DNA from: an uncultured Planctomycetota bacterium
GTDB lineage: Bacteria; Planctomycetota; Planctomycetia; Isosphaerales; Isosphaeraceae
DNA: 64,000 nt
Direction: 5' to 3'
Assembly (NCBI GenBank): GCA_963823665.1
Contig: CAWGMQ010000005.1
Span: 576,001-640,000 of the forward strand
Positions 1 to 64,000 of the stretch are shown here, piece by piece (position 1 is the stretch's first letter; every line of letters begins with the position of its first letter). A model generated the notes under the pieces. The model did no database searches. It saw only the letters and a program-made list of their open reading frames with translations, and had not been told where the DNA came from. Made by a program: the position numbers and the translations under genes.

Positions 1-949
1 CAAAGAAGATCAGGAAACCAGGCGACAGCAGGCTCAGGTGGCCGAAGCGAATGTCGATCAGGCGCTCGAGGCCGTCTACGCCTCTCGCGTCGGACTCGGG
101 CTTCCGATCGACCCGGGGCCGGGCAAAGACCTGGGGTATGTTCCGCCCAGCCTCGAGGAGAACTTCTCCTCCGTGCGCCAGTCCCTTAACCAATTGGTCC
201 AGAACGTGGCTGAGCTCGGCTACACCCCCCCTTCAATCGACGCCACCCCCAAAGAGGCCATGGCTGCGTTTCTCAAGCAAGACCCGGAGGGCAACCTCGA
301 ACGAATTTATGCCAAGTTGGTTCCCAACGCGCCGGCAATCAAACAAGCCGAGGCCAAGCTTGAAGAGGCCAAGCGCGACCTGGCCCAGGCCGAGCTCGAC
401 CTTCGCTACTGCGACGTCGTCGCCGAGATCGACGGCGTCGTCACCCGCCGCAACGTCAACCCCGGCAACAACGTCCAGGCCGGCCAGAGCTTGATGGCCG
501 TCCGCTCCCTCACCGAGATCTGGATCGACGCCAACTTCAAGGAAACCCAGCTCTCTGAGCTGCGAATCGGCCAGCGCGTGAGCTGCGAGGTGGATATGTA
601 CGGCAAGATTCACGAATATGAAGGGCGAATCACCGGGTTCACGATGGGCACCGGACAAACCCTGTCGCTTCTGCCGCCGCAGAACGCCACCGGCAACTTC
701 GTGAAGATCGTCCAGCGCCTGCCCGTTCGCATCGAGCTCACAAACTACAAGCCCGACGAGGCGCCGTTGTTCGTCGGCCTTTCGGTTGCTCCTTACGTCT
801 ACTACAAGGAGAAGCCCGAGGGCCCGCACGCAGGAGAATTCTTGCAACCGCTCCTGAGCCTCCCGCAGGGTACCGCGGTCTCGGACGCCCACTCCGAGGC
901 CAAGCCGGCCTCAACTTCTAATCAACCTTCGAAGGCGCCGGAACGATGA
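1..949 (+). CDS. HlyD/EmrA-family membrane fusion protein (5' end outside the window)
   Basis: Motifs GxVTRRNVNPGNNVQAGQ, WIDANFKETQL and SLLPPQNATGNFVKIVQRLPVRI; lies directly upstream of a DHA2 MFS gene. Confidence 0.92.
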   Translation, partial: KEDQETRRQQAQVAEANVDQALEAVYASRVGLGLPIDPGPGKDLGYVPPSLEENFSSVRQSLNQLVQNVAELGYTPPSIDATPKEAMAAFLKQDPEGNLERIYAKLVPNAPAIKQAEAKLEEAKRDLAQAELDLRYCDVVAEIDGVVTRRNVNPGNNVQAGQSLMAVRSLTEIWIDANFKETQLSELRIGQRVSCEVDMYGKIHEYEGRITGFTMGTGQTLSLLPPQNATGNFVKIVQRLPVRIELTNYKPDEAPLFVGLSVAPYVYYKEKPEGPHAGEFLQPLLSLPQGTAVSDAHSEAKPASTSNQPSKAPER

Positions 950-1004
950 AAGGCAATCGCTTCGTGGCACAGGAGCTTCTTCATCGTCCCGTGGGAGGCG
1001 CCGC

Positions 1005-2614
1005 ATGACGACCGCGGTCGCAGCCGGAGCCGCCGTCAGCCGGCCCGCGATCAACCCATGGATCGTCGCCGTGGCCGTGGTGGTACCCACCTTCATGGAG
1101 GTGCTCGACACCACGATCGCCAACGTCGCGCTGCGCTACATCGCCGGGGGCCTTCGCGCCGCCAACATCGACAGCGAATGGGTGCTCACCAGCTATCTGG
1201 CCGCCAATGCCACGATCTTGCCCATCTCGGGCTGGCTCTCCGCCCGCCTGGGGCGCCGCAATTACTTCCTCCTCTCCATCGCGGTCTTCACGATCGCCTC
1301 GGGCTTGTGTGGGATGGCGACCAGCCTGAGCCAACTGATCCTGTTTCGCGTGATTCAAGGTTTGGCCGGAGGAGGCCTTCAGCCCTCCAGTCAGGGAATC
1401 CTTCTGGACACGTTCCCGCCCGAAAAACAAGGCGCGGCGATGACAATGTTCGCCGTCGCCGGATTGCTCGCACCGGTCGTCGGCCCGACACTCGGCGGCT
1501 ACCTCACCGTCAACTACGACTGGCGCTGGATTTTTTACATCAATCTTCCGGTCGGCGCCCTCGGTTTCCTGGCGGCTTACCTCTTCGTGCGAGACCCGGA
1601 ATCTCTCGTGAACGAACGGGCAAAACTGCGGCGCCAGCCACTGAACTTCGACTATGTCGGCCTGGGCCTGCTCATTCTGGTCATGTCCTCCTGGGAAATC
1701 ATGCTCAGCAAAGGCCAGGAATGGGATTGGTATAACGACCCGTTCTGGCGCGTGCAGACGCTGTTCTTCACGTTCACGGGCGGCCTTCTCATCCTGATTT
1801 TCTGGGAGCTTCGGATCACCAATCCGGTCGTTAACTTCCGTCCCCTGGCAGAGCGCAATCTTGCCACGTCATGCTTCATCATCTTTTGTGCGTACGCCGT
1901 CCTCTATTCCGCCAGCACGTCTTTGCCAGGGCTACTGCAATCGCTCTTCGGTTACGACGCCTACGTATCGGGATTGGTCCAGTCGCCCTCAGGTATCTTC
2001 TCGATCATCATGTTGGTGATAGTCGGCTTCATACTCGGACGAGGCGCCGACGCCCGCTGGTTGATCGGCGTCGGCCTCTTGATCATGGCCGCCGGCAATT
2101 ACTGGATGGCGATGATGAACCTCTATATCGCACCAACCCAGGTTATCTGGCCCCGGGTCGTTCTCATCTGCGGCCTGTCGATGATCTTCGCACCAATCAG
2201 CGTCGCCGCTTTCAAATACACACCCCCGCATCTGCGCCAGCCGCCGTCGGTTTGTTTGCCTTGCTCCGGAACGAAGGGGGAAGCGTCGGCACCTCCCTCG
2301 CCCAAACCGTCGTTCAGCGCCGATCGCAATTCCACAGTGCGCGCGTCGGCGAGTTCCTCGACCCGCTCAACCCGACCGTCCGCTCTTTCGCTGAACAAAC
2401 CAGTGCCGCCTTCCTGCAACAAACCGGCGACCCCGCCGGCTCAAACCAGATGGCCCTGCAAGTCCTGGACGACCTGCGCCAGCAGCAGGCGGTGTCGCTC
2501 GCCTACTTTGACACCTTCTGGTTGTTAGCTATGCTCGCCCTGGTGCTAGTCCCCCTGGTTCTCTTGATGAAGCCCTCGGCCGCTGCAAAGGGCGAACACA
2601 TCGCCGCGGATTGA
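1005..2614 (+). CDS. DHA2 (EmrB/QacA) MFS efflux permease, 1-nt frameshift near 2238
   Basis: FMEVLDTTIANVAL and WRWIFYINLPVG motifs; the C-terminus (AAVGLFALLRNEGGSVG...AYFDTFW) continues in ORF 1871..2614 and is colinear with the paralog at 9182..10852. Confidence 0.9.
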
Positions 2615-2881
2615 ATAAGACCGAACGGCAAGATCGATCCGATCCGTGTCAGCGCGGCCGACTCGGCTTCTTGTGTTATGGCGCGGCTCTCCGTTCAAGG
2701 TCATCCGCGGCGTTCGCAATCGTACAGGCCAGGTCCGCTGTCCAGTTGAGCTTTCGCGATGTTGTTGCTATTTCGCGATCGCAAACTGAGAATGGGCCGG
2801 CTGCTATCCGGAATGGTTAGAAATCTTCGAGTTGGCTCTCACTCACCGCAAGCGGGGCGCGTGCGCTCCGAGGGGTTAAAC

Positions 2882-5002
2882 ATGACGATCCCGACCGACA
2901 AGAGCCCGAGCATCAAGTCCCGCAGGCACCCGCTCGACGAGCTGTCGATCAACACGATCCGCACTCTCGCCATCGACGCGGTCCAGGCCGCGAACTCGGG
3001 CCACCCCGGAACGCCCATGGCGATGGCCCCGGTCGCTTACTACTTGTGGCAATACGTGCTGCGATTCGACCCGAAGGACCCGATCTGGCCCAACCGCGAC
3101 CGCTTCGTCCTCTCCTCGGGCCACGCCTCGATGCTCCTTTATGCGCTCTTGCACCTGACGGGCGTTCGGGCTGTGAGCAAGGACTACGAGCGGCTGGGCG
3201 AGCCCTCCGTCCCCCTCGAGGCGATCAAGGCGTTCCGGCAACTGCACAGCCGCTGTCCCGGCCATCCGGAGTACCGCTGGACCTCGGGCGTCGAGACCAC
3301 AACCGGGCCGCTCGGGCAGGGCCTGGCCAACAGCGTCGGCATCGCGATGGCGGGCCGCTGGATGGCTGCGCACTACAACCGTCCCGGCTTCGACGACCTG
3401 ATCAACTTCAACGTCTACTCACTTTGCGGCGACGGCTGCATGATGGAGGGCATCTCCTCCGAGGCCGCCTCGCTCGCCGCGCACTGGAAGCTCTCCAACC
3501 TCTGCTGGATCTACGACAACAATCACATCACGATCGAGGGAAACACCGCGCTGGCCTTCAGCGAGGACGTCGCCACCCGGTTCCTCGGCTACGGCTGGAA
3601 CGTCACCCGCGTGGGCGACGCAAACGACCTCGACCTGCTCGATCGCGCCTTCGGCGTATTCTTGAACGAGCACGAGCGGCCGACCTTGATCATCATCGAT
3701 AGCCACATCGGTTGGGGCGCGCCCAGCAAGCAGGACACAAGCGCCGCCCACGGCGAGCCCCTGGGCGAGAACGAAGTCCGGCTGACCAAGCGCAATTACC
3801 ACTGGCCCGAGGACGCGAAGTTCCTCGTGCCCGACGGGGTCTACGACAACTTCCGCGACGGCATCGGCCGGCGGGGGGCGGAGCTGCGCCAAGCCTGGTT
3901 CGCGCACCTGGAGCGGTACCTCGCCGAGTATCCCGAGCTGGCCGACCAGCTCGACCGAATGCAGCACCGCCGGCTCCCCGACGGCTGGGATGCAAGCCTG
4001 CCGTCCTTCCCCCCCGACCGCAAGGGGATGGCCACTCGGAACTCATCGGGCCTGGTCTTGAACGCGGTCGCCCAAAATGTTCCCTGGTTGTTGGGCGGCG
4101 CTGCCGACCTGGCCCCGTCTACAAAGACGCGCCTTACGTTCGACGGTGCCGGCGACTTCGAGGCCGGCAGCTACCAGGGCCGCAATCTCCATTTCGGCAT
4201 CCGCGAGCACGCGATGGGAGCCATCCTGAACGGCATGGCGCTGGTCAAGGTCAGGGCCTTCGGCTCCGGGTTCTTGATCTTCAGCGACTATGGCCGGATG
4301 CCCATCCGCCTGGCGGCGATCATGGAAATTCCGGTGATCTACATCTTCACGCACGACTCGATCGGCGTCGGTGAGGACGGACCGACCCACCAGCCGGTCG
4401 AGCAACTGGCGTCGTTGCGCGCGATCCCCGGCCTGATCGTGCTGCGACCCGCCGATGCCAACGAGGTCGTCGAAGCGTGGAAGGTCATCATGCAGCTCGA
4501 TCACCAGCCGGCGGCTCTTATCCTCACACGCCAGGATCTCCCTACGCTCGACCGCGCACGGTATGCCCCGGCGTCGGGTCTCGCCAAGGGTGCCTACATC
4601 CTCGCCGATGCGCAGGGCGAGAAGCCCGACGTCCTGCTCCTGGCCACCGGCAGCGAGGTCTCGCTCTGTGTCGAGGCGCACGAGCGACTCACCGCCGAAG
4701 GCATCCGATCGCGCGTCATCAGCATGCCGTCGTGGGAGCTCTTCCACGACCAGGACGCGTCCTATCGCGATTCGGTCTTACCCCCCGATGTCACCGCTCG
4801 AGTCTCCGTCGAGCAAGCGTCGGTCTTCGGCTGGGCGAGCTACGTTGGGCTGGCCGGCACCAGCATCGGGATGCGGTCGTTCGGGTCCTCGGCCCCGCTC
4901 AAGGACCTCCAGCAGGAATTCGGCTTCACGGTGGAGCGAGTCGTCGAAGCCGCCAAGTCTCAGTTGGGTCGCTCGAACACGCGATGTCCCGACTCGCCTT
5001 GA
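2882..5002 (+). CDS. tkt: Transketolase
   Basis: SGHPG, RDRFVLSSGH, GHPE, TTGPLGQG, GDGCMMEG (ThDP motif), FGIREHAM, THDSIGVGEDGPTHQP. Confidence 0.97.
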   Translation: MTIPTDKSPSIKSRRHPLDELSINTIRTLAIDAVQAANSGHPGTPMAMAPVAYYLWQYVLRFDPKDPIWPNRDRFVLSSGHASMLLYALLHLTGVRAVSKDYERLGEPSVPLEAIKAFRQLHSRCPGHPEYRWTSGVETTTGPLGQGLANSVGIAMAGRWMAAHYNRPGFDDLINFNVYSLCGDGCMMEGISSEAASLAAHWKLSNLCWIYDNNHITIEGNTALAFSEDVATRFLGYGWNVTRVGDANDLDLLDRAFGVFLNEHERPTLIIIDSHIGWGAPSKQDTSAAHGEPLGENEVRLTKRNYHWPEDAKFLVPDGVYDNFRDGIGRRGAELRQAWFAHLERYLAEYPELADQLDRMQHRRLPDGWDASLPSFPPDRKGMATRNSSGLVLNAVAQNVPWLLGGAADLAPSTKTRLTFDGAGDFEAGSYQGRNLHFGIREHAMGAILNGMALVKVRAFGSGFLIFSDYGRMPIRLAAIMEIPVIYIFTHDSIGVGEDGPTHQPVEQLASLRAIPGLIVLRPADANEVVEAWKVIMQLDHQPAALILTRQDLPTLDRARYAPASGLAKGAYILADAQGEKPDVLLLATGSEVSLCVEAHERLTAEGIRSRVISMPSWELFHDQDASYRDSVLPPDVTARVSVEQASVFGWASYVGLAGTSIGMRSFGSSAPLKDLQQEFGFTVERVVEAAKSQLGRSNTRCPDSP

Positions 5003-8000
5003 AAAGTGTCCCAGATGCGAACCGTCAAGTCGCCGGAAGCGGAGGCCAGTCGCGTCCCGTCGGGGCTGAAGGCGACGGCATGAACATAGGCCTGGTGTCC
5101 TCGCAGCTCGCAGACGTCTTTCCCTGTTGCCACGTCCCATATCCGGATGGTGTTGTCACTGCACCCCGTCGCCAGACGGGTGCCGTCCGGACTGAACGCC
5201 AGGCCGTACACCCGGTTCACGTGCGGCAAGACGTGGAGCTGCTGGTGCGTGTTGGCGTTCCAGAGGTGCACATTGCCGTCCCTCGAGCTGGCAGCGAGGA
5301 ACCGGCCGTCCGCGGCGTATGCGATCCGATAGCCCTCCGCGTCTCCGGGCAGGATCGTGACAGCGGTCCGCTTTGCCAGATTCCAGAGGCGCACGGTCCG
5401 GTCGTATCCAACGCTCGCAAGTTGGTTCCCTTCGGGGTTGAATGCCACGTCGAGAACTGATCCCTCATGCCCTTGCAACACACCCGCCGGCGTCCCGGTG
5501 GCCACATCCCAGAGACGTATGGAGCCGTCTCGACTCCCCGAGGCCAGCAGCGTGCCCGCGGAGTTGAAGACTGCTCGAGCTTCCCCGTTCCAGTCGCCGG
5601 TAGGTGCCTTGAAGATATGCAGAGGTTTGCCGGTGCACAGATCCCAGAGGGTGATCGTCTCGCCGCGTGTTGCTGTGGCAAGTTGCTTGCCGTCGGGATG
5701 CCATGCCACAGAGCCGACGATTGTGTCGTCCCGTTTCCCTTGTTCGTGTTGCAGCACGGCGGCCGGCCGGCCGGTGTTCGCGTCCCAGACACGGGCAGTG
5801 CCGTCCCAGGCCGCGGATGCCACCTGCGTGCAATCCGGGCTGAAGGCGACGTCGTATACGAAGCCGTCGTGACCACGCAGGATTCCGTTCCGTTCCGCTA
5901 GCTTCATGTCCCAGACGCGCGCCTCGCCGTCGGACGCGACCGACACCAGAAGCGAGCTGTGCGCGGCGAACGCCGCCGCATGGACCTCGGCCGTGTGCCC
6001 GCGCAGCACGGCAACCAACTGCCCGAGCTCCGAGTCCCAGACCCGTAACGTCTGATCAGCCGACGCCGTGATCACTCGCTTACCGTCGGAGCTGAAAATC
6101 GCGTTCCACAGGTCGCCCGAGTAGTCGCGAAGCTGGGCAAGCCGCTCGCCGGTGACGCCGTCCCACAGCCAGGCCTGTTCGGCGGAGGCCGAAACGGCAC
6201 GTTGGCCGCCTGAGTCGAAGGTGATACTTCGGATCGTGTTCACGTGGCCGGTTACCACGGCAATCGGTCGTCCCGTCGCTGACTCCCACAGCCGAACGGC
6301 GACATCAGGGTAGGTCCCTCCCGAGGCAAGCCGCGCCCCGTCAGGGCTGAACGCCAGGACCTCAGGGCAAAATGTGTGGCCGCACAGCACGGCGATCTCC
6401 CTTCCGGTCACGCCATCCCATAAGCGGATATTCTTCTCATCGTGGTCGCATGACGCGATCCGATTGCCGTCCGGACTCACCACCAGGTGGACGACTTGAG
6501 CTTGATGGGTTCCTAGCGCCGCGATCTGCCGGCCCGAGCGCGCGTCGTATACGCGAGCCTCGCGATCGATTCCGATCACGAGTCGCCGGCTGTCCGGCGT
6601 GAAAATCACAGCAAAACGCCTCACCGGCCCGCCGAGAACGGCGACCTGCCCGCCCGTGGTGGCGTCCCACAACCGAGCGGACCCTCCACCCACCGAGCAG
6701 ATCCGCAACCCATCTGGACTGTAGTAAAGCCAATCGACTGGATTCTCATGCCCGCGCAGCACCGCGACTTCTTTCAAGGTCGCCGGGTCCCACAAACGAA
6801 CGGTCTTGTCGGCGGAACCGGAGGCGAGACGCTTGCCGTCGGGGCTGTACGCCAGCATCTCCACCGGGCCCGCGTGGCCGACCAGGGCGCCGGTGACCTT
6901 ACCTGTCGCCGTTTCCCAGAGGTTGACGGCACGCCCATCCTTGTCCACAACGGCGACCTGATCACCCGACGGGCTGATAGTCGGCAGTCGCAACGAACGC
7001 ATCGGTCGGCGTGCCGGGCATGACGGCGCGTGAGTTGTCGAGCTGACTCTTCAGGTGTCGCCACTCCCAGTTGCGATGCTCTTCCGGCGCCGCCTCGAGG
7101 GCCCGCCGTGCCGTGCCGCTGTTGTTCTGGAATTGAAGCGCCGACGCGGCAGCCGAGATGTTCGAACGATAGCGTTCCCAGCGCTCGGACTTGACCGCCA
7201 GCTCGGCCGTTTGCCGGGCTTCGACCGCGCTGCGCCACTGCCAGAGGATGGTCGCGATCGCGACCATGCCGGTAGCGAGCACAATGCTCAGGGACGCCAC
7301 CGGAACCGGGTTCCGCTTGCCCCATCGCGCCAGCCGAACGAGGGGCCCCGCCGGGCGCGCCCTGATGGGTTCGTGATTCAGGAACCGACGTAGATCCTCC
7401 GCCAGAGCGCCCGCCGTCGCATATCGCCCGCCTGGCTCCTTCTCCAGGCACTTCAGGCAGACCGTTTCCAGGTCCCTGGGAACCCTGGCGTTGAGCCGTG
7501 ACGGCGATACTGGCTCATGCTCGATGACCTGGCGCTCCGTCTCGGCCGCCGTCTCCGCGCGGAATGGCGGCCGGCCCGTTAACAGCTCGTAGAGGATCGC
7601 ACCCAGTGCGTAGATGTCCAGACCGGGACCGAGGGCATGCGAGAGGCCCCGAGCCTGCTCCGGGGCCATGTAGCTGGGTGTGCCCACCCTGGCGCCGCTC
7701 AGTGTAAGGGTGGCTCCGCCCTCCTGTCGCCGGGCGAGGCCGAAGTCGCCGATCTTGGGCGTGCCGTCGGCGGTAAGCAGCACGTTGGACGGCTTGAGAT
7801 CACGGTGAATGATCCCCCCTTTGTGTGCGGCCTCTACGGCCGACGCCAGGGTCGCGACCAAAAGCGCGGCTTGATGAGCAGGCATCGGCGTACCCGATAG
7901 TTGCTCGGCCAGGCTGCCGCCGTCGACAAACTCCATGGTGTAGTACGGTCTTCCGTCCGAGTCACCGACGTCGTGAATCTGCACGACGTTGGGGTGCCGA

Positions 8001-8404
8001 AGCCCAGCCACCGCCTCCGCCTCCCGCTGGAACCGCTCCCGTTCGTACGGGCTTGTGTACGCGCCGGCGAGCGCCATCTTCAGTGCCACGATGCGGTTCA
8101 AGCGCAGGTGCCGGGCCCGGAAGACGACGCCCATGCCACCGCGGCCCAGCAACTCCTGGACTTCATAGCCGGGAATCTGGGGCAGATCTGAGCCTGGCTC
8201 AAGCGATCCAGGTTCCCCCGCAGGCGAACTGGACAACGGCAGCGGGAAGAACGCGTCTAACTGAGCGTCGCACGCGTGCAGTCGGCGAAAGCGATTGAGG
8301 ACCTGCGGCAGCAACTCCGGGGAATGACGACACACTTCTTCAGGCGTATCCCCCGATTCCAGGAGCTCTTCGAGCAGCTCTTGTACGCGCGGATCACCGG
8401 CCAT
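4960..8404 (-). CDS. Ser/Thr protein kinase with TM segment and WD40 beta-propellers, frameshift near 7000
   Basis: GRGGMG, VALK, HRDLKPSN, DFG, GTPSYMAPEQ; hydrophobic segment; then many GH...WD repeats in ORF 4960..7002. Confidence 0.9.
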
Positions 8405-8476
8405 CGGGTCTCTCTCAACTCGTTTGTCTGGCGCGGCTTTTGACACCGATCTCGGTCGTTCTCCGACTCCACGTGA

Positions 8477-9095
8477 CTAAGCGTTCGCCGGCGGCTCTTC
8501 TTTCGGTCGCAGGTCGTCCAGCTCTTCCGCAAGCAACAGCCGGGCACGATTCAGACGCCGTTGCACCGTCTTGGCCGAAACGTCAAGCACTTCGGCGGCC
8601 TCGGTCTTGGTCAGGCCCTGCAGGCGCACCAGGCCGAAGACTTCCCGCTCTTCGTCCGGCAATTTGTCGATTGCGTCCAGCATCCGACGGCCATCCGCAC
8701 TGATTCCGGAACCGCTGCTCGCCGGCGCCGGAACGATTCCTTCCTGCAGTTCCATCGCAAGCCGGCTGTTCATCTAAGCGGCGGGCCAGGTCATTGAGCT
8801 GCCAGCGCATATGCTGATTGGCCAGCGCAAAGAACTGGCGTACGGTCTGTGGACGGATTGACCGCATCGCCTTGAGCAACCCTTCCACCACTCCGCTGAG
8901 CATCTCGTCGGTCTCGAGATTCAGCGGCGGCTTTGTCAAACGCGGGTAACTTCGGTGCAGCAAATTGGCGCATAGCACGTGCAGCCGGTGGGCGGCCCGC
9001 TCCAATAGCGCGCGTACAATCGGCTCGGCGGGCGAGTCCGCGGCCAGCTCATCGAGGTAGCGCTGGACAACGGCCGTGGTGTGTTCTTCGATCAT
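8477..9095 (-). CDS. ECF sigma-70 factor of STK-associated type, frameshift near 8760
   Basis: Region 2 (QFFALANQHMRWQLNDLARR) in 8583..9095; region 4 HTH (LPDEEREVFGLVRLQGLTKTEAAEVLDVSAKTVQRRL) in 8477..8773; immediately upstream of an STK. Confidence 0.88.
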
Positions 9096-9181
9096 GCATG
9101 GTGCCGGCCAAATGTGCAGTAATCCCGAGCCACCATGGATGTTACCCGATCCGGTGTCCCCCTCCTACTCTCAACTGAGGT

Positions 9182-10852
9182 CTACTCTGCCCCGACGTGC
9201 TCTCCCTTCTCCGCCACGGATCGCTTCATGAGCGGTACCAGAACGATCAAACCGAACGCCAGAACGCCGAACAGCCAGAAGACATCGAAGTAGGCCAGCG
9301 AAACCGCTTGCTGCTGGCGGAGGTCCGAGAGCGACTGCAAGGCCATCTCCTGCGACGCGCCCGGGTCACCCGTCTGCTGGAAGTAGAAGGCCCGGGCCTG
9401 CTGGAGAAACGAGGCCACCGCGGGGTTGAGGGGGTCGAGAAACTCGCCCACGCGCGCCGTGTGGAAATGTTCGCGTCGCCACTCGAGGGCCGGGGCCAGG
9501 GACGTGCCGACGCTGCCTCCCTCGTTGCGGAGCAAGGAGAACAGGCCGACCGCGGCCCCACGCAGATTGGGGGGGATGTACTTGAAGGCGGCCACGCTGA
9601 TCGGAGCGAAGATCAGCGACAGCCCGGTGATCAACACCACCCGTGGCCAGATCACCACCGTCGGGCTGATATACAAGTTCATGTAGGCCATCCAGCAATT
9701 CCCGCAGCCCATGATCAAGAGACCAAGTGCAATCAACCAGCGGGCATCGACGCCCCGACCGATCAACGCGCCGACAACGAACAAACCCATGACGGAGAAA
9801 ACGCCCGAGGGTGACTGCACGAGCCCCGAGACATAGGCGTCGTAGCCGAACTGGGACTGGAGCAGGCCCGGAAGGGACGTGCTGGCTCCGTAGAGCACAC
9901 CGAACGCACAGAAGATGATGATGGAGCAGACCGTGAAGTTCCGCTCGAGGAGCGGCCGGAAGTTGACCACCGGATTGGCAATCCGCGTCTCCCGGAAGAC
10001 CAGGCTGCCCAGCCCGAGAACGAACACGATGAAGAGCGTCTGCACCCGCCAGAAGGCGTCATTGTACCAATCCCACTCCTGCCCCTTGCTGAGCATCACT
10101 TCCCAGCTCGACATGACCAGGGTTAGCAGCCCCAGGCCGATGTAGTCGAAATTGAGCGGTTGCTTTTGCAGCTCGGCCCGCTGCTTTTTGAGGTAGGCGG
10201 GATCGTCGACCAGGAGGTAAGACAGGAGGAAGCCGATGGCACCGACGGGGAGATTGATGTAGAAGATCCAGCGCCAGTCGTAGGTGACCGTGAGATAACC
10301 GCCCAAAGTCGGGCCGACAACCGGCGCCAGCAGGGCCGCCACGCCGAACATCGTCTGGGCGGCGCCTTGTTTCTCGGGCGGGAAGCTGTCTAGGAGGATG
10401 GCCTGGCTGGAAGGCTGGAGTCCGCCGCCGCCCAAGCCCTGGATCACCCGGAACAGAATCAGTTGTTCGAGGCTGGTGGCCATGCCGCAGAGACCCGAAG
10501 CGATGGTGAAAATGGCGATCGAGATCAGGAAGTAGTTGCGACGGCCGAGGTGGGCCGACAGCCAGCCCGTGATCGGCAAGATCGTGGCATTGGCCGCGAG
10601 GTAGCTGGTGAGGACCCAATCACTATCGACGTTGGCCGCCGACAGACCGCCGGCGATGTACCGCAGCGCGACGTTGGCGATCGTGGTATCGAGCACTTCC
10701 ATGAAGGTGGGCACGACCACGGCGGCCGCGACGAACCAGGGGTTCAACGCCGGACGGCTCGCGGCGGTCGGGGCAGGGCCACGCTGCTCATGCGGGGGCT
10801 CCTTCAGTGCGAGCAATGACAGATCGGGGATCGCAGGGCTCCCTTGATTCAT
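9182..10852 (-). CDS. DHA2 (EmrB/QacA) MFS efflux permease, second copy
   Basis: Intact 556-aa ORF with the same motifs as 1005..2614. Confidence 0.93.
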   Translation of the reverse strand: MNQGSPAIPDLSLLALKEPPHEQRGPAPTAASRPALNPWFVAAAVVVPTFMEVLDTTIANVALRYIAGGLSAANVDSDWVLTSYLAANATILPITGWLSAHLGRRNYFLISIAIFTIASGLCGMATSLEQLILFRVIQGLGGGGLQPSSQAILLDSFPPEKQGAAQTMFGVAALLAPVVGPTLGGYLTVTYDWRWIFYINLPVGAIGFLLSYLLVDDPAYLKKQRAELQKQPLNFDYIGLGLLTLVMSSWEVMLSKGQEWDWYNDAFWRVQTLFIVFVLGLGSLVFRETRIANPVVNFRPLLERNFTVCSIIIFCAFGVLYGASTSLPGLLQSQFGYDAYVSGLVQSPSGVFSVMGLFVVGALIGRGVDARWLIALGLLIMGCGNCWMAYMNLYISPTVVIWPRVVLITGLSLIFAPISVAAFKYIPPNLRGAAVGLFSLLRNEGGSVGTSLAPALEWRREHFHTARVGEFLDPLNPAVASFLQQARAFYFQQTGDPGASQEMALQSLSDLRQQQAVSLAYFDVFWLFGVLAFGLIVLVPLMKRSVAEKGEHVGAE

Positions 10853-12506
10853 CCGTCCTCGGTCAGGGGCTGCTGGGGCCGCTCGGAACGGGGATTTCCG
10901 ATGGCGAGGCTTCCCCAGAGATCGACACGACGGGGCCTCGTGGCAGAGCGCGGCGCGGTTGCAACATCTCCCCGGCGTGTGGCCCCGACGGGCCGTTCCT
11001 TGTAGTACACGTACGGCACCACCGACAGGCCGACGAACAACGGGGCCTTCTCCGGATCGTAGTCGGTCAGCTCGACGCGTACGGGCAGCCGCTGGACGAT
11101 CTTCACGAAGTTGCCGGTGGCGTTCTGCGGCGGGAGCAGGGCGATGGTTTGACCGGTCCCCATGGTGAAGCCGGTGATGCGGCCCTCGTATTCACGCCGG
11201 CTCCCGTACATGTCCACCTCGCAGCGCACGCGATGGCCGATGCGCAGGTCCCCGAGCTGCGTCTCCTTGAAATTGGCATCGATCCAGATCTCCGTGAGCG
11301 ACCGGACCGCCATGACGCTTTGCCCCGCCTGGACGTTATTGCCGGGGTTGACGTTGCGCCGGGTCACCATGCCATCGATCTCGCTGGCGACGTCGCAATA
11401 GCGGAGGTCCAGCTCCGCCCGGGCGAGGTCGCGCCGGGTCTGGAGGAGCCTGGCCTCGGCCTGCCGGACCGCCGGTGCCTGCGGCACGATCCGCTCCATG
11501 ATCCGGTCGATGTTCCCCTCCTTGTCGCGGCGGGCGAATTCCTCGAGGGCTTGCCGGGGCGTCTGGGACGAAGAGGTGAGTGGGAGACCGACAGTGCCAG
11601 GCTCTGGACCAGCTCGGCCAGCGCCTCGCGGACCCCGGAGAAGGTCTGGTTGAGATCGACGGGGACTTCCGCCAGGTCTCCCGTCTCGGGGCGCGCGGCG
11701 AGGCCGAGGGCGACCCGCGCTTCATAGACGTCCTCGAGCGCCTGCTTGGCCCCGGCTGCGGCCGTCCGTTCAGCCTCGACGCGCTGGTCGAAATCCTCGC
11801 GGGAGAGCGCGTTGCGGCTGAAGACGCCCTTGGCGCGGGCGAAGTCGGCCCTGGCGCGTTCGAGGGTCGCCTCCTTGCTCCGCAGGGCCGCGACCCGGGC
11901 CCGGAGCTGTGCGACCGTGTCGTCGACGTCCTCCATCGCCCTCTGGAGCTTCCACCGCTGGCTCCGGGCCAGCGCCAGGGTGCCGCGGACCTGGGACCGG
12001 GCGACCTCCAGGTCGGCCTCGCCGTTGATCACGGCCGCCTTCTTGACGTCGACCTGGACCTGGTAGGGCTCCTTGTCGAGCTGGACGAGGAGGTCCCCCT
12101 TTCGCACGCGGTAGTTGTCATCAACCAGGACGCGGCTCACCAGGCCTGCGACCCGCGGGGCCACGAGCGTGACGTGGCCGTTGACGTACGCGTCATCGGT
12201 GGAAACCGTGTTCAGCACGGTCTCCACGTAGGGGATCAAGAAGTACCCGCCGGCCGCGAGGCTGACCACGATCCCCGCCCGCAGCAGCCATTTGCGCCAC
12301 GGGCGTGCCGGCGCGGGAGCCGCGGACGGTGGGGTGTCCAAGGCGTGATCAGCCGCCGCGTCCGCGGCCTGGTGATCCGACCGGCGGTCGCAACCGCTTG
12401 TGGCGGGCGTGGGGCGTCTCGCGCTTCCGCTGCCGCGGCGACACCCGTCGGCGCTGCGTCGTCTGCGGGTTTTGAACAGCCCGTCATATGTGCTCGCCAT
12501 TGTCAT
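10849..12506 (-). CDS. HlyD/EmrA-family membrane fusion protein, second copy, frameshifted near 11590 and 10980
   Basis: TM anchor, STDDAYVNGH, APRVAGLVSRV, coiled coil; C-terminal PPQNATGNFVKIVQRLPV in 10849..11499; ATGA overlap with the MFS gene. Confidence 0.88.
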
Positions 12507-12611
12507 GTTCTCTCTGCTGCGGTGGTCCGAATCGCATCGATCGCTGTACCGCCTGAGCGTTCTCATCCATGGCAAGGCCGAAGAATCACGGCGCCCGATC
12601 CGCGTTCGATT

Positions 12612-13220
12612 TCACGAGGTTCCCCGACGCATCCGATGCGAGGGGGTGCTGAGGATTACGGAGCCGAATTGGAGCGGATCGGCGGGCCTCTCGCCCGGAT
12701 CCGACCCGGCCGGCCCGCCGGGCGCCTTCGCCCGTACGCCACCCGGAGCCGTCACCGGCACGCCGCCCCGATAGACCTGTTCCGGCGGCAAGGCGGCGGA
12801 CTTGTCGCCACACACACGGCCGATCGAGGGCGCGGCATTGAGCGCGTCATTGGCGACGGTGTTTCGCGTGACCGCTGGGATGACGGGAGCGCTCGCGTCT
12901 TCGGCGCCCGAACCCACGCTGATCGTCACGGCGGCTCCCGCACTCGACCCGGCCGGCGGCGTCGAGACCGGGCCGCCGCCGCCGGCACTACTCGCCGGCA
13001 GCAGGCTGGAGACGCCTCTCGTCATGGCGGCCGGCGTGAGGAAGCCGGGGCCGCCCGACTGGCCGAAGGGATCGGCCTCCGTGATCGGGAAGGGACTCAG
13101 CAGGAGGACGTAGCCGCCGGTCGTCTGCACGATGCCACCCGGGTTGGGGGTCACCGGCAGGAGACGATCCTCGAGTTCGCAGGCCCGCAGGTCCGGACAG
13201 TACTTCAAGTGCGCGTTCAT
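12612..13220 (-). CDS. Small Pro/Gly/Ala-rich protein with a planctomycete LEPR-XLL-like N-terminal motif
   Basis: MNAHLKYCPDLRACELEDRLLP; ATG overlaps the upstream stop codon (ATGA, 13217-13220). Confidence 0.6.
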   Translation of the reverse strand: MNAHLKYCPDLRACELEDRLLPVTPNPGGIVQTTGGYVLLLSPFPITEADPFGQSGGPGFLTPAAMTRGVSSLLPASSAGGGGPVSTPPAGSSAGAAVTISVGSGAEDASAPVIPAVTRNTVANDALNAAPSIGRVCGDKSAALPPEQVYRGGVPVTAPGGVRAKAPGGPAGSDPGERPADPLQFGSVILSTPSHRMRRGTS

Positions 13221-13503
13221 CGTCTCGTCTCCAGAAAGCACGCAGTGAGACCCGGGGAGTCGCGCACCTTGATCTCATTGGCGGTGATTGGCGTGCGAGT
13301 CATGGCCATGAGCGCGCATGCTGCGCCAATTGCCTCTCATGGTGGGACCGAGTATTTCCACTCAGGACGAGACCGGCGTCGCGGATCGACAGCCGGAAAT
13401 CGCGGAGCCGCCCCCCCAACCGCAGGCTGACCAACTCTTCGAGCTCGGCCAGCGTCTCAGGCGTCAAGTTGCCGGGTCCGCCAGCATCGGGTTCGCGATT
13501 CAT
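13217..13503 (-). CDS. BON-like small protein, 2-nt frameshift at a GCGCGC run near 13315
   Basis: RLGGRLRDFRL...GLVLSGNTRSHHERQLAQHA; removing CG gives ...LMAMTRTPITANEIKV, ending in an ATGA overlap. Confidence 0.6.
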
Positions 13504-13533
13504 GGCTGTACCTCCGAGATCGGATTGTCGGAA

Positions 13534-14370
13534 TCAGGCGCTCAGGAACAGCTTGGCGTGCTTCAAGAAGACCTCTGCATGTTGATACTGAGCGCCGTGG
13601 TTTGAGTCGGGATACATGATGAGCTGCGCATCCGGCAGGTGCTCCGCCAGGATGAACGCGTTGATCGGCAGCACCACAATGTCCTTGGTGCCGTGCACGA
13701 CGAGGGTCGGGTGCTTGATGTTCCTGAGTGTGGCGTATCGGTTACTCGACGGCACCGCCCCCCATTCTCGAATTGCGTGCAGTTGCGCCTCGGCCGTCCT
13801 CGGCGAGACGGGCCGGTCGCGGTCGGTGGTCCGCGCCGCTAAGCGATTCAGGTACGCCCGCCCGGCTGCCTGGCTCGCGTCGGTAGGCGAGAAAAACGCG
13901 GCGAGTAAGAATTGCTCCGGGTCGGCCCGCTCGTCGGACGACAGCTCCGTGAACGTCATGCCTTCCCCGCCCCGCGGGCCGGTCCCAAGCAGAATGATTC
14001 GGTTCACGCGGCCGGGATGGTCGAGCGCCATCTGCTGGGCGATCATACCGCCGAGAGAAAAGCCCACGACATTAAAGCTCTTCAAGCCCAAGGCGTTGCA
14101 AAACGCCAGGGCGTCCCGGGTCATCGCCGAGACTGTGCTCGGCGTTTCGCCGCCGGAGCTCGCGACCCCAGCGTTGTCGAACAGGATGACGTCGTACTCG
14201 GCGGCGAGGCCGTCGGTGACCTGAGGGTCCCAGTCGTCCAGGTTTCCGCTGAAGTAATTCAGGAAGACGAGCGGGACCGCTTGTTGCTTCCCCCAACGCC
14301 GGTAGGCGAACCGAATACGCTCCATCTCGACGTACCGCGTCGATGCAGTTGATGACGTTTCGCTGGTCAT
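13534..14370 (-). CDS. Alpha/beta hydrolase (278 aa)
   Basis: GFSLGG nucleophile elbow, VHGTKD acid, DSNHG catalytic His. Confidence 0.92.
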   Translation of the reverse strand: MTSETSSTASTRYVEMERIRFAYRRWGKQQAVPLVFLNYFSGNLDDWDPQVTDGLAAEYDVILFDNAGVASSGGETPSTVSAMTRDALAFCNALGLKSFNVVGFSLGGMIAQQMALDHPGRVNRIILLGTGPRGGEGMTFTELSSDERADPEQFLLAAFFSPTDASQAAGRAYLNRLAARTTDRDRPVSPRTAEAQLHAIREWGAVPSSNRYATLRNIKHPTLVVHGTKDIVVLPINAFILAEHLPDAQLIMYPDSNHGAQYQHAEVFLKHAKLFLSA

Positions 14371-14390
14371 GTCAGGATCTCGCCCTTCGA

Positions 14391-14663
14391 TCACTCCGCG
14401 AACGGAGACGCGTTGATCAGGTCGCAGAAATTGGGGGCCTTGTAACCGGCGACATGCCGCTCCCCGATCCCGGCCAGGAAGTTTCCGGCCGCCGTCTCCG
14501 GCTTTCGAACGACAATCTCGGCCGTGGCGTCCCGGGCCAGCTTGCTGTCCGGCAACGCGACCCCCGCCACCTCCCTGGGGATGGGCCACGTCTCCGGGGC
14601 TGCCTGGAGAACATCGCGCCGCCCCGCCCTCTGAACAGCGGCCTCATCATCTCTCGTCGCCAT
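14391..14663 (-). pseudogene. Internally deleted remnant of an HD-domain-family protein
   Basis: N-terminal VAGVALPDSKLARDAT joined directly to C-terminal KPET..GNF...NFCDLINASPF; no HD core; family recognised from memory. Confidence 0.55.
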
Positions 14664-14686
14664 GGTCGGCCCTCGATTGGATGAGC

Positions 14687-16081
14687 TCAGTACTCAAACC
14701 ACATTTTCAACGCCTTGATTTTCTCTGCGGTGTACGGCGGGAAGAGATGATCGATGGCCACATCGGGCGGCGAGATGAGCATCGACTTGGCATGGGTCAA
14801 CATGTCGAAGCCGGACTTCCCGTAATAGTGCCCCATTCCCGCCGACCCCACGCCCCCGAATGGCATCGATTCCACGTACAGGTGGATGTTTACCTGGTTG
14901 ACTGCGCCGCCGCCGAAAGAGAGTTCACCGACGAAGCGATCGATCGCGCTCTGGTCGCGGCTAAAGATGAAGGCCGCCAGCGGCTGCGGGGCGGCGGCAA
15001 TTCTGCTGAATGCCTCATCAAGCGTTCGGTACGTCAGAACAGGGAGGATCGGGCCGAAGACCTCTTCTTCCATGATCCGGTCGTCCCAGCTCACCGGATA
15101 GACGATCGTCGGGTCAAGGTACCGGTCTTCCGGGTCGGACCGGCCGCCGATGACCACCTTCGCCGGATCGATGAGGCCAGCGAGTCGCGAGGCCTCACGG
15201 GCACCGATGATGCGCGAATAATCGGGATTGACCTTCGGATCCTCACCGTAAAGGGCGACAACGGCCGCCTTCGCCTCCGCCACGAAGTCCTCGGCCACCG
15301 ACTCGTGCACGTAGGCGTAGCCGGGTGACGTGCACCATTGCCCGCCCCACGCCATCGCGCCCCAGACGATCTTCTTGGCTGCGTCCGGGACGTTGGCGGT
15401 TTCGTCGACGAGTGCGGGATTCTGCCCACCGAGCTCGAGCAGGACCGGCGTCAGATTCTCGGCCGCAGCCCGTGCGATCACCTTTCCGGTGCTCGTGCTG
15501 CCTGTAAAGAAAATGAAATCGAAGGGAAGCTTGAGAAGCTCCGTAACCTCTTCGCGATGACCGGTCACTGCGGCGACGGCGTCCGGCTCGAAATACTTCG
15601 GCACCAGATCGAGCAATAACGCGGACGTTGAATGTAGCTTCTCGCTCAGCTTGAGCACGCAGCAGTTGCCCGCCGCGAGCGCCGCGAGCGCAGGACGGAG
15701 CAGTAACAGGAGTGGGCCGTTGAAGGGGCCGATAATCAGGGCCACGCCGTACGGATCGCGATAGACGATGCCGCGATGCCCGGTGGCCGCGAGCGCCCGC
15801 GGCACTGGCGCCTCGGTCGGCGCCATCCAGTCCTTGAGCTGGCTCTTCTGGAACTCGACCTCGCCGAGGCACGCGAGCGACTCGAAGACCTGCTCCTGGC
15901 TGGCCGTCTTGAAATCCTGCGCGATCGCGCGCTGGAGTCTCGCCTCGTTCTCGCCGACGAGCCTGGCCATGCGGTCGAGCTGTTCGATTCGCCACGCGTA
16001 GCTCCGCGTGACGCCCGTCGCGAAATTTCGCTTCTGTCTCTCGAACAAACTCAGGAACGGATTCATGTCTGTGGTCGTCAT
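14687..16081 (-). CDS. Aldehyde dehydrogenase (ALDH3-like)
   Basis: FFTGST, LELGGQNP, GQWCTSP (catalytic Cys), EEVFGP, PFGGVGSAGMGHYYG; AAGGAG RBS before ATG 16081. Confidence 0.94.
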   Translation of the reverse strand: MTTTDMNPFLSLFERQKRNFATGVTRSYAWRIEQLDRMARLVGENEARLQRAIAQDFKTASQEQVFESLACLGEVEFQKSQLKDWMAPTEAPVPRALAATGHRGIVYRDPYGVALIIGPFNGPLLLLLRPALAALAAGNCCVLKLSEKLHSTSALLLDLVPKYFEPDAVAAVTGHREEVTELLKLPFDFIFFTGSTSTGKVIARAAAENLTPVLLELGGQNPALVDETANVPDAAKKIVWGAMAWGGQWCTSPGYAYVHESVAEDFVAEAKAAVVALYGEDPKVNPDYSRIIGAREASRLAGLIDPAKVVIGGRSDPEDRYLDPTIVYPVSWDDRIMEEEVFGPILPVLTYRTLDEAFSRIAAAPQPLAAFIFSRDQSAIDRFVGELSFGGGAVNQVNIHLYVESMPFGGVGSAGMGHYYGKSGFDMLTHAKSMLISPPDVAIDHLFPPYTAEKIKALKMWFEY

Positions 16082-16307
16082 CGCCGGCTCCTTCGGCTTG
16101 AGCACGTGCTCCTCGGCCCTGGGGGCATATCGCACCGGACGGTTGCCCCGGCCATGGATCGGCTCCCCTTGTTGCCCGCTGCTTCGGAACGCGCTCGCTC
16201 TTTGCCCGTTCGAAGTACTGAGAGTGGCGGGGGGACACCCTGCGGGATCTTCAGCTCCGGGACTACTCCGGGAGAGCTCTGCCACTCTCATAGCCTGTTT
16301 GGCCATG

Positions 16308-19300
16308 TCACTGCGCCTTGATTTGCCGGGCGCGCTTGAGAGTCTCCTCGACGTCGCTCCAGAGTGCGAGGCATTCCGCGCGTTCGGAGGGAGGCAGTTT
16401 GTCGATCGCAGTCCGCTCGCGAATCCCAATCAAGTCCGGTTCTTTCCCCCAATGTATCAACATGCTCCTGGCGAGATCACCTTCCGCGCGACGATTGCTC
16501 TCAAGCATCGTCGTCCACACCGGCAGGTCGGTCCGGAGCCATTCTCGCCCCTGATGGCGCCAGTGCGCCCGCTCCGTCTCGGCTAGCACGCTCCCGTCGC
16601 TGCCGAGTCCGCAACCTGCCAGTACCGCGCAGCGCGCGGCGTGGTAGCGGCACGCCGAGTTGAACACCTCGACCCGATCGAACGGGGGTTCAGGTCCGCG
16701 TGTTGCTCGAAAAACACAGTCCGCGTGCAAAAGAACGGCGAGCTGTGGGTCGGCCGCAAACGCGCCGGCGTACAGCCCAGCCGCAGTGACATAGCGGCGT
16801 TGGAAGACGCATATGCCCAGCAGCGCAAGCCGCTCGTCGTTGTCCTGCGGTTGGTGTTTTCCCTCGAGAAAAGCCGGCAGGTTCGGCAGGATCATGCTCT
16901 CTGCCTCGCGGCGCAGAATGTGGCTGATCCATACCGCGACCTGGTCCTGCTGGAATGACATGCGGAACGGATTCCAGTCAAACGCCCGGACGGCCTGCCC
17001 CATGGATTTGCGAGATTCCTTCCGTGAGCCCGATTGAAACTGGGCCATGGCCAGAGCCAGTCGCGGCCCGGCGCGCTGGGGGAGCCTTTCCGCCGCCTCC
17101 TGCAACAAGGGAATTGCCTGTAGTGGCCTGCCCGCACGATACTCCGCCAGCCCCTTGACGAACCGGAGATAAGGATTGCCAGGCTCAGGGGATTTTTCGC
17201 CAGCGGCGACGGCCCTGTCCGCCAAAAGAACGGCGCGCCGTAGCTCGTCGTCCGAGACCGGCAACAGCAGACAGGCCAGGCTGGTGCGCTCGGCGAGGAT
17301 CCAATCGTCGGAAGTCTCTCCGAATCGGTCCAGGAGCGCCTTGCGGGCGCGACGGTACGCGCCTTCATTTCCCAGGAACAGGCACAGTTGAGCATAGCCA
17401 TACCAGTCGCTGGGATTCCGTGGGTCGTATTCGAGCCTTTTCTCCCACGCGTCGCGGGCCTCCGTCAGGCCGTCTCGGGGAGTGATCACCCTCGCGAATT
17501 CCTGCACGGTGGGCGAATTGGGGTTCAGCGCAATGGCCCTCCGATAAGCGACGATGGCCGCATCCACATCACCGGTGGCGCCCAGTGCGTTGCCGAGCAT
17601 CCGATAGCCCTGGTCGCTGCTGGGGCGCACGGCGATTGCCGCGCGAAAGTATCCCGCGGCCAGTTGCGGGCGAGCCGGCTCTGCCTTGATCCAGTACTGA
17701 CCGAGCAGGTAATTGATCCAGAAATCCTCGGGATGACGCTGCTGGGCCTCGTTCAAGAGCGCCAGGGTTTCCTCGGTGTAATGACCTCCGACCAAGGCGC
17801 CGCCAAGCGCGGCGAGGATCACGGGCGCCTGGTCCGCCGCCTCCGGGGTGATCGCCAGCGTCTTCAGCTTGGTCGAGTCACGGGCCGCTAATGCATCCCG
17901 GAATGCTCGGCGCCATTCATCATCGTCCGCCAGGTCGACGATGGCACGCAGTTTGTAGCGGTTGGCATCCGATACCCAGAATAGCCAATCGTGCAGGAAC
18001 GCCAGCAGAGTTTCGTGGATTGCCGAATCTCGCAATCGGGCCGCCGCCTGCTGCGGGTGCCATCGACAGAGTGATCCCATACTTCTGGAACGCCTCGGCA
18101 TACATTCCTTCGGGAGAGAGCGGACCCGTTCCGGGACCGTTCGCCCCTTCGGACAGTCGCAGGCGGATGTCTTCGAGCTGTGCGACCATGTCCGCATCGT
18201 CGTGCGCTCGGCGCAGCCGCTCTCGCAACTGAGCGGGCGCCCTGCTGCTCAGCAGGCTCGGAGTTCCTTCCAGAGCCGCCCGCACCTCCGGCCAGCGGCC
18301 CTGCGCCTGCAACATGGCCGCATAGTCCAGCCGGGCCTCCACAACTCGCCAGGCCCGCTCCTCCTGGATCGCCATCTCCGCGCGTCGTTCAGCCCGTTGC
18401 CGCACCAGCCAGAAAGCGCCGCAAAGGGCCAGCCCAACTACCGCCAGGAGCGCCGCCTCCGCCGGCTTGCGGCGGCTCCATCGCAAGAGCCGCGCGCTCC
18501 TGCCCAGCCGCCTGGCGAGGATCGGTCGTCCCTCGCCGAAGCGCCTCAGATCGCCGGCCAGTTCCGCCGCGGTCGCGTAGCGGCGCTCCGGCTCCTTGTT
18601 CAGACACTTCAGGCAAACGGTCTCCAGGTCGCGCGGTACCTTCGCATTCAACTGCGAGGGAGCAGCCGGGTCCTGGTTGATCAGTTGCGACACGGTCTCC
18701 GCCGCGGTCTCCGCCCGGAATGGCGGCCGGCCGGTTAACAACTCGTAGAGAACGGCCCCCAAGGCGTAAACGTCCGTCGCAGGCCCGATCGCGGCCCTTC
18801 GGCCCTGGGCCTGCTCGGGGGCCATGTAGCTCGGTGTACCCATCGCGGTGCCGCTCTGCGTGAGCCCACCGCCGTCTTGCAGTCTTCGGGCCAAACCGAA
18901 ATCCGAAATCTTGGGCGCACCGCCCGCGGTGAGCAGGATGTTGGCCGGCGTGAGATCACGATGGATGACTCCACTTTCGTGAGCGACCTGGATGGCCTCG
19001 GCGATCGTAGCGACCAGCGCGGCCGCCTGGCCGGCTGGCTGGGGCGTGCCCGCAAGCTTCTGGGCCAGGTTGCCGCCCTCGACGAATTCCATCGTGAAGT
19101 ATGGCCGGCCATCAACGTCACCGACGTCGTGGACCTGGACGATATTCGCGTGCCGCAGTCCAGCTACGGCTTCCGCTTCGCGCAAGAACCGCTCCAGCTC
19201 CGCCGGCCGCGCGTAGGCGCCCGCGAGCAGCATTTTCAGGGCGACGGGACGGTTCAAGCGGAAGTGCCACGCCTTGTAGACGACACCCATGCCGCCGCGG

Positions 19301-19554
19301 CCCAGAACCCCCTGCACTTCATAGCCCCGGATTCGCGGCAGGACGGTGGTCTGCATACTGGATGGCCCGGACCCGTCTGAAGAGCTGGACTCGGGAAACC
19401 ACGCGTCCAACTGAGCGTCACACGCATGCAGACGCTGCCAGCGTTCGATCAACTCCGGCAGCAACTCCGGGGAATGACGACACACTTCTTCCGGCGTAGC
19501 CCCCGATTCCAGCAGCTCTTCGAGCAGCTCTTGAACGCGCGGATCACTGGCCAT
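16308..19554 (-). CDS. Ser/Thr protein kinase with TM segment and TPR repeats, frameshift near 18055
   Basis: GRGGMG, HRDLTPAN, DFG, GTPSYMAPEQ; TPR-like helices in 16308..18197; N-terminus MASDPRVQELLEELL nearly identical to the STK at 8404. Confidence 0.88.
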
Positions 19555-19564
19555 CGGGTCTCTC

Positions 19565-19756
19565 CCAGGCCGCACCAAGCCGAAGACTCCCCGCTTGTGT
19601 TCCGGCAGGTTGTCGACGGCGTCCCGCTTGCGTCGGCCTTCCGGAGTGATTCCGGAACCGCTGCTCGACGACCCCAGAATGAATCCATCGCGCAGTGACA
19701 CCGCAGCGGGCTACTTGTCTAAGAGGCGGGGCAGGTCATTCGAGTTGCCAGCTCAT
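19565..19756 (-). pseudogene. Remnant of an ECF sigma factor, paralogous to 8477..9095
   Basis: DNA aligns by eye to about 8621-8810; SSGSGITPEGRRKRDAVDNLPEHKRGVFGLVR versus SSGSGISADGRRMLDAIDKLPDEEREVFGLVR. Confidence 0.85.
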
Positions 19757-19806
19757 TTCTCGTGTCCCCATCCCACTCTCAACTTGAGCGGCCAAGGAGA
19801 ATAGCA

Positions 19807-20574
19807 ATGTCGAAGGAGAGTGAAATGAAACTGACAGGCAATACAATCTTCATCACGGGCGGCGGTTCAGGCATTGGACGTGGATTGGCTGAAGCGCTGC
19901 ATAAGCGCGGCAACCAAATCATCATTTCGGGACGCCGCAACGCCAAGCTTGCGGAAGTAACGAAGGCCAATCCCGGCATGCAATCAATAGAACTTAATGT
20001 CGAAGACCCCGCCAGCATCGCGGCGACCGCGAAGGAACTTGTAACAAAATATCCCAAACTGAACGTATTGTTCAACAACGCGGGCATCATGCATATCGAC
20101 GATTTAGCTGGTCCGGTCGATGACGCCATGGCCATAGCGACCGTCACCACCAACCTGCTCGGGCCTATACGCATGACCTCGGCGCTCATCGAACATCTCA
20201 AAAAGCAAAAAACGGCGACCATCATCAACACAGGGTCGGTGCTGGGCTTCGTGCCGCTGGCGATGGCTGGTGTTTACTCCTCGACCAAGGCGGCCATGCA
20301 CTCCTATTCGCAGTCACTGCGTTACAGGCTCGAAGGCACCTCGGTCAGAGTACAGGAAATCGCACCGCCGTGGGTGCAGACCGATTTGCTCAACAGCAAT
20401 GATGAACCGCGCGCGATGCCTTTGCCGGCCTTCATCGAGGAAACGATGAAGGCGCTCGCGACGGATGCCAATGAGGTTCTGGTCGAACTCGCCAGGCCGC
20501 TACGCAACAATCCAGGCCCGAATGAAGCGGCTTTCGTGAAGCAATTCAATGATATGATGGCACAATCACAGTGA
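19807..20574 (+). CDS. Short-chain dehydrogenase/reductase (DltE-like)
   Basis: TGGGSGIG, NNAG, YSSTK; AAGGAG RBS; alternative start at 19825. Confidence 0.93.
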   Translation: MSKESEMKLTGNTIFITGGGSGIGRGLAEALHKRGNQIIISGRRNAKLAEVTKANPGMQSIELNVEDPASIAATAKELVTKYPKLNVLFNNAGIMHIDDLAGPVDDAMAIATVTTNLLGPIRMTSALIEHLKKQKTATIINTGSVLGFVPLAMAGVYSSTKAAMHSYSQSLRYRLEGTSVRVQEIAPPWVQTDLLNSNDEPRAMPLPAFIEETMKALATDANEVLVELARPLRNNPGPNEAAFVKQFNDMMAQSQ

Positions 20575-20632
20575 TCTGGCCGACGAGGAGGAACGTGCGG
20601 AGGCATTGCGCGAACCTGGCTCGGAGATCGTC

Positions 20633-21175
20633 ATGACTGCCCACTCTCATGAAACGGCACCTACGGAATTCATCGAAGCCAATGGCATTCGGTTCGCCTA
20701 TCGCCGATTCGGCGGGGGTGGACGCATCCCCCTTGTTTTCCTACAGTATTTTAGCGCCAACATGGATGCCTGGGATCCCGCGGTGACCAATGGATTTGCC
20801 GCTGATCGCGAGGTCATTCTGTTTAACAATGCCGGCATCGCAAGTTCCCGAGGCGAAACACCGGCTTCTGTGTTGGAGATGATGCGAGATTGTGTGACGT
20901 TTCTTGATGCTCTCGGATTGGAGCAGATCGACGTTCTGGGCTATTCTCTGGGAGGGATGATCGCGCAACAATTGAGCCTTGATCATCCCAACTACGTTAG
21001 ACGCGTCATTGTTCACGGCAATCACGACATTGTGGTCTCGCCGATTAATGCACTGATACTGACGCAACGACTGCCACACGCTCAGCTAATTATCTATCCC
21101 GACTCTGGTCATGGCGCTCCATTTCAGCACGCCGGCCTGTTCCTGAAGCACGCGACAATGTTCTTGAGCGCATAA
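20633..21175 (+). CDS. Alpha/beta hydrolase with a 98-aa in-frame internal deletion (possible pseudogene)
   Basis: Colinear with 13534..14370 except at the join YVRRVI|VHGNHD; GYSLGG, Asp and His motifs retained. Confidence 0.8.
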   Translation: MTAHSHETAPTEFIEANGIRFAYRRFGGGGRIPLVFLQYFSANMDAWDPAVTNGFAADREVILFNNAGIASSRGETPASVLEMMRDCVTFLDALGLEQIDVLGYSLGGMIAQQLSLDHPNYVRRVIVHGNHDIVVSPINALILTQRLPHAQLIIYPDSGHGAPFQHAGLFLKHATMFLSA

Positions 21176-21212
21176 GAAAAACGACCTAATCCAATGATCG
21201 GAGGCAGAGCGT

Positions 21213-22262
21213 ATGCGCGTCGTCAGTTCCTTGGCCGTGATCATGGCGGTCGTCGCGGCGAGGTCGACATCGGCCCCGGCCCAGGATCCGCCTAGAGTCG
21301 AATCATCGCGTGAGGCGCCCCACCGCTCACCGGCGAAGCTCGATGGAGACGTCGCGCGGCTATTTCGATACGAGCCGACGGGTCTCTCCCTGACCCGGTC
21401 CTACGAGCGTGGCAAGATACCCGTACTCTTCATCCACGGGCTCTGGGCCAACCCGTCTTCGTGGTCCCTGATGATCGAAAGCCTGGAGGCCGATCCGGCG
21501 CTCGCCGACCGGTTTCAGTTCTGGACGTACGGCTACTCGACGGGCGACCCGATCCCCTATTCGGCTTCACTCTTGCGGCACAACCTGGACGAAGCGCGCC
21601 GGAAGTTCGACCCTGACGGCTCGGATGGGGCGTACGACCGGATGGTCCTGGTGGGTCACAGCATGGGCGGGCTGCTGAGCAAGATGATGGTCCAGGAGAG
21701 CGGCACGCACTTGTGGCAGGTAGTCAGCGACCGGCCCGTCGACGAGCTCGCAGGCGACCCGGTCGATCGCGACATCTTGCTCCACGCGCTGATCTTCAAG
21801 CCGCGAGCGGAGGTCCGTCGCGTAATCTTCATCAGCACGCCCCACCGTGGCAGCCGTCTCGATTCCGGCGGACTGGGGCACCTTGGCTCGCGGCTCGTTC
21901 GCCTCCCCGACCCGCTCCGGGCGTCGTACAGCCGGCTCATCGCCCGCAATGGACCAAACTTCTTCCACCCGTTCTTCCGCAAGAGCCTGCCCACCAGCGT
22001 CGACGAGCTCGAGTGGCAATCGCGCTTCCTCATGGGGTTGGATGCCACCCGACGCGCTGCGACGATCGAGGCCCATTCCATTATCGCAGACCGGCGCGAC
22101 CCTCCCCTGGCTGGCGGTACCGACGGTCTGGTCCCCTACGAAAGCGCGCATCTCGACGGCACGGCTTCCGAGTTTCTCGTGTCTTCGGGCCACCTGTGCC
22201 AGGAAAATCCCGCCGTGATCCGCGAGGTTCGGCGGATTCTCGTGGAGCACGGCGCCCGGTGA
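21213..22262 (+). CDS. Secreted alpha/beta-fold lipase/esterase (PGAP1-like)
   Basis: Signal peptide, FIHGLW, GHSMGG, TPHRGS, DGLVPY, GHLCQ. Confidence 0.88.
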   Translation: MRVVSSLAVIMAVVAARSTSAPAQDPPRVESSREAPHRSPAKLDGDVARLFRYEPTGLSLTRSYERGKIPVLFIHGLWANPSSWSLMIESLEADPALADRFQFWTYGYSTGDPIPYSASLLRHNLDEARRKFDPDGSDGAYDRMVLVGHSMGGLLSKMMVQESGTHLWQVVSDRPVDELAGDPVDRDILLHALIFKPRAEVRRVIFISTPHRGSRLDSGGLGHLGSRLVRLPDPLRASYSRLIARNGPNFFHPFFRKSLPTSVDELEWQSRFLMGLDATRRAATIEAHSIIADRRDPPLAGGTDGLVPYESAHLDGTASEFLVSSGHLCQENPAVIREVRRILVEHGAR

Positions 22263-22296
22263 TCGCCGACCGGGCGAACGGAAGGTTCCCGGGTTC

Positions 22297-22497
22297 CCTC
22301 CGGGGGTGATCTGGCCGCGGGTCGTGTTGATCATCGGACTCTGGTCGCTGGAAAACCTCCGCCAGCAGCAGGCGGTTTCACGGGCCTACTTCGACGCATT
22401 CTGGCTCTTCGCCGTGCTGGCCATCGCCCTGCTCACCCTCGTCCTCCTCATGAAGCCCTCCGCCGCCGAAAAAGGGGCCCAGACCTTGGCCGAGTAG
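22297..22497 (+). pseudogene. Third DHA2 MFS copy, C-terminal remnant with an internal deletion
   Basis: VIWPRVVLIIGL|WSLENLRQQQAVSRAYFDAFWLF...LMKPSAAEKG matches two segments of the other MFS copies that lie about 94 aa apart. Confidence 0.85.
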
Positions 22498-22613
22498 GAG
22501 CGTGAGTCAGGCAGAAGTTCCGACCCCCTGCGCGGGGGGACGCACTGAGGTTCTCGATGGCCGAGTCTCCGACCGTCAGGCTGCGGTTGGCTCCGTCCCT
22601 TACGCTCCCGGGG

Positions 22614-25600
22614 TCACACCAGCGACTTCTTCGTAAGCTTGGGCGGCGTTGCACTGTTCGCCAGGAAGTCGGGATCGCCGCTGTAGACAATCTTCAGCGT
22701 CTGGTTCAACACCGCGTTGGTCTTGATCGTGAGCGTGGCCGCGCCACCGCTCACGGCCGCTGTCCCCAGGGTCTCTAGCTGAGTCTTCTTCCCGTGCTTC
22801 TTGACTAGCTCAAACATCACGTGGCCACTCGGCACGCCTCTGCCCGGGGCCGCCGGCTCGATCTCCGCGCTCAGCTCGATCGCTTTGAGCGCCTTCTTTC
22901 CCTGGAGAACGGGGCTCGGAACCAGCACAATCGCGGTCGCTGCTTGGCGAACTGACTCAATGGTCGCGCGCGAGGACGCGCCCAGCAATCCGGCCACGCC
23001 GTTGTACGTCGCCGTGATCGCATGCGAACCCACGGCCAGGCTGGCGACGCTCATCGCCGCCTCTCCGGAACCGTTGATTGCGACCGTGGTCAGTGGACTG
23101 GCGCCGTCGAAAAACGTGACCGTACCGCGGGGCGCCCCGGCAGACGAGCTCAACGTCGCGACGAAGGTGATGGACTGGCCGTAGACGGCCGTGGTCGATG
23201 AAGACTCAAGCGCGATCGTGGTGGCGATCGGTGTGATCACGAAGGTCGTGGGCGGCGACTGGCTCGCCGCATAATCGGCGCTTCCGGGGAAGCTCGCCAC
23301 GACGGTATAAGTCCCGACGGCTGAAGGTGCCGCCGAGCCCAGTTCCGTTGCCGAATTGCCCGATCCGGCGTAATACGTCAAACTCGGCGTGACACCTTCC
23401 AGGCTCTGGGCCGCTGGACCATCGGCACCCGTCACCGTGGCCATTGCCGCGATCGGCGCGCCGGTGTAGCTCCCGCCCGGTGCGCTGACGGTCATTGTGG
23501 GCGTGGCCCGGGTGATGCTCTCGTAGCTGCCGGTGAAGTGGATCGCGTAGTTGCTGGCCGTGAGAGTCCCCAGGGTGATCGCATATGGTCCGCCGGATAC
23601 GGTTTCGCCGGCAGCCCGTGCGAGATGCCCAGTGAAGGCCGTCGTCGCGGTGTCGTCGATGGTCACCCCGTCCACCGTTCTGTCGACCAAACCCATGACG
23701 ATGTCCGTCAAGCTGGGATCGCCCGTGCCGTAGACCTTGATCTGGGGGTTGGCCGTAACCGTCAACGACGCCTGGGTGATCGTCAGCGTGCTGCTGGTGA
23801 AGCGCATCGTGTAGTTATTGTCGACGGTCAGCGTCCCGTGGGTGATCGCGAACTGGCCGGCTTGCTCGCCGGACATGGTGCCCGCCTGGGCGCGCGACAC
23901 GTTGCCGGTGAGGACGGACGCAGCCGTGTCGTCGATGCTCACGCCATCCACCGTTGTGTCGACCAAGCCGGTCACGGCGTCGGTCAGAGCAGGATCGTTG
24001 GTGCCGTAGACCTTGGTCTGGGGATTGGCCGCGACGGTCAAGGTTGCCGGGGTGATCATCAGCGTGCTGCCAGTGAAGCGCATCGTGTAACTACTGTCGG
24101 CAGTCAGCGTCCCCTGGCTGATCGCATATTGCCCCGTCTGCTCTCCGGCCAGCGTGCCCGCCTGGGCGCGACTCAGGCTGCCGGTCAGGACGGAGGCAAC
24201 GGTGTCGTCGATGGCGACGCCGTCCACCGTTGTATCGACCAAGCCGGTCACGCCGTCGGTCACGGTAGGATCGGCCGTGCCGTAAGCCTTGCTCACGGAA
24301 TTCGCCGTCACGGTCAAGGTCGCCGGGGTGATCATCAGAGTGCTGCCGGTGAACGCGATCGCGTAGTCGCCGTTCGCCGCCAGCGTCCCCTGGGTGATCG
24401 CATAGCCGCCGGCCTGCTCCCCGGCCAGCGTGCCCGCCTGCGCGCGAGTCAGGCTGCCGGCCAACAAGGAAGCGGCGGTGTCGTCAATGGGCACACCGTC
24501 CACCGTGGTATTGATCAAGCCGGTGACGCCGTCGGTCAAGGTAGGATCGTCGGTGCCATAAGCCTTGGTCTGCGGATTGGCCGTGACGGCGAGCACCGCC
24601 GGGGTGATCATCATCGTGCTGCCAGTGAAGGCCATCGCGTAGTCGCTGTTCGCCGACAGTGTCCCCTGGGTGATCGCATAGCCGCCGGTCTGCTCGCCGG
24701 CCAGCGTGCCCGCCTGCGCGCGCGTCAGGCTGCCGGTCAGGACGGATGCAGCGCTGTCGTCGATGGCCACGCCGTCCACCGTGGTATCGACCAGGCCGGT
24801 CACGCCGTCGGTCAAGGTAGGATCGGCCGTGCCGTAAGCCTTGGTCTGCGGATTGGCCGTCACGGTCAAGGTCGCCGGGGTGATCATCATCGTGCTGCCA
24901 GTGAAGGCGATCGCGTAGTCGCTATTCGCCAACAGTGTCCCCTGGGTGATCGCATAGGGGCCGGTCTGCTCCCCGGCCAGCGTGCCCGCCCCGGCGCGCG
25001 TCAGGCTGCCGGTCAGGGCGGAGGCTGCGCTGTCGTCGATGGTCACGCCGTCCACCGTGTTATTGACCAACCCGGTCACGCCGCAGGTCAACGTAGGATC
25101 ATCCATGCCGTAAGCCTTGATTTGCGGATCGGCCGTGACGGTCAACGTCGCCGGGGTGATCATCATCGTGCTGCCAGTGAAGGCGATCGCGTAGTCGCTG
25201 TTCGCCGACAGTGTCCCCTGGGTGATCGCATAGCCGCCGGCCTGCTCGCCAGCCGGCGTGCCCGCCTGGGCGCGCGTCACCCTGCCGGTCAGGACGGAAG
25301 CAGCAGTGTCGTCGATGGCCACGCCGTCCACCGTGGTATTGACCAAGCCGGTCACGCCGTCGGTCAAGGTTGGATCGGCCGTGCCGTAAACCTTGGTCTG
25401 TGGATTGACCGTGACGGCGAGCACCGCCGGGGTGATTGTCAGGATGTTCCCAGTGAAGATAATCGCGTAATTGCTGTCGGCGACCAGCGTCCCCTGGGTG
25501 ATCGCATAGCCGCCGGCCTGCTCGCCGGCCAGGATGCCCGCCTCGGCCCGGGCCAGCGCCCCGGAGAGAACCGTCGCGGCGTTGTCGGAGAACTCAAAGC

Positions 25601-28600
25601 CCGTGGCGGTGTACTGAAGCGCCGGGTCGGCGGTGGCGTAGAACTTCTGCTCAGCGTCGGCCCTGACAGCGAGCGTCGCAGGGGTGATCGTCACACTGCT
25701 CGATGTCGTGGCGGACGCGAAGATCCTGTCGCTCGTAAAGGAGTACGTGACCGTGTAAGGCGAATCAGACACGTTGGGCCCGGAACCGTCGAAGCTGAAC
25801 GTGGTGGAAAAGGTCCCCGACGAACCGATGACGGCCTGTCGAGTGACCCCGTCGAGAGTGACCGCGACGTCCTCTCCGTTCGGGGCTTGCGTGCCATCGG
25901 CCAGGGTTCCGGAGACGGTCGCACTCGAAGTACCGAAGCGAATACTCTGCGAGACGACTCCCGAGAACGCGAGCGAGATGAGGTTGTCCAGGCTGAAGCT
26001 GACCGGTGATCTCGCACCAGCACTGGACGCAGTCGCTGTGTAAGGGCCGGCGACGGTGTTGGCCGTGGCCGTCACCTGCGCGATCCCGCCGGACCCAATG
26101 ATTGCGGTTGCGGCGGAGAGGCTGGCCGATGCGCCGTTCTGGGCCGGATTCACGGTGAAGCTCACGATCCCGTCGGCCACGGGCTCGATGGGGTTGATCG
26201 CCGTGACGGTGACGGCCAGCGGATTGGCGAACGCGGTGTCGATGATCGTCGCCTGAGGCGTGCTGCCGGCGACAGCGGTGAGTATGAACCCTTGACTCTG
26301 GAAGGCGCCGATATCGACGCTCGCGGCCAGGGGCTCGCCGCGCTGGTCGGTCGCAAGCCCGGCGATCACAGTCCCCTTGCCCAGGGCGGCGCTGCCCGGG
26401 AGCAACGGCATGGTCGGAGTTGGGCCGCCATAGTTGCCCAGCGGGGCCAGGTCCAGGCTCGCGAGATCGGTCAGGATAATGTTACCCTCGCCGCCGGCAA
26501 GGCCGCCGCTGCCCCCAGTCCCAACGAGATCGTACGTGCCGGTCACACCGGAAGCATTGTCACCGCTGATGTCACTGGCAGAGCCGCCCGGTTCCAAGTT
26601 CGCGGCGATGATCGTGTCTTCGAGTGTGGCGCTGCCACCGGCCGCGTTATCGATTCCGCCGCCAACGGCCGCCGTGTTATTGGCGATCGTGCAGGCAGTC
26701 AGATAGGCGGTGGCGGCATTATAGACCCCACCGCCGGCGCTCGCGGTGTTTCCGCTGACGGTGCAGTTGGTGACTGTGGTCGTGGCGCGTTCGGTGATGC
26801 CCACCGCGCCCTCATCGGCCGCGGTGCTGGGACCTGCGGCGAGGAACAGGCCGCCGCCGATCGCTGCGGTGTTGCCGGTCACAGTCACGCCGCTGAGCGT
26901 GAGCGTGCCCCCATCGTCATAGAGCCCGCCGCCATTCCCGGTGGTCGATCCCCCGGTGATGGTCAGGCCGCTGAGGCTGGCCGTCACGCCGTTATCCACC
27001 TGGAAGACCCGCACGGCGTCGTCGCCGCTGATCGTCACGCCCGCCGCAGGGCCGGTGATCGACTCCGCCGCGGCCCTGCCAGCCAGTTCCAGCGTGCCCA
27101 GGCTCGGGGAGAGCATGATGGTCTGCGCCGTCGCGAACGCACCTGCGGTATCGAAAACCACCGTGTTGGCCGCGGGATTGGCGAGACTGGCCGGGTTCGC
27201 GTTGGTGCTGATATTGGCCCAGGAGAGCCCTGCGCGGAGCGAGCCTGTGTCGTGGTTGTCGACGATGCTAGTGACCAGATACGACGAGCTGGCCTCGTAG
27301 GCCCCGATATCGGCGGTGGCGCCGGAGTCAAGCCCCGCCAAGCCGCGCAGCGCCCCGCGCTGGTCGATCTCGGGAATCAGCAGACCGGGGATGGAATTTG
27401 ACCCGGCGTCGATGGCCGGGCTGCCAGCCAGCAGGGCCATGGTCTGGGTCGGCCCGCCGTCATTGGCCAAGGGTGCCAGCCGAGCGCTCGAACGGCGCGG
27501 CAACGGTTCCGGTCAGGTCGAGGCCGACCCATCCCGTGCTGCCGTCGGTCTCGCCAACCAGGTTATAACCCTGGGAGCCGAAGGTTCCGAACGCATCGGG
27601 TCCGGCCATGGTGGCCGAGTTGCCGGCTACGATCGTGTTGCCGAGGGTCGGCGCCCCGGCCGGGTCGTACAGCCCACCCCCCTTCGCAGCCGTGTTGCCG
27701 CTGACGGTGCAGTTGGTGATCGTCGTCGTGCCGCGCTCCTCGATGATTTCATTGCCGGAGGTCGCCTCGGGCTGCGCGATTGCGAGGCCCCCGCCACTCG
27801 CCGCGGTGTTCCCGCTTACGGTCACATTGGTGAGCGTGAGCGTGCCGCCGTCGTTGTAGATGCCGCCGCCGGAGGCGGTCGCGGAGTCGCCGTCGAGCGT
27901 ACAGTCGACGAGGATGGCCGTGCTCGTCGTACCCAGGTACAGGCCGCCGCCGCCCCGGCTGACGTTGCCGCTGATGGTGCAGTCGGTGAGCGAAATGATG
28001 CCCCCCGCCGCGATCGACACGCCGCCGCCGAGCCCGGCGGAGTTACCGCTCAAGGTACAGTCAGTGAGCGTGACCGTGCCTGCGCCCAAGAGACCGCCGC
28101 CATTCCCGGTGGTCGAGCCGCCTGAGATCGTGAGTCCGCTGAGGGAGGCCGTCACGCCGCTCTCAACCTGGAAGACGCCGACGGTCCCGTCGCCGTTGAT
28201 CGTTACGCCGACCGCCGGGCCCTGGATCGCGATCGCCGTCGCCGTACCGGACAGCTCGAGCGTGCCGAGGGCTCCCGAGAGAGTGATTGTCTGTGGCGTG
28301 GCGAAGGCACCCGACGTGTCGAAGACAATGGTATTGGGTGCGGGGTCCGCGATGTTGGCCGGGTTCGAGTTGGTGCTGATATTGGCCCAGCCAATCGCGG
28401 CGCGGAGGGTGCCGGCATCGGGCGAGTCCGCTAGACTGGTGACCAGGTACGATGAGCTGGCCTCGTAGGCGCCGATGTCGGGGGCGGGCCCGGCGTTGAG
28501 CCCGGCCGGCCCGCGCAGCGCCCCGCGCTGGTCGGTCGCGGGGATGGTGATGCCCGCGATGGAATCACTCCCCGCATCGATGGCGGGGCTGCCGGGCAAG

Positions 28601-31221
28601 AGGGCCCTGGTCTGGGTCGGGCCGCCGTTGTTGCCCAGCGGGGCCAGGCCCAGGCCGGTGAGGCTGGTCAGGACGATGTTGCCGTCCACGCCGTTGGTCA
28701 GCCCGCCCGAGCCGCCGGGGCCGACCAAGTTATTGTTGCCCGAGACGGTGGTGCTACCGCCCACGTCGCTGGCGCCCAAGGGATTCGTGTTGCCGGCGAC
28801 GATGGTATCTGTCAGGTTGACCGTGCCAAACCCGTTGTACACGCCGGCGTTCCAGGCATAGATAGCGGGGTATCTACCGGGGTAGCCCCCGCCGTAGATG
28901 CCGTAGGTGGTCTGAAAGCTGAGCGAGGTGTTGCCGCTGACGGTGCAGGCGACGAGGGTGCTTGTGCCGCCGTAGTTGGCCACACCGCCGCCGTTGTAAC
29001 CGCTGGAGTTGCCGGTGACGGTGCAGTCCGTCAGCGTCAAGTCGCCCGAGCCGGAATTGTACACGCCGCCGCCTTCGTCTGCGTCGTTGTCGCTGAGCGT
29101 ACAGCCGGTGAGGCTGGCCGTCCCGGTGTTGCATACGGCGCCGCCTTTGAGGTCGGCGGCGCCGGAGTTGCCGCTCAAGGTGCAGTCGGTCAGGGTCAGG
29201 TCGGCCGCGCTGGAATTGAACACGGCGCCGCCCGAGGCGTTGAGGCCGTAGGGGTAAGTGCCTGCGTTGGGGGTGGTGTTGCCGCTCAAGGTACACGCGG
29301 TGAGCGTCGCCGTCCCGTAGTTCACGAGACCGGCGCCCGCGCCGGGGACAGAGCCGTCGGAGATGGTCACGCCGAAAATCGAGGCGGTCACACCAGAATC
29401 GACCTGAAAGACGCGGCTGGTCCCGCCGCCGCTGATCGTCAACCCCGCGGCCGGCCCAGTGATCGTCTCCGTCCCTCCGGTGAATTCCAGCTCGAGCTGA
29501 CTACCGGAGAGCGTGATCGTCTGGGGCGTGCTGAACAGTGTGGGGTCGAAGCTGATGTTTGCGTTTCCCAGATCGACGTTGGCGAATTGCACGGCCTCAG
29601 GCAGGCTCAAGAGACCAGCTCCCGGGAGGAGAGAACCGCTGGTCGTATTCACGATCAGTTGATCGAAGGCCGGGCCGATGTTCGTAAGATCGAAGGTGGC
29701 TGGTGATGCGCCCGAGGTCGCCGCTGTGACTGTGTACGATCCATCCATGTTGTTGGGAATAGCGCTGACGCTCACCTGGCCGCCGGCTATGACGACCGAG
29801 CTAGCGGATAACAGCGCCGATGCACCACTGGTCTCTGGAGGGGCGGCGAAGGTGACGACGACGCCGTCCACCGGCTCGACCGGGTTGTTCGCCGTGATGG
29901 AGAGGGCAAGCGGATTGGAGAAAGCGGTGCTGATGGCCGCCGTCTGCGGGGTGCTGCCGGCAGCCACAGAGAGCGTGAACCCCTGGCTCTGGAAGGCGCC
30001 GATATCAGGGTTGGGTGTGTCCAAGGGCTCGCCACGCTGATCGGTGGTGACGCCGGCGACTGCGTTTCCCGCGCCCAAGGCGGGGCTCCCGGGGAGGAGG
30101 GGAATCGTTTCGGTCGGCCCCCCATAGTTGCCCAGGGACCCCATCCCCGGGTTGGACACGCCGACAAGATTGCCGTTTCCCCCATTCAACAGCCCGACCG
30201 CGCCGGTTCCGATCAGATTATTGCTGCCCGAGACGTCGCTGGTACCGCTCAAGTCACTGTTGCCATTGCCGGCAACGATCGTGCCGGTCAGGTTGGCCGT
30301 GCCGTAGGTGGCCATACCGGCGCCGACGCCGTCGATATAGCCATTCACGTAGTTCCCGCTCAAGGTGCAGTCGTTCAGGGTCAACTTGGCCGTGCCGGAA
30401 TTGTAAAGGCCGCCGCCGCTGCTGCCATAGGCGTAGTTGCCGCTCAAGGTGCAGTCGGTCATGGTCAGATTGGCACCGCCGGAATTGAACACGCCGCCGC
30501 CGTGCTTGCCGGTGTTGCCGCTGACAGTGCAGTCAGTGAGCGTCGCCGTGCCGTAGTTCGCCATACCGCCGCCATTGCCGGAGAAGGTCAAGCCGTCCGA
30601 GATGGTCAGGCCAGAGATCGAGGCGGTCACACCAGGGTCGACCTGAAAGACGCGAATTTGCCGGAGGATGTTCCCGCCGCCGCTGACGGTCAGGCCCGCG
30701 GCCGGCCCGGCGATCGAGATGGTGCCCGTCGTCCCGCTCAACTCGAGCATGCCGGCCGTCAACGTGATCGTCTGCGGCGAGGAGAAGACCGTGGGGTCGA
30801 ACACGATCTCGCTTCCGGCCGTGTTCGAATTGGCGTTCGCCAGGGAGATGACGTAAGGCAGCGTGCCCGACGTGCCCGAACCCGAGGTGCCACTCCCGGT
30901 GGAATTGACCGTGAATATCGTCGGCGAGAGCACCACGCGCCGCTCGAGCAACTCAAGCCGGGGCTGAAGACTCGTCGGCCCGGCCTTGCGCCTCGGATGA
31001 CATCGGGTCCATCGAGGAAGGTCCCAGAGACGATAGCCGTGCGGCCGAAGAGCCTGATGGTGGACGCCCATGGGAACGATCCTCCGGCGCCAGGAAGCGA
31101 GCCAGTCGCCCTCCATCTGGACGGGCGTCGAGCCGACGTCGGCGAGGAGTCCAGGTTCACGACCGCGGCGACGACCCCACCCCAGGATTCGACTCGCACG
31201 TGACTGCTGTTCCCTCACCAT
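22614..31221 (-). CDS. Giant secreted/surface protein (~2,870 aa): LEPR-XLL motif, right-handed beta-helix and choice-of-anchor-Q-like modules, MBG repeats, Ig-like domains; frameshift near 27490
   Basis: PRLELLERRVVLS; repeated CTLSGN/GGG motifs; GGPTxTxALLPGSPA..DQRG..DIGA; ITPATLTVTA..KxYG..DP repeats; AGAAGGAG RBS before ATG 31221. Confidence 0.88.
23769..25690 (-). repeat. Intragenic tandem repeat, 276-bp (92-aa) MBG-like units
   Basis: A CGCCGGGGTGATC-like anchor recurs at 23769, 24045, 24321, 24597, 24873, 25149 and 25425, then at 25677. Confidence 0.92.
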
Positions 31222-31332
31222 CTCCTTCTACGTGGATTTCGCGGAAACCTGTCATCGGTTTCTCGTTCTCTGTAGACTATCATGCTAAGGCCGTAGCGCA
31301 TTGATCCGCAAGAGCAAGCAGGGAGCGTCCTT

Positions 31333-32079
31333 ATGGGCCCCGATCACAAGCCGGGCCGGACGGCGACTTCGATATTCCCGATGACTCATTGGAGTCTCGT
31401 CGTCCGGGCCGGTGCGCCGGGATCGCCCCAGTGTCGCGCTGCCCTGGAGGAACTCTGCTCGGTGTACTGGTATCCCCTTTACGCCTTCATTCGCCGCAAG
31501 GGGAACCCGCCGGATCGAGCACTCGATCTGACGCAGGATTTCTTCGCGCGACTGCTTGAAGAAGAACTGCTCCTCACCGTCGATCGGCGCAGGGGCCACT
31601 TTCGCGGGTTCCTCCAGGTCGCCTGCAAGAACTTCCTGATTGATGCGTGGAGGCAGGATCGCGAAGTCTCGACCAACGCGATCCCGATCGATGGGATAGC
31701 GGCCGAGGGCCGCTACGTGATCGAGCCGGCTGACAACATGACCCCGGAGCGCCTGTTCGATCGCGCCTGGGCCTTGACCCTGCTCGACCGTGTGCTGAGC
31801 CTCCTGGGCGCCGAGTACACCGCGTCCGGTCGAGCCGAGCTCTTCGACCAGTTGAACGTTGTCCTGATCGAAGGTAAGGGGGCGGTGAGGGCGGCGGAGC
31901 TGGCGGCGCGGCTCGGGATGTCCGTGGATGCGGTCCACAGCGCGAGCCACCGGCTGCGCAAACGCTACCGCGAGATCCTCCAGGAACAGATCGCCGCCAC
32001 GCTCGAGGATCCGTCGGAGCTCGGTGACGAGATTCGATCCCTGTTCGCTGCGCTTGGGAAGGAACCAGCCGGCCGCTGA
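31333..32079 (+). CDS. ECF sigma-70 factor (FPxTHWSLV / YWYPLYAF type)
   Basis: Region 2 DLTQDFFARLL...FRGFL; region 4 LAARLGMSVDAVHSASHRLRKRY; directly upstream of an STK. Confidence 0.9.
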   Translation: MGPDHKPGRTATSIFPMTHWSLVVRAGAPGSPQCRAALEELCSVYWYPLYAFIRRKGNPPDRALDLTQDFFARLLEEELLLTVDRRRGHFRGFLQVACKNFLIDAWRQDREVSTNAIPIDGIAAEGRYVIEPADNMTPERLFDRAWALTLLDRVLSLLGAEYTASGRAELFDQLNVVLIEGKGAVRAAELAARLGMSVDAVHSASHRLRKRYREILQEQIAATLEDPSELGDEIRSLFAALGKEPAGR

Positions 32080-32147
32080 TCGGCTGACTGGGGTTATTTC
32101 GTGAGGTTACAGGAACGCGGACGGACAGCCCTTTGGAGACCTGTTCC

Positions 32148-35100
32148 ATGCCAGAACCCGCGCGCTGCCCGACCTGCGACGGCGAGTTGCCGACCGACGC
32201 ACCCCTGGGCCTCTGCCCGATCTGCTTACTCACGCACGCAATCGATGACGAGGCGCCTGATTTTTTGCATGACGGCGAGTCCGGCGCGACGGCTCGCTGG
32301 AACGACGACGGTCCCCACGATGCCGGCACGGGAACTCTGCCGGACGACGACGACGAGATCGGAACGCAGCTCGAATCCCCGGTGGCCCGGCCGGCGGAAT
32401 CCGAGAGGCTGACGGCCAGGGGCCACTATCAACTCATGGGCGAGATCGGCCAAGGGGGCATGGGGACGGTTTTCAAGGCCCGTGACCCAGAGCTGGGGCG
32501 CGATCTCGCCGTCAAGGTCCTCCACGAACGGCACCGGGCGACGGGCGACTTGATCCGCCGCTTCATCGAGGAGGCCCAGATCGGTGGCCAGCTCCAGCAT
32601 CCGGGGATCGTGCCGGTGTATGAGCTGGGTGCCTTCAGCGACGGCCGGCCTTATTTCACCATGAAGCTGATCAAGGGGCGTACCCTGGCAACGCTCTTGA
32701 AAGAACGTGTTGACGTGGCAGACGACTTGCCGCGTCTCCTGGGAATCTTCGAGCAGGTCGCACAGACGATGGCTTATGCGCACTCCCGCGGCGTGATCCA
32801 CCGGGACCTGAAGCCTTCGAACATCATGGTCGGGTCGTTCGGCGAGGTCCAGGTGATGGACTGGGGTCTGGCCAAGATCCTGCCAAGCGGTGAGGCCCAC
32901 ACGGCTGCTCTTGAGCGTCCGGCCAACGAGACGGTCGTCGCCACCGTGCGATCGAAGGGCGACAGCGATCACACGGAGTTCGGCTCGGCCATGGGCACCC
33001 CCGCCTACATGGCTCCGGAGCAGGCGTGCGGCGAGACCGAATCGATTGACCGCCGGGCCGATGTCTTCGCCCTGGGCTCGATCCTCTGCGAAATCTTGAC
33101 CGACTGGCCGGCGTTTGCCGGGGGGAGTGCCCAGGAAGTCCTTCGCTCGTCGCGCCGGGGAAACACCGCGGCGGCGCTCGCGCGCCTGGAGACGTGCGGT
33201 GCAGACGAAGAGCTGCTTGGCCTCGCACGCGACTGCCTCGCCGTCGAAGCTCGAGATCGACCTGCCGACGCGGGAGCCGTCGCCGGGCGCATGACCGCCT
33301 ATCTGGCCGGTGTCCAGGTGCGGCTGCGCACGGCCGAGCTGTCGCGTGTCGAGGCCCAGGCCCGGGTCGAGGAAGAGGCAAAGCGACGCGTGCTGGCTGA
33401 GCAGCTCGCCGAGGAGGCACGTGGACGGGCCGAGGAAGCCATTCGAAGGGCAGCCCTGGAACGGCAGCGGCGGAGGCTGCAGCTTGGCCTCGCGGCATCG
33501 CTGCTGGCCTTGATGACTGCTGCAGGGCTCGGCACAACTTACTATCTCGAGCAGCGTCAGGCCCGAGCCGGGGCGGTACAGCAAGTCCTCGGCCGCGCAT
33601 CCACGCTGCTTGACGAGGCCCGCAAGCACGCCGGCGATCCGGCGCGGTGGCAAGTCGCCCTGGCTGCCATCGACCAGGCCGACAGGGCCTTGAGCGCCGA
33701 CGCCGTCGCTCAGGAACGCGTCGCGGCCCTTCGCGCAGAGGTCCTCCAGGGTGCTGCGGCGGCCGAGCGCGATCGACGGCTGCTTGACCGGCTGGTCGAT
33801 ATCCGCAGCGCCGAGGCCGACGACCCGGGCGGCTTGAGTACCGAGAAGGACTACGCTCGGGCATTCGGCACGGCGGGGTTGGAAATGGCCACACTGACCA
33901 CGGAAGAGGCGGCCCGCCAGATTCGTGCACGGCCGCTGGAGGTAGCGACGGCCCTGGCAATCGCTATAGACGACTGGGCCGCCATCCGTCGCGATCGACG
34001 AAAAGACGCCGCCGGCGCGGCGGCGCTCTCGGCCCTGGCCAGCGCCGTCGATTCGGATACCTGGCGCGCCCGGTTGCGCCGTGCCCTTGACCTCCCTAAA
34101 GAGGGCTCTCGCCTGGAGGCACTACGGCGAATGGCCAAGGATGCGCCGCTCGAGACGCTCGGTCCCGTCAGCCTTGACCTGCTCGGCCGCGCACTCAAGG
34201 ATGCGGGGGATCCAGCCGGCGCCGAGTTGGTGCTGCGGCGGGCCGAGCGGCTTCACCCCGACGACGTCTGGCTCAATTATGACCTGGCCCGGGCGCTGGA
34301 AATGCTGGCACGGCGGGATGAGGCGATCCGATACGACATGGCGGCCCGGTCGCTCAGGCGCGAGACGGCTCACGAGCTGGCCCATTTGCTCGGAGCCAGG
34401 GGCGAACGGGATGAGGAAATCGCAATCCTCGAAGATCTCAAGCGGGCAAGACCCGACAGCGGTCGACACCTCGGCTGCCTGGGGAGAGCGCTCAAGAGCC
34501 AGGGGCGATTGAAAGAGGCTGCCGCGATTCTGGCGGAGGCCGAGGCGGCTAATCGCGAGGCCGTCCGTCTCAGGCCCGACGACGCCCAGGCGCACTTCAG
34601 CCTCGGCTTCGCCCTGTACATGCAGGGTAAGCTCGATCAAGCGATCGAGGAATACCGCGCCGCCATTCACATCCAGCCCGAGACCCCCGAATTCCACGAC
34701 AGCTTGTGCGAAGCCTTCGGCAAGCAGGGAAAGCTCGCTCTGGCGATCGAAGAGTATCGCGAAGCCATCCGCATTCAGCCGGGGTTCGCGAATGCCTACA
34801 ACACCGTCGGCGACATCCAGTTCTCCCTGCGGCGGGATTTCCGGGCAGCCGAAACCGAGTTCCGCAAGGCCACTCAACTCCGGCCGGACAACGCCGTTTA
34901 TCACAACAATCTTGGCTTGGCTCTCCAGAAGCTGGGCAAACCGGATGCGGCGATCGTCGAATACCGCCTCGCCTCCGACCTCAATCCCAGCTTCGCCGAT
35001 GCCCATCTCGGCGTCGGCGAGATTCTGGAATCGCGGGGGAAGCTCGACGAGGCCATCGTTGAGTATCGATCTGCCAGCCGAATCGATCCCAACGAAGACG

Positions 35101-35534
35101 ATGCCCACAATCTACTCGCCCGGGCCCTGGTCACGGCACCCGATCGCGCCGCCGTTGCTCAGACCGAGGCGCTGGCCCACGCGCGGCAGGCGGTGAGCTT
35201 GAGCCCCGACGACGCGGCATTCCGCAACACGCTGGCACTGGTCGAATACCGCGCCGGACACTGGGCCGACTCCATCGCCGCGGCAGAACGCTCGATCGCA
35301 CTGGCAAAACGTGTGGACGCCTCCAGTTGGTTCCTCCTGTCGATGGCGCTCTGGCAGCAAGGCAACAAGGAACGATCTCGGTCGCTCTTCGACCGGGCCG
35401 TGTCCTGGACGAGAAAGAACGAGCCGAAGAAGGCAGACCTGCTCCTCTTCTGGCGCGAAGCCGCCGCGCTGCTCGGTCAGCCCGGTCCCGACTCCTCGGC
35501 GGCCGACCTTCCCCCGAACGTGTTCGCGCAGTGA
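32148..35534 (+). CDS. Ser/Thr protein kinase with N-terminal CxxC..CxxC, TM segment and TPR repeats
   Basis: CPTC..CPIC, GQGGMG, HRDLKPSN, DWG, GTPAYMAPEQ, multiple TPRs. Confidence 0.93.
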   Translation: MPEPARCPTCDGELPTDAPLGLCPICLLTHAIDDEAPDFLHDGESGATARWNDDGPHDAGTGTLPDDDDEIGTQLESPVARPAESERLTARGHYQLMGEIGQGGMGTVFKARDPELGRDLAVKVLHERHRATGDLIRRFIEEAQIGGQLQHPGIVPVYELGAFSDGRPYFTMKLIKGRTLATLLKERVDVADDLPRLLGIFEQVAQTMAYAHSRGVIHRDLKPSNIMVGSFGEVQVMDWGLAKILPSGEAHTAALERPANETVVATVRSKGDSDHTEFGSAMGTPAYMAPEQACGETESIDRRADVFALGSILCEILTDWPAFAGGSAQEVLRSSRRGNTAAALARLETCGADEELLGLARDCLAVEARDRPADAGAVAGRMTAYLAGVQVRLRTAELSRVEAQARVEEEAKRRVLAEQLAEEARGRAEEAIRRAALERQRRRLQLGLAASLLALMTAAGLGTTYYLEQRQARAGAVQQVLGRASTLLDEARKHAGDPARWQVALAAIDQADRALSADAVAQERVAALRAEVLQGAAAAERDRRLLDRLVDIRSAEADDPGGLSTEKDYARAFGTAGLEMATLTTEEAARQIRARPLEVATALAIAIDDWAAIRRDRRKDAAGAAALSALASAVDSDTWRARLRRALDLPKEGSRLEALRRMAKDAPLETLGPVSLDLLGRALKDAGDPAGAELVLRRAERLHPDDVWLNYDLARALEMLARRDEAIRYDMAARSLRRETAHELAHLLGARGERDEEIAILEDLKRARPDSGRHLGCLGRALKSQGRLKEAAAILAEAEAANREAVRLRPDDAQAHFSLGFALYMQGKLDQAIEEYRAAIHIQPETPEFHDSLCEAFGKQGKLALAIEEYREAIRIQPGFANAYNTVGDIQFSLRRDFRAAETEFRKATQLRPDNAVYHNNLGLALQKLGKPDAAIVEYRLASDLNPSFADAHLGVGEILESRGKLDEAIVEYRSASRIDPNEDDAHNLLARALVTAPDRAAVAQTEALAHARQAVSLSPDDAAFRNTLALVEYRAGHWADSIAAAERSIALAKRVDASSWFLLSMALWQQGNKERSRSLFDRAVSWTRKNEPKKADLLLFWREAAALLGQPGPDSSAADLPPNVFAQ

Positions 35535-35754
35535 AGCCACATGCATCGCATGCAGGGGCCGTTCACGGGTCCCTTCTCATCGATCAGCTCAAACCGCGCC
35601 GGACGGGATCCGCACCACATCCATTTTCCTCACCTCCGCGCGCTCCACAATCCGATAATTCCAGTTATGCGGACTGTCCCTGCGATGCCAATGCAAATCG
35701 TCGCGCCGGTCGAAGCGACCAGTGGAGTACGGTAACCACTCATGCCTGCACGAG

Positions 35755-37417
35755 ATGCCACTGGTTCTGAGCGCAAGTCGCAGGTTGCAGCGCCTTACGT
35801 CCGCACCGCGCAATCGCCGTGCTCGCCCTTTCGTGCTTGACCGTCGCCGGCTGCATCACCACCAGCCCGCACCAGTGGCTGCAGAACGGCCTCAAGGTCG
35901 GCCCCGAATACGGCCGGCCGGCCGGACCTGTGGCCGCTGAATGGATTCAGGCGAGCGATCCTGCCGTCCAGGAGAGCCCATTTGCCGGTGGAGAGTGGTG
36001 GAACGTCTTCGATGATCCCACCCTGACCGCGCTCGTCCACCTCGCATACGAACAAAACCCCAACATCCGGGTCACCGCCTCGCGCGTGCTCGAAGCACGC
36101 GCCGGCCAGGCGATCTCCGTCGGCAACTTGCTGCCCCAGTCTCAGCAGGCCACCGCCTCCTATAGCCGCGTGAACCTGAACCGGAACATGCCGGTCATCG
36201 ATCAACTGGTCAAGGTGCTTCCACCTGGCTCCGGAGCGTTCTCTAACTGGTTCTACGGCTTCAACCTGAGCTGGGAGCTCGATCTCTGGGGCCGTCTCCG
36301 CCGAAATGTCGAATCGTCGAATGCCAGTCTGGATGCATCAATTGAAGATTACGACTCCGCGCTCGTGACCCTTTTCGCCGACGTGGCTTCCAGTTACGTG
36401 CAATATCGGGTCGCTCAGCAGCGAATCAAGATCGCGCGAGACAACGTCCGGATTCAAGAGGGCGTGCTTGCCCTTGCCTCCGAGAAATTCCGCGTCGGCA
36501 CGACAACCAGGCTGGACGTCGAGCAGGCGCGTACGGTCCTCGAGCAGACACGCTCAACGATCCCCGCGCTCGAGATCGTGCTCGGCCAGGCCAACGACAC
36601 ACTCTGCACCCTGGTGGGCATTCCTCCGCGCGACCTCGCTGCCGATCTGCGAGAGGGCCCGCCCCTGGGCAGCTCGCCAATCCCGAACGCCCCGGCGTGG
36701 GTCGCCGCCGGCATCCCCGCCGATCTGTTGCGCCGCCGTCCCGACGTTCGCAGCGCGGAGCGCCAGGTTGCCGCGCAATCGGCGCAGATCGGCGTGGCCG
36801 AGGCCGACCTCTACCCCACCATCTTCGTCAACGGCACCATCGGCTGGGATGCCGCCGACTTCTCACAGGCGTTCTCGAACAAGAGCGTTTTTGGCTTGCT
36901 CATCCCCGGCTTCCGGTGGAACATCTTGAACTACGGCCGGATTCTCAACAACGTGCGTCTCCAGGAGGCGCGGCTTCAGGAAATGATCGCGACGTATCAG
37001 GGCAAGGTTCTCTCCGCCGGCCGCGAGGTCCAGGTTCCCTTGCGAGGGTTTCTCAAGTCTCGCGAGCAAGCTGACGATCTCGCCAAGAGCGTGACGGCCG
37101 CAACGGCAGCCACCGAGGTCGGCGTCGGCCAGTACCGCGCCGGCACAATCGACTTCAACCGCGTCTTCAACCTCGAGACGACCCAGGTGCAGCAGCAAGA
37201 GCGCCTTGCAATCTCGCAGGGCGATATCGCGCTCAACCTGATTGAAGTCTATCGAGCCTTGGGTGGCGGCTGGGAGCTGCGATTGGACGACCCCAATCCT
37301 CCAGGCCCGCACCATGCGACCCTGGCGACGAATCCTCCGCCCCCGTCGCCGCCCGCAACACCGGTCATGGCCCGAGCGTCCGACAGCCCTAGCCTAAGCG
37401 GAGGCATCACGCGATGA
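35755..37417 (+). CDS. TolC/NodT-family outer-membrane efflux lipoprotein; start uncertain, probable frameshift near 35810
   Basis: Lipobox LTVAGC, WELDLWGRLRR, PADLLRRRPDVRSAERQ, YRALGGGW. Confidence 0.9.
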
Positions 37418-37728
37418 AGTTGAAAAAATACGCCCGATTCTGGGCCGCTCTACTCACGGCGATGATTTGTGCTCACGCGCACGCCGGAGGTACCGTCGAC
37501 GACGACATTCAACATTCCCATTTCTTCGCGCGGCTGAAACCGCGCGGCGGCTGGAACCCCGACGGCCGCGGCATCTTCCACTGGTGGAATCGCGATTGCT
37601 ACCCCCGCCCCTGCGCACCCGACGATTACTGCCGCAAGCCGATGCCAAACCTCTGCCGGCCGTTTGTGCAAGCTCACTTCGCAGAAACGCAGCACAGCGT
37701 CGACACGATTCCGGCGACTGTTCGCTGA
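37414..37728 (+). CDS. Small secreted Cys-containing hypothetical protein
   Basis: ATGA overlap with the TolC-family gene; signal peptide ending AHA; CYPRPCAPDDYCRKPMPNLC. Confidence 0.7.
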   Translation: MKLKKYARFWAALLTAMICAHAHAGGTVDDDIQHSHFFARLKPRGGWNPDGRGIFHWWNRDCYPRPCAPDDYCRKPMPNLCRPFVQAHFAETQHSVDTIPATVR

Positions 37729-37835
37729 ACGCAAAGCCCTTGTTTCGACGCTCTCGCGAGGGAACGGTGTTCCAAGCCGCTTCCTATCCCTCACAACTCT
37801 CGATGCTCCAAGAGCGCACGCCCCTCACATGCGGG

Positions 37836-37859
37836 CGGCACACGGAGTGTGCCTGCTAC
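37836..37859 (-). repeat. GTAG-type REP-like palindrome
   Basis: Minus strand GTAGCAGGCACACTCCGTGTGCCG; stem GGCACAC/GTGTGCC with a 3-nt loop. Confidence 0.75.
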
Positions 37860-37863
37860 GACC

Positions 37864-38904
37864 TCACAACCCCCGATGCTCCAAGAGCACCCTTTTCACC
37901 TCCCGTATCGCATCCGGATGATCCTGGCACAGATGCCCCGCTGAGATCACAACTTCCGAGCCCGCACCCTCCAGGTGAGCACTTGCAAAGCTGACCAGCC
38001 CATCGCCTGGTTCGTCCCCCACAGGATCTCTCCTGACAGCGACGATCGAATGAATCTTCACGTCCGGTGCAGCCGTCAGGTCGCGCAGACTCTTGAGGAA
38101 CGGCGTCTCCCAGGCGAGCTCCTCGAGCGAGCTTGGCACGCCCTTGCGAAAATCGTCCTTGAAGAAGCCCGGGGTATTGCGTGCGATCAACCGGTCGTGG
38201 GCCGAGCGAAGCAGCTCGGTTCCCTTCGCCAGCCGCGTGCCCAAGCTGAGCAGCCAGCCGCGGTTGAGCCTGCTCCCACGGTGCGGAGTGGCGATGAAGA
38301 CCACGCGGCGCACCTCTGGCAGCGGCTTGACCAGCAGTGCCTGGCCGAAAAGCTTGCGATCCTCGGGCTCGCCCACGAGCTGTTCGAACGGCCGGTCGCT
38401 CACTTCGTGCCATAGCCGCGTCCCGCTCTCGACGACCATCATTTTCGCCAGCAGTCCGCCCATGCTGTGGCCGATCAGAACCATTCGGTCGAACGATAAG
38501 TCGGACTTCTCCGGATCGAAGCGCCTTCGCGCCTCCTCCAGGCTGCGCCTGAGCAGGCAAGCCGAATACGGAATCGGGTCGCCCGTTGCGTAGCGGAACG
38601 TCCAGAACTGGTATTCGTCTCGAAGACCCGGATCAGACTCAATCGCCGTGATCATCCGCTCCCACGAAAGCGGTGTCGCCCACAGCCCGTGGATGAATAC
38701 GACCGGTACCTTGCCCCGCGCGTACGGTCGCCGCAGGGTAAGCCCCTCTGGCGCGGCTCGGAGCACCGCCTCGGGTGAAGGGACGCGATCGGGCGGATGC
38801 TCCCCGCGCTCGCCTCTCCCCAGCTCATCGCGCGGCTCTTCCGCCGCGACCGCTGCCGGTACCACCTGCAACCAGACAACGAAAATGACCAGGAGCTTCC
38901 TCAT
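37864..38904 (-). CDS. Secreted alpha/beta-fold lipase/esterase, paralog of 21213..22262
   Basis: Signal peptide, FIHGLW, GHSMGG, TPHRGS, DGLV, GHLCQ. Confidence 0.88.
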   Translation of the reverse strand: MRKLLVIFVVWLQVVPAAVAAEEPRDELGRGERGEHPPDRVPSPEAVLRAAPEGLTLRRPYARGKVPVVFIHGLWATPLSWERMITAIESDPGLRDEYQFWTFRYATGDPIPYSACLLRRSLEEARRRFDPEKSDLSFDRMVLIGHSMGGLLAKMMVVESGTRLWHEVSDRPFEQLVGEPEDRKLFGQALLVKPLPEVRRVVFIATPHRGSRLNRGWLLSLGTRLAKGTELLRSAHDRLIARNTPGFFKDDFRKGVPSSLEELAWETPFLKSLRDLTAAPDVKIHSIVAVRRDPVGDEPGDGLVSFASAHLEGAGSEVVISAGHLCQDHPDAIREVKRVLLEHRGL

Positions 38905-39187
38905 GGAAGGATCTCTACGTCGCTGAGGATGACCTCCAGGCGCTGCCGTTCGCCGTGAGTTCGCTCGACGTCCACGTCGATTTGCGAGATTGACTGCGGG
39001 GCACGACTCCCCTCCACAGATGAACGGACGCCGCCCCGTGCGCCGATCGCCCGAAGTTTCCTATGTTTTGGGGAATTGCGCCGCGATTCCCCACACCCAC
39101 TGCCAGGTCCGTCTCACCGCCGGCATTGACGAGCCGGGATAGAATGGAATCGGCTTGACGGAACGACCTCAGTCTAGGACATATTTC

Positions 39188-40216
39188 ATGCACCCATTTC
39201 TATTCCCGCTGGCTGATGCGGATTCGGAGCCGCGAGCCTCCGAGCCGATTCGCCCTGCCGACCCGGCGATTGAGCGCGAAGCCCTCGATGCTTACTCGCG
39301 AGTGATCGTCACCGTCGCCGAGAAGCTCGGCCCGGCCGTCGTGAATCTTCGTGCCGTCGGGGCCGACGGCAGCCGGCGAAATGGCGGATCAGGCTCCGGC
39401 TTTCTGATCACTCCCGACGGATTTCTCCTCACCAATCACCACGTCGTCCGCGGCGCAAGCCGGCTGCGTGTTCGCTTGAATGACGGGCGCGAGGTCAATG
39501 GCCACGTCGTGGGGGCCGACCCCTGGACCGACGTCGCCGTCGTCCAGGCTGAAGACTCCGGGCTCCCCCACGCCCAGCTCGGCGAGTCGGCCGGCTTGCG
39601 AGTCGGCCAGTTGGTCGTGGCAATCGGCAGCCCCTTCGGTTTCGACTCCACCGTCACCGCCGGCGTCATCAGCGCGCTGGGCCGCACCCTGCGCAGCATC
39701 ACCGGGCACTTGGTCGACAACGTCATCCAGACCGACGCTGCACTCAACCCCGGAAACAGCGGCGGCCCGCTGCTCGATTCTCAAGGGCTGGTGATCGGCA
39801 TGAACACCGCGATCATTCACTCCGCCCAGGGAATCTGCTTCGCAATTCCCATCACCATGGTCAAGCGCATCTTCCCGCAGCTCATGCAGCACGGGCGGGT
39901 CGTACGCGGCTACCTTGGCATGCACGGGCGCGACGTCCCGATTGCGCGGGCTGTCGCGCGCTTGCTCGGCCTCAACCAGGAAACCAGCGTGGAGGTGATC
40001 GGCCTCGAAAAGGACGGCCCGGCCGCACAGTCCGGCATGTCCGAAGGCGACCTGATCATTTCCATGGGCGAGCAGCCGATCACTGGGCTGGACGACCTCC
40101 AGAAACGCCTGTCGGAAATCCCCGTGGGAATCCCAGCCGAGGTCGTATTCCTGCGCAACAACCGCTTGCTCTCGCGATTCGTCGTACCGGGAGAATATCC
40201 CAGCCTGGAAGTCTAG
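39188..40216 (+). CDS. HtrA/DegP-like trypsin protease with one PDZ domain and no evident signal peptide
   Basis: GSGSGF, TNHHV, DVAV, IQTDAALNPGNSGGPL, C-terminal PDZ. Confidence 0.93.
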   Translation: MHPFLFPLADADSEPRASEPIRPADPAIEREALDAYSRVIVTVAEKLGPAVVNLRAVGADGSRRNGGSGSGFLITPDGFLLTNHHVVRGASRLRVRLNDGREVNGHVVGADPWTDVAVVQAEDSGLPHAQLGESAGLRVGQLVVAIGSPFGFDSTVTAGVISALGRTLRSITGHLVDNVIQTDAALNPGNSGGPLLDSQGLVIGMNTAIIHSAQGICFAIPITMVKRIFPQLMQHGRVVRGYLGMHGRDVPIARAVARLLGLNQETSVEVIGLEKDGPAAQSGMSEGDLIISMGEQPITGLDDLQKRLSEIPVGIPAEVVFLRNNRLLSRFVVPGEYPSLEV

Positions 40217-40217
40217 T

Positions 40218-41516
40218 TCACCCTGTAAACCGCTGCACCACGAGCGCCGTGTTCTGCCCGCCAAACCCGAAGCTGTTGGAAAGCGCTACATCGATGTGGC
40301 ATTCTCGCGCCGCGTTCGGCACATAATCCAGATCGCAGTCCGGATCAGGATATTCCAGATTGATCGTGGGTGGCACGACTCCGTCCCGGATCGCCAGCAA
40401 GCAAAGAATCGCCTCGACGGCCCCTCCGGCGGCGATCAAATGTCCGGTCATGCTCTTGGTGCTCGAAACCGGAATCTTGAACGCACGCTCGCCGAACGTG
40501 CGCTTGATCGCCACTGTCTCCACGGAATCATTCACCTTGGTGCTCGTGCCGTGCGCGTTGATGTAGTCGACGTCATCGGGGCCAAGCGATCCATCCTCGA
40601 GCGCAAGCTGCATCGCGGTCACTGCGCCCTGGCCGTCGTCGCGGCTGTCTGTCAGGCGGAACGCGTCGGCCGTCGAGGCATGGCCGGCCACTTCTCCGAA
40701 GATGGCGCCCCGCGCCTCCGCGCATGCTCGAGCTCTTCCAGCACCAGCATCCCCGCCCCTTCCCCGATCACGAACCCGTCGCGTTCCCGGTCAAACGGCC
40801 GGCTCGCGCCGCGCCGGCTCGTCGTTGCGAGTCGACATGGCGGTGAGCAGGATGAACCCCGTCACGCCAAACGGGTGAATCATGCTGTGAACACCGCCCG
40901 AGAGCATCACATCCGCACTGCCGCGGCGAATGATCTCGACGGCCTCGCCAATCGCCTGGGCGCTGGCTGCGCAGGCCGTCAGGCACGAGAGGTTCGGACC
41001 TCTGGCGCCGAAAACACTCGCCACGTGCCCGGCGGGCGTCCCCGGCTCCTGCTCCTCTTCCTTGAGCCGGTCGAGCAAGCCCAGCCCGAGCTGCGTGAAC
41101 CGGCTGGTATCCACCTTGTCGTCGCCTTTGCTTCGATAAATCAGGTCGACGATCCGCGGAAAATCCTGCTGGCCTTCGCCCGCGCCGAGGTAAACGCCAA
41201 TCCGTGTTCTGTCTCTGGCCTGGTATTCCAGCAAACCCGATTGCTCTACCGCCTGCGCCGCGGCTGCCAACGCGAGCACCGTATTTCGGCCATGGTTCGC
41301 CCACCGCCCCGCTTCATCGCCCAGGTAGCGCGCAAGCTGGAAATCCTTCACCTCGGCAGCAATCCTCGTTGGAAACGTCCGCGCGTCGAACAGACTGATC
41401 GGTCCGACGCCCCCTTGCCCCTGGCGCACCGCCTTCCACGTCGATTCCACGTCCGCTCCGACGGGCGTGACCAACCCCAATCCCGTGACCACAACCCGTC
41501 GTTTCGCTCGATCCAC
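40218..41516 (-). CDS. fabF: 3-oxoacyl-ACP synthase II family; frameshifts near 40805 and 40710
   Basis: [38 protein letters not shown] (Cys-His-His triad). Confidence 0.88.
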
Positions 41517-41571
41517 GTCTCTCACCCTCGACTTTCGCCCTGGCACCGTGATTCACGCCCAGCGCATCACA

Positions 41572-42204
41572 TCAAATGACCGTGCGCTTGCGTCGCGGCG
41601 AGGCCTTTGCGTGCGGCATCTGCACCGCACCTAGTATCTCCGCAGCCACTTTCCGGCACGACTCCAGGATCTGCACCGAATAAGCCGCATCTCGCGCGCA
41701 GCGAGCCAGCCCCAGGCCGCCCACGCATATCGCCACTGCTGCGAGCGCGCGCTCTTCGGAGCACGCGGAGTTTCCGGCCATCGCATGCGACGCCAGCTCG
41801 CTCACAATCCCTCGCACGAGCGCCTCGAAACGCACCTTCACCGGCCCGTCGGCCCGTGCCACTTCCGAGACCAGCGCCGCCAGCGGGCAGCCGTCCTCGA
41901 CACCGCGGCAATGTTCCGCACTGAGATACCGGCCCAGGAACGCCTCGACCCACTCATGACCCGAAAGCCCCTCGCTCGACGGCACCAGGCGCTCGCCCGC
42001 TTGAGCAGCCGCGTGCTCGAGCGCTTCTGCCAGAAGAGCCTGCTTGGAGTCGAAATGCGCGTAGAACCCCCCCGCCGTGAGCCCCGCCTCCTCCATCACC
42101 TTATCAACGCCCGCCCCGTGATACCCCTCTCTCCGGAAGACCTTTCCCGCGGCCCCGAGGATCCGCGCCCGCGTCTTCTTCTTCCGATCCACCGCGTATC
42201 GCAC
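41572..42204 (-). CDS. TetR/AcrR-family transcriptional regulator
   Basis: HTH GVDKVMEEAGLTAGGFYAHFDSK; GCPL motif; GTG start after a G-rich RBS. Confidence 0.92.
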   Translation of the reverse strand: MRYAVDRKKKTRARILGAAGKVFRREGYHGAGVDKVMEEAGLTAGGFYAHFDSKQALLAEALEHAAAQAGERLVPSSEGLSGHEWVEAFLGRYLSAEHCRGVEDGCPLAALVSEVARADGPVKVRFEALVRGIVSELASHAMAGNSACSEERALAAVAICVGGLGLARCARDAAYSVQILESCRKVAAEILGAVQMPHAKASPRRKRTVI

Positions 42205-42244
42205 AAAGTCCCCCCTGCTGAAGTGCGCAAGACCCCCGCACATT

Positions 42245-42273
42245 ATATTACGCTCGTAATCTTAAAAGGTCAA
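42245..42273 (-). promoter_or_regulatory. Sigma70-type promoter of tetR-fabF overlapped by a palindromic operator
   Basis: TTGACC-17 nt-TAATAT on the minus strand; inverted repeat ATTACG-CT-CGTAAT at 42247..42260. Confidence 0.7.
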
Positions 42274-42416
42274 GCGCGGGCATGGAAGCATCGGCGGTGG
42301 TAGAATCTACAGTCGCTCGAGCGCGAAGGACCCCCGTCTCTCCTACGGAGAAGCCGAAGGCGAACCCATTCGGGTGCCGGACTGACACAGGTACGCGAAA
42401 TGTCGGAGTGCCCGTC

Positions 42417-42885
42417 ATGAACGATCTCCCGCGGAAGCTCCCCATCTGGCCGGGCGCGCCCGCTGCCGCCGAACCCAAGAAGCACGTTCTTCAGCGTCGC
42501 GGTCCGGACTGCGCCATCGCGGCGGCGGCCACCATCACCGGCGTGACGTACGACCAGGCCGCCTCGGCTGCCTTCTCGCTGCGCAACGATGGATTGGGCG
42601 CACTGAGCCCCCCACGCCATCAAGGAGCTCTTGTATCGCCTCACCGACCAGCCCTGGCGTCTCGAATGGCTTGTTCGCACCAGGATTCGCTTGTCCTCGA
42701 TGATCTTCAACGAGCAGTTGTCCGTCGCCTGCTTCACGAGCCCTGGAATACGCCCAAATGCTCACGCAATCGTCGCGCGCAAACGAATAATCTACGACGG
42801 GTCTCTCGACGAGCCGGTGAGCCCCCAGGAGCATCCGCTCAAAAACTGGTACGTCGCCCGGTTGATCGAGACAGAGCTGGATTAG
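42417..42885 (+). CDS. Small peptidase C39-like (papain-fold) protein; frameshift in a C run near 42610
   Basis: QRRGPDCAIAAAAT ... HAIV ... IIYD once one C is removed. Confidence 0.55.
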
Positions 42886-42889
42886 CTCG

Positions 42890-43810
42890 ATGTTCGCCAA
42901 AATCTTTACAGCTCGGTTCCGCGAAAGTCTGATCCCGCTCACGCTCCTGTGCGCCGCGTCGCTTGCACCGTTCTCGCGCGCCAAGACCCACCGCGTCAAC
43001 CGGCGCGCCAGATTCGACTCGAGAGCGGCCGCGTCGTTGAGTACACGATTCCCTTTGATCGCAACGCACTGCAGGCCAGCGAGCGCGCGGGCAACAGTTT
43101 GATCGCATTGACATCCTCGGGCGTGCTGCTGCGCTTCCAGTTGCCCGATGTCCGCCTCGTTCACGAGCACGCGGAAACCGTGGAAATCAAATGCCTCGGC
43201 CGAGGCGAAGGCGGTGCGATCCTCGCGGGCCTTGCCGACGGACGAGTCTGCCGCGTCAACCCGGCGACGCTTGAGGTCACTGAAATCGCCAAGCTCCCCG
43301 CTCCCGCGCGGTGGATCGGCTGGCTTTCCGCCACGGCAAGCCCTCCCGCCGGCCTGGTTGTTGTAACCGGGTCGACCAGGTCTACGGTGCACGACCTCGT
43401 CAACCAAAAGTCATTCACCGTTGACCACAAAGCGTCCACGTCCTTGCTCGACACCACCGGCAGGCTCTGGCTCGGCGCTGACAATGGCGAGTGGGGTGGT
43501 CGTGTGACGCGCGTTGATCTCACCAAAGGAACACGTGCGTCAATCGATCCGCCGCCATCGGGCGATCCCGATTGGGCGGCGCACTGGGATGGCATCTACG
43601 GCTTCATCGAGCTGCGAGACCACCAAGTATGGGCATACGGCGGCATGTCGCACATGGGTATCAATTCGCGGAATATCACGCGAGTCGATGAGGATAAACC
43701 GCGTCCGATCGTTGAACGGAGGATTCACGCTGCGCTCGAGGAAAAGCCCGACGCGCCACCGACGGCTTTGCCCATCAGCCATATCCTCACAGAAACCGTG
43801 ACGCCTTCAG
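42890..43810 (+). pseudogene. Secreted beta-propeller-like hypothetical protein, frameshifted near 42980 and apparently truncated at a REP-like element
   Basis: Signal peptide ending FSRA|QDPP; LDTTGRLWLGADNGEWGG; protein-like sequence ends near 43800. Confidence 0.5.
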
Positions 43811-43843
43811 CCCATTGTCGCCTTTCGATCCGCGAAAGTGCGT
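43811..43843 (-). repeat. REP-like element (CTTTCGCGGAGCGAAAGGCGAC family)
   Basis: Reverse complement ACGCACTTTCGCGGATCGAAAGGCGACAATGGG matches the copies at 52398 and 52448. Confidence 0.8.
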
Positions 43844-43872
43844 CTTCCCTCGTTGCCGTCGTTTGCTCCGCC

Positions 43873-44277
43873 TCACTGGGGCTCACCATCGAGCTGCAAC
43901 CGAATCTGCTTCACTTGCTCGCGGGCCCTCGCCCTCTCCTCCGGCGTCGACGCATTCGATGCTGCGCTTTCATACAATTTCAATGTCTGCTCCAGGGAGT
44001 CACGTTGAATGTCCCTGGTTGACTCGCCGCCATCGTTGGTTTGCTCCGTGACCTTTGTCAAATACTGATCCACGGCAACCTGAGCGTGTTGAAAGTGAGC
44101 GTCGGCTTGAGCACGCGCGAGTTCGAGCTCCGCGCGAAGCTGAGCCTCCGTCTGCTGGCGCCGTACCGTCTGCACGACGACCGCGAAAACCAGCCCAAGA
44201 AAGGCGATCGCGACCGGCAGAGTCTTCAGCCGGACACGCAGCACGGGCGTTACGGTCGTTCTTGGCTCATCGATCAT
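43873..44277 (-). CDS. Small membrane-anchored coiled-coil hypothetical protein
   Basis: One TM helix followed by helical heptads; AGGAGG RBS. Confidence 0.7.
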   Translation of the reverse strand: MIDEPRTTVTPVLRVRLKTLPVAIAFLGLVFAVVVQTVRRQQTEAQLRAELELARAQADAHFQHAQVAVDQYLTKVTEQTNDGGESTRDIQRDSLEQTLKLYESAASNASTPEERARAREQVKQIRLQLDGEPQ

Positions 44278-44453
44278 TGGGCGGCACCTCCTGAGAGCGC
44301 TCGGTGAAGGTCACGACCAAGCACATGGTACTCGACACAATGTTCCATTCTAAGATCACCTGTTTCGGCGTGCCACGTCTGCGCCTTGACGCGCCCGAAC
44401 GAAGTAGCGCATTTTGCATCGTGGAAACAAACCAACTTCTTCCCAGGTGACCG

Positions 44454-45116
44454 ATGTCCTCGTTGTTCTCGAAGAAAGTGGCGGACGTCCTCGACAAGCT
44501 GTTCGCACAAGCCGAGGCCGAAGACCCTCCGCGATTCGAGCGCCTCCAGGCAGAATCCGCCCGCCTCGGCAAGCCGCCCGACGAATCGTGGGCTCACAGC
44601 GTGCTCGCTGAAGTCTTCATGCCGGTCGATCGAGCCGGCGGCCGGTTTCTCTACTCGCTTGCTCGGGCCGGGGGAAGCCGTCTCATCGTCGAGTTCGGCA
44701 CCTCCTTCGGCATCTCGACCATCCACCTCGCCGCCGCCGTCCGCGACAACGGCGGCGGCCGAGTGGTAACCACCGAGATGGAGCCGAACAACGTAACCCG
44801 GGCTCGCGAGCACCTCGACGAAGCCGGCTTGCTCGACTGCGTCGAGATGCGCCAAGGAGACGCGCTCGAGACCCTCAAGTCGCTCGACACTACGATCGAT
44901 CTGCTCTTTCTCGACGGCTGGAAGAAACTCTATCTGCCGCTCCTTCAGCTTCTCGAGCCTCGCCTGCGGCCCGGATCTGCAATCGTCGGCGACGACACGC
45001 AGCTCTTTCCCGATGAGATGCGACCCTACCTCGACTACGTGCGCAACCCTGCGAACGGCTACGTCTCGGTGGAGATCCCCATCGGCGACGGCATGGAGCT
45101 TTCGATTCGGCAATGA
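44454..45116 (+). CDS. Class I SAM-dependent O-methyltransferase
   Basis: VEFGTSFGIS, GDALETL, LFLDGWK. Confidence 0.92.
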   Translation: MSSLFSKKVADVLDKLFAQAEAEDPPRFERLQAESARLGKPPDESWAHSVLAEVFMPVDRAGGRFLYSLARAGGSRLIVEFGTSFGISTIHLAAAVRDNGGGRVVTTEMEPNNVTRAREHLDEAGLLDCVEMRQGDALETLKSLDTTIDLLFLDGWKKLYLPLLQLLEPRLRPGSAIVGDDTQLFPDEMRPYLDYVRNPANGYVSVEIPIGDGMELSIRQ

Positions 45117-45282
45117 CGCTTCCACATTTCTCCAGGTGGCACTGGCACCGCTGACCCAGCCCCGGCTAGAGTCAATGTGTCCAATCGGCCCGTTCGCCTC
45201 GAGGCGCTCTTGGCGAACGCCTAAGCGGCCACGTTCCACGGAAACAATTCACTCTCCACATTCGAAAAGAGAGGGCACGGCG

Positions 45283-45999
45283 ATGACCAGGTTCCGGCTC
45301 TCGCTCGCGCTGGCAGGGATTCTGATCGCGGCAGGGAGCACTGCGCCCGCGAGCGCACAAACCAAAACCAAACAACAGGACGAAGCGGTCAAGGAGCGCG
45401 ATCGCACGTTCGACACGCTGCTCGCTGCCGCTCTCAAAGAACCCAGGAAGGCCGACTGGAAGGCCGTCCGCCACGCCTTCTCACAGACCAGCCACTACAG
45501 CCCATACGGCGGCTCCTGGCGAGAAGACGCCGGCAAAGTCGTCAAGAACATGAAAGATGGCAAGCTCAAGGAAGCCGAAGCCGGCTTGAGCAAGCTGATG
45601 GAAAGCGAACGCTCCATGCGCATCGACAGCCATGCCATGGCCGCTGCGCTCTACGAACAACTGGGAGATTCCGATAAGGCACGAAAACACAAGGAAATCT
45701 TCGAGGCCCTGTCATTCACCGTCTTCCCGCGCGGCGAGGGAATGACCATGGACAATTCCTTCGAGGTCCTTTTCATCGAGGAAGAATACACCGCGCTCGG
45801 GCTGATGGGTTTGAGAGTGAAACAACAGGCGCTCACCGAGCGCAACGGCCACAAATATGACGTTCTCACAACCCATTCCAAACCTGGTGAGCCGGAGCGT
45901 GTCCTGTACTTCAACATCGACATGCCCTGGAAATCTCTCGAAGCCGGCTTCTCGAAGGTGTTCGAGAAGTCCGAGACGGCTCCGCCCAAGAAAAAATAA
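45283..45999 (+). CDS. Secreted DUF4919-like protein
   Basis: Signal peptide ending ASA; YSPY, VLFIEEEY, QQAL..NGHKYDVL, LYFNID. Confidence 0.65.
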   Translation: MTRFRLSLALAGILIAAGSTAPASAQTKTKQQDEAVKERDRTFDTLLAAALKEPRKADWKAVRHAFSQTSHYSPYGGSWREDAGKVVKNMKDGKLKEAEAGLSKLMESERSMRIDSHAMAAALYEQLGDSDKARKHKEIFEALSFTVFPRGEGMTMDNSFEVLFIEEEYTALGLMGLRVKQQALTERNGHKYDVLTTHSKPGEPERVLYFNIDMPWKSLEAGFSKVFEKSETAPPKKK

Positions 46000-46040
46000 C
46001 TCGTTTGATGTGTTGTTGCATAAATGGTTGAATGTCCATA

Positions 46041-47069
46041 ATGAGCACGATTCTGGTTACCGGCGGGTCGGGATTCATCGGCAGCCATTGCATCCTCCAG
46101 CTCCTTGCCGCCGGCCATCAGGTGCGAGCGACCGTCCGGAGCATCAGCCGCGAGGGCGATGTGCGCGCCGCCCTCGCGAAGGCCGGAGCGGATCCAGCCG
46201 ATCGCTTGTCTTTCGTCGCCGCCGATCTCGAAAAAGACGCCGGCTGGCCGGCGGCCGTCGCCGGCTGTGATTACGTGCTCCACGTGGCCTCCCCTTTTCC
46301 CCCGAGCATCCCCAAGCACGAGGACGAGTTGATTGTGCCTGCGCGCGAAGGCACACTTCGCGTGCTGCGCACCTGCCGCGACGCCGGTGTCGAGCGCGTC
46401 GTGGTGACATCATCGTTCGCGGCGATCGGCTATGGCCATGACTCGCAGAAAACGACGTATGACGAGACGAGCTGGACCGACCCGAATGGCCCAGACGTCC
46501 TCCCCTACGTCAAATCGAAGACCTTGGCCGAGCGCGCCGCCTGGGATTTTATCGCGCGCGAAGGCGGTAGCCTCGAGCTCTCCGTCGTCAATCCCGTGGG
46601 CGTGCTCGGGCCCGTCCTGGGCGCCGACTACTCGACTTCCATCCTGCTCGTGCAACGCCTCATGGACGGCGCCATGCCCGGCTGCCCGAAGCTCTGTTTC
46701 GGGATCGTCGACGTGCGTGACGTGGCCGACTTGCACCTCCGCGCCATGACTCATCCCGCCGCCCGAGGAGAGCGCTTCCTCGCCATCGCCGGCGATTTCC
46801 TGTCGATGCAGGACATCGCCAGGGTGCTCAAGCACCGCATGGGGGCGGCGGCCAGAAGAGTGCCGAGCTGGCAACTGCCCAACTGGCTGGTTCGCATCGC
46901 CGCGATGCGCGATCCCGCAGCCAAGCAAATCCTCCCCGAGCTCGGCAAGAAGAAGAATGCCACCAACGAGAAGGCCAGGCGCCTCCTCGGCTGGGCGCCG
47001 CGCTCGAACGAGGAGTGCGTCGTCGCCACCGCCGAGAGCTTGGTTCGCCTCGGACTGCTGAAGGCGTGA
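46041..47069 (+). CDS. NAD-dependent epimerase/dehydratase (aldehyde reductase/DFR-like extended SDR)
   Basis: VTGGSGFIG, HVASP, TSS, YVKSK, VDVRDVA. Confidence 0.92.
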   Translation: MSTILVTGGSGFIGSHCILQLLAAGHQVRATVRSISREGDVRAALAKAGADPADRLSFVAADLEKDAGWPAAVAGCDYVLHVASPFPPSIPKHEDELIVPAREGTLRVLRTCRDAGVERVVVTSSFAAIGYGHDSQKTTYDETSWTDPNGPDVLPYVKSKTLAERAAWDFIAREGGSLELSVVNPVGVLGPVLGADYSTSILLVQRLMDGAMPGCPKLCFGIVDVRDVADLHLRAMTHPAARGERFLAIAGDFLSMQDIARVLKHRMGAAARRVPSWQLPNWLVRIAAMRDPAAKQILPELGKKKNATNEKARRLLGWAPRSNEECVVATAESLVRLGLLKA

Positions 47070-47072
47070 CCA

Positions 47073-48146
47073 CTACCTCGCGATGGCGCCGGGATCAATC
47101 CCCGACTTCAAACTGAACTTCGCCCCGACGGCTCCGACCGCGCAGGATGTCCGCGGAAGCTCGAGCCGTTGTCTCAGCCCGAAAACCGATTCGATTCCGG
47201 TGCAATGGGCCCCGAGAAATTTCTGGAGCCCCATCGTGCGGAGCTTCTCCGCGGTCCAGTCGAGCGTCTGCGCGTCGGCCTCGAAGAGGTGGAAACCGCC
47301 CAGTGCGGCGTGCACGCGGCTTGGACGCACGCTCTGCCGCGCGTACTCGAGGGTATTGATGATCCCGGCGTGTCCGCAGCCGGAAATGAGCACCAGTCCT
47401 TGATCGCTATCGATCACGAGCGACATGTCCTCAGGAACGTTGTCTTCAACCAGTGAGCCGTCCTCCTTGCGGATCTTTCGCTGGAGGCTCCAGTTCCGTT
47501 CCGGGTGGGTGCGCGGCACCGGACCCGTCAGCCACACCGCCGGCAGAATCTCCTTCGGCTTGTCGATCACGATGAATGAGCCGCCGAGCTCCTCATACGG
47601 CTTCTTGAGCAGAGCCGTCTCGTTGGTCTCCTTCGCCTGAGGCCCCGGCCGGGAAAGGAAAATTCCCGCGCCGACGTATGCTCGCTCCAGCGCATGAGTA
47701 TTTCCCTTCATCAGCTCTCGCCGGAGCGTGAGCAGACCGCCGACGTGGTCCCCGTGGTGGTGGCTGAGGATCACGTCGGTCACGTCGCTCAAATCAATCT
47801 TCAGCTCGCGAGCGTTTTGCAAGACCGTCTCGGGCCGCGCGCCGGTGTCGAACAGGATGAGACGCCCGTGTACCTCGACTAGCGCCGAGAACCCCCACTC
47901 GCCTACGCCGGCCCGATCCGTGAGCATCGTCGAGAGGACCGTGACCTCAAGCGTCTTGACTTGCCCCAGACCACCGGGTTTCGGCACAGCGGCAGCGACG
48001 GGCTGTTCTTGAATCAATTCTCCGGCGGACGCCGCCGAAAGCGGCTGCGGCACCAATAGAGCGGCTGCGATTGTGAACCATCGCGCGGCGACCGCGCTGG
48101 AGTTCCTAAGGCTAATCCCACGAATGTGCTGATCTGAGCGTCGCAT
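47073..48146 (-). CDS. Secreted MBL-fold metallo-hydrolase
   Basis: GEWGFS, FDTG, SHHHGDHVGG, GCGHAG, GGFHL, HCTG. Confidence 0.9.
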   Translation of the reverse strand: MRRSDQHIRGISLRNSSAVAARWFTIAAALLVPQPLSAASAGELIQEQPVAAAVPKPGGLGQVKTLEVTVLSTMLTDRAGVGEWGFSALVEVHGRLILFDTGARPETVLQNARELKIDLSDVTDVILSHHHGDHVGGLLTLRRELMKGNTHALERAYVGAGIFLSRPGPQAKETNETALLKKPYEELGGSFIVIDKPKEILPAVWLTGPVPRTHPERNWSLQRKIRKEDGSLVEDNVPEDMSLVIDSDQGLVLISGCGHAGIINTLEYARQSVRPSRVHAALGGFHLFEADAQTLDWTAEKLRTMGLQKFLGAHCTGIESVFGLRQRLELPRTSCAVGAVGAKFSLKSGIDPGAIAR

Positions 48147-48197
48147 TGATGTCTAGTCTCACGAAGGGGGCGGCATGTGTGCGGGCATTGCGACCGC

Positions 48198-48410
48198 TCA
48201 TGCCGACTTGGCTTTGTGCTTCGCCAGCAGCCGCCGGATTTGGGGAAGCAACTCCTCGGGAACAGTGATGACAGTCTGTCCCTTCTGGTTGGCAGCAACG
48301 GCTGCCTCGTCTTCTGCAACTTGTTCCTCCTCGGACAGGCCCTCGTAGTGCTCGATCAAGCGTTTAACGCGTTCTGCGTTCCAACCAGCGGGGAATTTCG
48401 ATTCGCTCAT
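48198..48410 (-). CDS. Small putative antitoxin-like protein (70 aa)
   Basis: MSESKFPAGWNAERVKRLIEHYE...VPEELLPQIRRLL; GGAGG RBS; ATGA overlap with an upstream gene remnant. Confidence 0.7.
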   Translation of the reverse strand: MSESKFPAGWNAERVKRLIEHYEGLSEEEQVAEDEAAVAANQKGQTVITVPEELLPQIRRLLAKHKAKSA

Positions 48411-48478
48411 CGACGCTTCCTCCTCCGAAATGCACGCAATGGCTTTCCGCGGATTTCGTATGCCGTGACCACGAAGAT
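48407..48478 (-). pseudogene. C-terminal remnant of a BrnT/DUF4258-like toxin partner
   Basis: IFVVTAYEIRGKPLRAFRRRKRR-stop, coupled to the next ATG; no recognisable N-terminal part. Confidence 0.55.
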
Positions 48479-48762
48479 GCATGATGAGCGTTGCTCCGAC
48501 CCAAAGAATCATACAATACCGGCTCACCCGTGGGTAAGGAACGGACCTGGAAGGACTTCCCGATCTTGCCTTGCGAAAGGTCGACAGTTCGGCGCGGGTC
48601 TCTGACCCCGCCATCTGCCTGACCGAAGGTCTCCCGCCGGGACGGTTGTGGAGATAACGTGCCGTCATTCCCGGCGCACTCTTGAGGAAAAGCCCGTCGC
48701 CGCGGAATATCGAAACGGTTCAAGGTAGCGGGGCCCACGTCGAATCCCGGAGCAGAGCGTTC

Positions 48763-49500
48763 ATGTCGCACAATCCAGATTCAAGCACCAGCAAGTCCGG
48801 GCGGTTTCCTTCGACCCACTGGAGCCTTGTTATCAGAGCAGGGTCACCCGGATCGCCGCAGGCCCGCGCGGCCTTGGCCGATCTGTGCTCCGCTTACTGG
48901 TATCCGATTTACGCGCTCATCAGGCGAAAGGGCAATGCCCATGATCAAGCGCTCGACCTCACCCAGGAGTTCTTTGCTCATTTGCTCGAGCGCGGCAGTA
49001 TCGCCGCGGCCAACCCTCGCGAGGGCCGATTCCGCGCGTTCTTGCGCACCGATTGCCAGCACTTCCTGATCGATCAGTTCCGCCGAATGACGGCACGACG
49101 CCGTGGAACGCCAACCGTTTCGATCAACGCGCACGGGGCGGAGGACCGCTATCGCTTCGAGCCGGCCGACACGTTCACCCCCGACCGCCTGTTCGACCGT
49201 GCCTGGGCCCTGACATTGCTCGAGAAGGTCCTCGACCTGCTGGCCCGCGAATTCGCCGCGAAGGGCCAATCCGAGTTGTTCGAGAAGCTGAAGATCGTGC
49301 TCACCCAAGGGAAGGGCTCAGTGCCAGCCGCGACCCTGGCCGCGCAGCTCGGCAAAAGCGAGGAGGCCGTTCACATGGCCGCTCACCGTCTGCGGAAGCG
49401 CTACCGCGAGATTCTCGAGGAACAGATCGCCGCGACCCTTGACGACCCGTCCGAGATGGAAGACGAAATTCGGTCGTTGTTTGAGGCAATCGCGACCTAA
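48763..49500 (+). CDS. ECF sigma-70 factor, paralog of 31333..32079, with no adjacent kinase
   Basis: FPSTHWSLV, YWYPIYAL, FDRAWALTLL, HRLRKRYREILEEQIAATLDDPSE. Confidence 0.9.
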   Translation: MSHNPDSSTSKSGRFPSTHWSLVIRAGSPGSPQARAALADLCSAYWYPIYALIRRKGNAHDQALDLTQEFFAHLLERGSIAAANPREGRFRAFLRTDCQHFLIDQFRRMTARRRGTPTVSINAHGAEDRYRFEPADTFTPDRLFDRAWALTLLEKVLDLLAREFAAKGQSELFEKLKIVLTQGKGSVPAATLAAQLGKSEEAVHMAAHRLRKRYREILEEQIAATLDDPSEMEDEIRSLFEAIAT

Positions 49501-49577
49501 GCGACGATCGCCGACTTGTCCAGCAAGGTCAAGTAACCGATAATCACAATGCACGACGACAAGTCGACTAGCTTCGA

Positions 49578-49928
49578 TTGGAGCAATTTCTGGTGTCCAC
49601 GCCATCCTCGCTCGACCACGAAACGCCGTTGCTGGACAACTGCGCCGCGACGCCTGCAGACGGCGCTTCCCTTCTCGACAGGGAAATCCCGCCGATGATC
49701 CGGGTTGCTCAAGCGGCATTTCTGCGTGATTTGCCGCAGTTGATCGGGGGACATCGACGAAGCTGGGTGGCCTACCACGGCAATCGGCGCGTTGCGATCG
49801 GCTCGTCCAAACGGCAGCTCTTCAAGGAGTGCACCGTCCAAAAACTTCCGCCCGACGAATTCATCGTGCCGCTTATCGAAGTCGAGATGCCCGAGGAATT
49901 CGATTGGAACGATTCCCGCGACGTTTAA
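49578..49928 (+). CDS. Hypothetical protein (DUF5678-like); start uncertain
   Basis: AFLRDLPQL...WVAYHGNRRVAIG pattern. Confidence 0.5.
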   Translation: MEQFLVSTPSSLDHETPLLDNCAATPADGASLLDREIPPMIRVAQAAFLRDLPQLIGGHRRSWVAYHGNRRVAIGSSKRQLFKECTVQKLPPDEFIVPLIEVEMPEEFDWNDSRDV

Positions 49929-50008
49929 GCCTGTAACCTGGCGGGACACTGGACTTGTGTTTCGCCGTTCCGACGGATCATGAACGGCCCGCCAGAACGA
50001 CTCATTTT

Positions 50009-50185
50009 TCAGTCGATCGGCACAGCGCGGGTTCTATCTTTCTTGGCGTAGTCACCCTCCAGGCGAGCCTTCACCTGATCGGTATCTTTGCCGTCCACTT
50101 CGTCGAGCGTCGCCGCTTCTCCGTCGACTTTCCACTTGAACTGGAACTCCATCCCGACTGGCACCACATTGAGCTGCTCGGGCCT
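50009..50185 (-). pseudogene. C-terminal fragment of an unknown protein
   Basis: Coding-like VPVGMEFQFKWKVDGEAATLDEVDG...LEGDY with no credible 5' end. Confidence 0.4.
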
Positions 50186-50575
50186 GAGGATCCTCCAGGC
50201 GATGCCCGTGAGTACTTGTTGACCGTGCTCCTGCGGCTCGGGGCTTATTTCGCCGAGGTCATCCCCCTGGCCCTTCGAGTCATGATGCACCCGTCGTTCG
50301 ACCCGGATTCGTTCTCCCGCACCGTACCCGGCGGCCCGGTGGAGCTGCGGGAGGGCCTGGCAAAACGGCTGGCCTCACTCGCGCACGGCAGCAGCTTTCG
50401 ATCTCGGACGAAGTCGTGCTGGCACGTCTCCTCCTGAGCCTCGCGCACGACTGGGCGCTGGGAGTCGCGTTCGCCCACGGGAAGGTTCCCAGAAACGACC
50501 GCAGGCTGGAGGAATTCTTGGAGGTTCTGTGGAAGGGGCTGAATCGGCGAGAGGGGTGAGAGACACTCGTCGGTT
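50170..50575 (+). pseudogene. C-terminal fragment of a TetR-like regulator
   Basis: GDAREYLLTVLLRLGAYFAEVIP...EEFLEVLWKGL, frameshifted, no HTH. Confidence 0.45.
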
Positions 50576-50890
50576 AGCTGGAGCGCTTGACTCGCCGGCT
50601 TTTCGCTGTGGTTGCTTTTCGTTCTTGCGCGCGTTTGCGAACAGCGTCCCAGAAGTCCGCCTCGGACAAGCCCTTCCCATGCTTGATGCTTTGCCTGGAG
50701 CGGTTGAGGAGCGATTGAAAACGCGGTGAACGCTCGAGCATAAGCCGTTCCAAGTCATCGTCGTCGTACGGAACCAGTAGCACGGCCACGGCTTTGCCAT
50801 TGCGAGTGATGACCAGAGGGCCCTGCGCGCCGCACTCGTCCAGATAAGCGCTCAATCGCGCCTTCACGTCCGCCAGGGCGCAATCCTCAT
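50574..50890 (-). CDS. Phd/YefM-family antitoxin, 1-nt frameshift near 50878
   Basis: MRIA(P)LADVKARLSAYL..GPLVITRNGKAVAVL; GAGGAG RBS. Confidence 0.85.
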
Positions 50891-50935
50891 AACTCGTACT
50901 CCTCTGCTCCGATCAGAAGCCGGTTGCGATCTTTT
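50887..50935 (-). pseudogene. C-terminal remnant of a RelE/ParE-like toxin
   Basis: KDRNRLLIGAEEYEL-stop with ATGA overlap onto the antitoxin. Confidence 0.55.
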
Positions 50936-50939
50936 GACT

Positions 50940-51178
50940 AGAATTCTAGTCTATTTGGCGGCGCCGTCAATGCCTCGCGTGGGGCAATCCCTGAAGACCT
51001 GGCTCCCATCCTGGACCGGCTGGGTGTGGATCGATCGAATTGGGTGCACACGGTGCGCGACTTCGGTCGCATGTTCAAGCAAGCGGCAGGTCGAGCGAGT
51101 TCGCTTGTGCGCGCTGCACCACGTTGTTCGCGGCGCTGGTTTTAGGGGAAGGCGGCCGCGCAAGTCGCGTTTCGGTAA
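50940..51178 (+). mobile_element. C-terminal remnant of a Y1/RAYT-like transposase
   Basis: GAIPEDLAPILDRLGVDRSNWVHTVRDFGRMFKQAAG...WF*GKAAAQVAFR, with an internal TAG; family recognised from memory. Confidence 0.6.
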
Positions 51179-51695
51179 GTAAGCGGCCCGCTCGCGGGCC
51201 CCGGTCGCAGCGGCAGACGCGGAATTCGATTGGATTTGAGGCCGGCCAGCAGTTCCCTTTCGCCGGCGCGGCAAGCGACGAAGCAGCGCCGTCCATATCG
51301 AGCGGTTCGCAGCAACCGACGCGTGCGAGCGCCGGTGACCTACCCAAGCGCACACGATTGCTGACCGAGCGTGGTGCGGGCGTCTGCTGTGCGCGGCGTT
51401 GGCCGCGAGGCACCCAGTGATCGCGGGACGCGAATTGGTGCGAGTCACGCGTTCAAGCTCCATACTCAAACCTGGCTCGAAATCGGGTAAAACAAGGCTC
51501 AGCGAAGCGTGGCTTTCATTGACAATTAGCCAATTCCCTATGTACAAGGCACAACGATGAAGCTTCTCGTGACCGTCGGGCCCTGGTTGATGGCGCTGCT
51601 CAAGAGTTGTGTCGCAACATTGCTCGCCGGTCTCGTTTTGCGGGTGGCCGGCGCCATGCTTTGAGACGGACGATCCAACTCTCAGGAGGCGACTT

Positions 51696-52164
51696 TTGTC
51701 GATATACGAAACGCTCAACGCTCTTGACATCAAGCTTCCCGAATTGGCGCCGCCGGTGGCAGCCTATGTACCTTTTGTGCGCCGGCAATTTGCTTTTCCT
51801 GTCTGGTCATATCGCCAAGGCCGACGGCAAGCCTTGGGTAGGCCAGCTTGGGGCGAATCTCACGACCGTAGAGGGCAAAGAAGCGGCTCGTGCTGTGGCC
51901 ATCGATCTCTTGGGCACACTTCATGCCGCGGTCGGCGACCTGAACCAGATCAAGCGCATCGTCAAGCTGATGGTTCTCGTGAATAGTACTCGAGCATTCA
52001 CCGAACACCATTTGGTGGCCAATGGTGCTTCGGAACTCTTCGCCCAAGTGTTCGGAGATGCGGGAATGCACACTCGCAGCGCCTTCGGGGTCGCGCAAGT
52101 CCCATTGGGATCCTGTGTGGAAATTGACCTGATCGCGGAGGTGGACGATCAATGGCCCAGGTGA
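51696..52164 (+). CDS. RidA/YjgF-family protein, frameshift near 51780
   Basis: AGGAGG RBS and TTG start; LPELAPPVAAYVPFV / LFLSGH...VANGASELF..HTRSAFGVAQVPLGSCVEID. Confidence 0.88.
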
Positions 52165-52397
52165 CGTCCGTCGCCGTACGCTCCACGTGGCGATCGATGC
52201 ACAGAACGGTGCGGATGGAATCTACATCGGCGGTCATGTCACGCCGATTGTCAAGGCTGTCATGACGCTCGGTGGCAATGACGACTCACGCGAGATTTGA
52301 CGATCCGGGCCGGTTCAAGCCGCGCCCCAGGCGGCACCATGACGCGATCCCTACGTCCCCGACGTGCAATTGCATCGCAAACGATCTTGGAACAGGT

Positions 52398-52476
52398 ACG
52401 CACTTTCGCGGAGCGAAAGGCGACGATTGGGGCGGGAACGGGGAGGACCCTTCGCGGAGCGAAGGGCGACAATGGG
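52398..52476 (+). repeat. Two tandem REP-like elements (TTCGC-GGA-GCGAA)
   Basis: CTTTCGCGGAGCGAAAGGCGAC at 52403 and CCTTCGCGGAGCGAAGGGCGAC at 52449. Confidence 0.85.
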
Positions 52477-52627
52477 GTGGAGTCTGCCGATGCCTTTGGA
52501 CTGGACGGCGGTGGAGGGGTTCGTTCCCTTAATCCTTGCAGGGAAAGGGCGCGCGTCGAATATACAAAACGAACTGGTGGGCGGTTGTGGAGGGGCGGAG
52601 GGGAACAACCGCGTGTCGGCGCTGGGG

Positions 52628-52675
52628 TTGCCGCGGAGCGGCAGCGGGGACGTTCCGACGCGGAGCGTGGGAACG
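52628..52675 (+). repeat. REP-like hairpin pair
   Basis: TGCCGC-GGA-GCGGCA and CGTTCCGACGC-GGA-GCGTGGGAACG; a degenerate relative lies at 37741..37766. Confidence 0.7.
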
Positions 52676-52790
52676 GCGATGCCGAACCGCTCTCTTCCGT
52701 TCCGCGCTGGCGGCTCATATGCTAGCGAGCAGTTAGGCGGAAGCGCACGCGTGCGACCAATCTGTTGTCCCAGAATCCTCGGAGGACACG

Positions 52791-54200
52791 ATGCCCCACT
52801 CTCTCTCCGACTCGCGCCGCTCGTTCCTCAAATCTGCGGCGGTGGCCTCCGCTGCGGCTTCCCTCACCACAACCGCGCTTGCCGAAGACGTTCATGAGCT
52901 CAAGCGCACTGTTGAGCCGTCCAAGGCCACCGGCCCGAATGACAAGCTCCAGATCGCCACCATCGGTATGGGAATCATCGGCTTCATCGACACCACCTGC
53001 GCCCTCAAAGTCCCCGGCATCGAACTCGTCGCCGCCGCTGACTTGTACGAAGGCCGGCGCACGCATGCCAAGGAAGTCTTTGGCGATAAAATCGAGACCT
53101 ACGTCGACTATCGCGAGATCCTTGGCCGCAACGACGTCGACGCGGTGCTGATCTGCGTCCCCGACCACTGGCACGCGAAGATGTCGATCGACGCCATGCA
53201 CGCCGGCAAGGCAGTCTATTGCGAAAAGCCGATGATCCGCTCCGTCGACGAAGGTCCATCGGTCATCGCCGCCCAGAGTGAGACGAAGGCCACTTTCCAG
53301 GTCGGCAGCCAGTTCGCCAGCTCGATCCTCTACGACAAGGTCAAGGAGCTTATCGCGTCCGGGTCGCTCGGCAAGGTGCACGCGATCGAGGCGCGCTACA
53401 ACCGCAATTCGGATCTGGGCGCGTGGCAATACTCGATCCCGACGGACGCCTCCCCGGCCACGATCGACTGGGATCGCTTCCTCGGTGACGCCCCCAAGCA
53501 TCCTTTCGACCCCATTCGCTTCTTCCGCTGGCGGAATTACTGGGATTACGGCACCGCCGTGGCCGGCGATCTCTTCATTCACCTGCTCACCGGCATTCAC
53601 CATGCCACCGGAGCCATCGGCCCCACGCGAGTCGCCGCCATGGGCGGGCAGCGGTTCTGGAATGACGGGCGCGACGTCTACGACATCATCATGGGATTGC
53701 TCGACTATCCCGAGACGAACGCGCACGGCAGCTTCACACTCTCGCTCGTCACAGACTTCGAGGACGGCGGCGGCGGCGGCACAGCATTCCGCTTCGTCGG
53801 TACCGACGGTGTCCTCAACGTGAGCTTCACCGAGATGACTCTGACCAGGGCCGGCATCGAGCACGCTTCAGCCGACCAGGTATTGAAGGGATATAACTCG
53901 GTCACGACGTTCTCGAAAGCCCAGCAGAAGGACCTTGCCGAGAAGTACCTGGCCGAGCATCCGCGCTCGAGCGAGAAGCAACCATCGAAGTCGAGCGAGA
54001 AGTATGTCGTGCCCAAGGGCTACGACGAGCGCCTGGACCATTTCATCAACTTCTTCAACGCCGTGCGCGAGAAAAAGCCCGTATACGAAGACGCCACCTT
54101 CGGCTACCGCGCCGCTGCCCCGGCCTTGCTCTGCAATGAAAGCTACCGGCAGAAGCGCGAGATTGACTGGGATCCGATTGCGATGAAGGTCGTTTCATAG
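52791..54200 (+). CDS. Tat-exported Gfo/Idh/MocA oxidoreductase
   Basis: SRRSFLK, IGMGIIG, PDHWH, YCEKP, WRNYWDYG. Confidence 0.93.
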   Translation: MPHSLSDSRRSFLKSAAVASAAASLTTTALAEDVHELKRTVEPSKATGPNDKLQIATIGMGIIGFIDTTCALKVPGIELVAAADLYEGRRTHAKEVFGDKIETYVDYREILGRNDVDAVLICVPDHWHAKMSIDAMHAGKAVYCEKPMIRSVDEGPSVIAAQSETKATFQVGSQFASSILYDKVKELIASGSLGKVHAIEARYNRNSDLGAWQYSIPTDASPATIDWDRFLGDAPKHPFDPIRFFRWRNYWDYGTAVAGDLFIHLLTGIHHATGAIGPTRVAAMGGQRFWNDGRDVYDIIMGLLDYPETNAHGSFTLSLVTDFEDGGGGGTAFRFVGTDGVLNVSFTEMTLTRAGIEHASADQVLKGYNSVTTFSKAQQKDLAEKYLAEHPRSSEKQPSKSSEKYVVPKGYDERLDHFINFFNAVREKKPVYEDATFGYRAAAPALLCNESYRQKREIDWDPIAMKVVS

Positions 54201-54231
54201 CCCACCACTGCACCTTTTGCGTAGCAATCCC

Positions 54232-55572
54232 ATGATCACTACACTCGCCCGTTGTGGTTCCGTTCACTCGTTCCATCGCGTCGTCGTCATCTTCGCAATC
54301 GCGGCGATCGCCCCGACGCTTCCGGCGTCCGCCGAGACCCCCGAAACCGTCTCCGTGCGCGACTTCGGTGCCAAGGGCGACGGCCGCACCGACGATACTG
54401 CCGCGTTCCAGAAGGCCCTCGATGCGCAAGCCAAAGGCGGCGGCACCGTGCAGGCCGGCCGCGGCACGTTTTACTTCGCCGGTCACTTGAACGTACCCCG
54501 AGGCGTGACGCTCGAAGGCATCTGGAAATCCGTCCCGTCGCATACCGGCATTCGAGACCGCGGCGGTGTGAAACCCACCGCCGACGGCACCACGTTTCTC
54601 GTTACCGAAAACCGCGGCTCCGAGGCCGGCCCGCCATTCATCACCCTCCACGAGAACAGCACGCTCAAGGGCGTCGTGCTTTATTACCCCGACCAGAAGA
54701 CCGACGAGCCCCCGGCTCCCTATCCGTACGCGATTGCCCTGCGCGACAACAACCCGGCTGTTCTCCAGGTCGAGCTCTTGAACCCCTATAACGGCATCGA
54801 CGCCACCGGAAACAACCGCCATTTGATCCGCGACGTTTCAGGCCAGCCGTTGCGCCGTGGAATCTACGTCGACGGCATCTACGATATCGGCCGCATCGAG
54901 AATGTCCATTTCAACCCGTGGTGGAGCATGAGCCCCAGGCTCTTGAACTGGCAGATGGAAAACGGTGAAGCGTTCGTTTTCGGCCGAACCGATTGGCAAT
55001 ATGTTTTCAACACGTTTTGTTTCGGCTATCGTGTTGGATATCGCTTCATCGAGACGCGCAACGGGATGTGCAACGGAAACTTCCTGGGGCTGGGAGCCGA
55101 CGATTGCTACACGGCCGTGGTGGTCGATGGGAGCCCGCGGTTCGGCATCTTGATCACCAATGGCGAGTTCGTTTCCTTTCACGGCCCTGACCCGACGATG
55201 GTTGCGGTCAGTCAATCGAATTCCGGCTCGGTGCGGTTCGTGAATTGTGCGTTCTGGGGCCCATGCAATCAAATCGCGCGCATCGCCGGGCGAGGTACTG
55301 TCGGCTTCAGCGATTGCACCTTCATGCAATGGGATGGGAAGCACGAGGGAAGAGCCGCTCTGCAAGTGCAAAGCGGCAGCGTGGTCGTGCGCGGTTGTGA
55401 ATTCCAGGAAGCCAAGGCCCATATCGAGCTTGGCGAAAACGTTCGCCGGGCGATCGTAAGCGAGAATCTCTTTCAGGGCGCAGAGCAAATCAAGAACAAC
55501 AGCAAAGGCAGCGTAAAGATCTCCGACAACGCGGCGGACCCTAACCCGGTAAGAACCAGACGGCCGCAGTGA
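54232..55572 (+). CDS. Secreted pectate-lyase-3/GH28-related beta-helix protein
   Basis: Signal peptide; SVRDFGAKGDGRTDDTAAFQKALD. Confidence 0.8.
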   Translation: MITTLARCGSVHSFHRVVVIFAIAAIAPTLPASAETPETVSVRDFGAKGDGRTDDTAAFQKALDAQAKGGGTVQAGRGTFYFAGHLNVPRGVTLEGIWKSVPSHTGIRDRGGVKPTADGTTFLVTENRGSEAGPPFITLHENSTLKGVVLYYPDQKTDEPPAPYPYAIALRDNNPAVLQVELLNPYNGIDATGNNRHLIRDVSGQPLRRGIYVDGIYDIGRIENVHFNPWWSMSPRLLNWQMENGEAFVFGRTDWQYVFNTFCFGYRVGYRFIETRNGMCNGNFLGLGADDCYTAVVVDGSPRFGILITNGEFVSFHGPDPTMVAVSQSNSGSVRFVNCAFWGPCNQIARIAGRGTVGFSDCTFMQWDGKHEGRAALQVQSGSVVVRGCEFQEAKAHIELGENVRRAIVSENLFQGAEQIKNNSKGSVKISDNAADPNPVRTRRPQ

Positions 55573-55620
55573 ATCATCCCTCATCCGCGGTATCCGCATC
55601 GAATACGGACACAGCCACGA

Positions 55621-56325
55621 ATGACGCAAACCAATAGCGCCCGCATCATCGACCTCTCCCACGCGCTCGACCCATCCACTCCGCCCTGGCCGGGCAATCC
55701 CGCCGTGGCAGTCCAGGTCGTCTCCAAGATCCCGCCCCATCGCGGTCCGCGCGACCGCGGCTCCCCGGGCGAGGCCATTTCTTGCAACACCACGGCCTTC
55801 CTCACCTGCAACCACACCGGCACGCACATGGATGCCCCCGCGCACTTCTACAATGGCGTGCCGACTATCGAACTGGTGCCCCTGGAAAAGTGCATCGGGC
55901 CGGCCGCCTTGATCGACGTACGCCAGGTTCCGCCGGGCGGCGAAATCACGCCTGCGTTTCTCATCCCCCTTGAAGAATCGATCAAGGCCACCGGCAAGGT
56001 GGTTTTCTGGACGGGCTGGTCCAGCCGCTGGGGTGCTCAGAACTACTTCGATGATTACCCGGTCATGAGCGAAGCATCCGCAGTCTGGCTCGTCGACCGG
56101 GGAGTGCACCTCGTGGCGCTCGACACTCCGTCGCCCGACCGCGATCCACATCCCGTCCATTATGTCTTGCTCGGCGCGAACGTCGTGATCGTCGAGAACC
56201 TGACCGGCCTCGAACGCATCGGCCGAGATGTGTTCGACCTGATCGTCGTCCCCCTGCCGCTGCGAGGGCTCGAGGCATCGCCGGTTCGCGCCGTCGCCGT
56301 GATGCCCGGCCGCGATTCCGGCTGA
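55621..56325 (+). CDS. Cyclase/kynurenine formamidase family
   Basis: DLSH, HTGTHMDAPAHF, DTPSPD, IVENL, ASPVRAVA. Confidence 0.92.
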   Translation: MTQTNSARIIDLSHALDPSTPPWPGNPAVAVQVVSKIPPHRGPRDRGSPGEAISCNTTAFLTCNHTGTHMDAPAHFYNGVPTIELVPLEKCIGPAALIDVRQVPPGGEITPAFLIPLEESIKATGKVVFWTGWSSRWGAQNYFDDYPVMSEASAVWLVDRGVHLVALDTPSPDRDPHPVHYVLLGANVVIVENLTGLERIGRDVFDLIVVPLPLRGLEASPVRAVAVMPGRDSG

Positions 56326-56355
56326 ATCACGGCGCCCCCGCCGCAAACCCGCTCC

Positions 56356-56384
56356 TTTACACCATTCCGGCCGTCTGATACGCT
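56356..56384 (+). promoter_or_regulatory. Sigma70-type promoter of the WXG100-like/FtsK operon
   Basis: TTTACA-17 nt-TACGCT with an extended -10 TG, about 70 nt before ATG 56454. Confidence 0.55.
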
Positions 56385-56453
56385 CGCAAATGGACCATGT
56401 CCCGGCCCGTCAGAGCGACTGCCGGCGCCTGTCTGACCTCGCGGGCATAACAC

Positions 56454-57158
56454 ATGAGCTCACAAGTCTCGGTCCGCTCGATTGACTCTCTCAAGGAACT
56501 ACGCGTCGCGCTGGCCTTGTACGGCGAAGACACGCTCGGGGCCCTCGGGGCCGTGGAAGCCGAGGTTCGCCGCACGGTGAGGTGGCTTCAGGAAGTGCAG
56601 CCGGTCTACTGGCAAGACCAGATCAAGCGCCGCCGCGAGAAGGTCTCGATGGCCCGTGCCGAGGTATTCAAGAAGAACTTGCAGAAACGCGCCGATTACA
56701 GCCCGCCGATGTCCGAGCAGAAAGAGAACCTGCGCAAGGCCGAGGCCAGTCTCCAGGATGCAGAAAAACGCTACGCGGCCGTCAAGAAGTGGCAGCCCCT
56801 GTTCAAGCAAGCCGTCCTCGAATATCACGGCAGCGTCCAGCGACTCAAGGATCTTTCGGCGGGTGATGTTCCGCGCGCCGTGAACCTGCTCAGCCGGATG
56901 ATCGACTCGCTCGAATCCTATCTCCGGGTGACGGCGCCTTCAGGCCTCGAAACTCTCCCGTCGTCCGGCTCCGGCGCCGGGACATCGATGGCGATTCCGA
57001 CTGCCCAGGTCGATACGGTCGCGGTGCAGGCCCTCGATGAAGCCGAGGCCGCCGCCGCGCTCGAGGCCAAGGCCAAGGCCTCAGATCAGTCGGCTGCCGG
57101 CGCCGCCGCCGCCGTAGAGCCCGCGTCGCCTTCAAACGACGAGGCCGTCGATGCCTGA
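56454..57158 (+). CDS. Helical/coiled-coil hypothetical protein with an Ala/Ser-rich tail
   Basis: 234-aa ORF; amphipathic helices; 8-nt overlap with the next gene. Confidence 0.8.
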   Translation: MSSQVSVRSIDSLKELRVALALYGEDTLGALGAVEAEVRRTVRWLQEVQPVYWQDQIKRRREKVSMARAEVFKKNLQKRADYSPPMSEQKENLRKAEASLQDAEKRYAAVKKWQPLFKQAVLEYHGSVQRLKDLSAGDVPRAVNLLSRMIDSLESYLRVTAPSGLETLPSSGSGAGTSMAIPTAQVDTVAVQALDEAEAAAALEAKAKASDQSAAGAAAAVEPASPSNDEAVDA

Positions 57159-57390
57159 CGCAAAAATCCTCGCGGGCGCGACCCGTCTGAAGCAGACCAC
57201 ACGCGTCCTGCGGGACTTGTGGCTCTCGACCGAGGCAGGCTGGGGCGACGCCGTTCGCCAGCGCTTTGAGGAACGCTACCTCGCGCCCATCGACCCGGCT
57301 GTCGATTCCGCAATCAACGGCCTGCAGGCGATGGCCGAAATACTCGAACGAGTTCGACGCGATTGTTCCGATCGGAGTGAGATATTGTGA
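57151..57390 (+). CDS. WXG100/ESAT-6-like small protein
   Basis: 79 aa, two helices around a central W-G-D (LWLSTEAGWGDAVRQRFEERYL); no signal peptide. Confidence 0.7.
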   Translation: MPDAKILAGATRLKQTTRVLRDLWLSTEAGWGDAVRQRFEERYLAPIDPAVDSAINGLQAMAEILERVRRDCSDRSEIL

Positions 57391-60300
57391 CGACCTCGAC
57401 CACCGGCTTGCGCCCCCTGCCCTATCCCAGCACCGGCCCGAGCACGATGGGACACTCCGAGCCGGAAGTTCTCAAGCGCGAGCGAGCGGTCCTGCGGAAC
57501 GTGCTTGATCTGGTATCCCAGCGCGCCCAGGTCGAGGCGGAGGTTCACCTCGCTCGCACGTCGGGCGATCAGACCGCCGACTCGGAGTACGCGAAGGCAC
57601 GCCAGGCGCTGGCCGAGAAGCTCGAGAGGCTTGAGCGCGAGGCAGTCGCGGAGGACGAGAAGCAAAGGCGCGCGATCGTCACCGCGGGGATTGAGGGCGA
57701 GAACAAGTCCAAGGCCGAATTCGCCGCCGGCAGCCGCAAGATCGCCACGCTCTTCGACTCCGCGCGCGAAACCGTCAAAAGCGACTACGCAGCCGCCAAG
57801 TCCGATGCCGCCGCCACTCATGATTCGGCTCAGAAGAAGGCGGCCAGGCATAACGCCGAGAAGAGCAAGCCGATCGAGGATAGCGCGGGCATGGCTGACT
57901 CCGTCCGCAACCGTCTGGCCGTTCTCGCTGCCGAGTACAAGAAGTTCAAGCTCGATCCCGACCCGCCGTCGGCCGTGAGCGAGTCGTACGACAGGTTCGC
58001 TGATCCGGGCGACGAGCTCTTCACCCGGCTGGCGCGCATGGACCAGCCGCTCCGTCTTCTCGAGGGCCTGATCATTCCCAAGTCGATGAAAGGCGGTCGA
58101 GAATCCTGGGTCTTCATCTTGCTAATCTCGCTCTTTGCTGGTGCGGGCATGCTGCTCTTGGGCGACGTCACCGGCCTGGGTGTCGGTGTCGTCCTGGGTG
58201 GAGTTCTCGCGTTCTTGCTTCGCACGTGGCTCGTCAAGCTCTGCCACACCCAGCTCGAACGACTGTACACGCCGCTCACGCAATCACTGGCCGATGCCGA
58301 TGCGCTCACCGCTTTCTGCCGCGTCAAGGTCAGCAACGAGCTCAGGGAAGAACGCAAGAAAATCGCCCTCCGCCGGGAGGAAGACCTCAAACGCGCCGAC
58401 GACAACTACCGCAAGGCCTTCGCCGCCGCCGAAAGTGCGCGCGATGAAAAACTCCGCATGATCAATGAAAAGTACGCCAACCGGATGGTTGAAGTGCAGA
58501 CCACTCGCGAGCGAGAGCTGCGCAGCGCCATCGACGCCCATGACCGCCGCATGGCCGAGCTCAAATCGATGGCCGCGACCGGCTACCCCAAGCTCGAAGA
58601 GAGATTTAAGGCATACACGCAGCGGGTCCGCTCTGAACACGAGTCGGCGTGGAGTGCGCTCGCCGCGCGCTGGCGCGACGGCTTGAACCAGGCCGCGGCC
58701 GACTTGGCCGCGGTGGGTCGCGAGGTCGACGCCTTCTGCCCCGAATGGCACGACCAGGTCTGGCTGTCGCGGGCGCTGCCGAAACTGGTCCCCCCTGTGG
58801 TTCGCTTCGGCACGGTTCCCCTTGACCTTGCCACGCTGCCCGGCGGTGTTTCGAAATTCGCCGACTTGATGGAAGGCGTGCCCACGTCGTTCAACTTTCC
58901 CGCTCTGCGGCCCTTCCCGGCCAGTGCCAACCTCCTGATCGAGACACCCGCTGAGGCTCGCGGTGCCGCGCTCGAGGTTCTTCAGGCATCGATGTTCTCA
59001 TTGCTGGCCAGCCTGCCGCCGGGGCACGTTCGCTTCACGATCATCGACCCCATCGGCATCGGCCGCAACTTCGGCGCGTTCATGCATCTGGCTGACTATG
59101 ACGGTGCGCTCGTGACCACGCAGGTCTGGACCGACCCCCGCCAGATCGAGGAGCGGCTCGCCGACCTGGCTGCGCACATGGAAACCGTCACCCAGAAATA
59201 CCTCCGCAACGAGTATGCCACGATCGAAGAATACAACGCGGTCGCCGAGGAAGTCGCCGAGCCGTACCGCGTGCTCGTCGTCGCGGACTTTCCCACCAAG
59301 TTCGACGAGAAGTCGGCAGCCCGCCTGGCCGCAATCGCATCGGGAGGGGTTCCGTGCGGCGTCCTGACGCTGGTCGCCGCCGACACGTCCAAGCCCCTTC
59401 CCCTCGGATTCAGTCTCGATGAGCTCCGCCCGTCGTGTGCCCACCTCATCTGGGATGCTGCGAGCACTCGGCTGGTCTGGGACGACCCACATTTCGGCAC
59501 GTACCCCCTTGCGCTCCTCGGGCCTCCGCTCGCCGAGTTCGCCACGGCCGAAATCCAGAAAATCGGCTCGGCCGCCAGGGATGCCAAGCGGGTCGAGGTG
59601 CCCTTCGATTTCATCAGCCCGTCCGACCATCGGTACTGGACCCGAGACAGCCGCGGCGGGATCGACGTTCCGCTCGGCAAGGCCGGCGCCACCAAGCGCC
59701 AGCACTTCACGCTCGGTCATGGAACATCCCAGCATGTGCTGATCGCCGGGCGCACCGGCTCGGGCAAGTCGACGCTCATGCATGCCCTGATCGTCAACCT
59801 CGCCTTGAATTACAGCCCCGACGAGATCGACCTCTATCTGATTGACTTCAAGAAAGGGGTCGAGTTCAAGGTTTATGCTACCTACGAATTCCCCCACTCG
59901 AGCGTCGTCGCGATCGAGAGCGAGCGCGAATTCGGCATCAGCGTGCTCGAGCGGCTGGATGCCGAGCTCCGCCTGAGAGCCGACCGGTTCCGCGACGCCG
60001 GCGTGCAAGACGTAGCCGGCTACCGCAACACCCCCGGTACGCCCCCGCTGCCGCGCATCCTCTTGATCGTCGACGAATTCCAGGAGTTCTTCAGCGAGGA
60101 AGACAAGCTCGCCCAGGAAGCCGCACTGTGGCTCGATCGCCTGGTGCGCCAGGGCCGAGCCTTCGGCATCCACATCATCCTCGGCTCCCAGAGCCTGGGC
60201 GGCGCGTTCACGCTTGCCCGTAGCACCCTGGGCCAGATGGCAGTGCGCATCGCACTCCAGTGCAGTGAGAACGATGCTCACTTGATCTTGAGCGAAAACA

Positions 60301-61385
60301 ACATCGCCCCCCGTATGCTCTCGCGCCCCGGCGAAGCCATTTACAACGATGCCAACGGCGCTCCCGAGGGCAACCACTTCTTCCAGGTTGTCTGGCTTTC
60401 GGAGGAGCGCCGCGAAGCGCATCTGAAAGAGTTGCTGGAGATGGCGCGAGCGCAAAAGCCTGTGCTTGCTCGCTCGCCGATCGTGTTCGAAGGAGACGCC
60501 CCCGCGGTGCTGGCGCGCAACCAACTGCTCCAGGCCCGGCTTCAGAGCCCAGCGTGGCCCGAATCACCCCGTTCCGCGCAGGCCTGGGTGGGCGAAGCCA
60601 TCTCGATCAAAGACCCGACGCACGCGCTGTTCCGCCGCCAGGGAGCGAACAACCTTCTGATCGTCGGACAGAACGAGGAAGCGGCGCTGGGAGTCTCGGT
60701 TGCGGTCCTGATCAGCCTGGCCGCCCAGTTCTCACCGGCCGCCTCCGATGCGGTTCGCCAGGGAGCTCGTTTCTACATACTCGACGGCACGCCCGAAGAC
60801 AGCCCCAATGCCGGAGTTCTCGCTCGGGTCTGTGCGGCCTTACCACAAACGCCCGAGCTCGGCGGCTGGCGAGAGCTCGGTCAGATACTCACCACGGTGG
60901 CCGCCGAGGTCAAACGCCGCCAGGAGGCCAAGACCGACGGTCCGGAGCTCTTCCTTCTGATCCACGACCTACCGCGCTTCCGCGACTTGAGGCGCCGGGA
61001 GGATGACTTCAGCTTCTCGCGCAAGGACGACGAGGAAGCCACTCCCCCCGACCAGCTCGAGGTGATTCTGCGCGAAGGGCCGGTACTGGGCGTGCACTTG
61101 ATCACCTGGTGCGACACCGTCAACAACCTCAATCGCTTCTTCGCTCACCAGATCCTGCGCGAGTTCGAGATGCGGGTGCTGTTCCAGATGAGCCCGAACG
61201 ACTCCGGCCACATGCTCGACGCCCCCGCCGCCAGCAAGCTGGGCCCGCATCGAGCGCTCTTCCACAGCGAAGAACAAAACCGCCTAGAAAAGTTCCGCCC
61301 GTACGGAATCCCGAGCCCAGAATGGCTCGATTCCCTCGGCAAGCAATTGAGCCAGCGCCCTGCACCGGGCGGGTCGGCCTCATAG
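57387..61385 (+). CDS. Membrane FtsK/SpoIIIE-domain ATPase (EccC/EssC-like)
   Basis: Coiled coils, two TM helices, HVLIAGRTGSGKS (Walker A), LIDFKKG, LLIVDEFQE (Walker B), RQGRAFGIH; degenerate ATPase-like domains on both sides. Confidence 0.92.
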   Translation: MTTSTTGLRPLPYPSTGPSTMGHSEPEVLKRERAVLRNVLDLVSQRAQVEAEVHLARTSGDQTADSEYAKARQALAEKLERLEREAVAEDEKQRRAIVTAGIEGENKSKAEFAAGSRKIATLFDSARETVKSDYAAAKSDAAATHDSAQKKAARHNAEKSKPIEDSAGMADSVRNRLAVLAAEYKKFKLDPDPPSAVSESYDRFADPGDELFTRLARMDQPLRLLEGLIIPKSMKGGRESWVFILLISLFAGAGMLLLGDVTGLGVGVVLGGVLAFLLRTWLVKLCHTQLERLYTPLTQSLADADALTAFCRVKVSNELREERKKIALRREEDLKRADDNYRKAFAAAESARDEKLRMINEKYANRMVEVQTTRERELRSAIDAHDRRMAELKSMAATGYPKLEERFKAYTQRVRSEHESAWSALAARWRDGLNQAAADLAAVGREVDAFCPEWHDQVWLSRALPKLVPPVVRFGTVPLDLATLPGGVSKFADLMEGVPTSFNFPALRPFPASANLLIETPAEARGAALEVLQASMFSLLASLPPGHVRFTIIDPIGIGRNFGAFMHLADYDGALVTTQVWTDPRQIEERLADLAAHMETVTQKYLRNEYATIEEYNAVAEEVAEPYRVLVVADFPTKFDEKSAARLAAIASGGVPCGVLTLVAADTSKPLPLGFSLDELRPSCAHLIWDAASTRLVWDDPHFGTYPLALLGPPLAEFATAEIQKIGSAARDAKRVEVPFDFISPSDHRYWTRDSRGGIDVPLGKAGATKRQHFTLGHGTSQHVLIAGRTGSGKSTLMHALIVNLALNYSPDEIDLYLIDFKKGVEFKVYATYEFPHSSVVAIESEREFGISVLERLDAELRLRADRFRDAGVQDVAGYRNTPGTPPLPRILLIVDEFQEFFSEEDKLAQEAALWLDRLVRQGRAFGIHIILGSQSLGGAFTLARSTLGQMAVRIALQCSENDAHLILSENNIAPRMLSRPGEAIYNDANGAPEGNHFFQVVWLSEERREAHLKELLEMARAQKPVLARSPIVFEGDAPAVLARNQLLQARLQSPAWPESPRSAQAWVGEAISIKDPTHALFRRQGANNLLIVGQNEEAALGVSVAVLISLAAQFSPAASDAVRQGARFYILDGTPEDSPNAGVLARVCAALPQTPELGGWRELGQILTTVAAEVKRRQEAKTDGPELFLLIHDLPRFRDLRRREDDFSFSRKDDEEATPPDQLEVILREGPVLGVHLITWCDTVNNLNRFFAHQILREFEMRVLFQMSPNDSGHMLDAPAASKLGPHRALFHSEEQNRLEKFRPYGIPSPEWLDSLGKQLSQRPAPGGSAS

Positions 61386-61532
61386 TCGATCACTCGCACC
61401 ACCTCGGCAACCGATCATTTCCGAAGCCGCCCCCCTAAGAACGACGCGGTCGAATCGTTATAGTAAGAGGCAACTCTTCCCATCTCGTCCCGGCCTCCCG
61501 GATGAGGCTCGAATCCAATCAGCGAGGCTGCC

Positions 61533-64000
61533 ATGCTTTACGCACGCCTGGTCTTCCTTGGAGTGATCGTCTGTGCAATCATGGCCCTTGGTGTCACCAT
61601 GGCGAAGCGCTCTGAACAACCTTCGGATCGCGAGCGATTCGACAAGCTCTTCGCGGACGGTAATTACAAGGACGCTTACGACGGCTACCGCCGGCTCGCC
61701 CTCGACCCCAAGACCGAGCCCGACCGCGTCGGCACCGACTTGAAGCAGGCGCTTCAGTGCCTGAATTCCTTGGGCAGGACCGTTGAAAAGGATGAATTCC
61801 TGGAAGCCGTTGTCGCCGCGCACCCGGCGAACTGGCGGCTGCTCCAGGCGGCCGCCGAAAGCTACTTGTTGGGGAACGACCACTGGGGCGCAATCGTCGC
61901 CGGAAAGTTCCGCCGCGGCGAGCGGGCGAACGGCCAGACGGCCGGCGCGTACGAGCGCGATCGTGCCCGCGCTATTCAGCTTCTGATTTCCGGAATCGAC
62001 CGCGCCCGCACTGATCCCGATCGCCGTGCGGTGGGCCATTACTTCCATTTCCTCTCCCAGGTCTTCATGGCGAACCGCGCAGATCGAGTCGTGGCGGCTC
62101 CAGAGCCTGACGTCAGTCGATCTGCTGCCCGATTATGACAGCAATCCGTCCTGGTTCTATGGTGCAACGGGCTCCGGCGCACCCATCGAGCCTGATGGCT
62201 CTCCCGTTTATTATCGCGTGCCGGAAAGCCTCGCAAAAGCCAGCAACGACGGTCAGCGCTGGCGCTGGGCACTCGTGCAGGCCACGGAAGCCGACCCAGG
62301 CCTGCTCGACACCACGCGCTCGGATCTGGCCGCATTCCTGCTCGAGCAGTTCGGCACCCAGACGATCATCGGCCATGACATGCCGCCCTCTTCCGATGGT
62401 GGTGACGCCGAAGCCACCGGCCCTTACGCTCTGGATACACTCAAAGACGACGAGACGATTGCCTGGCTGGCTTCCGGAATCAAGCGGTTCAAGCTTCCCG
62501 ACGAATTCAATCCCATCAAGATCTACCAGGCAATCTTCGACGACCGCAAGACCGGACAGGGAGAGGTCGCTCTTGACTCACTCGCGTCGATCCTCGAAAA
62601 CCGCCGGCAATTCGATGCCGCCGCGGATTATCTGAAAACAAGCCGGGATCTCTACGGCGACAAAGACGAAAATAAGAAACATCAGATCGAACAGATCCTC
62701 GGCGCGTGGGGCCAGTTTGACCAGCTCATGACTCTGCCCGCAGGCGGCGGTGCAACCGTCGATTTCCGCTTCCGCAACGGCAAACAGGTTCACTTCGAGG
62801 CGCACGAGATCCTCTTCTCCAAGCTGCTCAAGGACGCCCAGGACTACATCTCATCTGCGCCAAACAACTCGACTGGCAGAAGTTCGATATCAGCGACGTC
62901 GGCTCCCGGTTGGTGATGATGGATCAGAAAGAGTACATAGGACGCTCGGTCGCCCGCTGGGACCTGGACCTCGAGCCGCGCCCCCGCCATTTCGACCGGC
63001 GAATCACCGTCACGACGCCCCTCCAGAAGGCAGGCGCCTATCTCCTGACCGCCACGATGGAGGGAGGCAACGTGAGCCGCATCGTCGTCTGGCTCGACGA
63101 CACCGTGATTCTGAAGAAACCGCTCCGGGACGAGGCTTACTACTTCGTCGCCGACTCGCGAACCGGCCAGGGCGTCGCTGGAGCAAACATCGACTTCTTC
63201 GGATGGCGCCTCGTGCAGGTTCCGGGTAAAAACGAGCAACGCGTCGAAGCCAGGACGCTCGCCCGAAAATCCGACTCGTCCGGTCAGCTCCGCCTCAGGA
63301 CCGCCGACCTGGGTGACCAGTATGGAACTTTCCAGTGGGTCATCACGGCCGCCACCCCGGCGGGCCGCCTGGCCCATCTTGGTTTCTCGAACATCTGGGC
63401 CTATGGCCGCCCCGTTCCCGCCTTTGACCAGGTGAGGGTCTACACCATCACCGACCGCCCCGTCTATCGCCCGGGCGCCCCGGTGCGTTTCAAGTTCTGG
63501 GTCGCGCGCAGCCGCTACGATCAGCCCGAGAAAGCTGACTTCGCCGGCCAGTCATTCAACGTGGAGATCCAGAATCCCAAAGGTGAAAAAGTATTCACAA
63601 AGAACTTCACGGCCGACAATTTCGGAGGCTTCGACGGCTCGTTCGAGCTACCATCCGACGCCGCCCTCGGCGTCTATCAGGTGCACATCCCGAATCGCGG
63701 CGGTGGGTCGTTCCGGGTTGAAGAGTACAAGAAACCCGAGTTCGAGGTCGCCGTGACGGCTCCTGATAAACCGGTGATGCTCGGCGAAAAAGCGGCGGCG
63801 ACCATCAAGGCGAATTATTACTTCGGCGGGCCTGTCGCCCAGGCCAAAGTCAAGTACAAGATCACGCGCACAACGGCCGACGAGCGCTGGTACCCTGCCG
63901 CGGCTTGGGACTGGCTCTTCGGTCCGGGTTACTGGTGGTTTGCGCCTGAATCCGCGTGGTATCCCGGCTGGTCGAGGTGGGGCATGCGCAGACCGGCGGT
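61533..64000 (+). CDS. Bacterial alpha-2-macroglobulin-family (MG2 domain) protein; runs off the window; frameshifts near 62083 and 62866
   Basis: Signal peptide; third-frame YTITDRPVYRPG, FRVEEYKKPEFEV, ANYYFGGPV. Confidence 0.88.

What the first reader, a model, noticed from the sequence alone, without database searches (positions are those of the whole stretch)
56356..61385. Type VII secretion-like operon (helical protein, WXG100-like protein, membrane FtsK ATPase) in an apparent planctomycete
Seen: three genes coupled by 8-nt and GTGA overlaps behind their own sigma70-like promoter; a 79-aa two-helix protein with a central W-x-D and no signal peptide; a 1332-aa ATPase with two TM helices and no DNA-binding gamma domain. 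Known: WXG100 substrates plus an EccC/EssC FtsK ATPase are the core of ESX/T7SS in Actinomycetota and Bacillota. Inference: this is a minimal, divergent T7SS-like translocase in a diderm lineage, lacking recognisable EccB/D, MycP, EssB or EsaA. The 234-aa helical protein may be an LXG/PPE-like partner substrate.
Basis: partly seen in the sequence, partly recalled or inferred. Interest (0 to 1): 0.82.

Follow-up and report, generated by a model that had tools for sequence, protein, structure and literature searches.

The report
EsxA-less second type VII-like operon
This planctomycete carries a second, three-gene copy of a stripped-down relative of type VII secretion that comparative genomics had already noted; its two small proteins are predicted to pair and are likely pumped across the inner membrane, and the larger one is a cargo-less relative of proteins that carry toxin-like domains in other bacteria.

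Summary
The three overlapping genes are real (B 234 aa, C 79 aa, ATPase D 1332 aa). They are a paralogous copy of a four-gene A-B-C-D module (A = canonical WXG100, closest solved relative H. pylori HP0062) common in Planctomycetota and Verrucomicrobiota. Zhang et al. 2012 noted the class in a footnote, and this scan reported the four-gene form on other genomes at least eight times. Added here: (1) the window copy belongs to one family-level clade that lacks an adjacent A; the genome's single A lies in a full copy on another contig. (2) B and C are predicted to form a four-helix heterodimer (0.80 vs 0.00 best control). (3) B's first 164 residues are 35-38% identical to N-termini that carry unrelated nuclease- or peptidase-like ends elsewhere, and a same-family genome has A-[B-HNH]-Imm33-C-D on a low-GC island, so B looks like an LXG/PPE-like carrier without cargo. 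D has a membrane hairpin and three RecA-like domains (one active), folds most like EccC, but forms its own clade. EccB, EccD and EssB were not found. Export is untested, and several relatives lack the membrane hairpin.

The parts
56356..56384 (+). Promoter-like site: TTTACA, 17 nt, TG-n-TACGCT (extended -10 type)
   Evidence: Sequence; under the scanner threshold; same pattern upstream of B in 11 of 15 window-type loci, pattern partly derived from them
56454..56945 (+). Gene B, residues 1-164: long helical hairpin carrier domain ending in L-E-x-Y156; predicted partner of C
   Evidence: Y156 invariant in 94 of 94 rows; 3304 clusters at 50% identity match the profile; 35-38% identical to N-termini of toxin-like proteins L210, L213, L217; complex with C
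56946..57158 (+). Gene B, residues 165-234: low-complexity Ala/Pro/Glu/Ser tail where relatives carry an Imm33-like, nuclease-like or peptidase-like domain
57151..57390 (+). Gene C, 79 aa short WXG100-like hairpin with W31-x-D33 and conserved C72
57387..61385 (+). Gene D, 1332 aa FtsK/HerA-superfamily (YueA/EccC-like) ATPase: N-terminal coiled coil, membrane hairpin, long coiled-coil stalk, three RecA-like domains
58101..58241 (+). Two predicted membrane helices of D (about residues 239-285)
   Evidence: Hydropathy and model helices
58914..59486 (+). D0, degenerate RecA-like domain (no Walker A lysine)
   Evidence: Model strands/helices; column profile
59649..60401 (+). D1, the only intact ATPase domain: Walker A GRTGSGKS 788-795, Walker B DE 896-897, RQGR 921-924
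   Evidence: Catalytic columns 100% conserved in 96 of 96 rows
60564..61316 (+). D2, degenerate RecA-like domain (GQ in place of GK[ST], no Walker B DE)

Best explanation
The locus is a duplicated, three-gene copy of a type VII-like module in which the B and C proteins are predicted to pair into a rod that the membrane ATPase D likely pumps across the inner membrane, likely with help from the genome's single EsxA-like protein A encoded elsewhere. Shown: operon, domain anatomy, paralogy, single-copy A, homology of B to toxin-bearing N-termini. Predicted: B-C four-helix bundle with B's tip (about residues 50-100) left free. Inferred by analogy with EccC/EssC: D forms a ring whose membrane hairpins line a pore, D1 alone hydrolyses ATP, D0/D2 are structural or read the substrate, and the signal is composite (C's W-x-D turn beside B's terminal L-E-x-Y, by register extrapolation from the model). 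Inferred history: the module began as a toxin-export cassette A-[B-toxin]-immunity-C-D; most PVC lineages lost the toxin (leaving B-Imm33 fusions or a bare tail) but kept the machine, so here the cargo would be the B-C rod itself, reaching the periplasm only, since no outer-membrane part is linked.
For: A-B-C-D order in 51 of 70 genome loci (most of the rest are cut contigs or D-only) and B after A in 79 of 80 metagenome loci. In the window's family D in 58 of 60, B in 58 of 60, A in 55 of 60 sampled genomes. Window-type D copies form one clade (16 rows, SH-aLRT 100); 15 have upstream sequence and show B-C without A. Four genomes of another family keep A and D with no partner nearby, and in the two closed ones A, B and D lie 0.5-2 Mb apart, so action in trans is plausible; four same-class genomes lacking D also lack A and B. 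B-C score 0.80, best of 3 controls 0.00 (mark reached by 116 of 157 solved complexes and 2 of 215 mismatched pairs; runs agree in at least 91% of contacts, partner pLDDT at least 83; may reflect likeness to solved WXG100/PE-PPE bundles). D model pLDDT 88.7; top fold hit EccC 4nh0 E=7.5e-32 vs FtsK 1.5e-14. Carriers L210/L213/L217 are 67-86% identical to each other yet end in different domains; L197 in a same-family genome is A-[B 95 bits + HNH GH-E-like, Atlas 0.94]-Imm33-like (62 bits)-C-D at 51-54% GC vs 62-69% flanks; B profile vs the proteobacterial B-slot family: probability 94%, score 51 vs at most 30 in 40 heptad-block shuffles and at most 22 for D's coiled coils. In T7SSb, EsxA is needed for toxin export without binding the toxin complex and only D1's Walker motifs are needed (PMC13355648 abstract).
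Against: No export has been shown for any member (PMC10765036 passage). EccB, EccD and EssB/YukC not found in this 92%-complete genome; the two YukD hits sit in ubiquitin-like E1/E2/JAB operons (one checked by Pfam, one by inspection) and occur in 1 of 12 module-bearing genomes outside the family. D has three RecA-like domains, EccC/EssC four. Relatives in Caballeronia, E. coli, Deinococcus and two planctomycete genomes have no membrane hairpin, and the Helicobacter and two Rhodococcus ones show at most one weak hydrophobic stretch, so a pore is not universal. The E. coli and Caballeronia copies lie with CARF-nuclease, vWA/PP2C/kinase and (E. coli) BREX genes. The D1 tree gives three separate clades and cannot rank EccC against FtsK. 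Window C itself misses Pfam WXG100; 18 of 103 relatives match at E<=0.1. Two genomes (G227, 98% complete in 320 contigs; G260, 87%) have the window-type copy with no A found. No orphan B-toxin gene in this genome: 2 B matches only. The Helicobacter B-slot protein does not match the B profile.
Confidence: 0.55

Rival explanations
1. The module works inside the cell as a stress or anti-phage switch: D is an ATP-driven remodeller that strips C from B and so frees a cargo domain in the cytoplasm; nothing crosses a membrane, and the planctomycete copies keep a regulatory role without cargo.
For: Several non-PVC ATPases lack the membrane hairpin; E. coli and Caballeronia copies sit in defence-island context with CARF-nuclease, TerY-P-like and BREX genes; the proteobacterial B-slot nuclease is conserved rather than polymorphic in the 39 of 80 hits aligned.
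Against: Dedicated immunity-type genes follow the cargo gene in Helicobacter (WHH + SMI1/KNR4) and L197 (Imm33-like), and closely related carriers swap ends, which is the pattern of exported polymorphic toxins; PADLOC has no model for A, B or C; PVC copies keep the membrane hairpin.
Confidence: 0.2
2. In planctomycetes the module has become envelope housekeeping: D's long coiled-coil stalk and the WXG100-like rods shape or tether the invaginated inner membrane, and export, if any, is incidental.
For: Near-universal, toxin-free retention in the family; A up to 98% identical between genera; genes kept when scattered; a continuous helix of over 100 residues follows the membrane hairpin; no cargo in 104 of 107 B hits.
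Against: Found in only 20 of 200 and 33 of 300 phylum-wide genomes and missing from several complete same-class genomes, so not a phylum hallmark; no direct evidence of membrane shaping.
Confidence: 0.15
3. D is a DNA translocase or conjugative coupling protein and the small genes are accessory.
For: FtsK_SpoIIIE domain; FtsK and TcpA are fold hits; the tree does not reject kinship with FtsK.
Against: No gamma domain; three tandem RecA-like domains; a separate canonical 777-aa FtsK exists in the genome; constant linkage to WXG100-like genes, none to mobility genes; EccC scores far higher.
Confidence: 0.04
4. The window copy is a decaying duplicate with no function.
For: It lacks A and carries no cargo.
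Against: Intact frames, invariant catalytic residues, a conserved promoter-like site, and a 16-member clade spread over many genera at 56-91% identity.
Confidence: 0.04

Closest known systems
[quoted passage not shown] 2012, PMC3482391, Table 1 footnote 6; passage seen)
   Same: Same ATPase layout, same phyla named (planctomycetes, verrucomicrobia, beta/gamma/epsilon proteobacteria), same WXG partner.
   Different: [quoted passage not shown] In this family the module is near-universal, not sporadic.
Helicobacter pylori HP0062 (PDB 3FX7/2GTS) and its FtsK-domain neighbour
   Same: Best PDB match of A (E=1.2e-5, shared W-R-D turn); dimeric hairpin, clustered with an FtsK/SpoIIIE protein (PMC3397514 passage).
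   Different: The window locus has no A; the Helicobacter-type ATPase seen here (823 aa) lacks the stalk and clear membrane hairpin; function unknown there too.
T7SSb of Bacillota (EssC, EsxA, LXG toxins with Lap1/Lap2)
   Same: Conserved single EsxA-like gene, helical carrier with swappable ends and small WXG-like partner, one active ATPase domain (PMC9600955 and PMC13355648 abstracts).
   Different: No EssB found (EssA and EsaA not searched), no FHA domain listed, three not four RecA-like domains, carrier not matched to LXG, one predicted partner rather than two, W-x-D not W-x-G.
T7SSa/ESX of Actinomycetota (EccC, PE/PPE)
   Same: EccC is the top sequence and fold match of D; the B-C model resembles a PE-PPE-type bundle with a free tip.
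   Different: All EccC models far under cut-off (106 vs 509 bits); EccB and EccD not found; separate clade.

Membership tests
Zhang 2012 three-domain YueA-like / solo WXG class | ATPase with three HerA/FtsK domains, only the middle active | tested here: met
   Model shows three alpha/beta domains; Walker A/B intact only in D1
Zhang 2012 three-domain YueA-like / solo WXG class | Linked solo WXG100 gene | tested here: inconclusive
   Canonical A is at the other locus; only the divergent WXG-like C is in the window
WXG100 superfamily (protein C) | About 100 aa helix-turn-helix | tested here: met
   79 aa hairpin, pLDDT 91.8; top fold rows are WXG100 proteins, E>0.3
WXG100 superfamily (protein C) | W-x-G at the turn / PF06013 above cut-off | tested here: not met
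   W-x-D as in HP0062; no Pfam hit, TIGR03930 12.9 vs 44.85 bits; 18 of 103 relatives weak; profile vs EsxA E=0.005
T7SSa (ESX) | EccC with four RecA-like domains | tested here: not met
   Three domains; under model cut-offs
T7SSa (ESX) | EccB, EccD (and MycP) membrane components | tested here: not met
   EccB and EccD not found in a 92%-complete genome, controls positive; MycP not searched
T7SSb (Ess) | EssB/YukC, EsaB/YukD, EssA, EsaA | tested here: not met
   YukC not found; YukD hits lie in E1/E2/JAB operons; EssA and EsaA not searched
Type VII secretion (any subtype) | ATPase-dependent export of WXG100-type substrates | not testable with these tools
   Needs fractionation of wild type and mutants
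Type VII secretion (any subtype) | Substrates travel as helical heterodimers with a composite signal | tested here: inconclusive
   B-C complex passes its controls; signal geometry only extrapolated
Polymorphic toxin system (B family) | Conserved N-terminal trafficking domain with variable toxin end and adjacent immunity gene | tested here: met
   Met for relatives L197, L210, L213, L217, L208 (domain names partly by motif inspection); not met for the window copy, which has no toxin or immunity gene
FtsK/SpoIIIE DNA translocases | Single motor domain with alpha and gamma domains | tested here: not met
   separate clade

The most novel reading that the evidence does not exclude
Gram-negative bacteria run a distinct type VII subtype built from one membrane protein: its own ATPase clade exports B-C rods, B being an unnamed polymorphic-toxin carrier family, and Isosphaeraceae have domesticated and duplicated the toxin-free machine so that two ATPases with their own B-C pairs share one EsxA-like protein in trans.
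Probability: 0.35. Interest if true: 0.85.

Novelty: new variant of a known kind. Interest (0 to 1): 0.58.

Why it matters
Whether WXG100/FtsK loci of outer-membrane bacteria secrete anything is stated as open in a 2023 review (PMC10765036). This work names the likely substrate pair (B-C), the likely signal residues, a toxin-plus-immunity version inside planctomycetes and a two-ATPase/one-EsxA arrangement, which together give direct tests. If export is real with D as the only membrane protein, it would define the minimal type VII machine and extend type VII toxin delivery to diderms. If not, a near-universal toxin-free ATPase module in this family still needs explaining.

Tried and rejected
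Single-sequence Pfam/NCBIfam/PADLOC gave nothing for B or C above cut-off. B profile vs PDB gave only coiled-coil noise; B vs A and B vs C profiles were not significant (probability 8% and 2%), C vs A 56%. The Atlas returned unnamed PVC clusters and B-Imm33 for B. The promoter scan found no site. No RNA holder was listed for the locus. The first D1 tree lacked an FtsK outgroup; the second cannot rank EccC vs FtsK because each group is one side of a branch, and degenerate EccC/EssC D2 rows and 9 PVC rows were dropped before it. A metagenome scan with the L197 carrier found nothing; the later scan was ranked by likeness to L197's A (best 80 of 593), so its cargo frequencies are biased. PHROGs and PDB did not name the cargo domains. 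YukD hits were rejected as T7SS parts. The whole genome could not be scanned by script, so genome-wide statements rest on the genome search. The Helicobacter B- and C-slot proteins and the proteobacterial C-slot proteins are assigned by position only. Paper searches listed no experimental study of this module and no description of B; Sutcliffe 2011 and Unnikrishnan 2017 were seen only as reference entries, and supplements of Zhang 2012 were not read, so either may already describe B or C.
Full report
Observation. The window holds three overlapping + strand genes: B 56454-57158 (234 aa), C 57151-57390 (79 aa), D 57387-61385 (1332 aa), with 8-nt and 4-nt overlaps. GC is like the rest of the window. 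Neighbours are a cyclase-family gene upstream and a frameshifted alpha-2-macroglobulin gene downstream. The promoter-like site is below the scanner's threshold but recurs upstream of 11 of 15 window-type loci (the pattern was partly drawn from them).

The ATPase. Pfam gives FtsK_SpoIIIE and no gamma domain. NCBIfam ranks EccCa (E=2e-30), EssC and EccCb above FtsK (2e-6), all far under cut-off; PDB sequences rank T. curvata EccC first. A model of residues 140-1325 (pLDDT 88.7) shows an N-terminal coiled coil, two membrane helices, a long helical stalk and three alpha/beta domains; its best fold match is EccC (7.5e-32; FtsK 1.5e-14). Across 96 aligned relatives only the middle domain keeps Walker A, Walker B and the RQGR motif. 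In a 31-row tree of that domain, these ATPases (24 rows incl. Caballeronia, E. coli, Helicobacter, Rhodococcus, Deinococcus) form their own group (98/99), apart from 3 EccC/EssC and 4 FtsK/TcpA rows; with three groups and long branches the tree cannot say which is nearer. The genome has a separate ordinary FtsK.

A second locus. The genome has a paralogous locus on contig C8 with a fourth gene, A, a canonical WXG100 over the Pfam cut-off, followed by B, C and D; B and C are 38% and 30% identical to the window's. That D is split by a frameshift just after Walker A; several long-read genomes of the family show similar splits, so an assembly error is likely but unchecked. A's best solved relative is H. 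pylori HP0062, which shares the W-R-D turn.

Distribution. D is in 20 of 200 phylum-wide genomes and 58 of 60 family genomes; B in 33 of 300 and 58 of 60; A in 55 of 60, nearly always once. A named scan (2 of 64 parts of the collection) gave 70 loci, 45 labelled Planctomycetota, 19 Verrucomicrobiota and 6 other; 51 of 70 show A-B-C-D. The family is Isosphaeraceae by inference: a same-family row groups with a Singulisphaera record. Window-type D copies form one clade of 16 rows (SH-aLRT 100, 57 of the 96 aligned rows used); the 15 with upstream sequence have B-C and no A. By identity about 26 of 60 family genomes hold this copy (my count). Most also hold a full copy with the single A; G227 and G260 have no A found. 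In family f2, four genomes keep A and D without adjacent partners, and in two closed ones A, B and D lie far apart. Kin are not independent, but this pattern fits use of A in trans.

The small proteins. C is predicted as a hairpin; W31 and D33 are invariant in 103 rows; its profile finds S. aureus EsxA first (E=0.005), fold rows are WXG100 proteins at weak E-values, and 18 of 103 members touch PF06013. B has no family but is widespread (3304 clusters). B(1-164) and C were folded together: score 0.80, best of 3 controls 0.00; the mark was reached by 116 of 157 solved complexes and 2 of 215 mismatched pairs; runs agree in at least 91% of contacts and partner pLDDT is at least 83. C lies along B's first and last helices, leaving B's tip free. 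The pass may reflect likeness to solved WXG100/PE-PPE bundles and does not show binding.

B is a carrier. Of 107 B hits in genome loci, 104 end in a short Ala/Pro/Glu/Ser tail (median 45 aa) and 3 in an Imm33-like domain; 28 of 32 long proteins picked from the best 150 profile hits also end in Imm33-like. A same-family genome (G248) has a third copy on a low-GC island: A, B fused to an HNH-like domain (DHIxP...N...N by inspection; Atlas GH-E 0.94, no Pfam hit), a separate Imm33-like gene, C, D. In 80 metagenome loci (biased sample), 70 B genes are complete and 7 have tails over 100 aa: 3 Imm33-like, 2 PD-(D/E)xK-like (motif inspection; one weak Pfam hit), 1 HExxH metallopeptidase-like, 1 unknown; an eighth has a WHH nuclease in the next frame. 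Window B is 35-38% identical over about 165 residues to the L210, L213 and L217 N-termini, which are 67-86% identical to each other but end differently. Their host lineage is unknown. In E. coli and Caballeronia the order is A, a 436-442 aa gene, a small gene, a 73-76 aa gene, D; that family's N-terminus matches the B profile (94%; score 51 vs at most 30 in 40 shuffles) and its C-terminus keeps an invariant E..D..ExK motif. A Helicobacter plasmid has A, WHH nuclease, SMI1/KNR4, small gene, D, but its carrier does not match B. I infer an ancestral cassette A-[B-toxin]-immunity-C-D, with B-Imm33 fusions and bare tails as toxin-loss states; the direction is not tested.

Mechanism. Best reading (0.55): D likely assembles in the inner membrane and moves B-C rods out of the cytoplasm, using D1 for ATP, a composite W-x-D / L-E-x-Y signal, and A from the C8 locus as an EsxA-like prerequisite, as shown for T7SSb (PMC13355648, abstract and opening text; LXG-Lap complexes PMC9600955, abstract). 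With no linked outer-membrane part the end point would be the periplasm. Against: no export data; no EccB, EccD or EssB; YukD hits belong to ubiquitin-like operons; several relatives lack the membrane hairpin; proteobacterial copies sit in defence context. Rivals: internal stress/defence switch (0.2), envelope housekeeping (0.15), DNA translocase (0.04), relic (0.04).

What is known. Zhang et al. 2012 (PMC3482391; passages) note solo WXG genes with a three-domain YueA-like ATPase in planctomycetes, verrucomicrobia and others as mobile T7SS versions, and restrict T7SS-linked toxins to firmicutes, actinobacteria and chloroflexi. A 2023 review says Gram-negative WXG100/FtsK loci are unconfirmed as secretion systems (PMC10765036; passages). 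PMC3397514 (passages) describes HP0062. PMC11217815 (passages) defines T7SSc-j in Gram-positives only. PMC3935865 had no hit for my terms; PMC3239186 and PMC3796261 (passages) added nothing specific. Seven searches listed no study of this module. Eight earlier notes of this scan describe the four-gene form on other genomes; look-ups by C's sequence and by toxin words returned nothing. The view that EccC rings line a pore is recalled knowledge, not from a call.

Verdict. Real and conserved; a known but untested class. The A-less paralog, the predicted B-C pair and B's identity as a cargo-less toxin-type carrier are additions. It works like a type VII system by inference, but fails membership of T7SSa and T7SSb. 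New variant of a known kind, interest 0.58.

Noticed in passing
window 61533-64000 (+): Alpha-2-macroglobulin-like gene (MG2, MG3, bMG5 domains) split over three frames, likely assembly indels.
   Followed up: partly
L033 11884-16060 (-) = G000:C8:1083883-1088059: The ATPase of the full four-gene copy is split by a frameshift just after Walker A; error or real is unchecked.
   Followed up: partly
L197 3902-9962 (+), genome G248: Low-GC island with A, B-HNH-like, Imm33-like, C and D; this D has an S1-like insert in D0 (by inspection) and an apparent frameshift near its start.
   Followed up: partly
L210 2056-4451 and L213 5957-9941: Between C and D lie genes whose N-termini weakly resemble D's N-terminal coiled coil plus membrane helix and continue as WD40 or TPR/3-keto-disaccharide hydrolase domains; possible extra membrane parts in that lineage.
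   Followed up: partly
L044 9042-15569 and L045: Two planctomycete genomes have A and a D without membrane helices, no B or C, followed by a ~980 aa HEAT-repeat protein.
   Followed up: partly
L278 4327-8388 and L279 4244-7025 (G000:C4): Two YukD-like ubiquitin genes in E1/E2/JAB-type operons; YukD-like matches in 21 of 23 family genomes tested.
   Followed up: partly
L179 (E. coli ET734) 4384-18436 and L172 (Caballeronia plasmid): Same module with a PD-(D/E)xK-like B-slot protein, flanked by vWA, CARF-nuclease, PP2C, kinase and AAA genes, next to BREX in E. coli; seen in 1 of 5426 E. coli genomes by distant blastn.
   Followed up: partly
L174 6709-12139 (Rhodococcus plasmid): ATPase of this clade fused to an N-terminal TerD domain, followed by a B-like protein with a ParB-like end (by inspection), a small gene, an A-like gene and ter genes.
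   Followed up: partly
window 50574-50867 (-): Phd/YefM-type antitoxin gene.
   Followed up: no
L033 17564-19150 (-): Two paralogous multi-membrane-helix genes without Pfam match just upstream of A in the C8 copy; not seen as conserved neighbours in other loci.
   Followed up: partly
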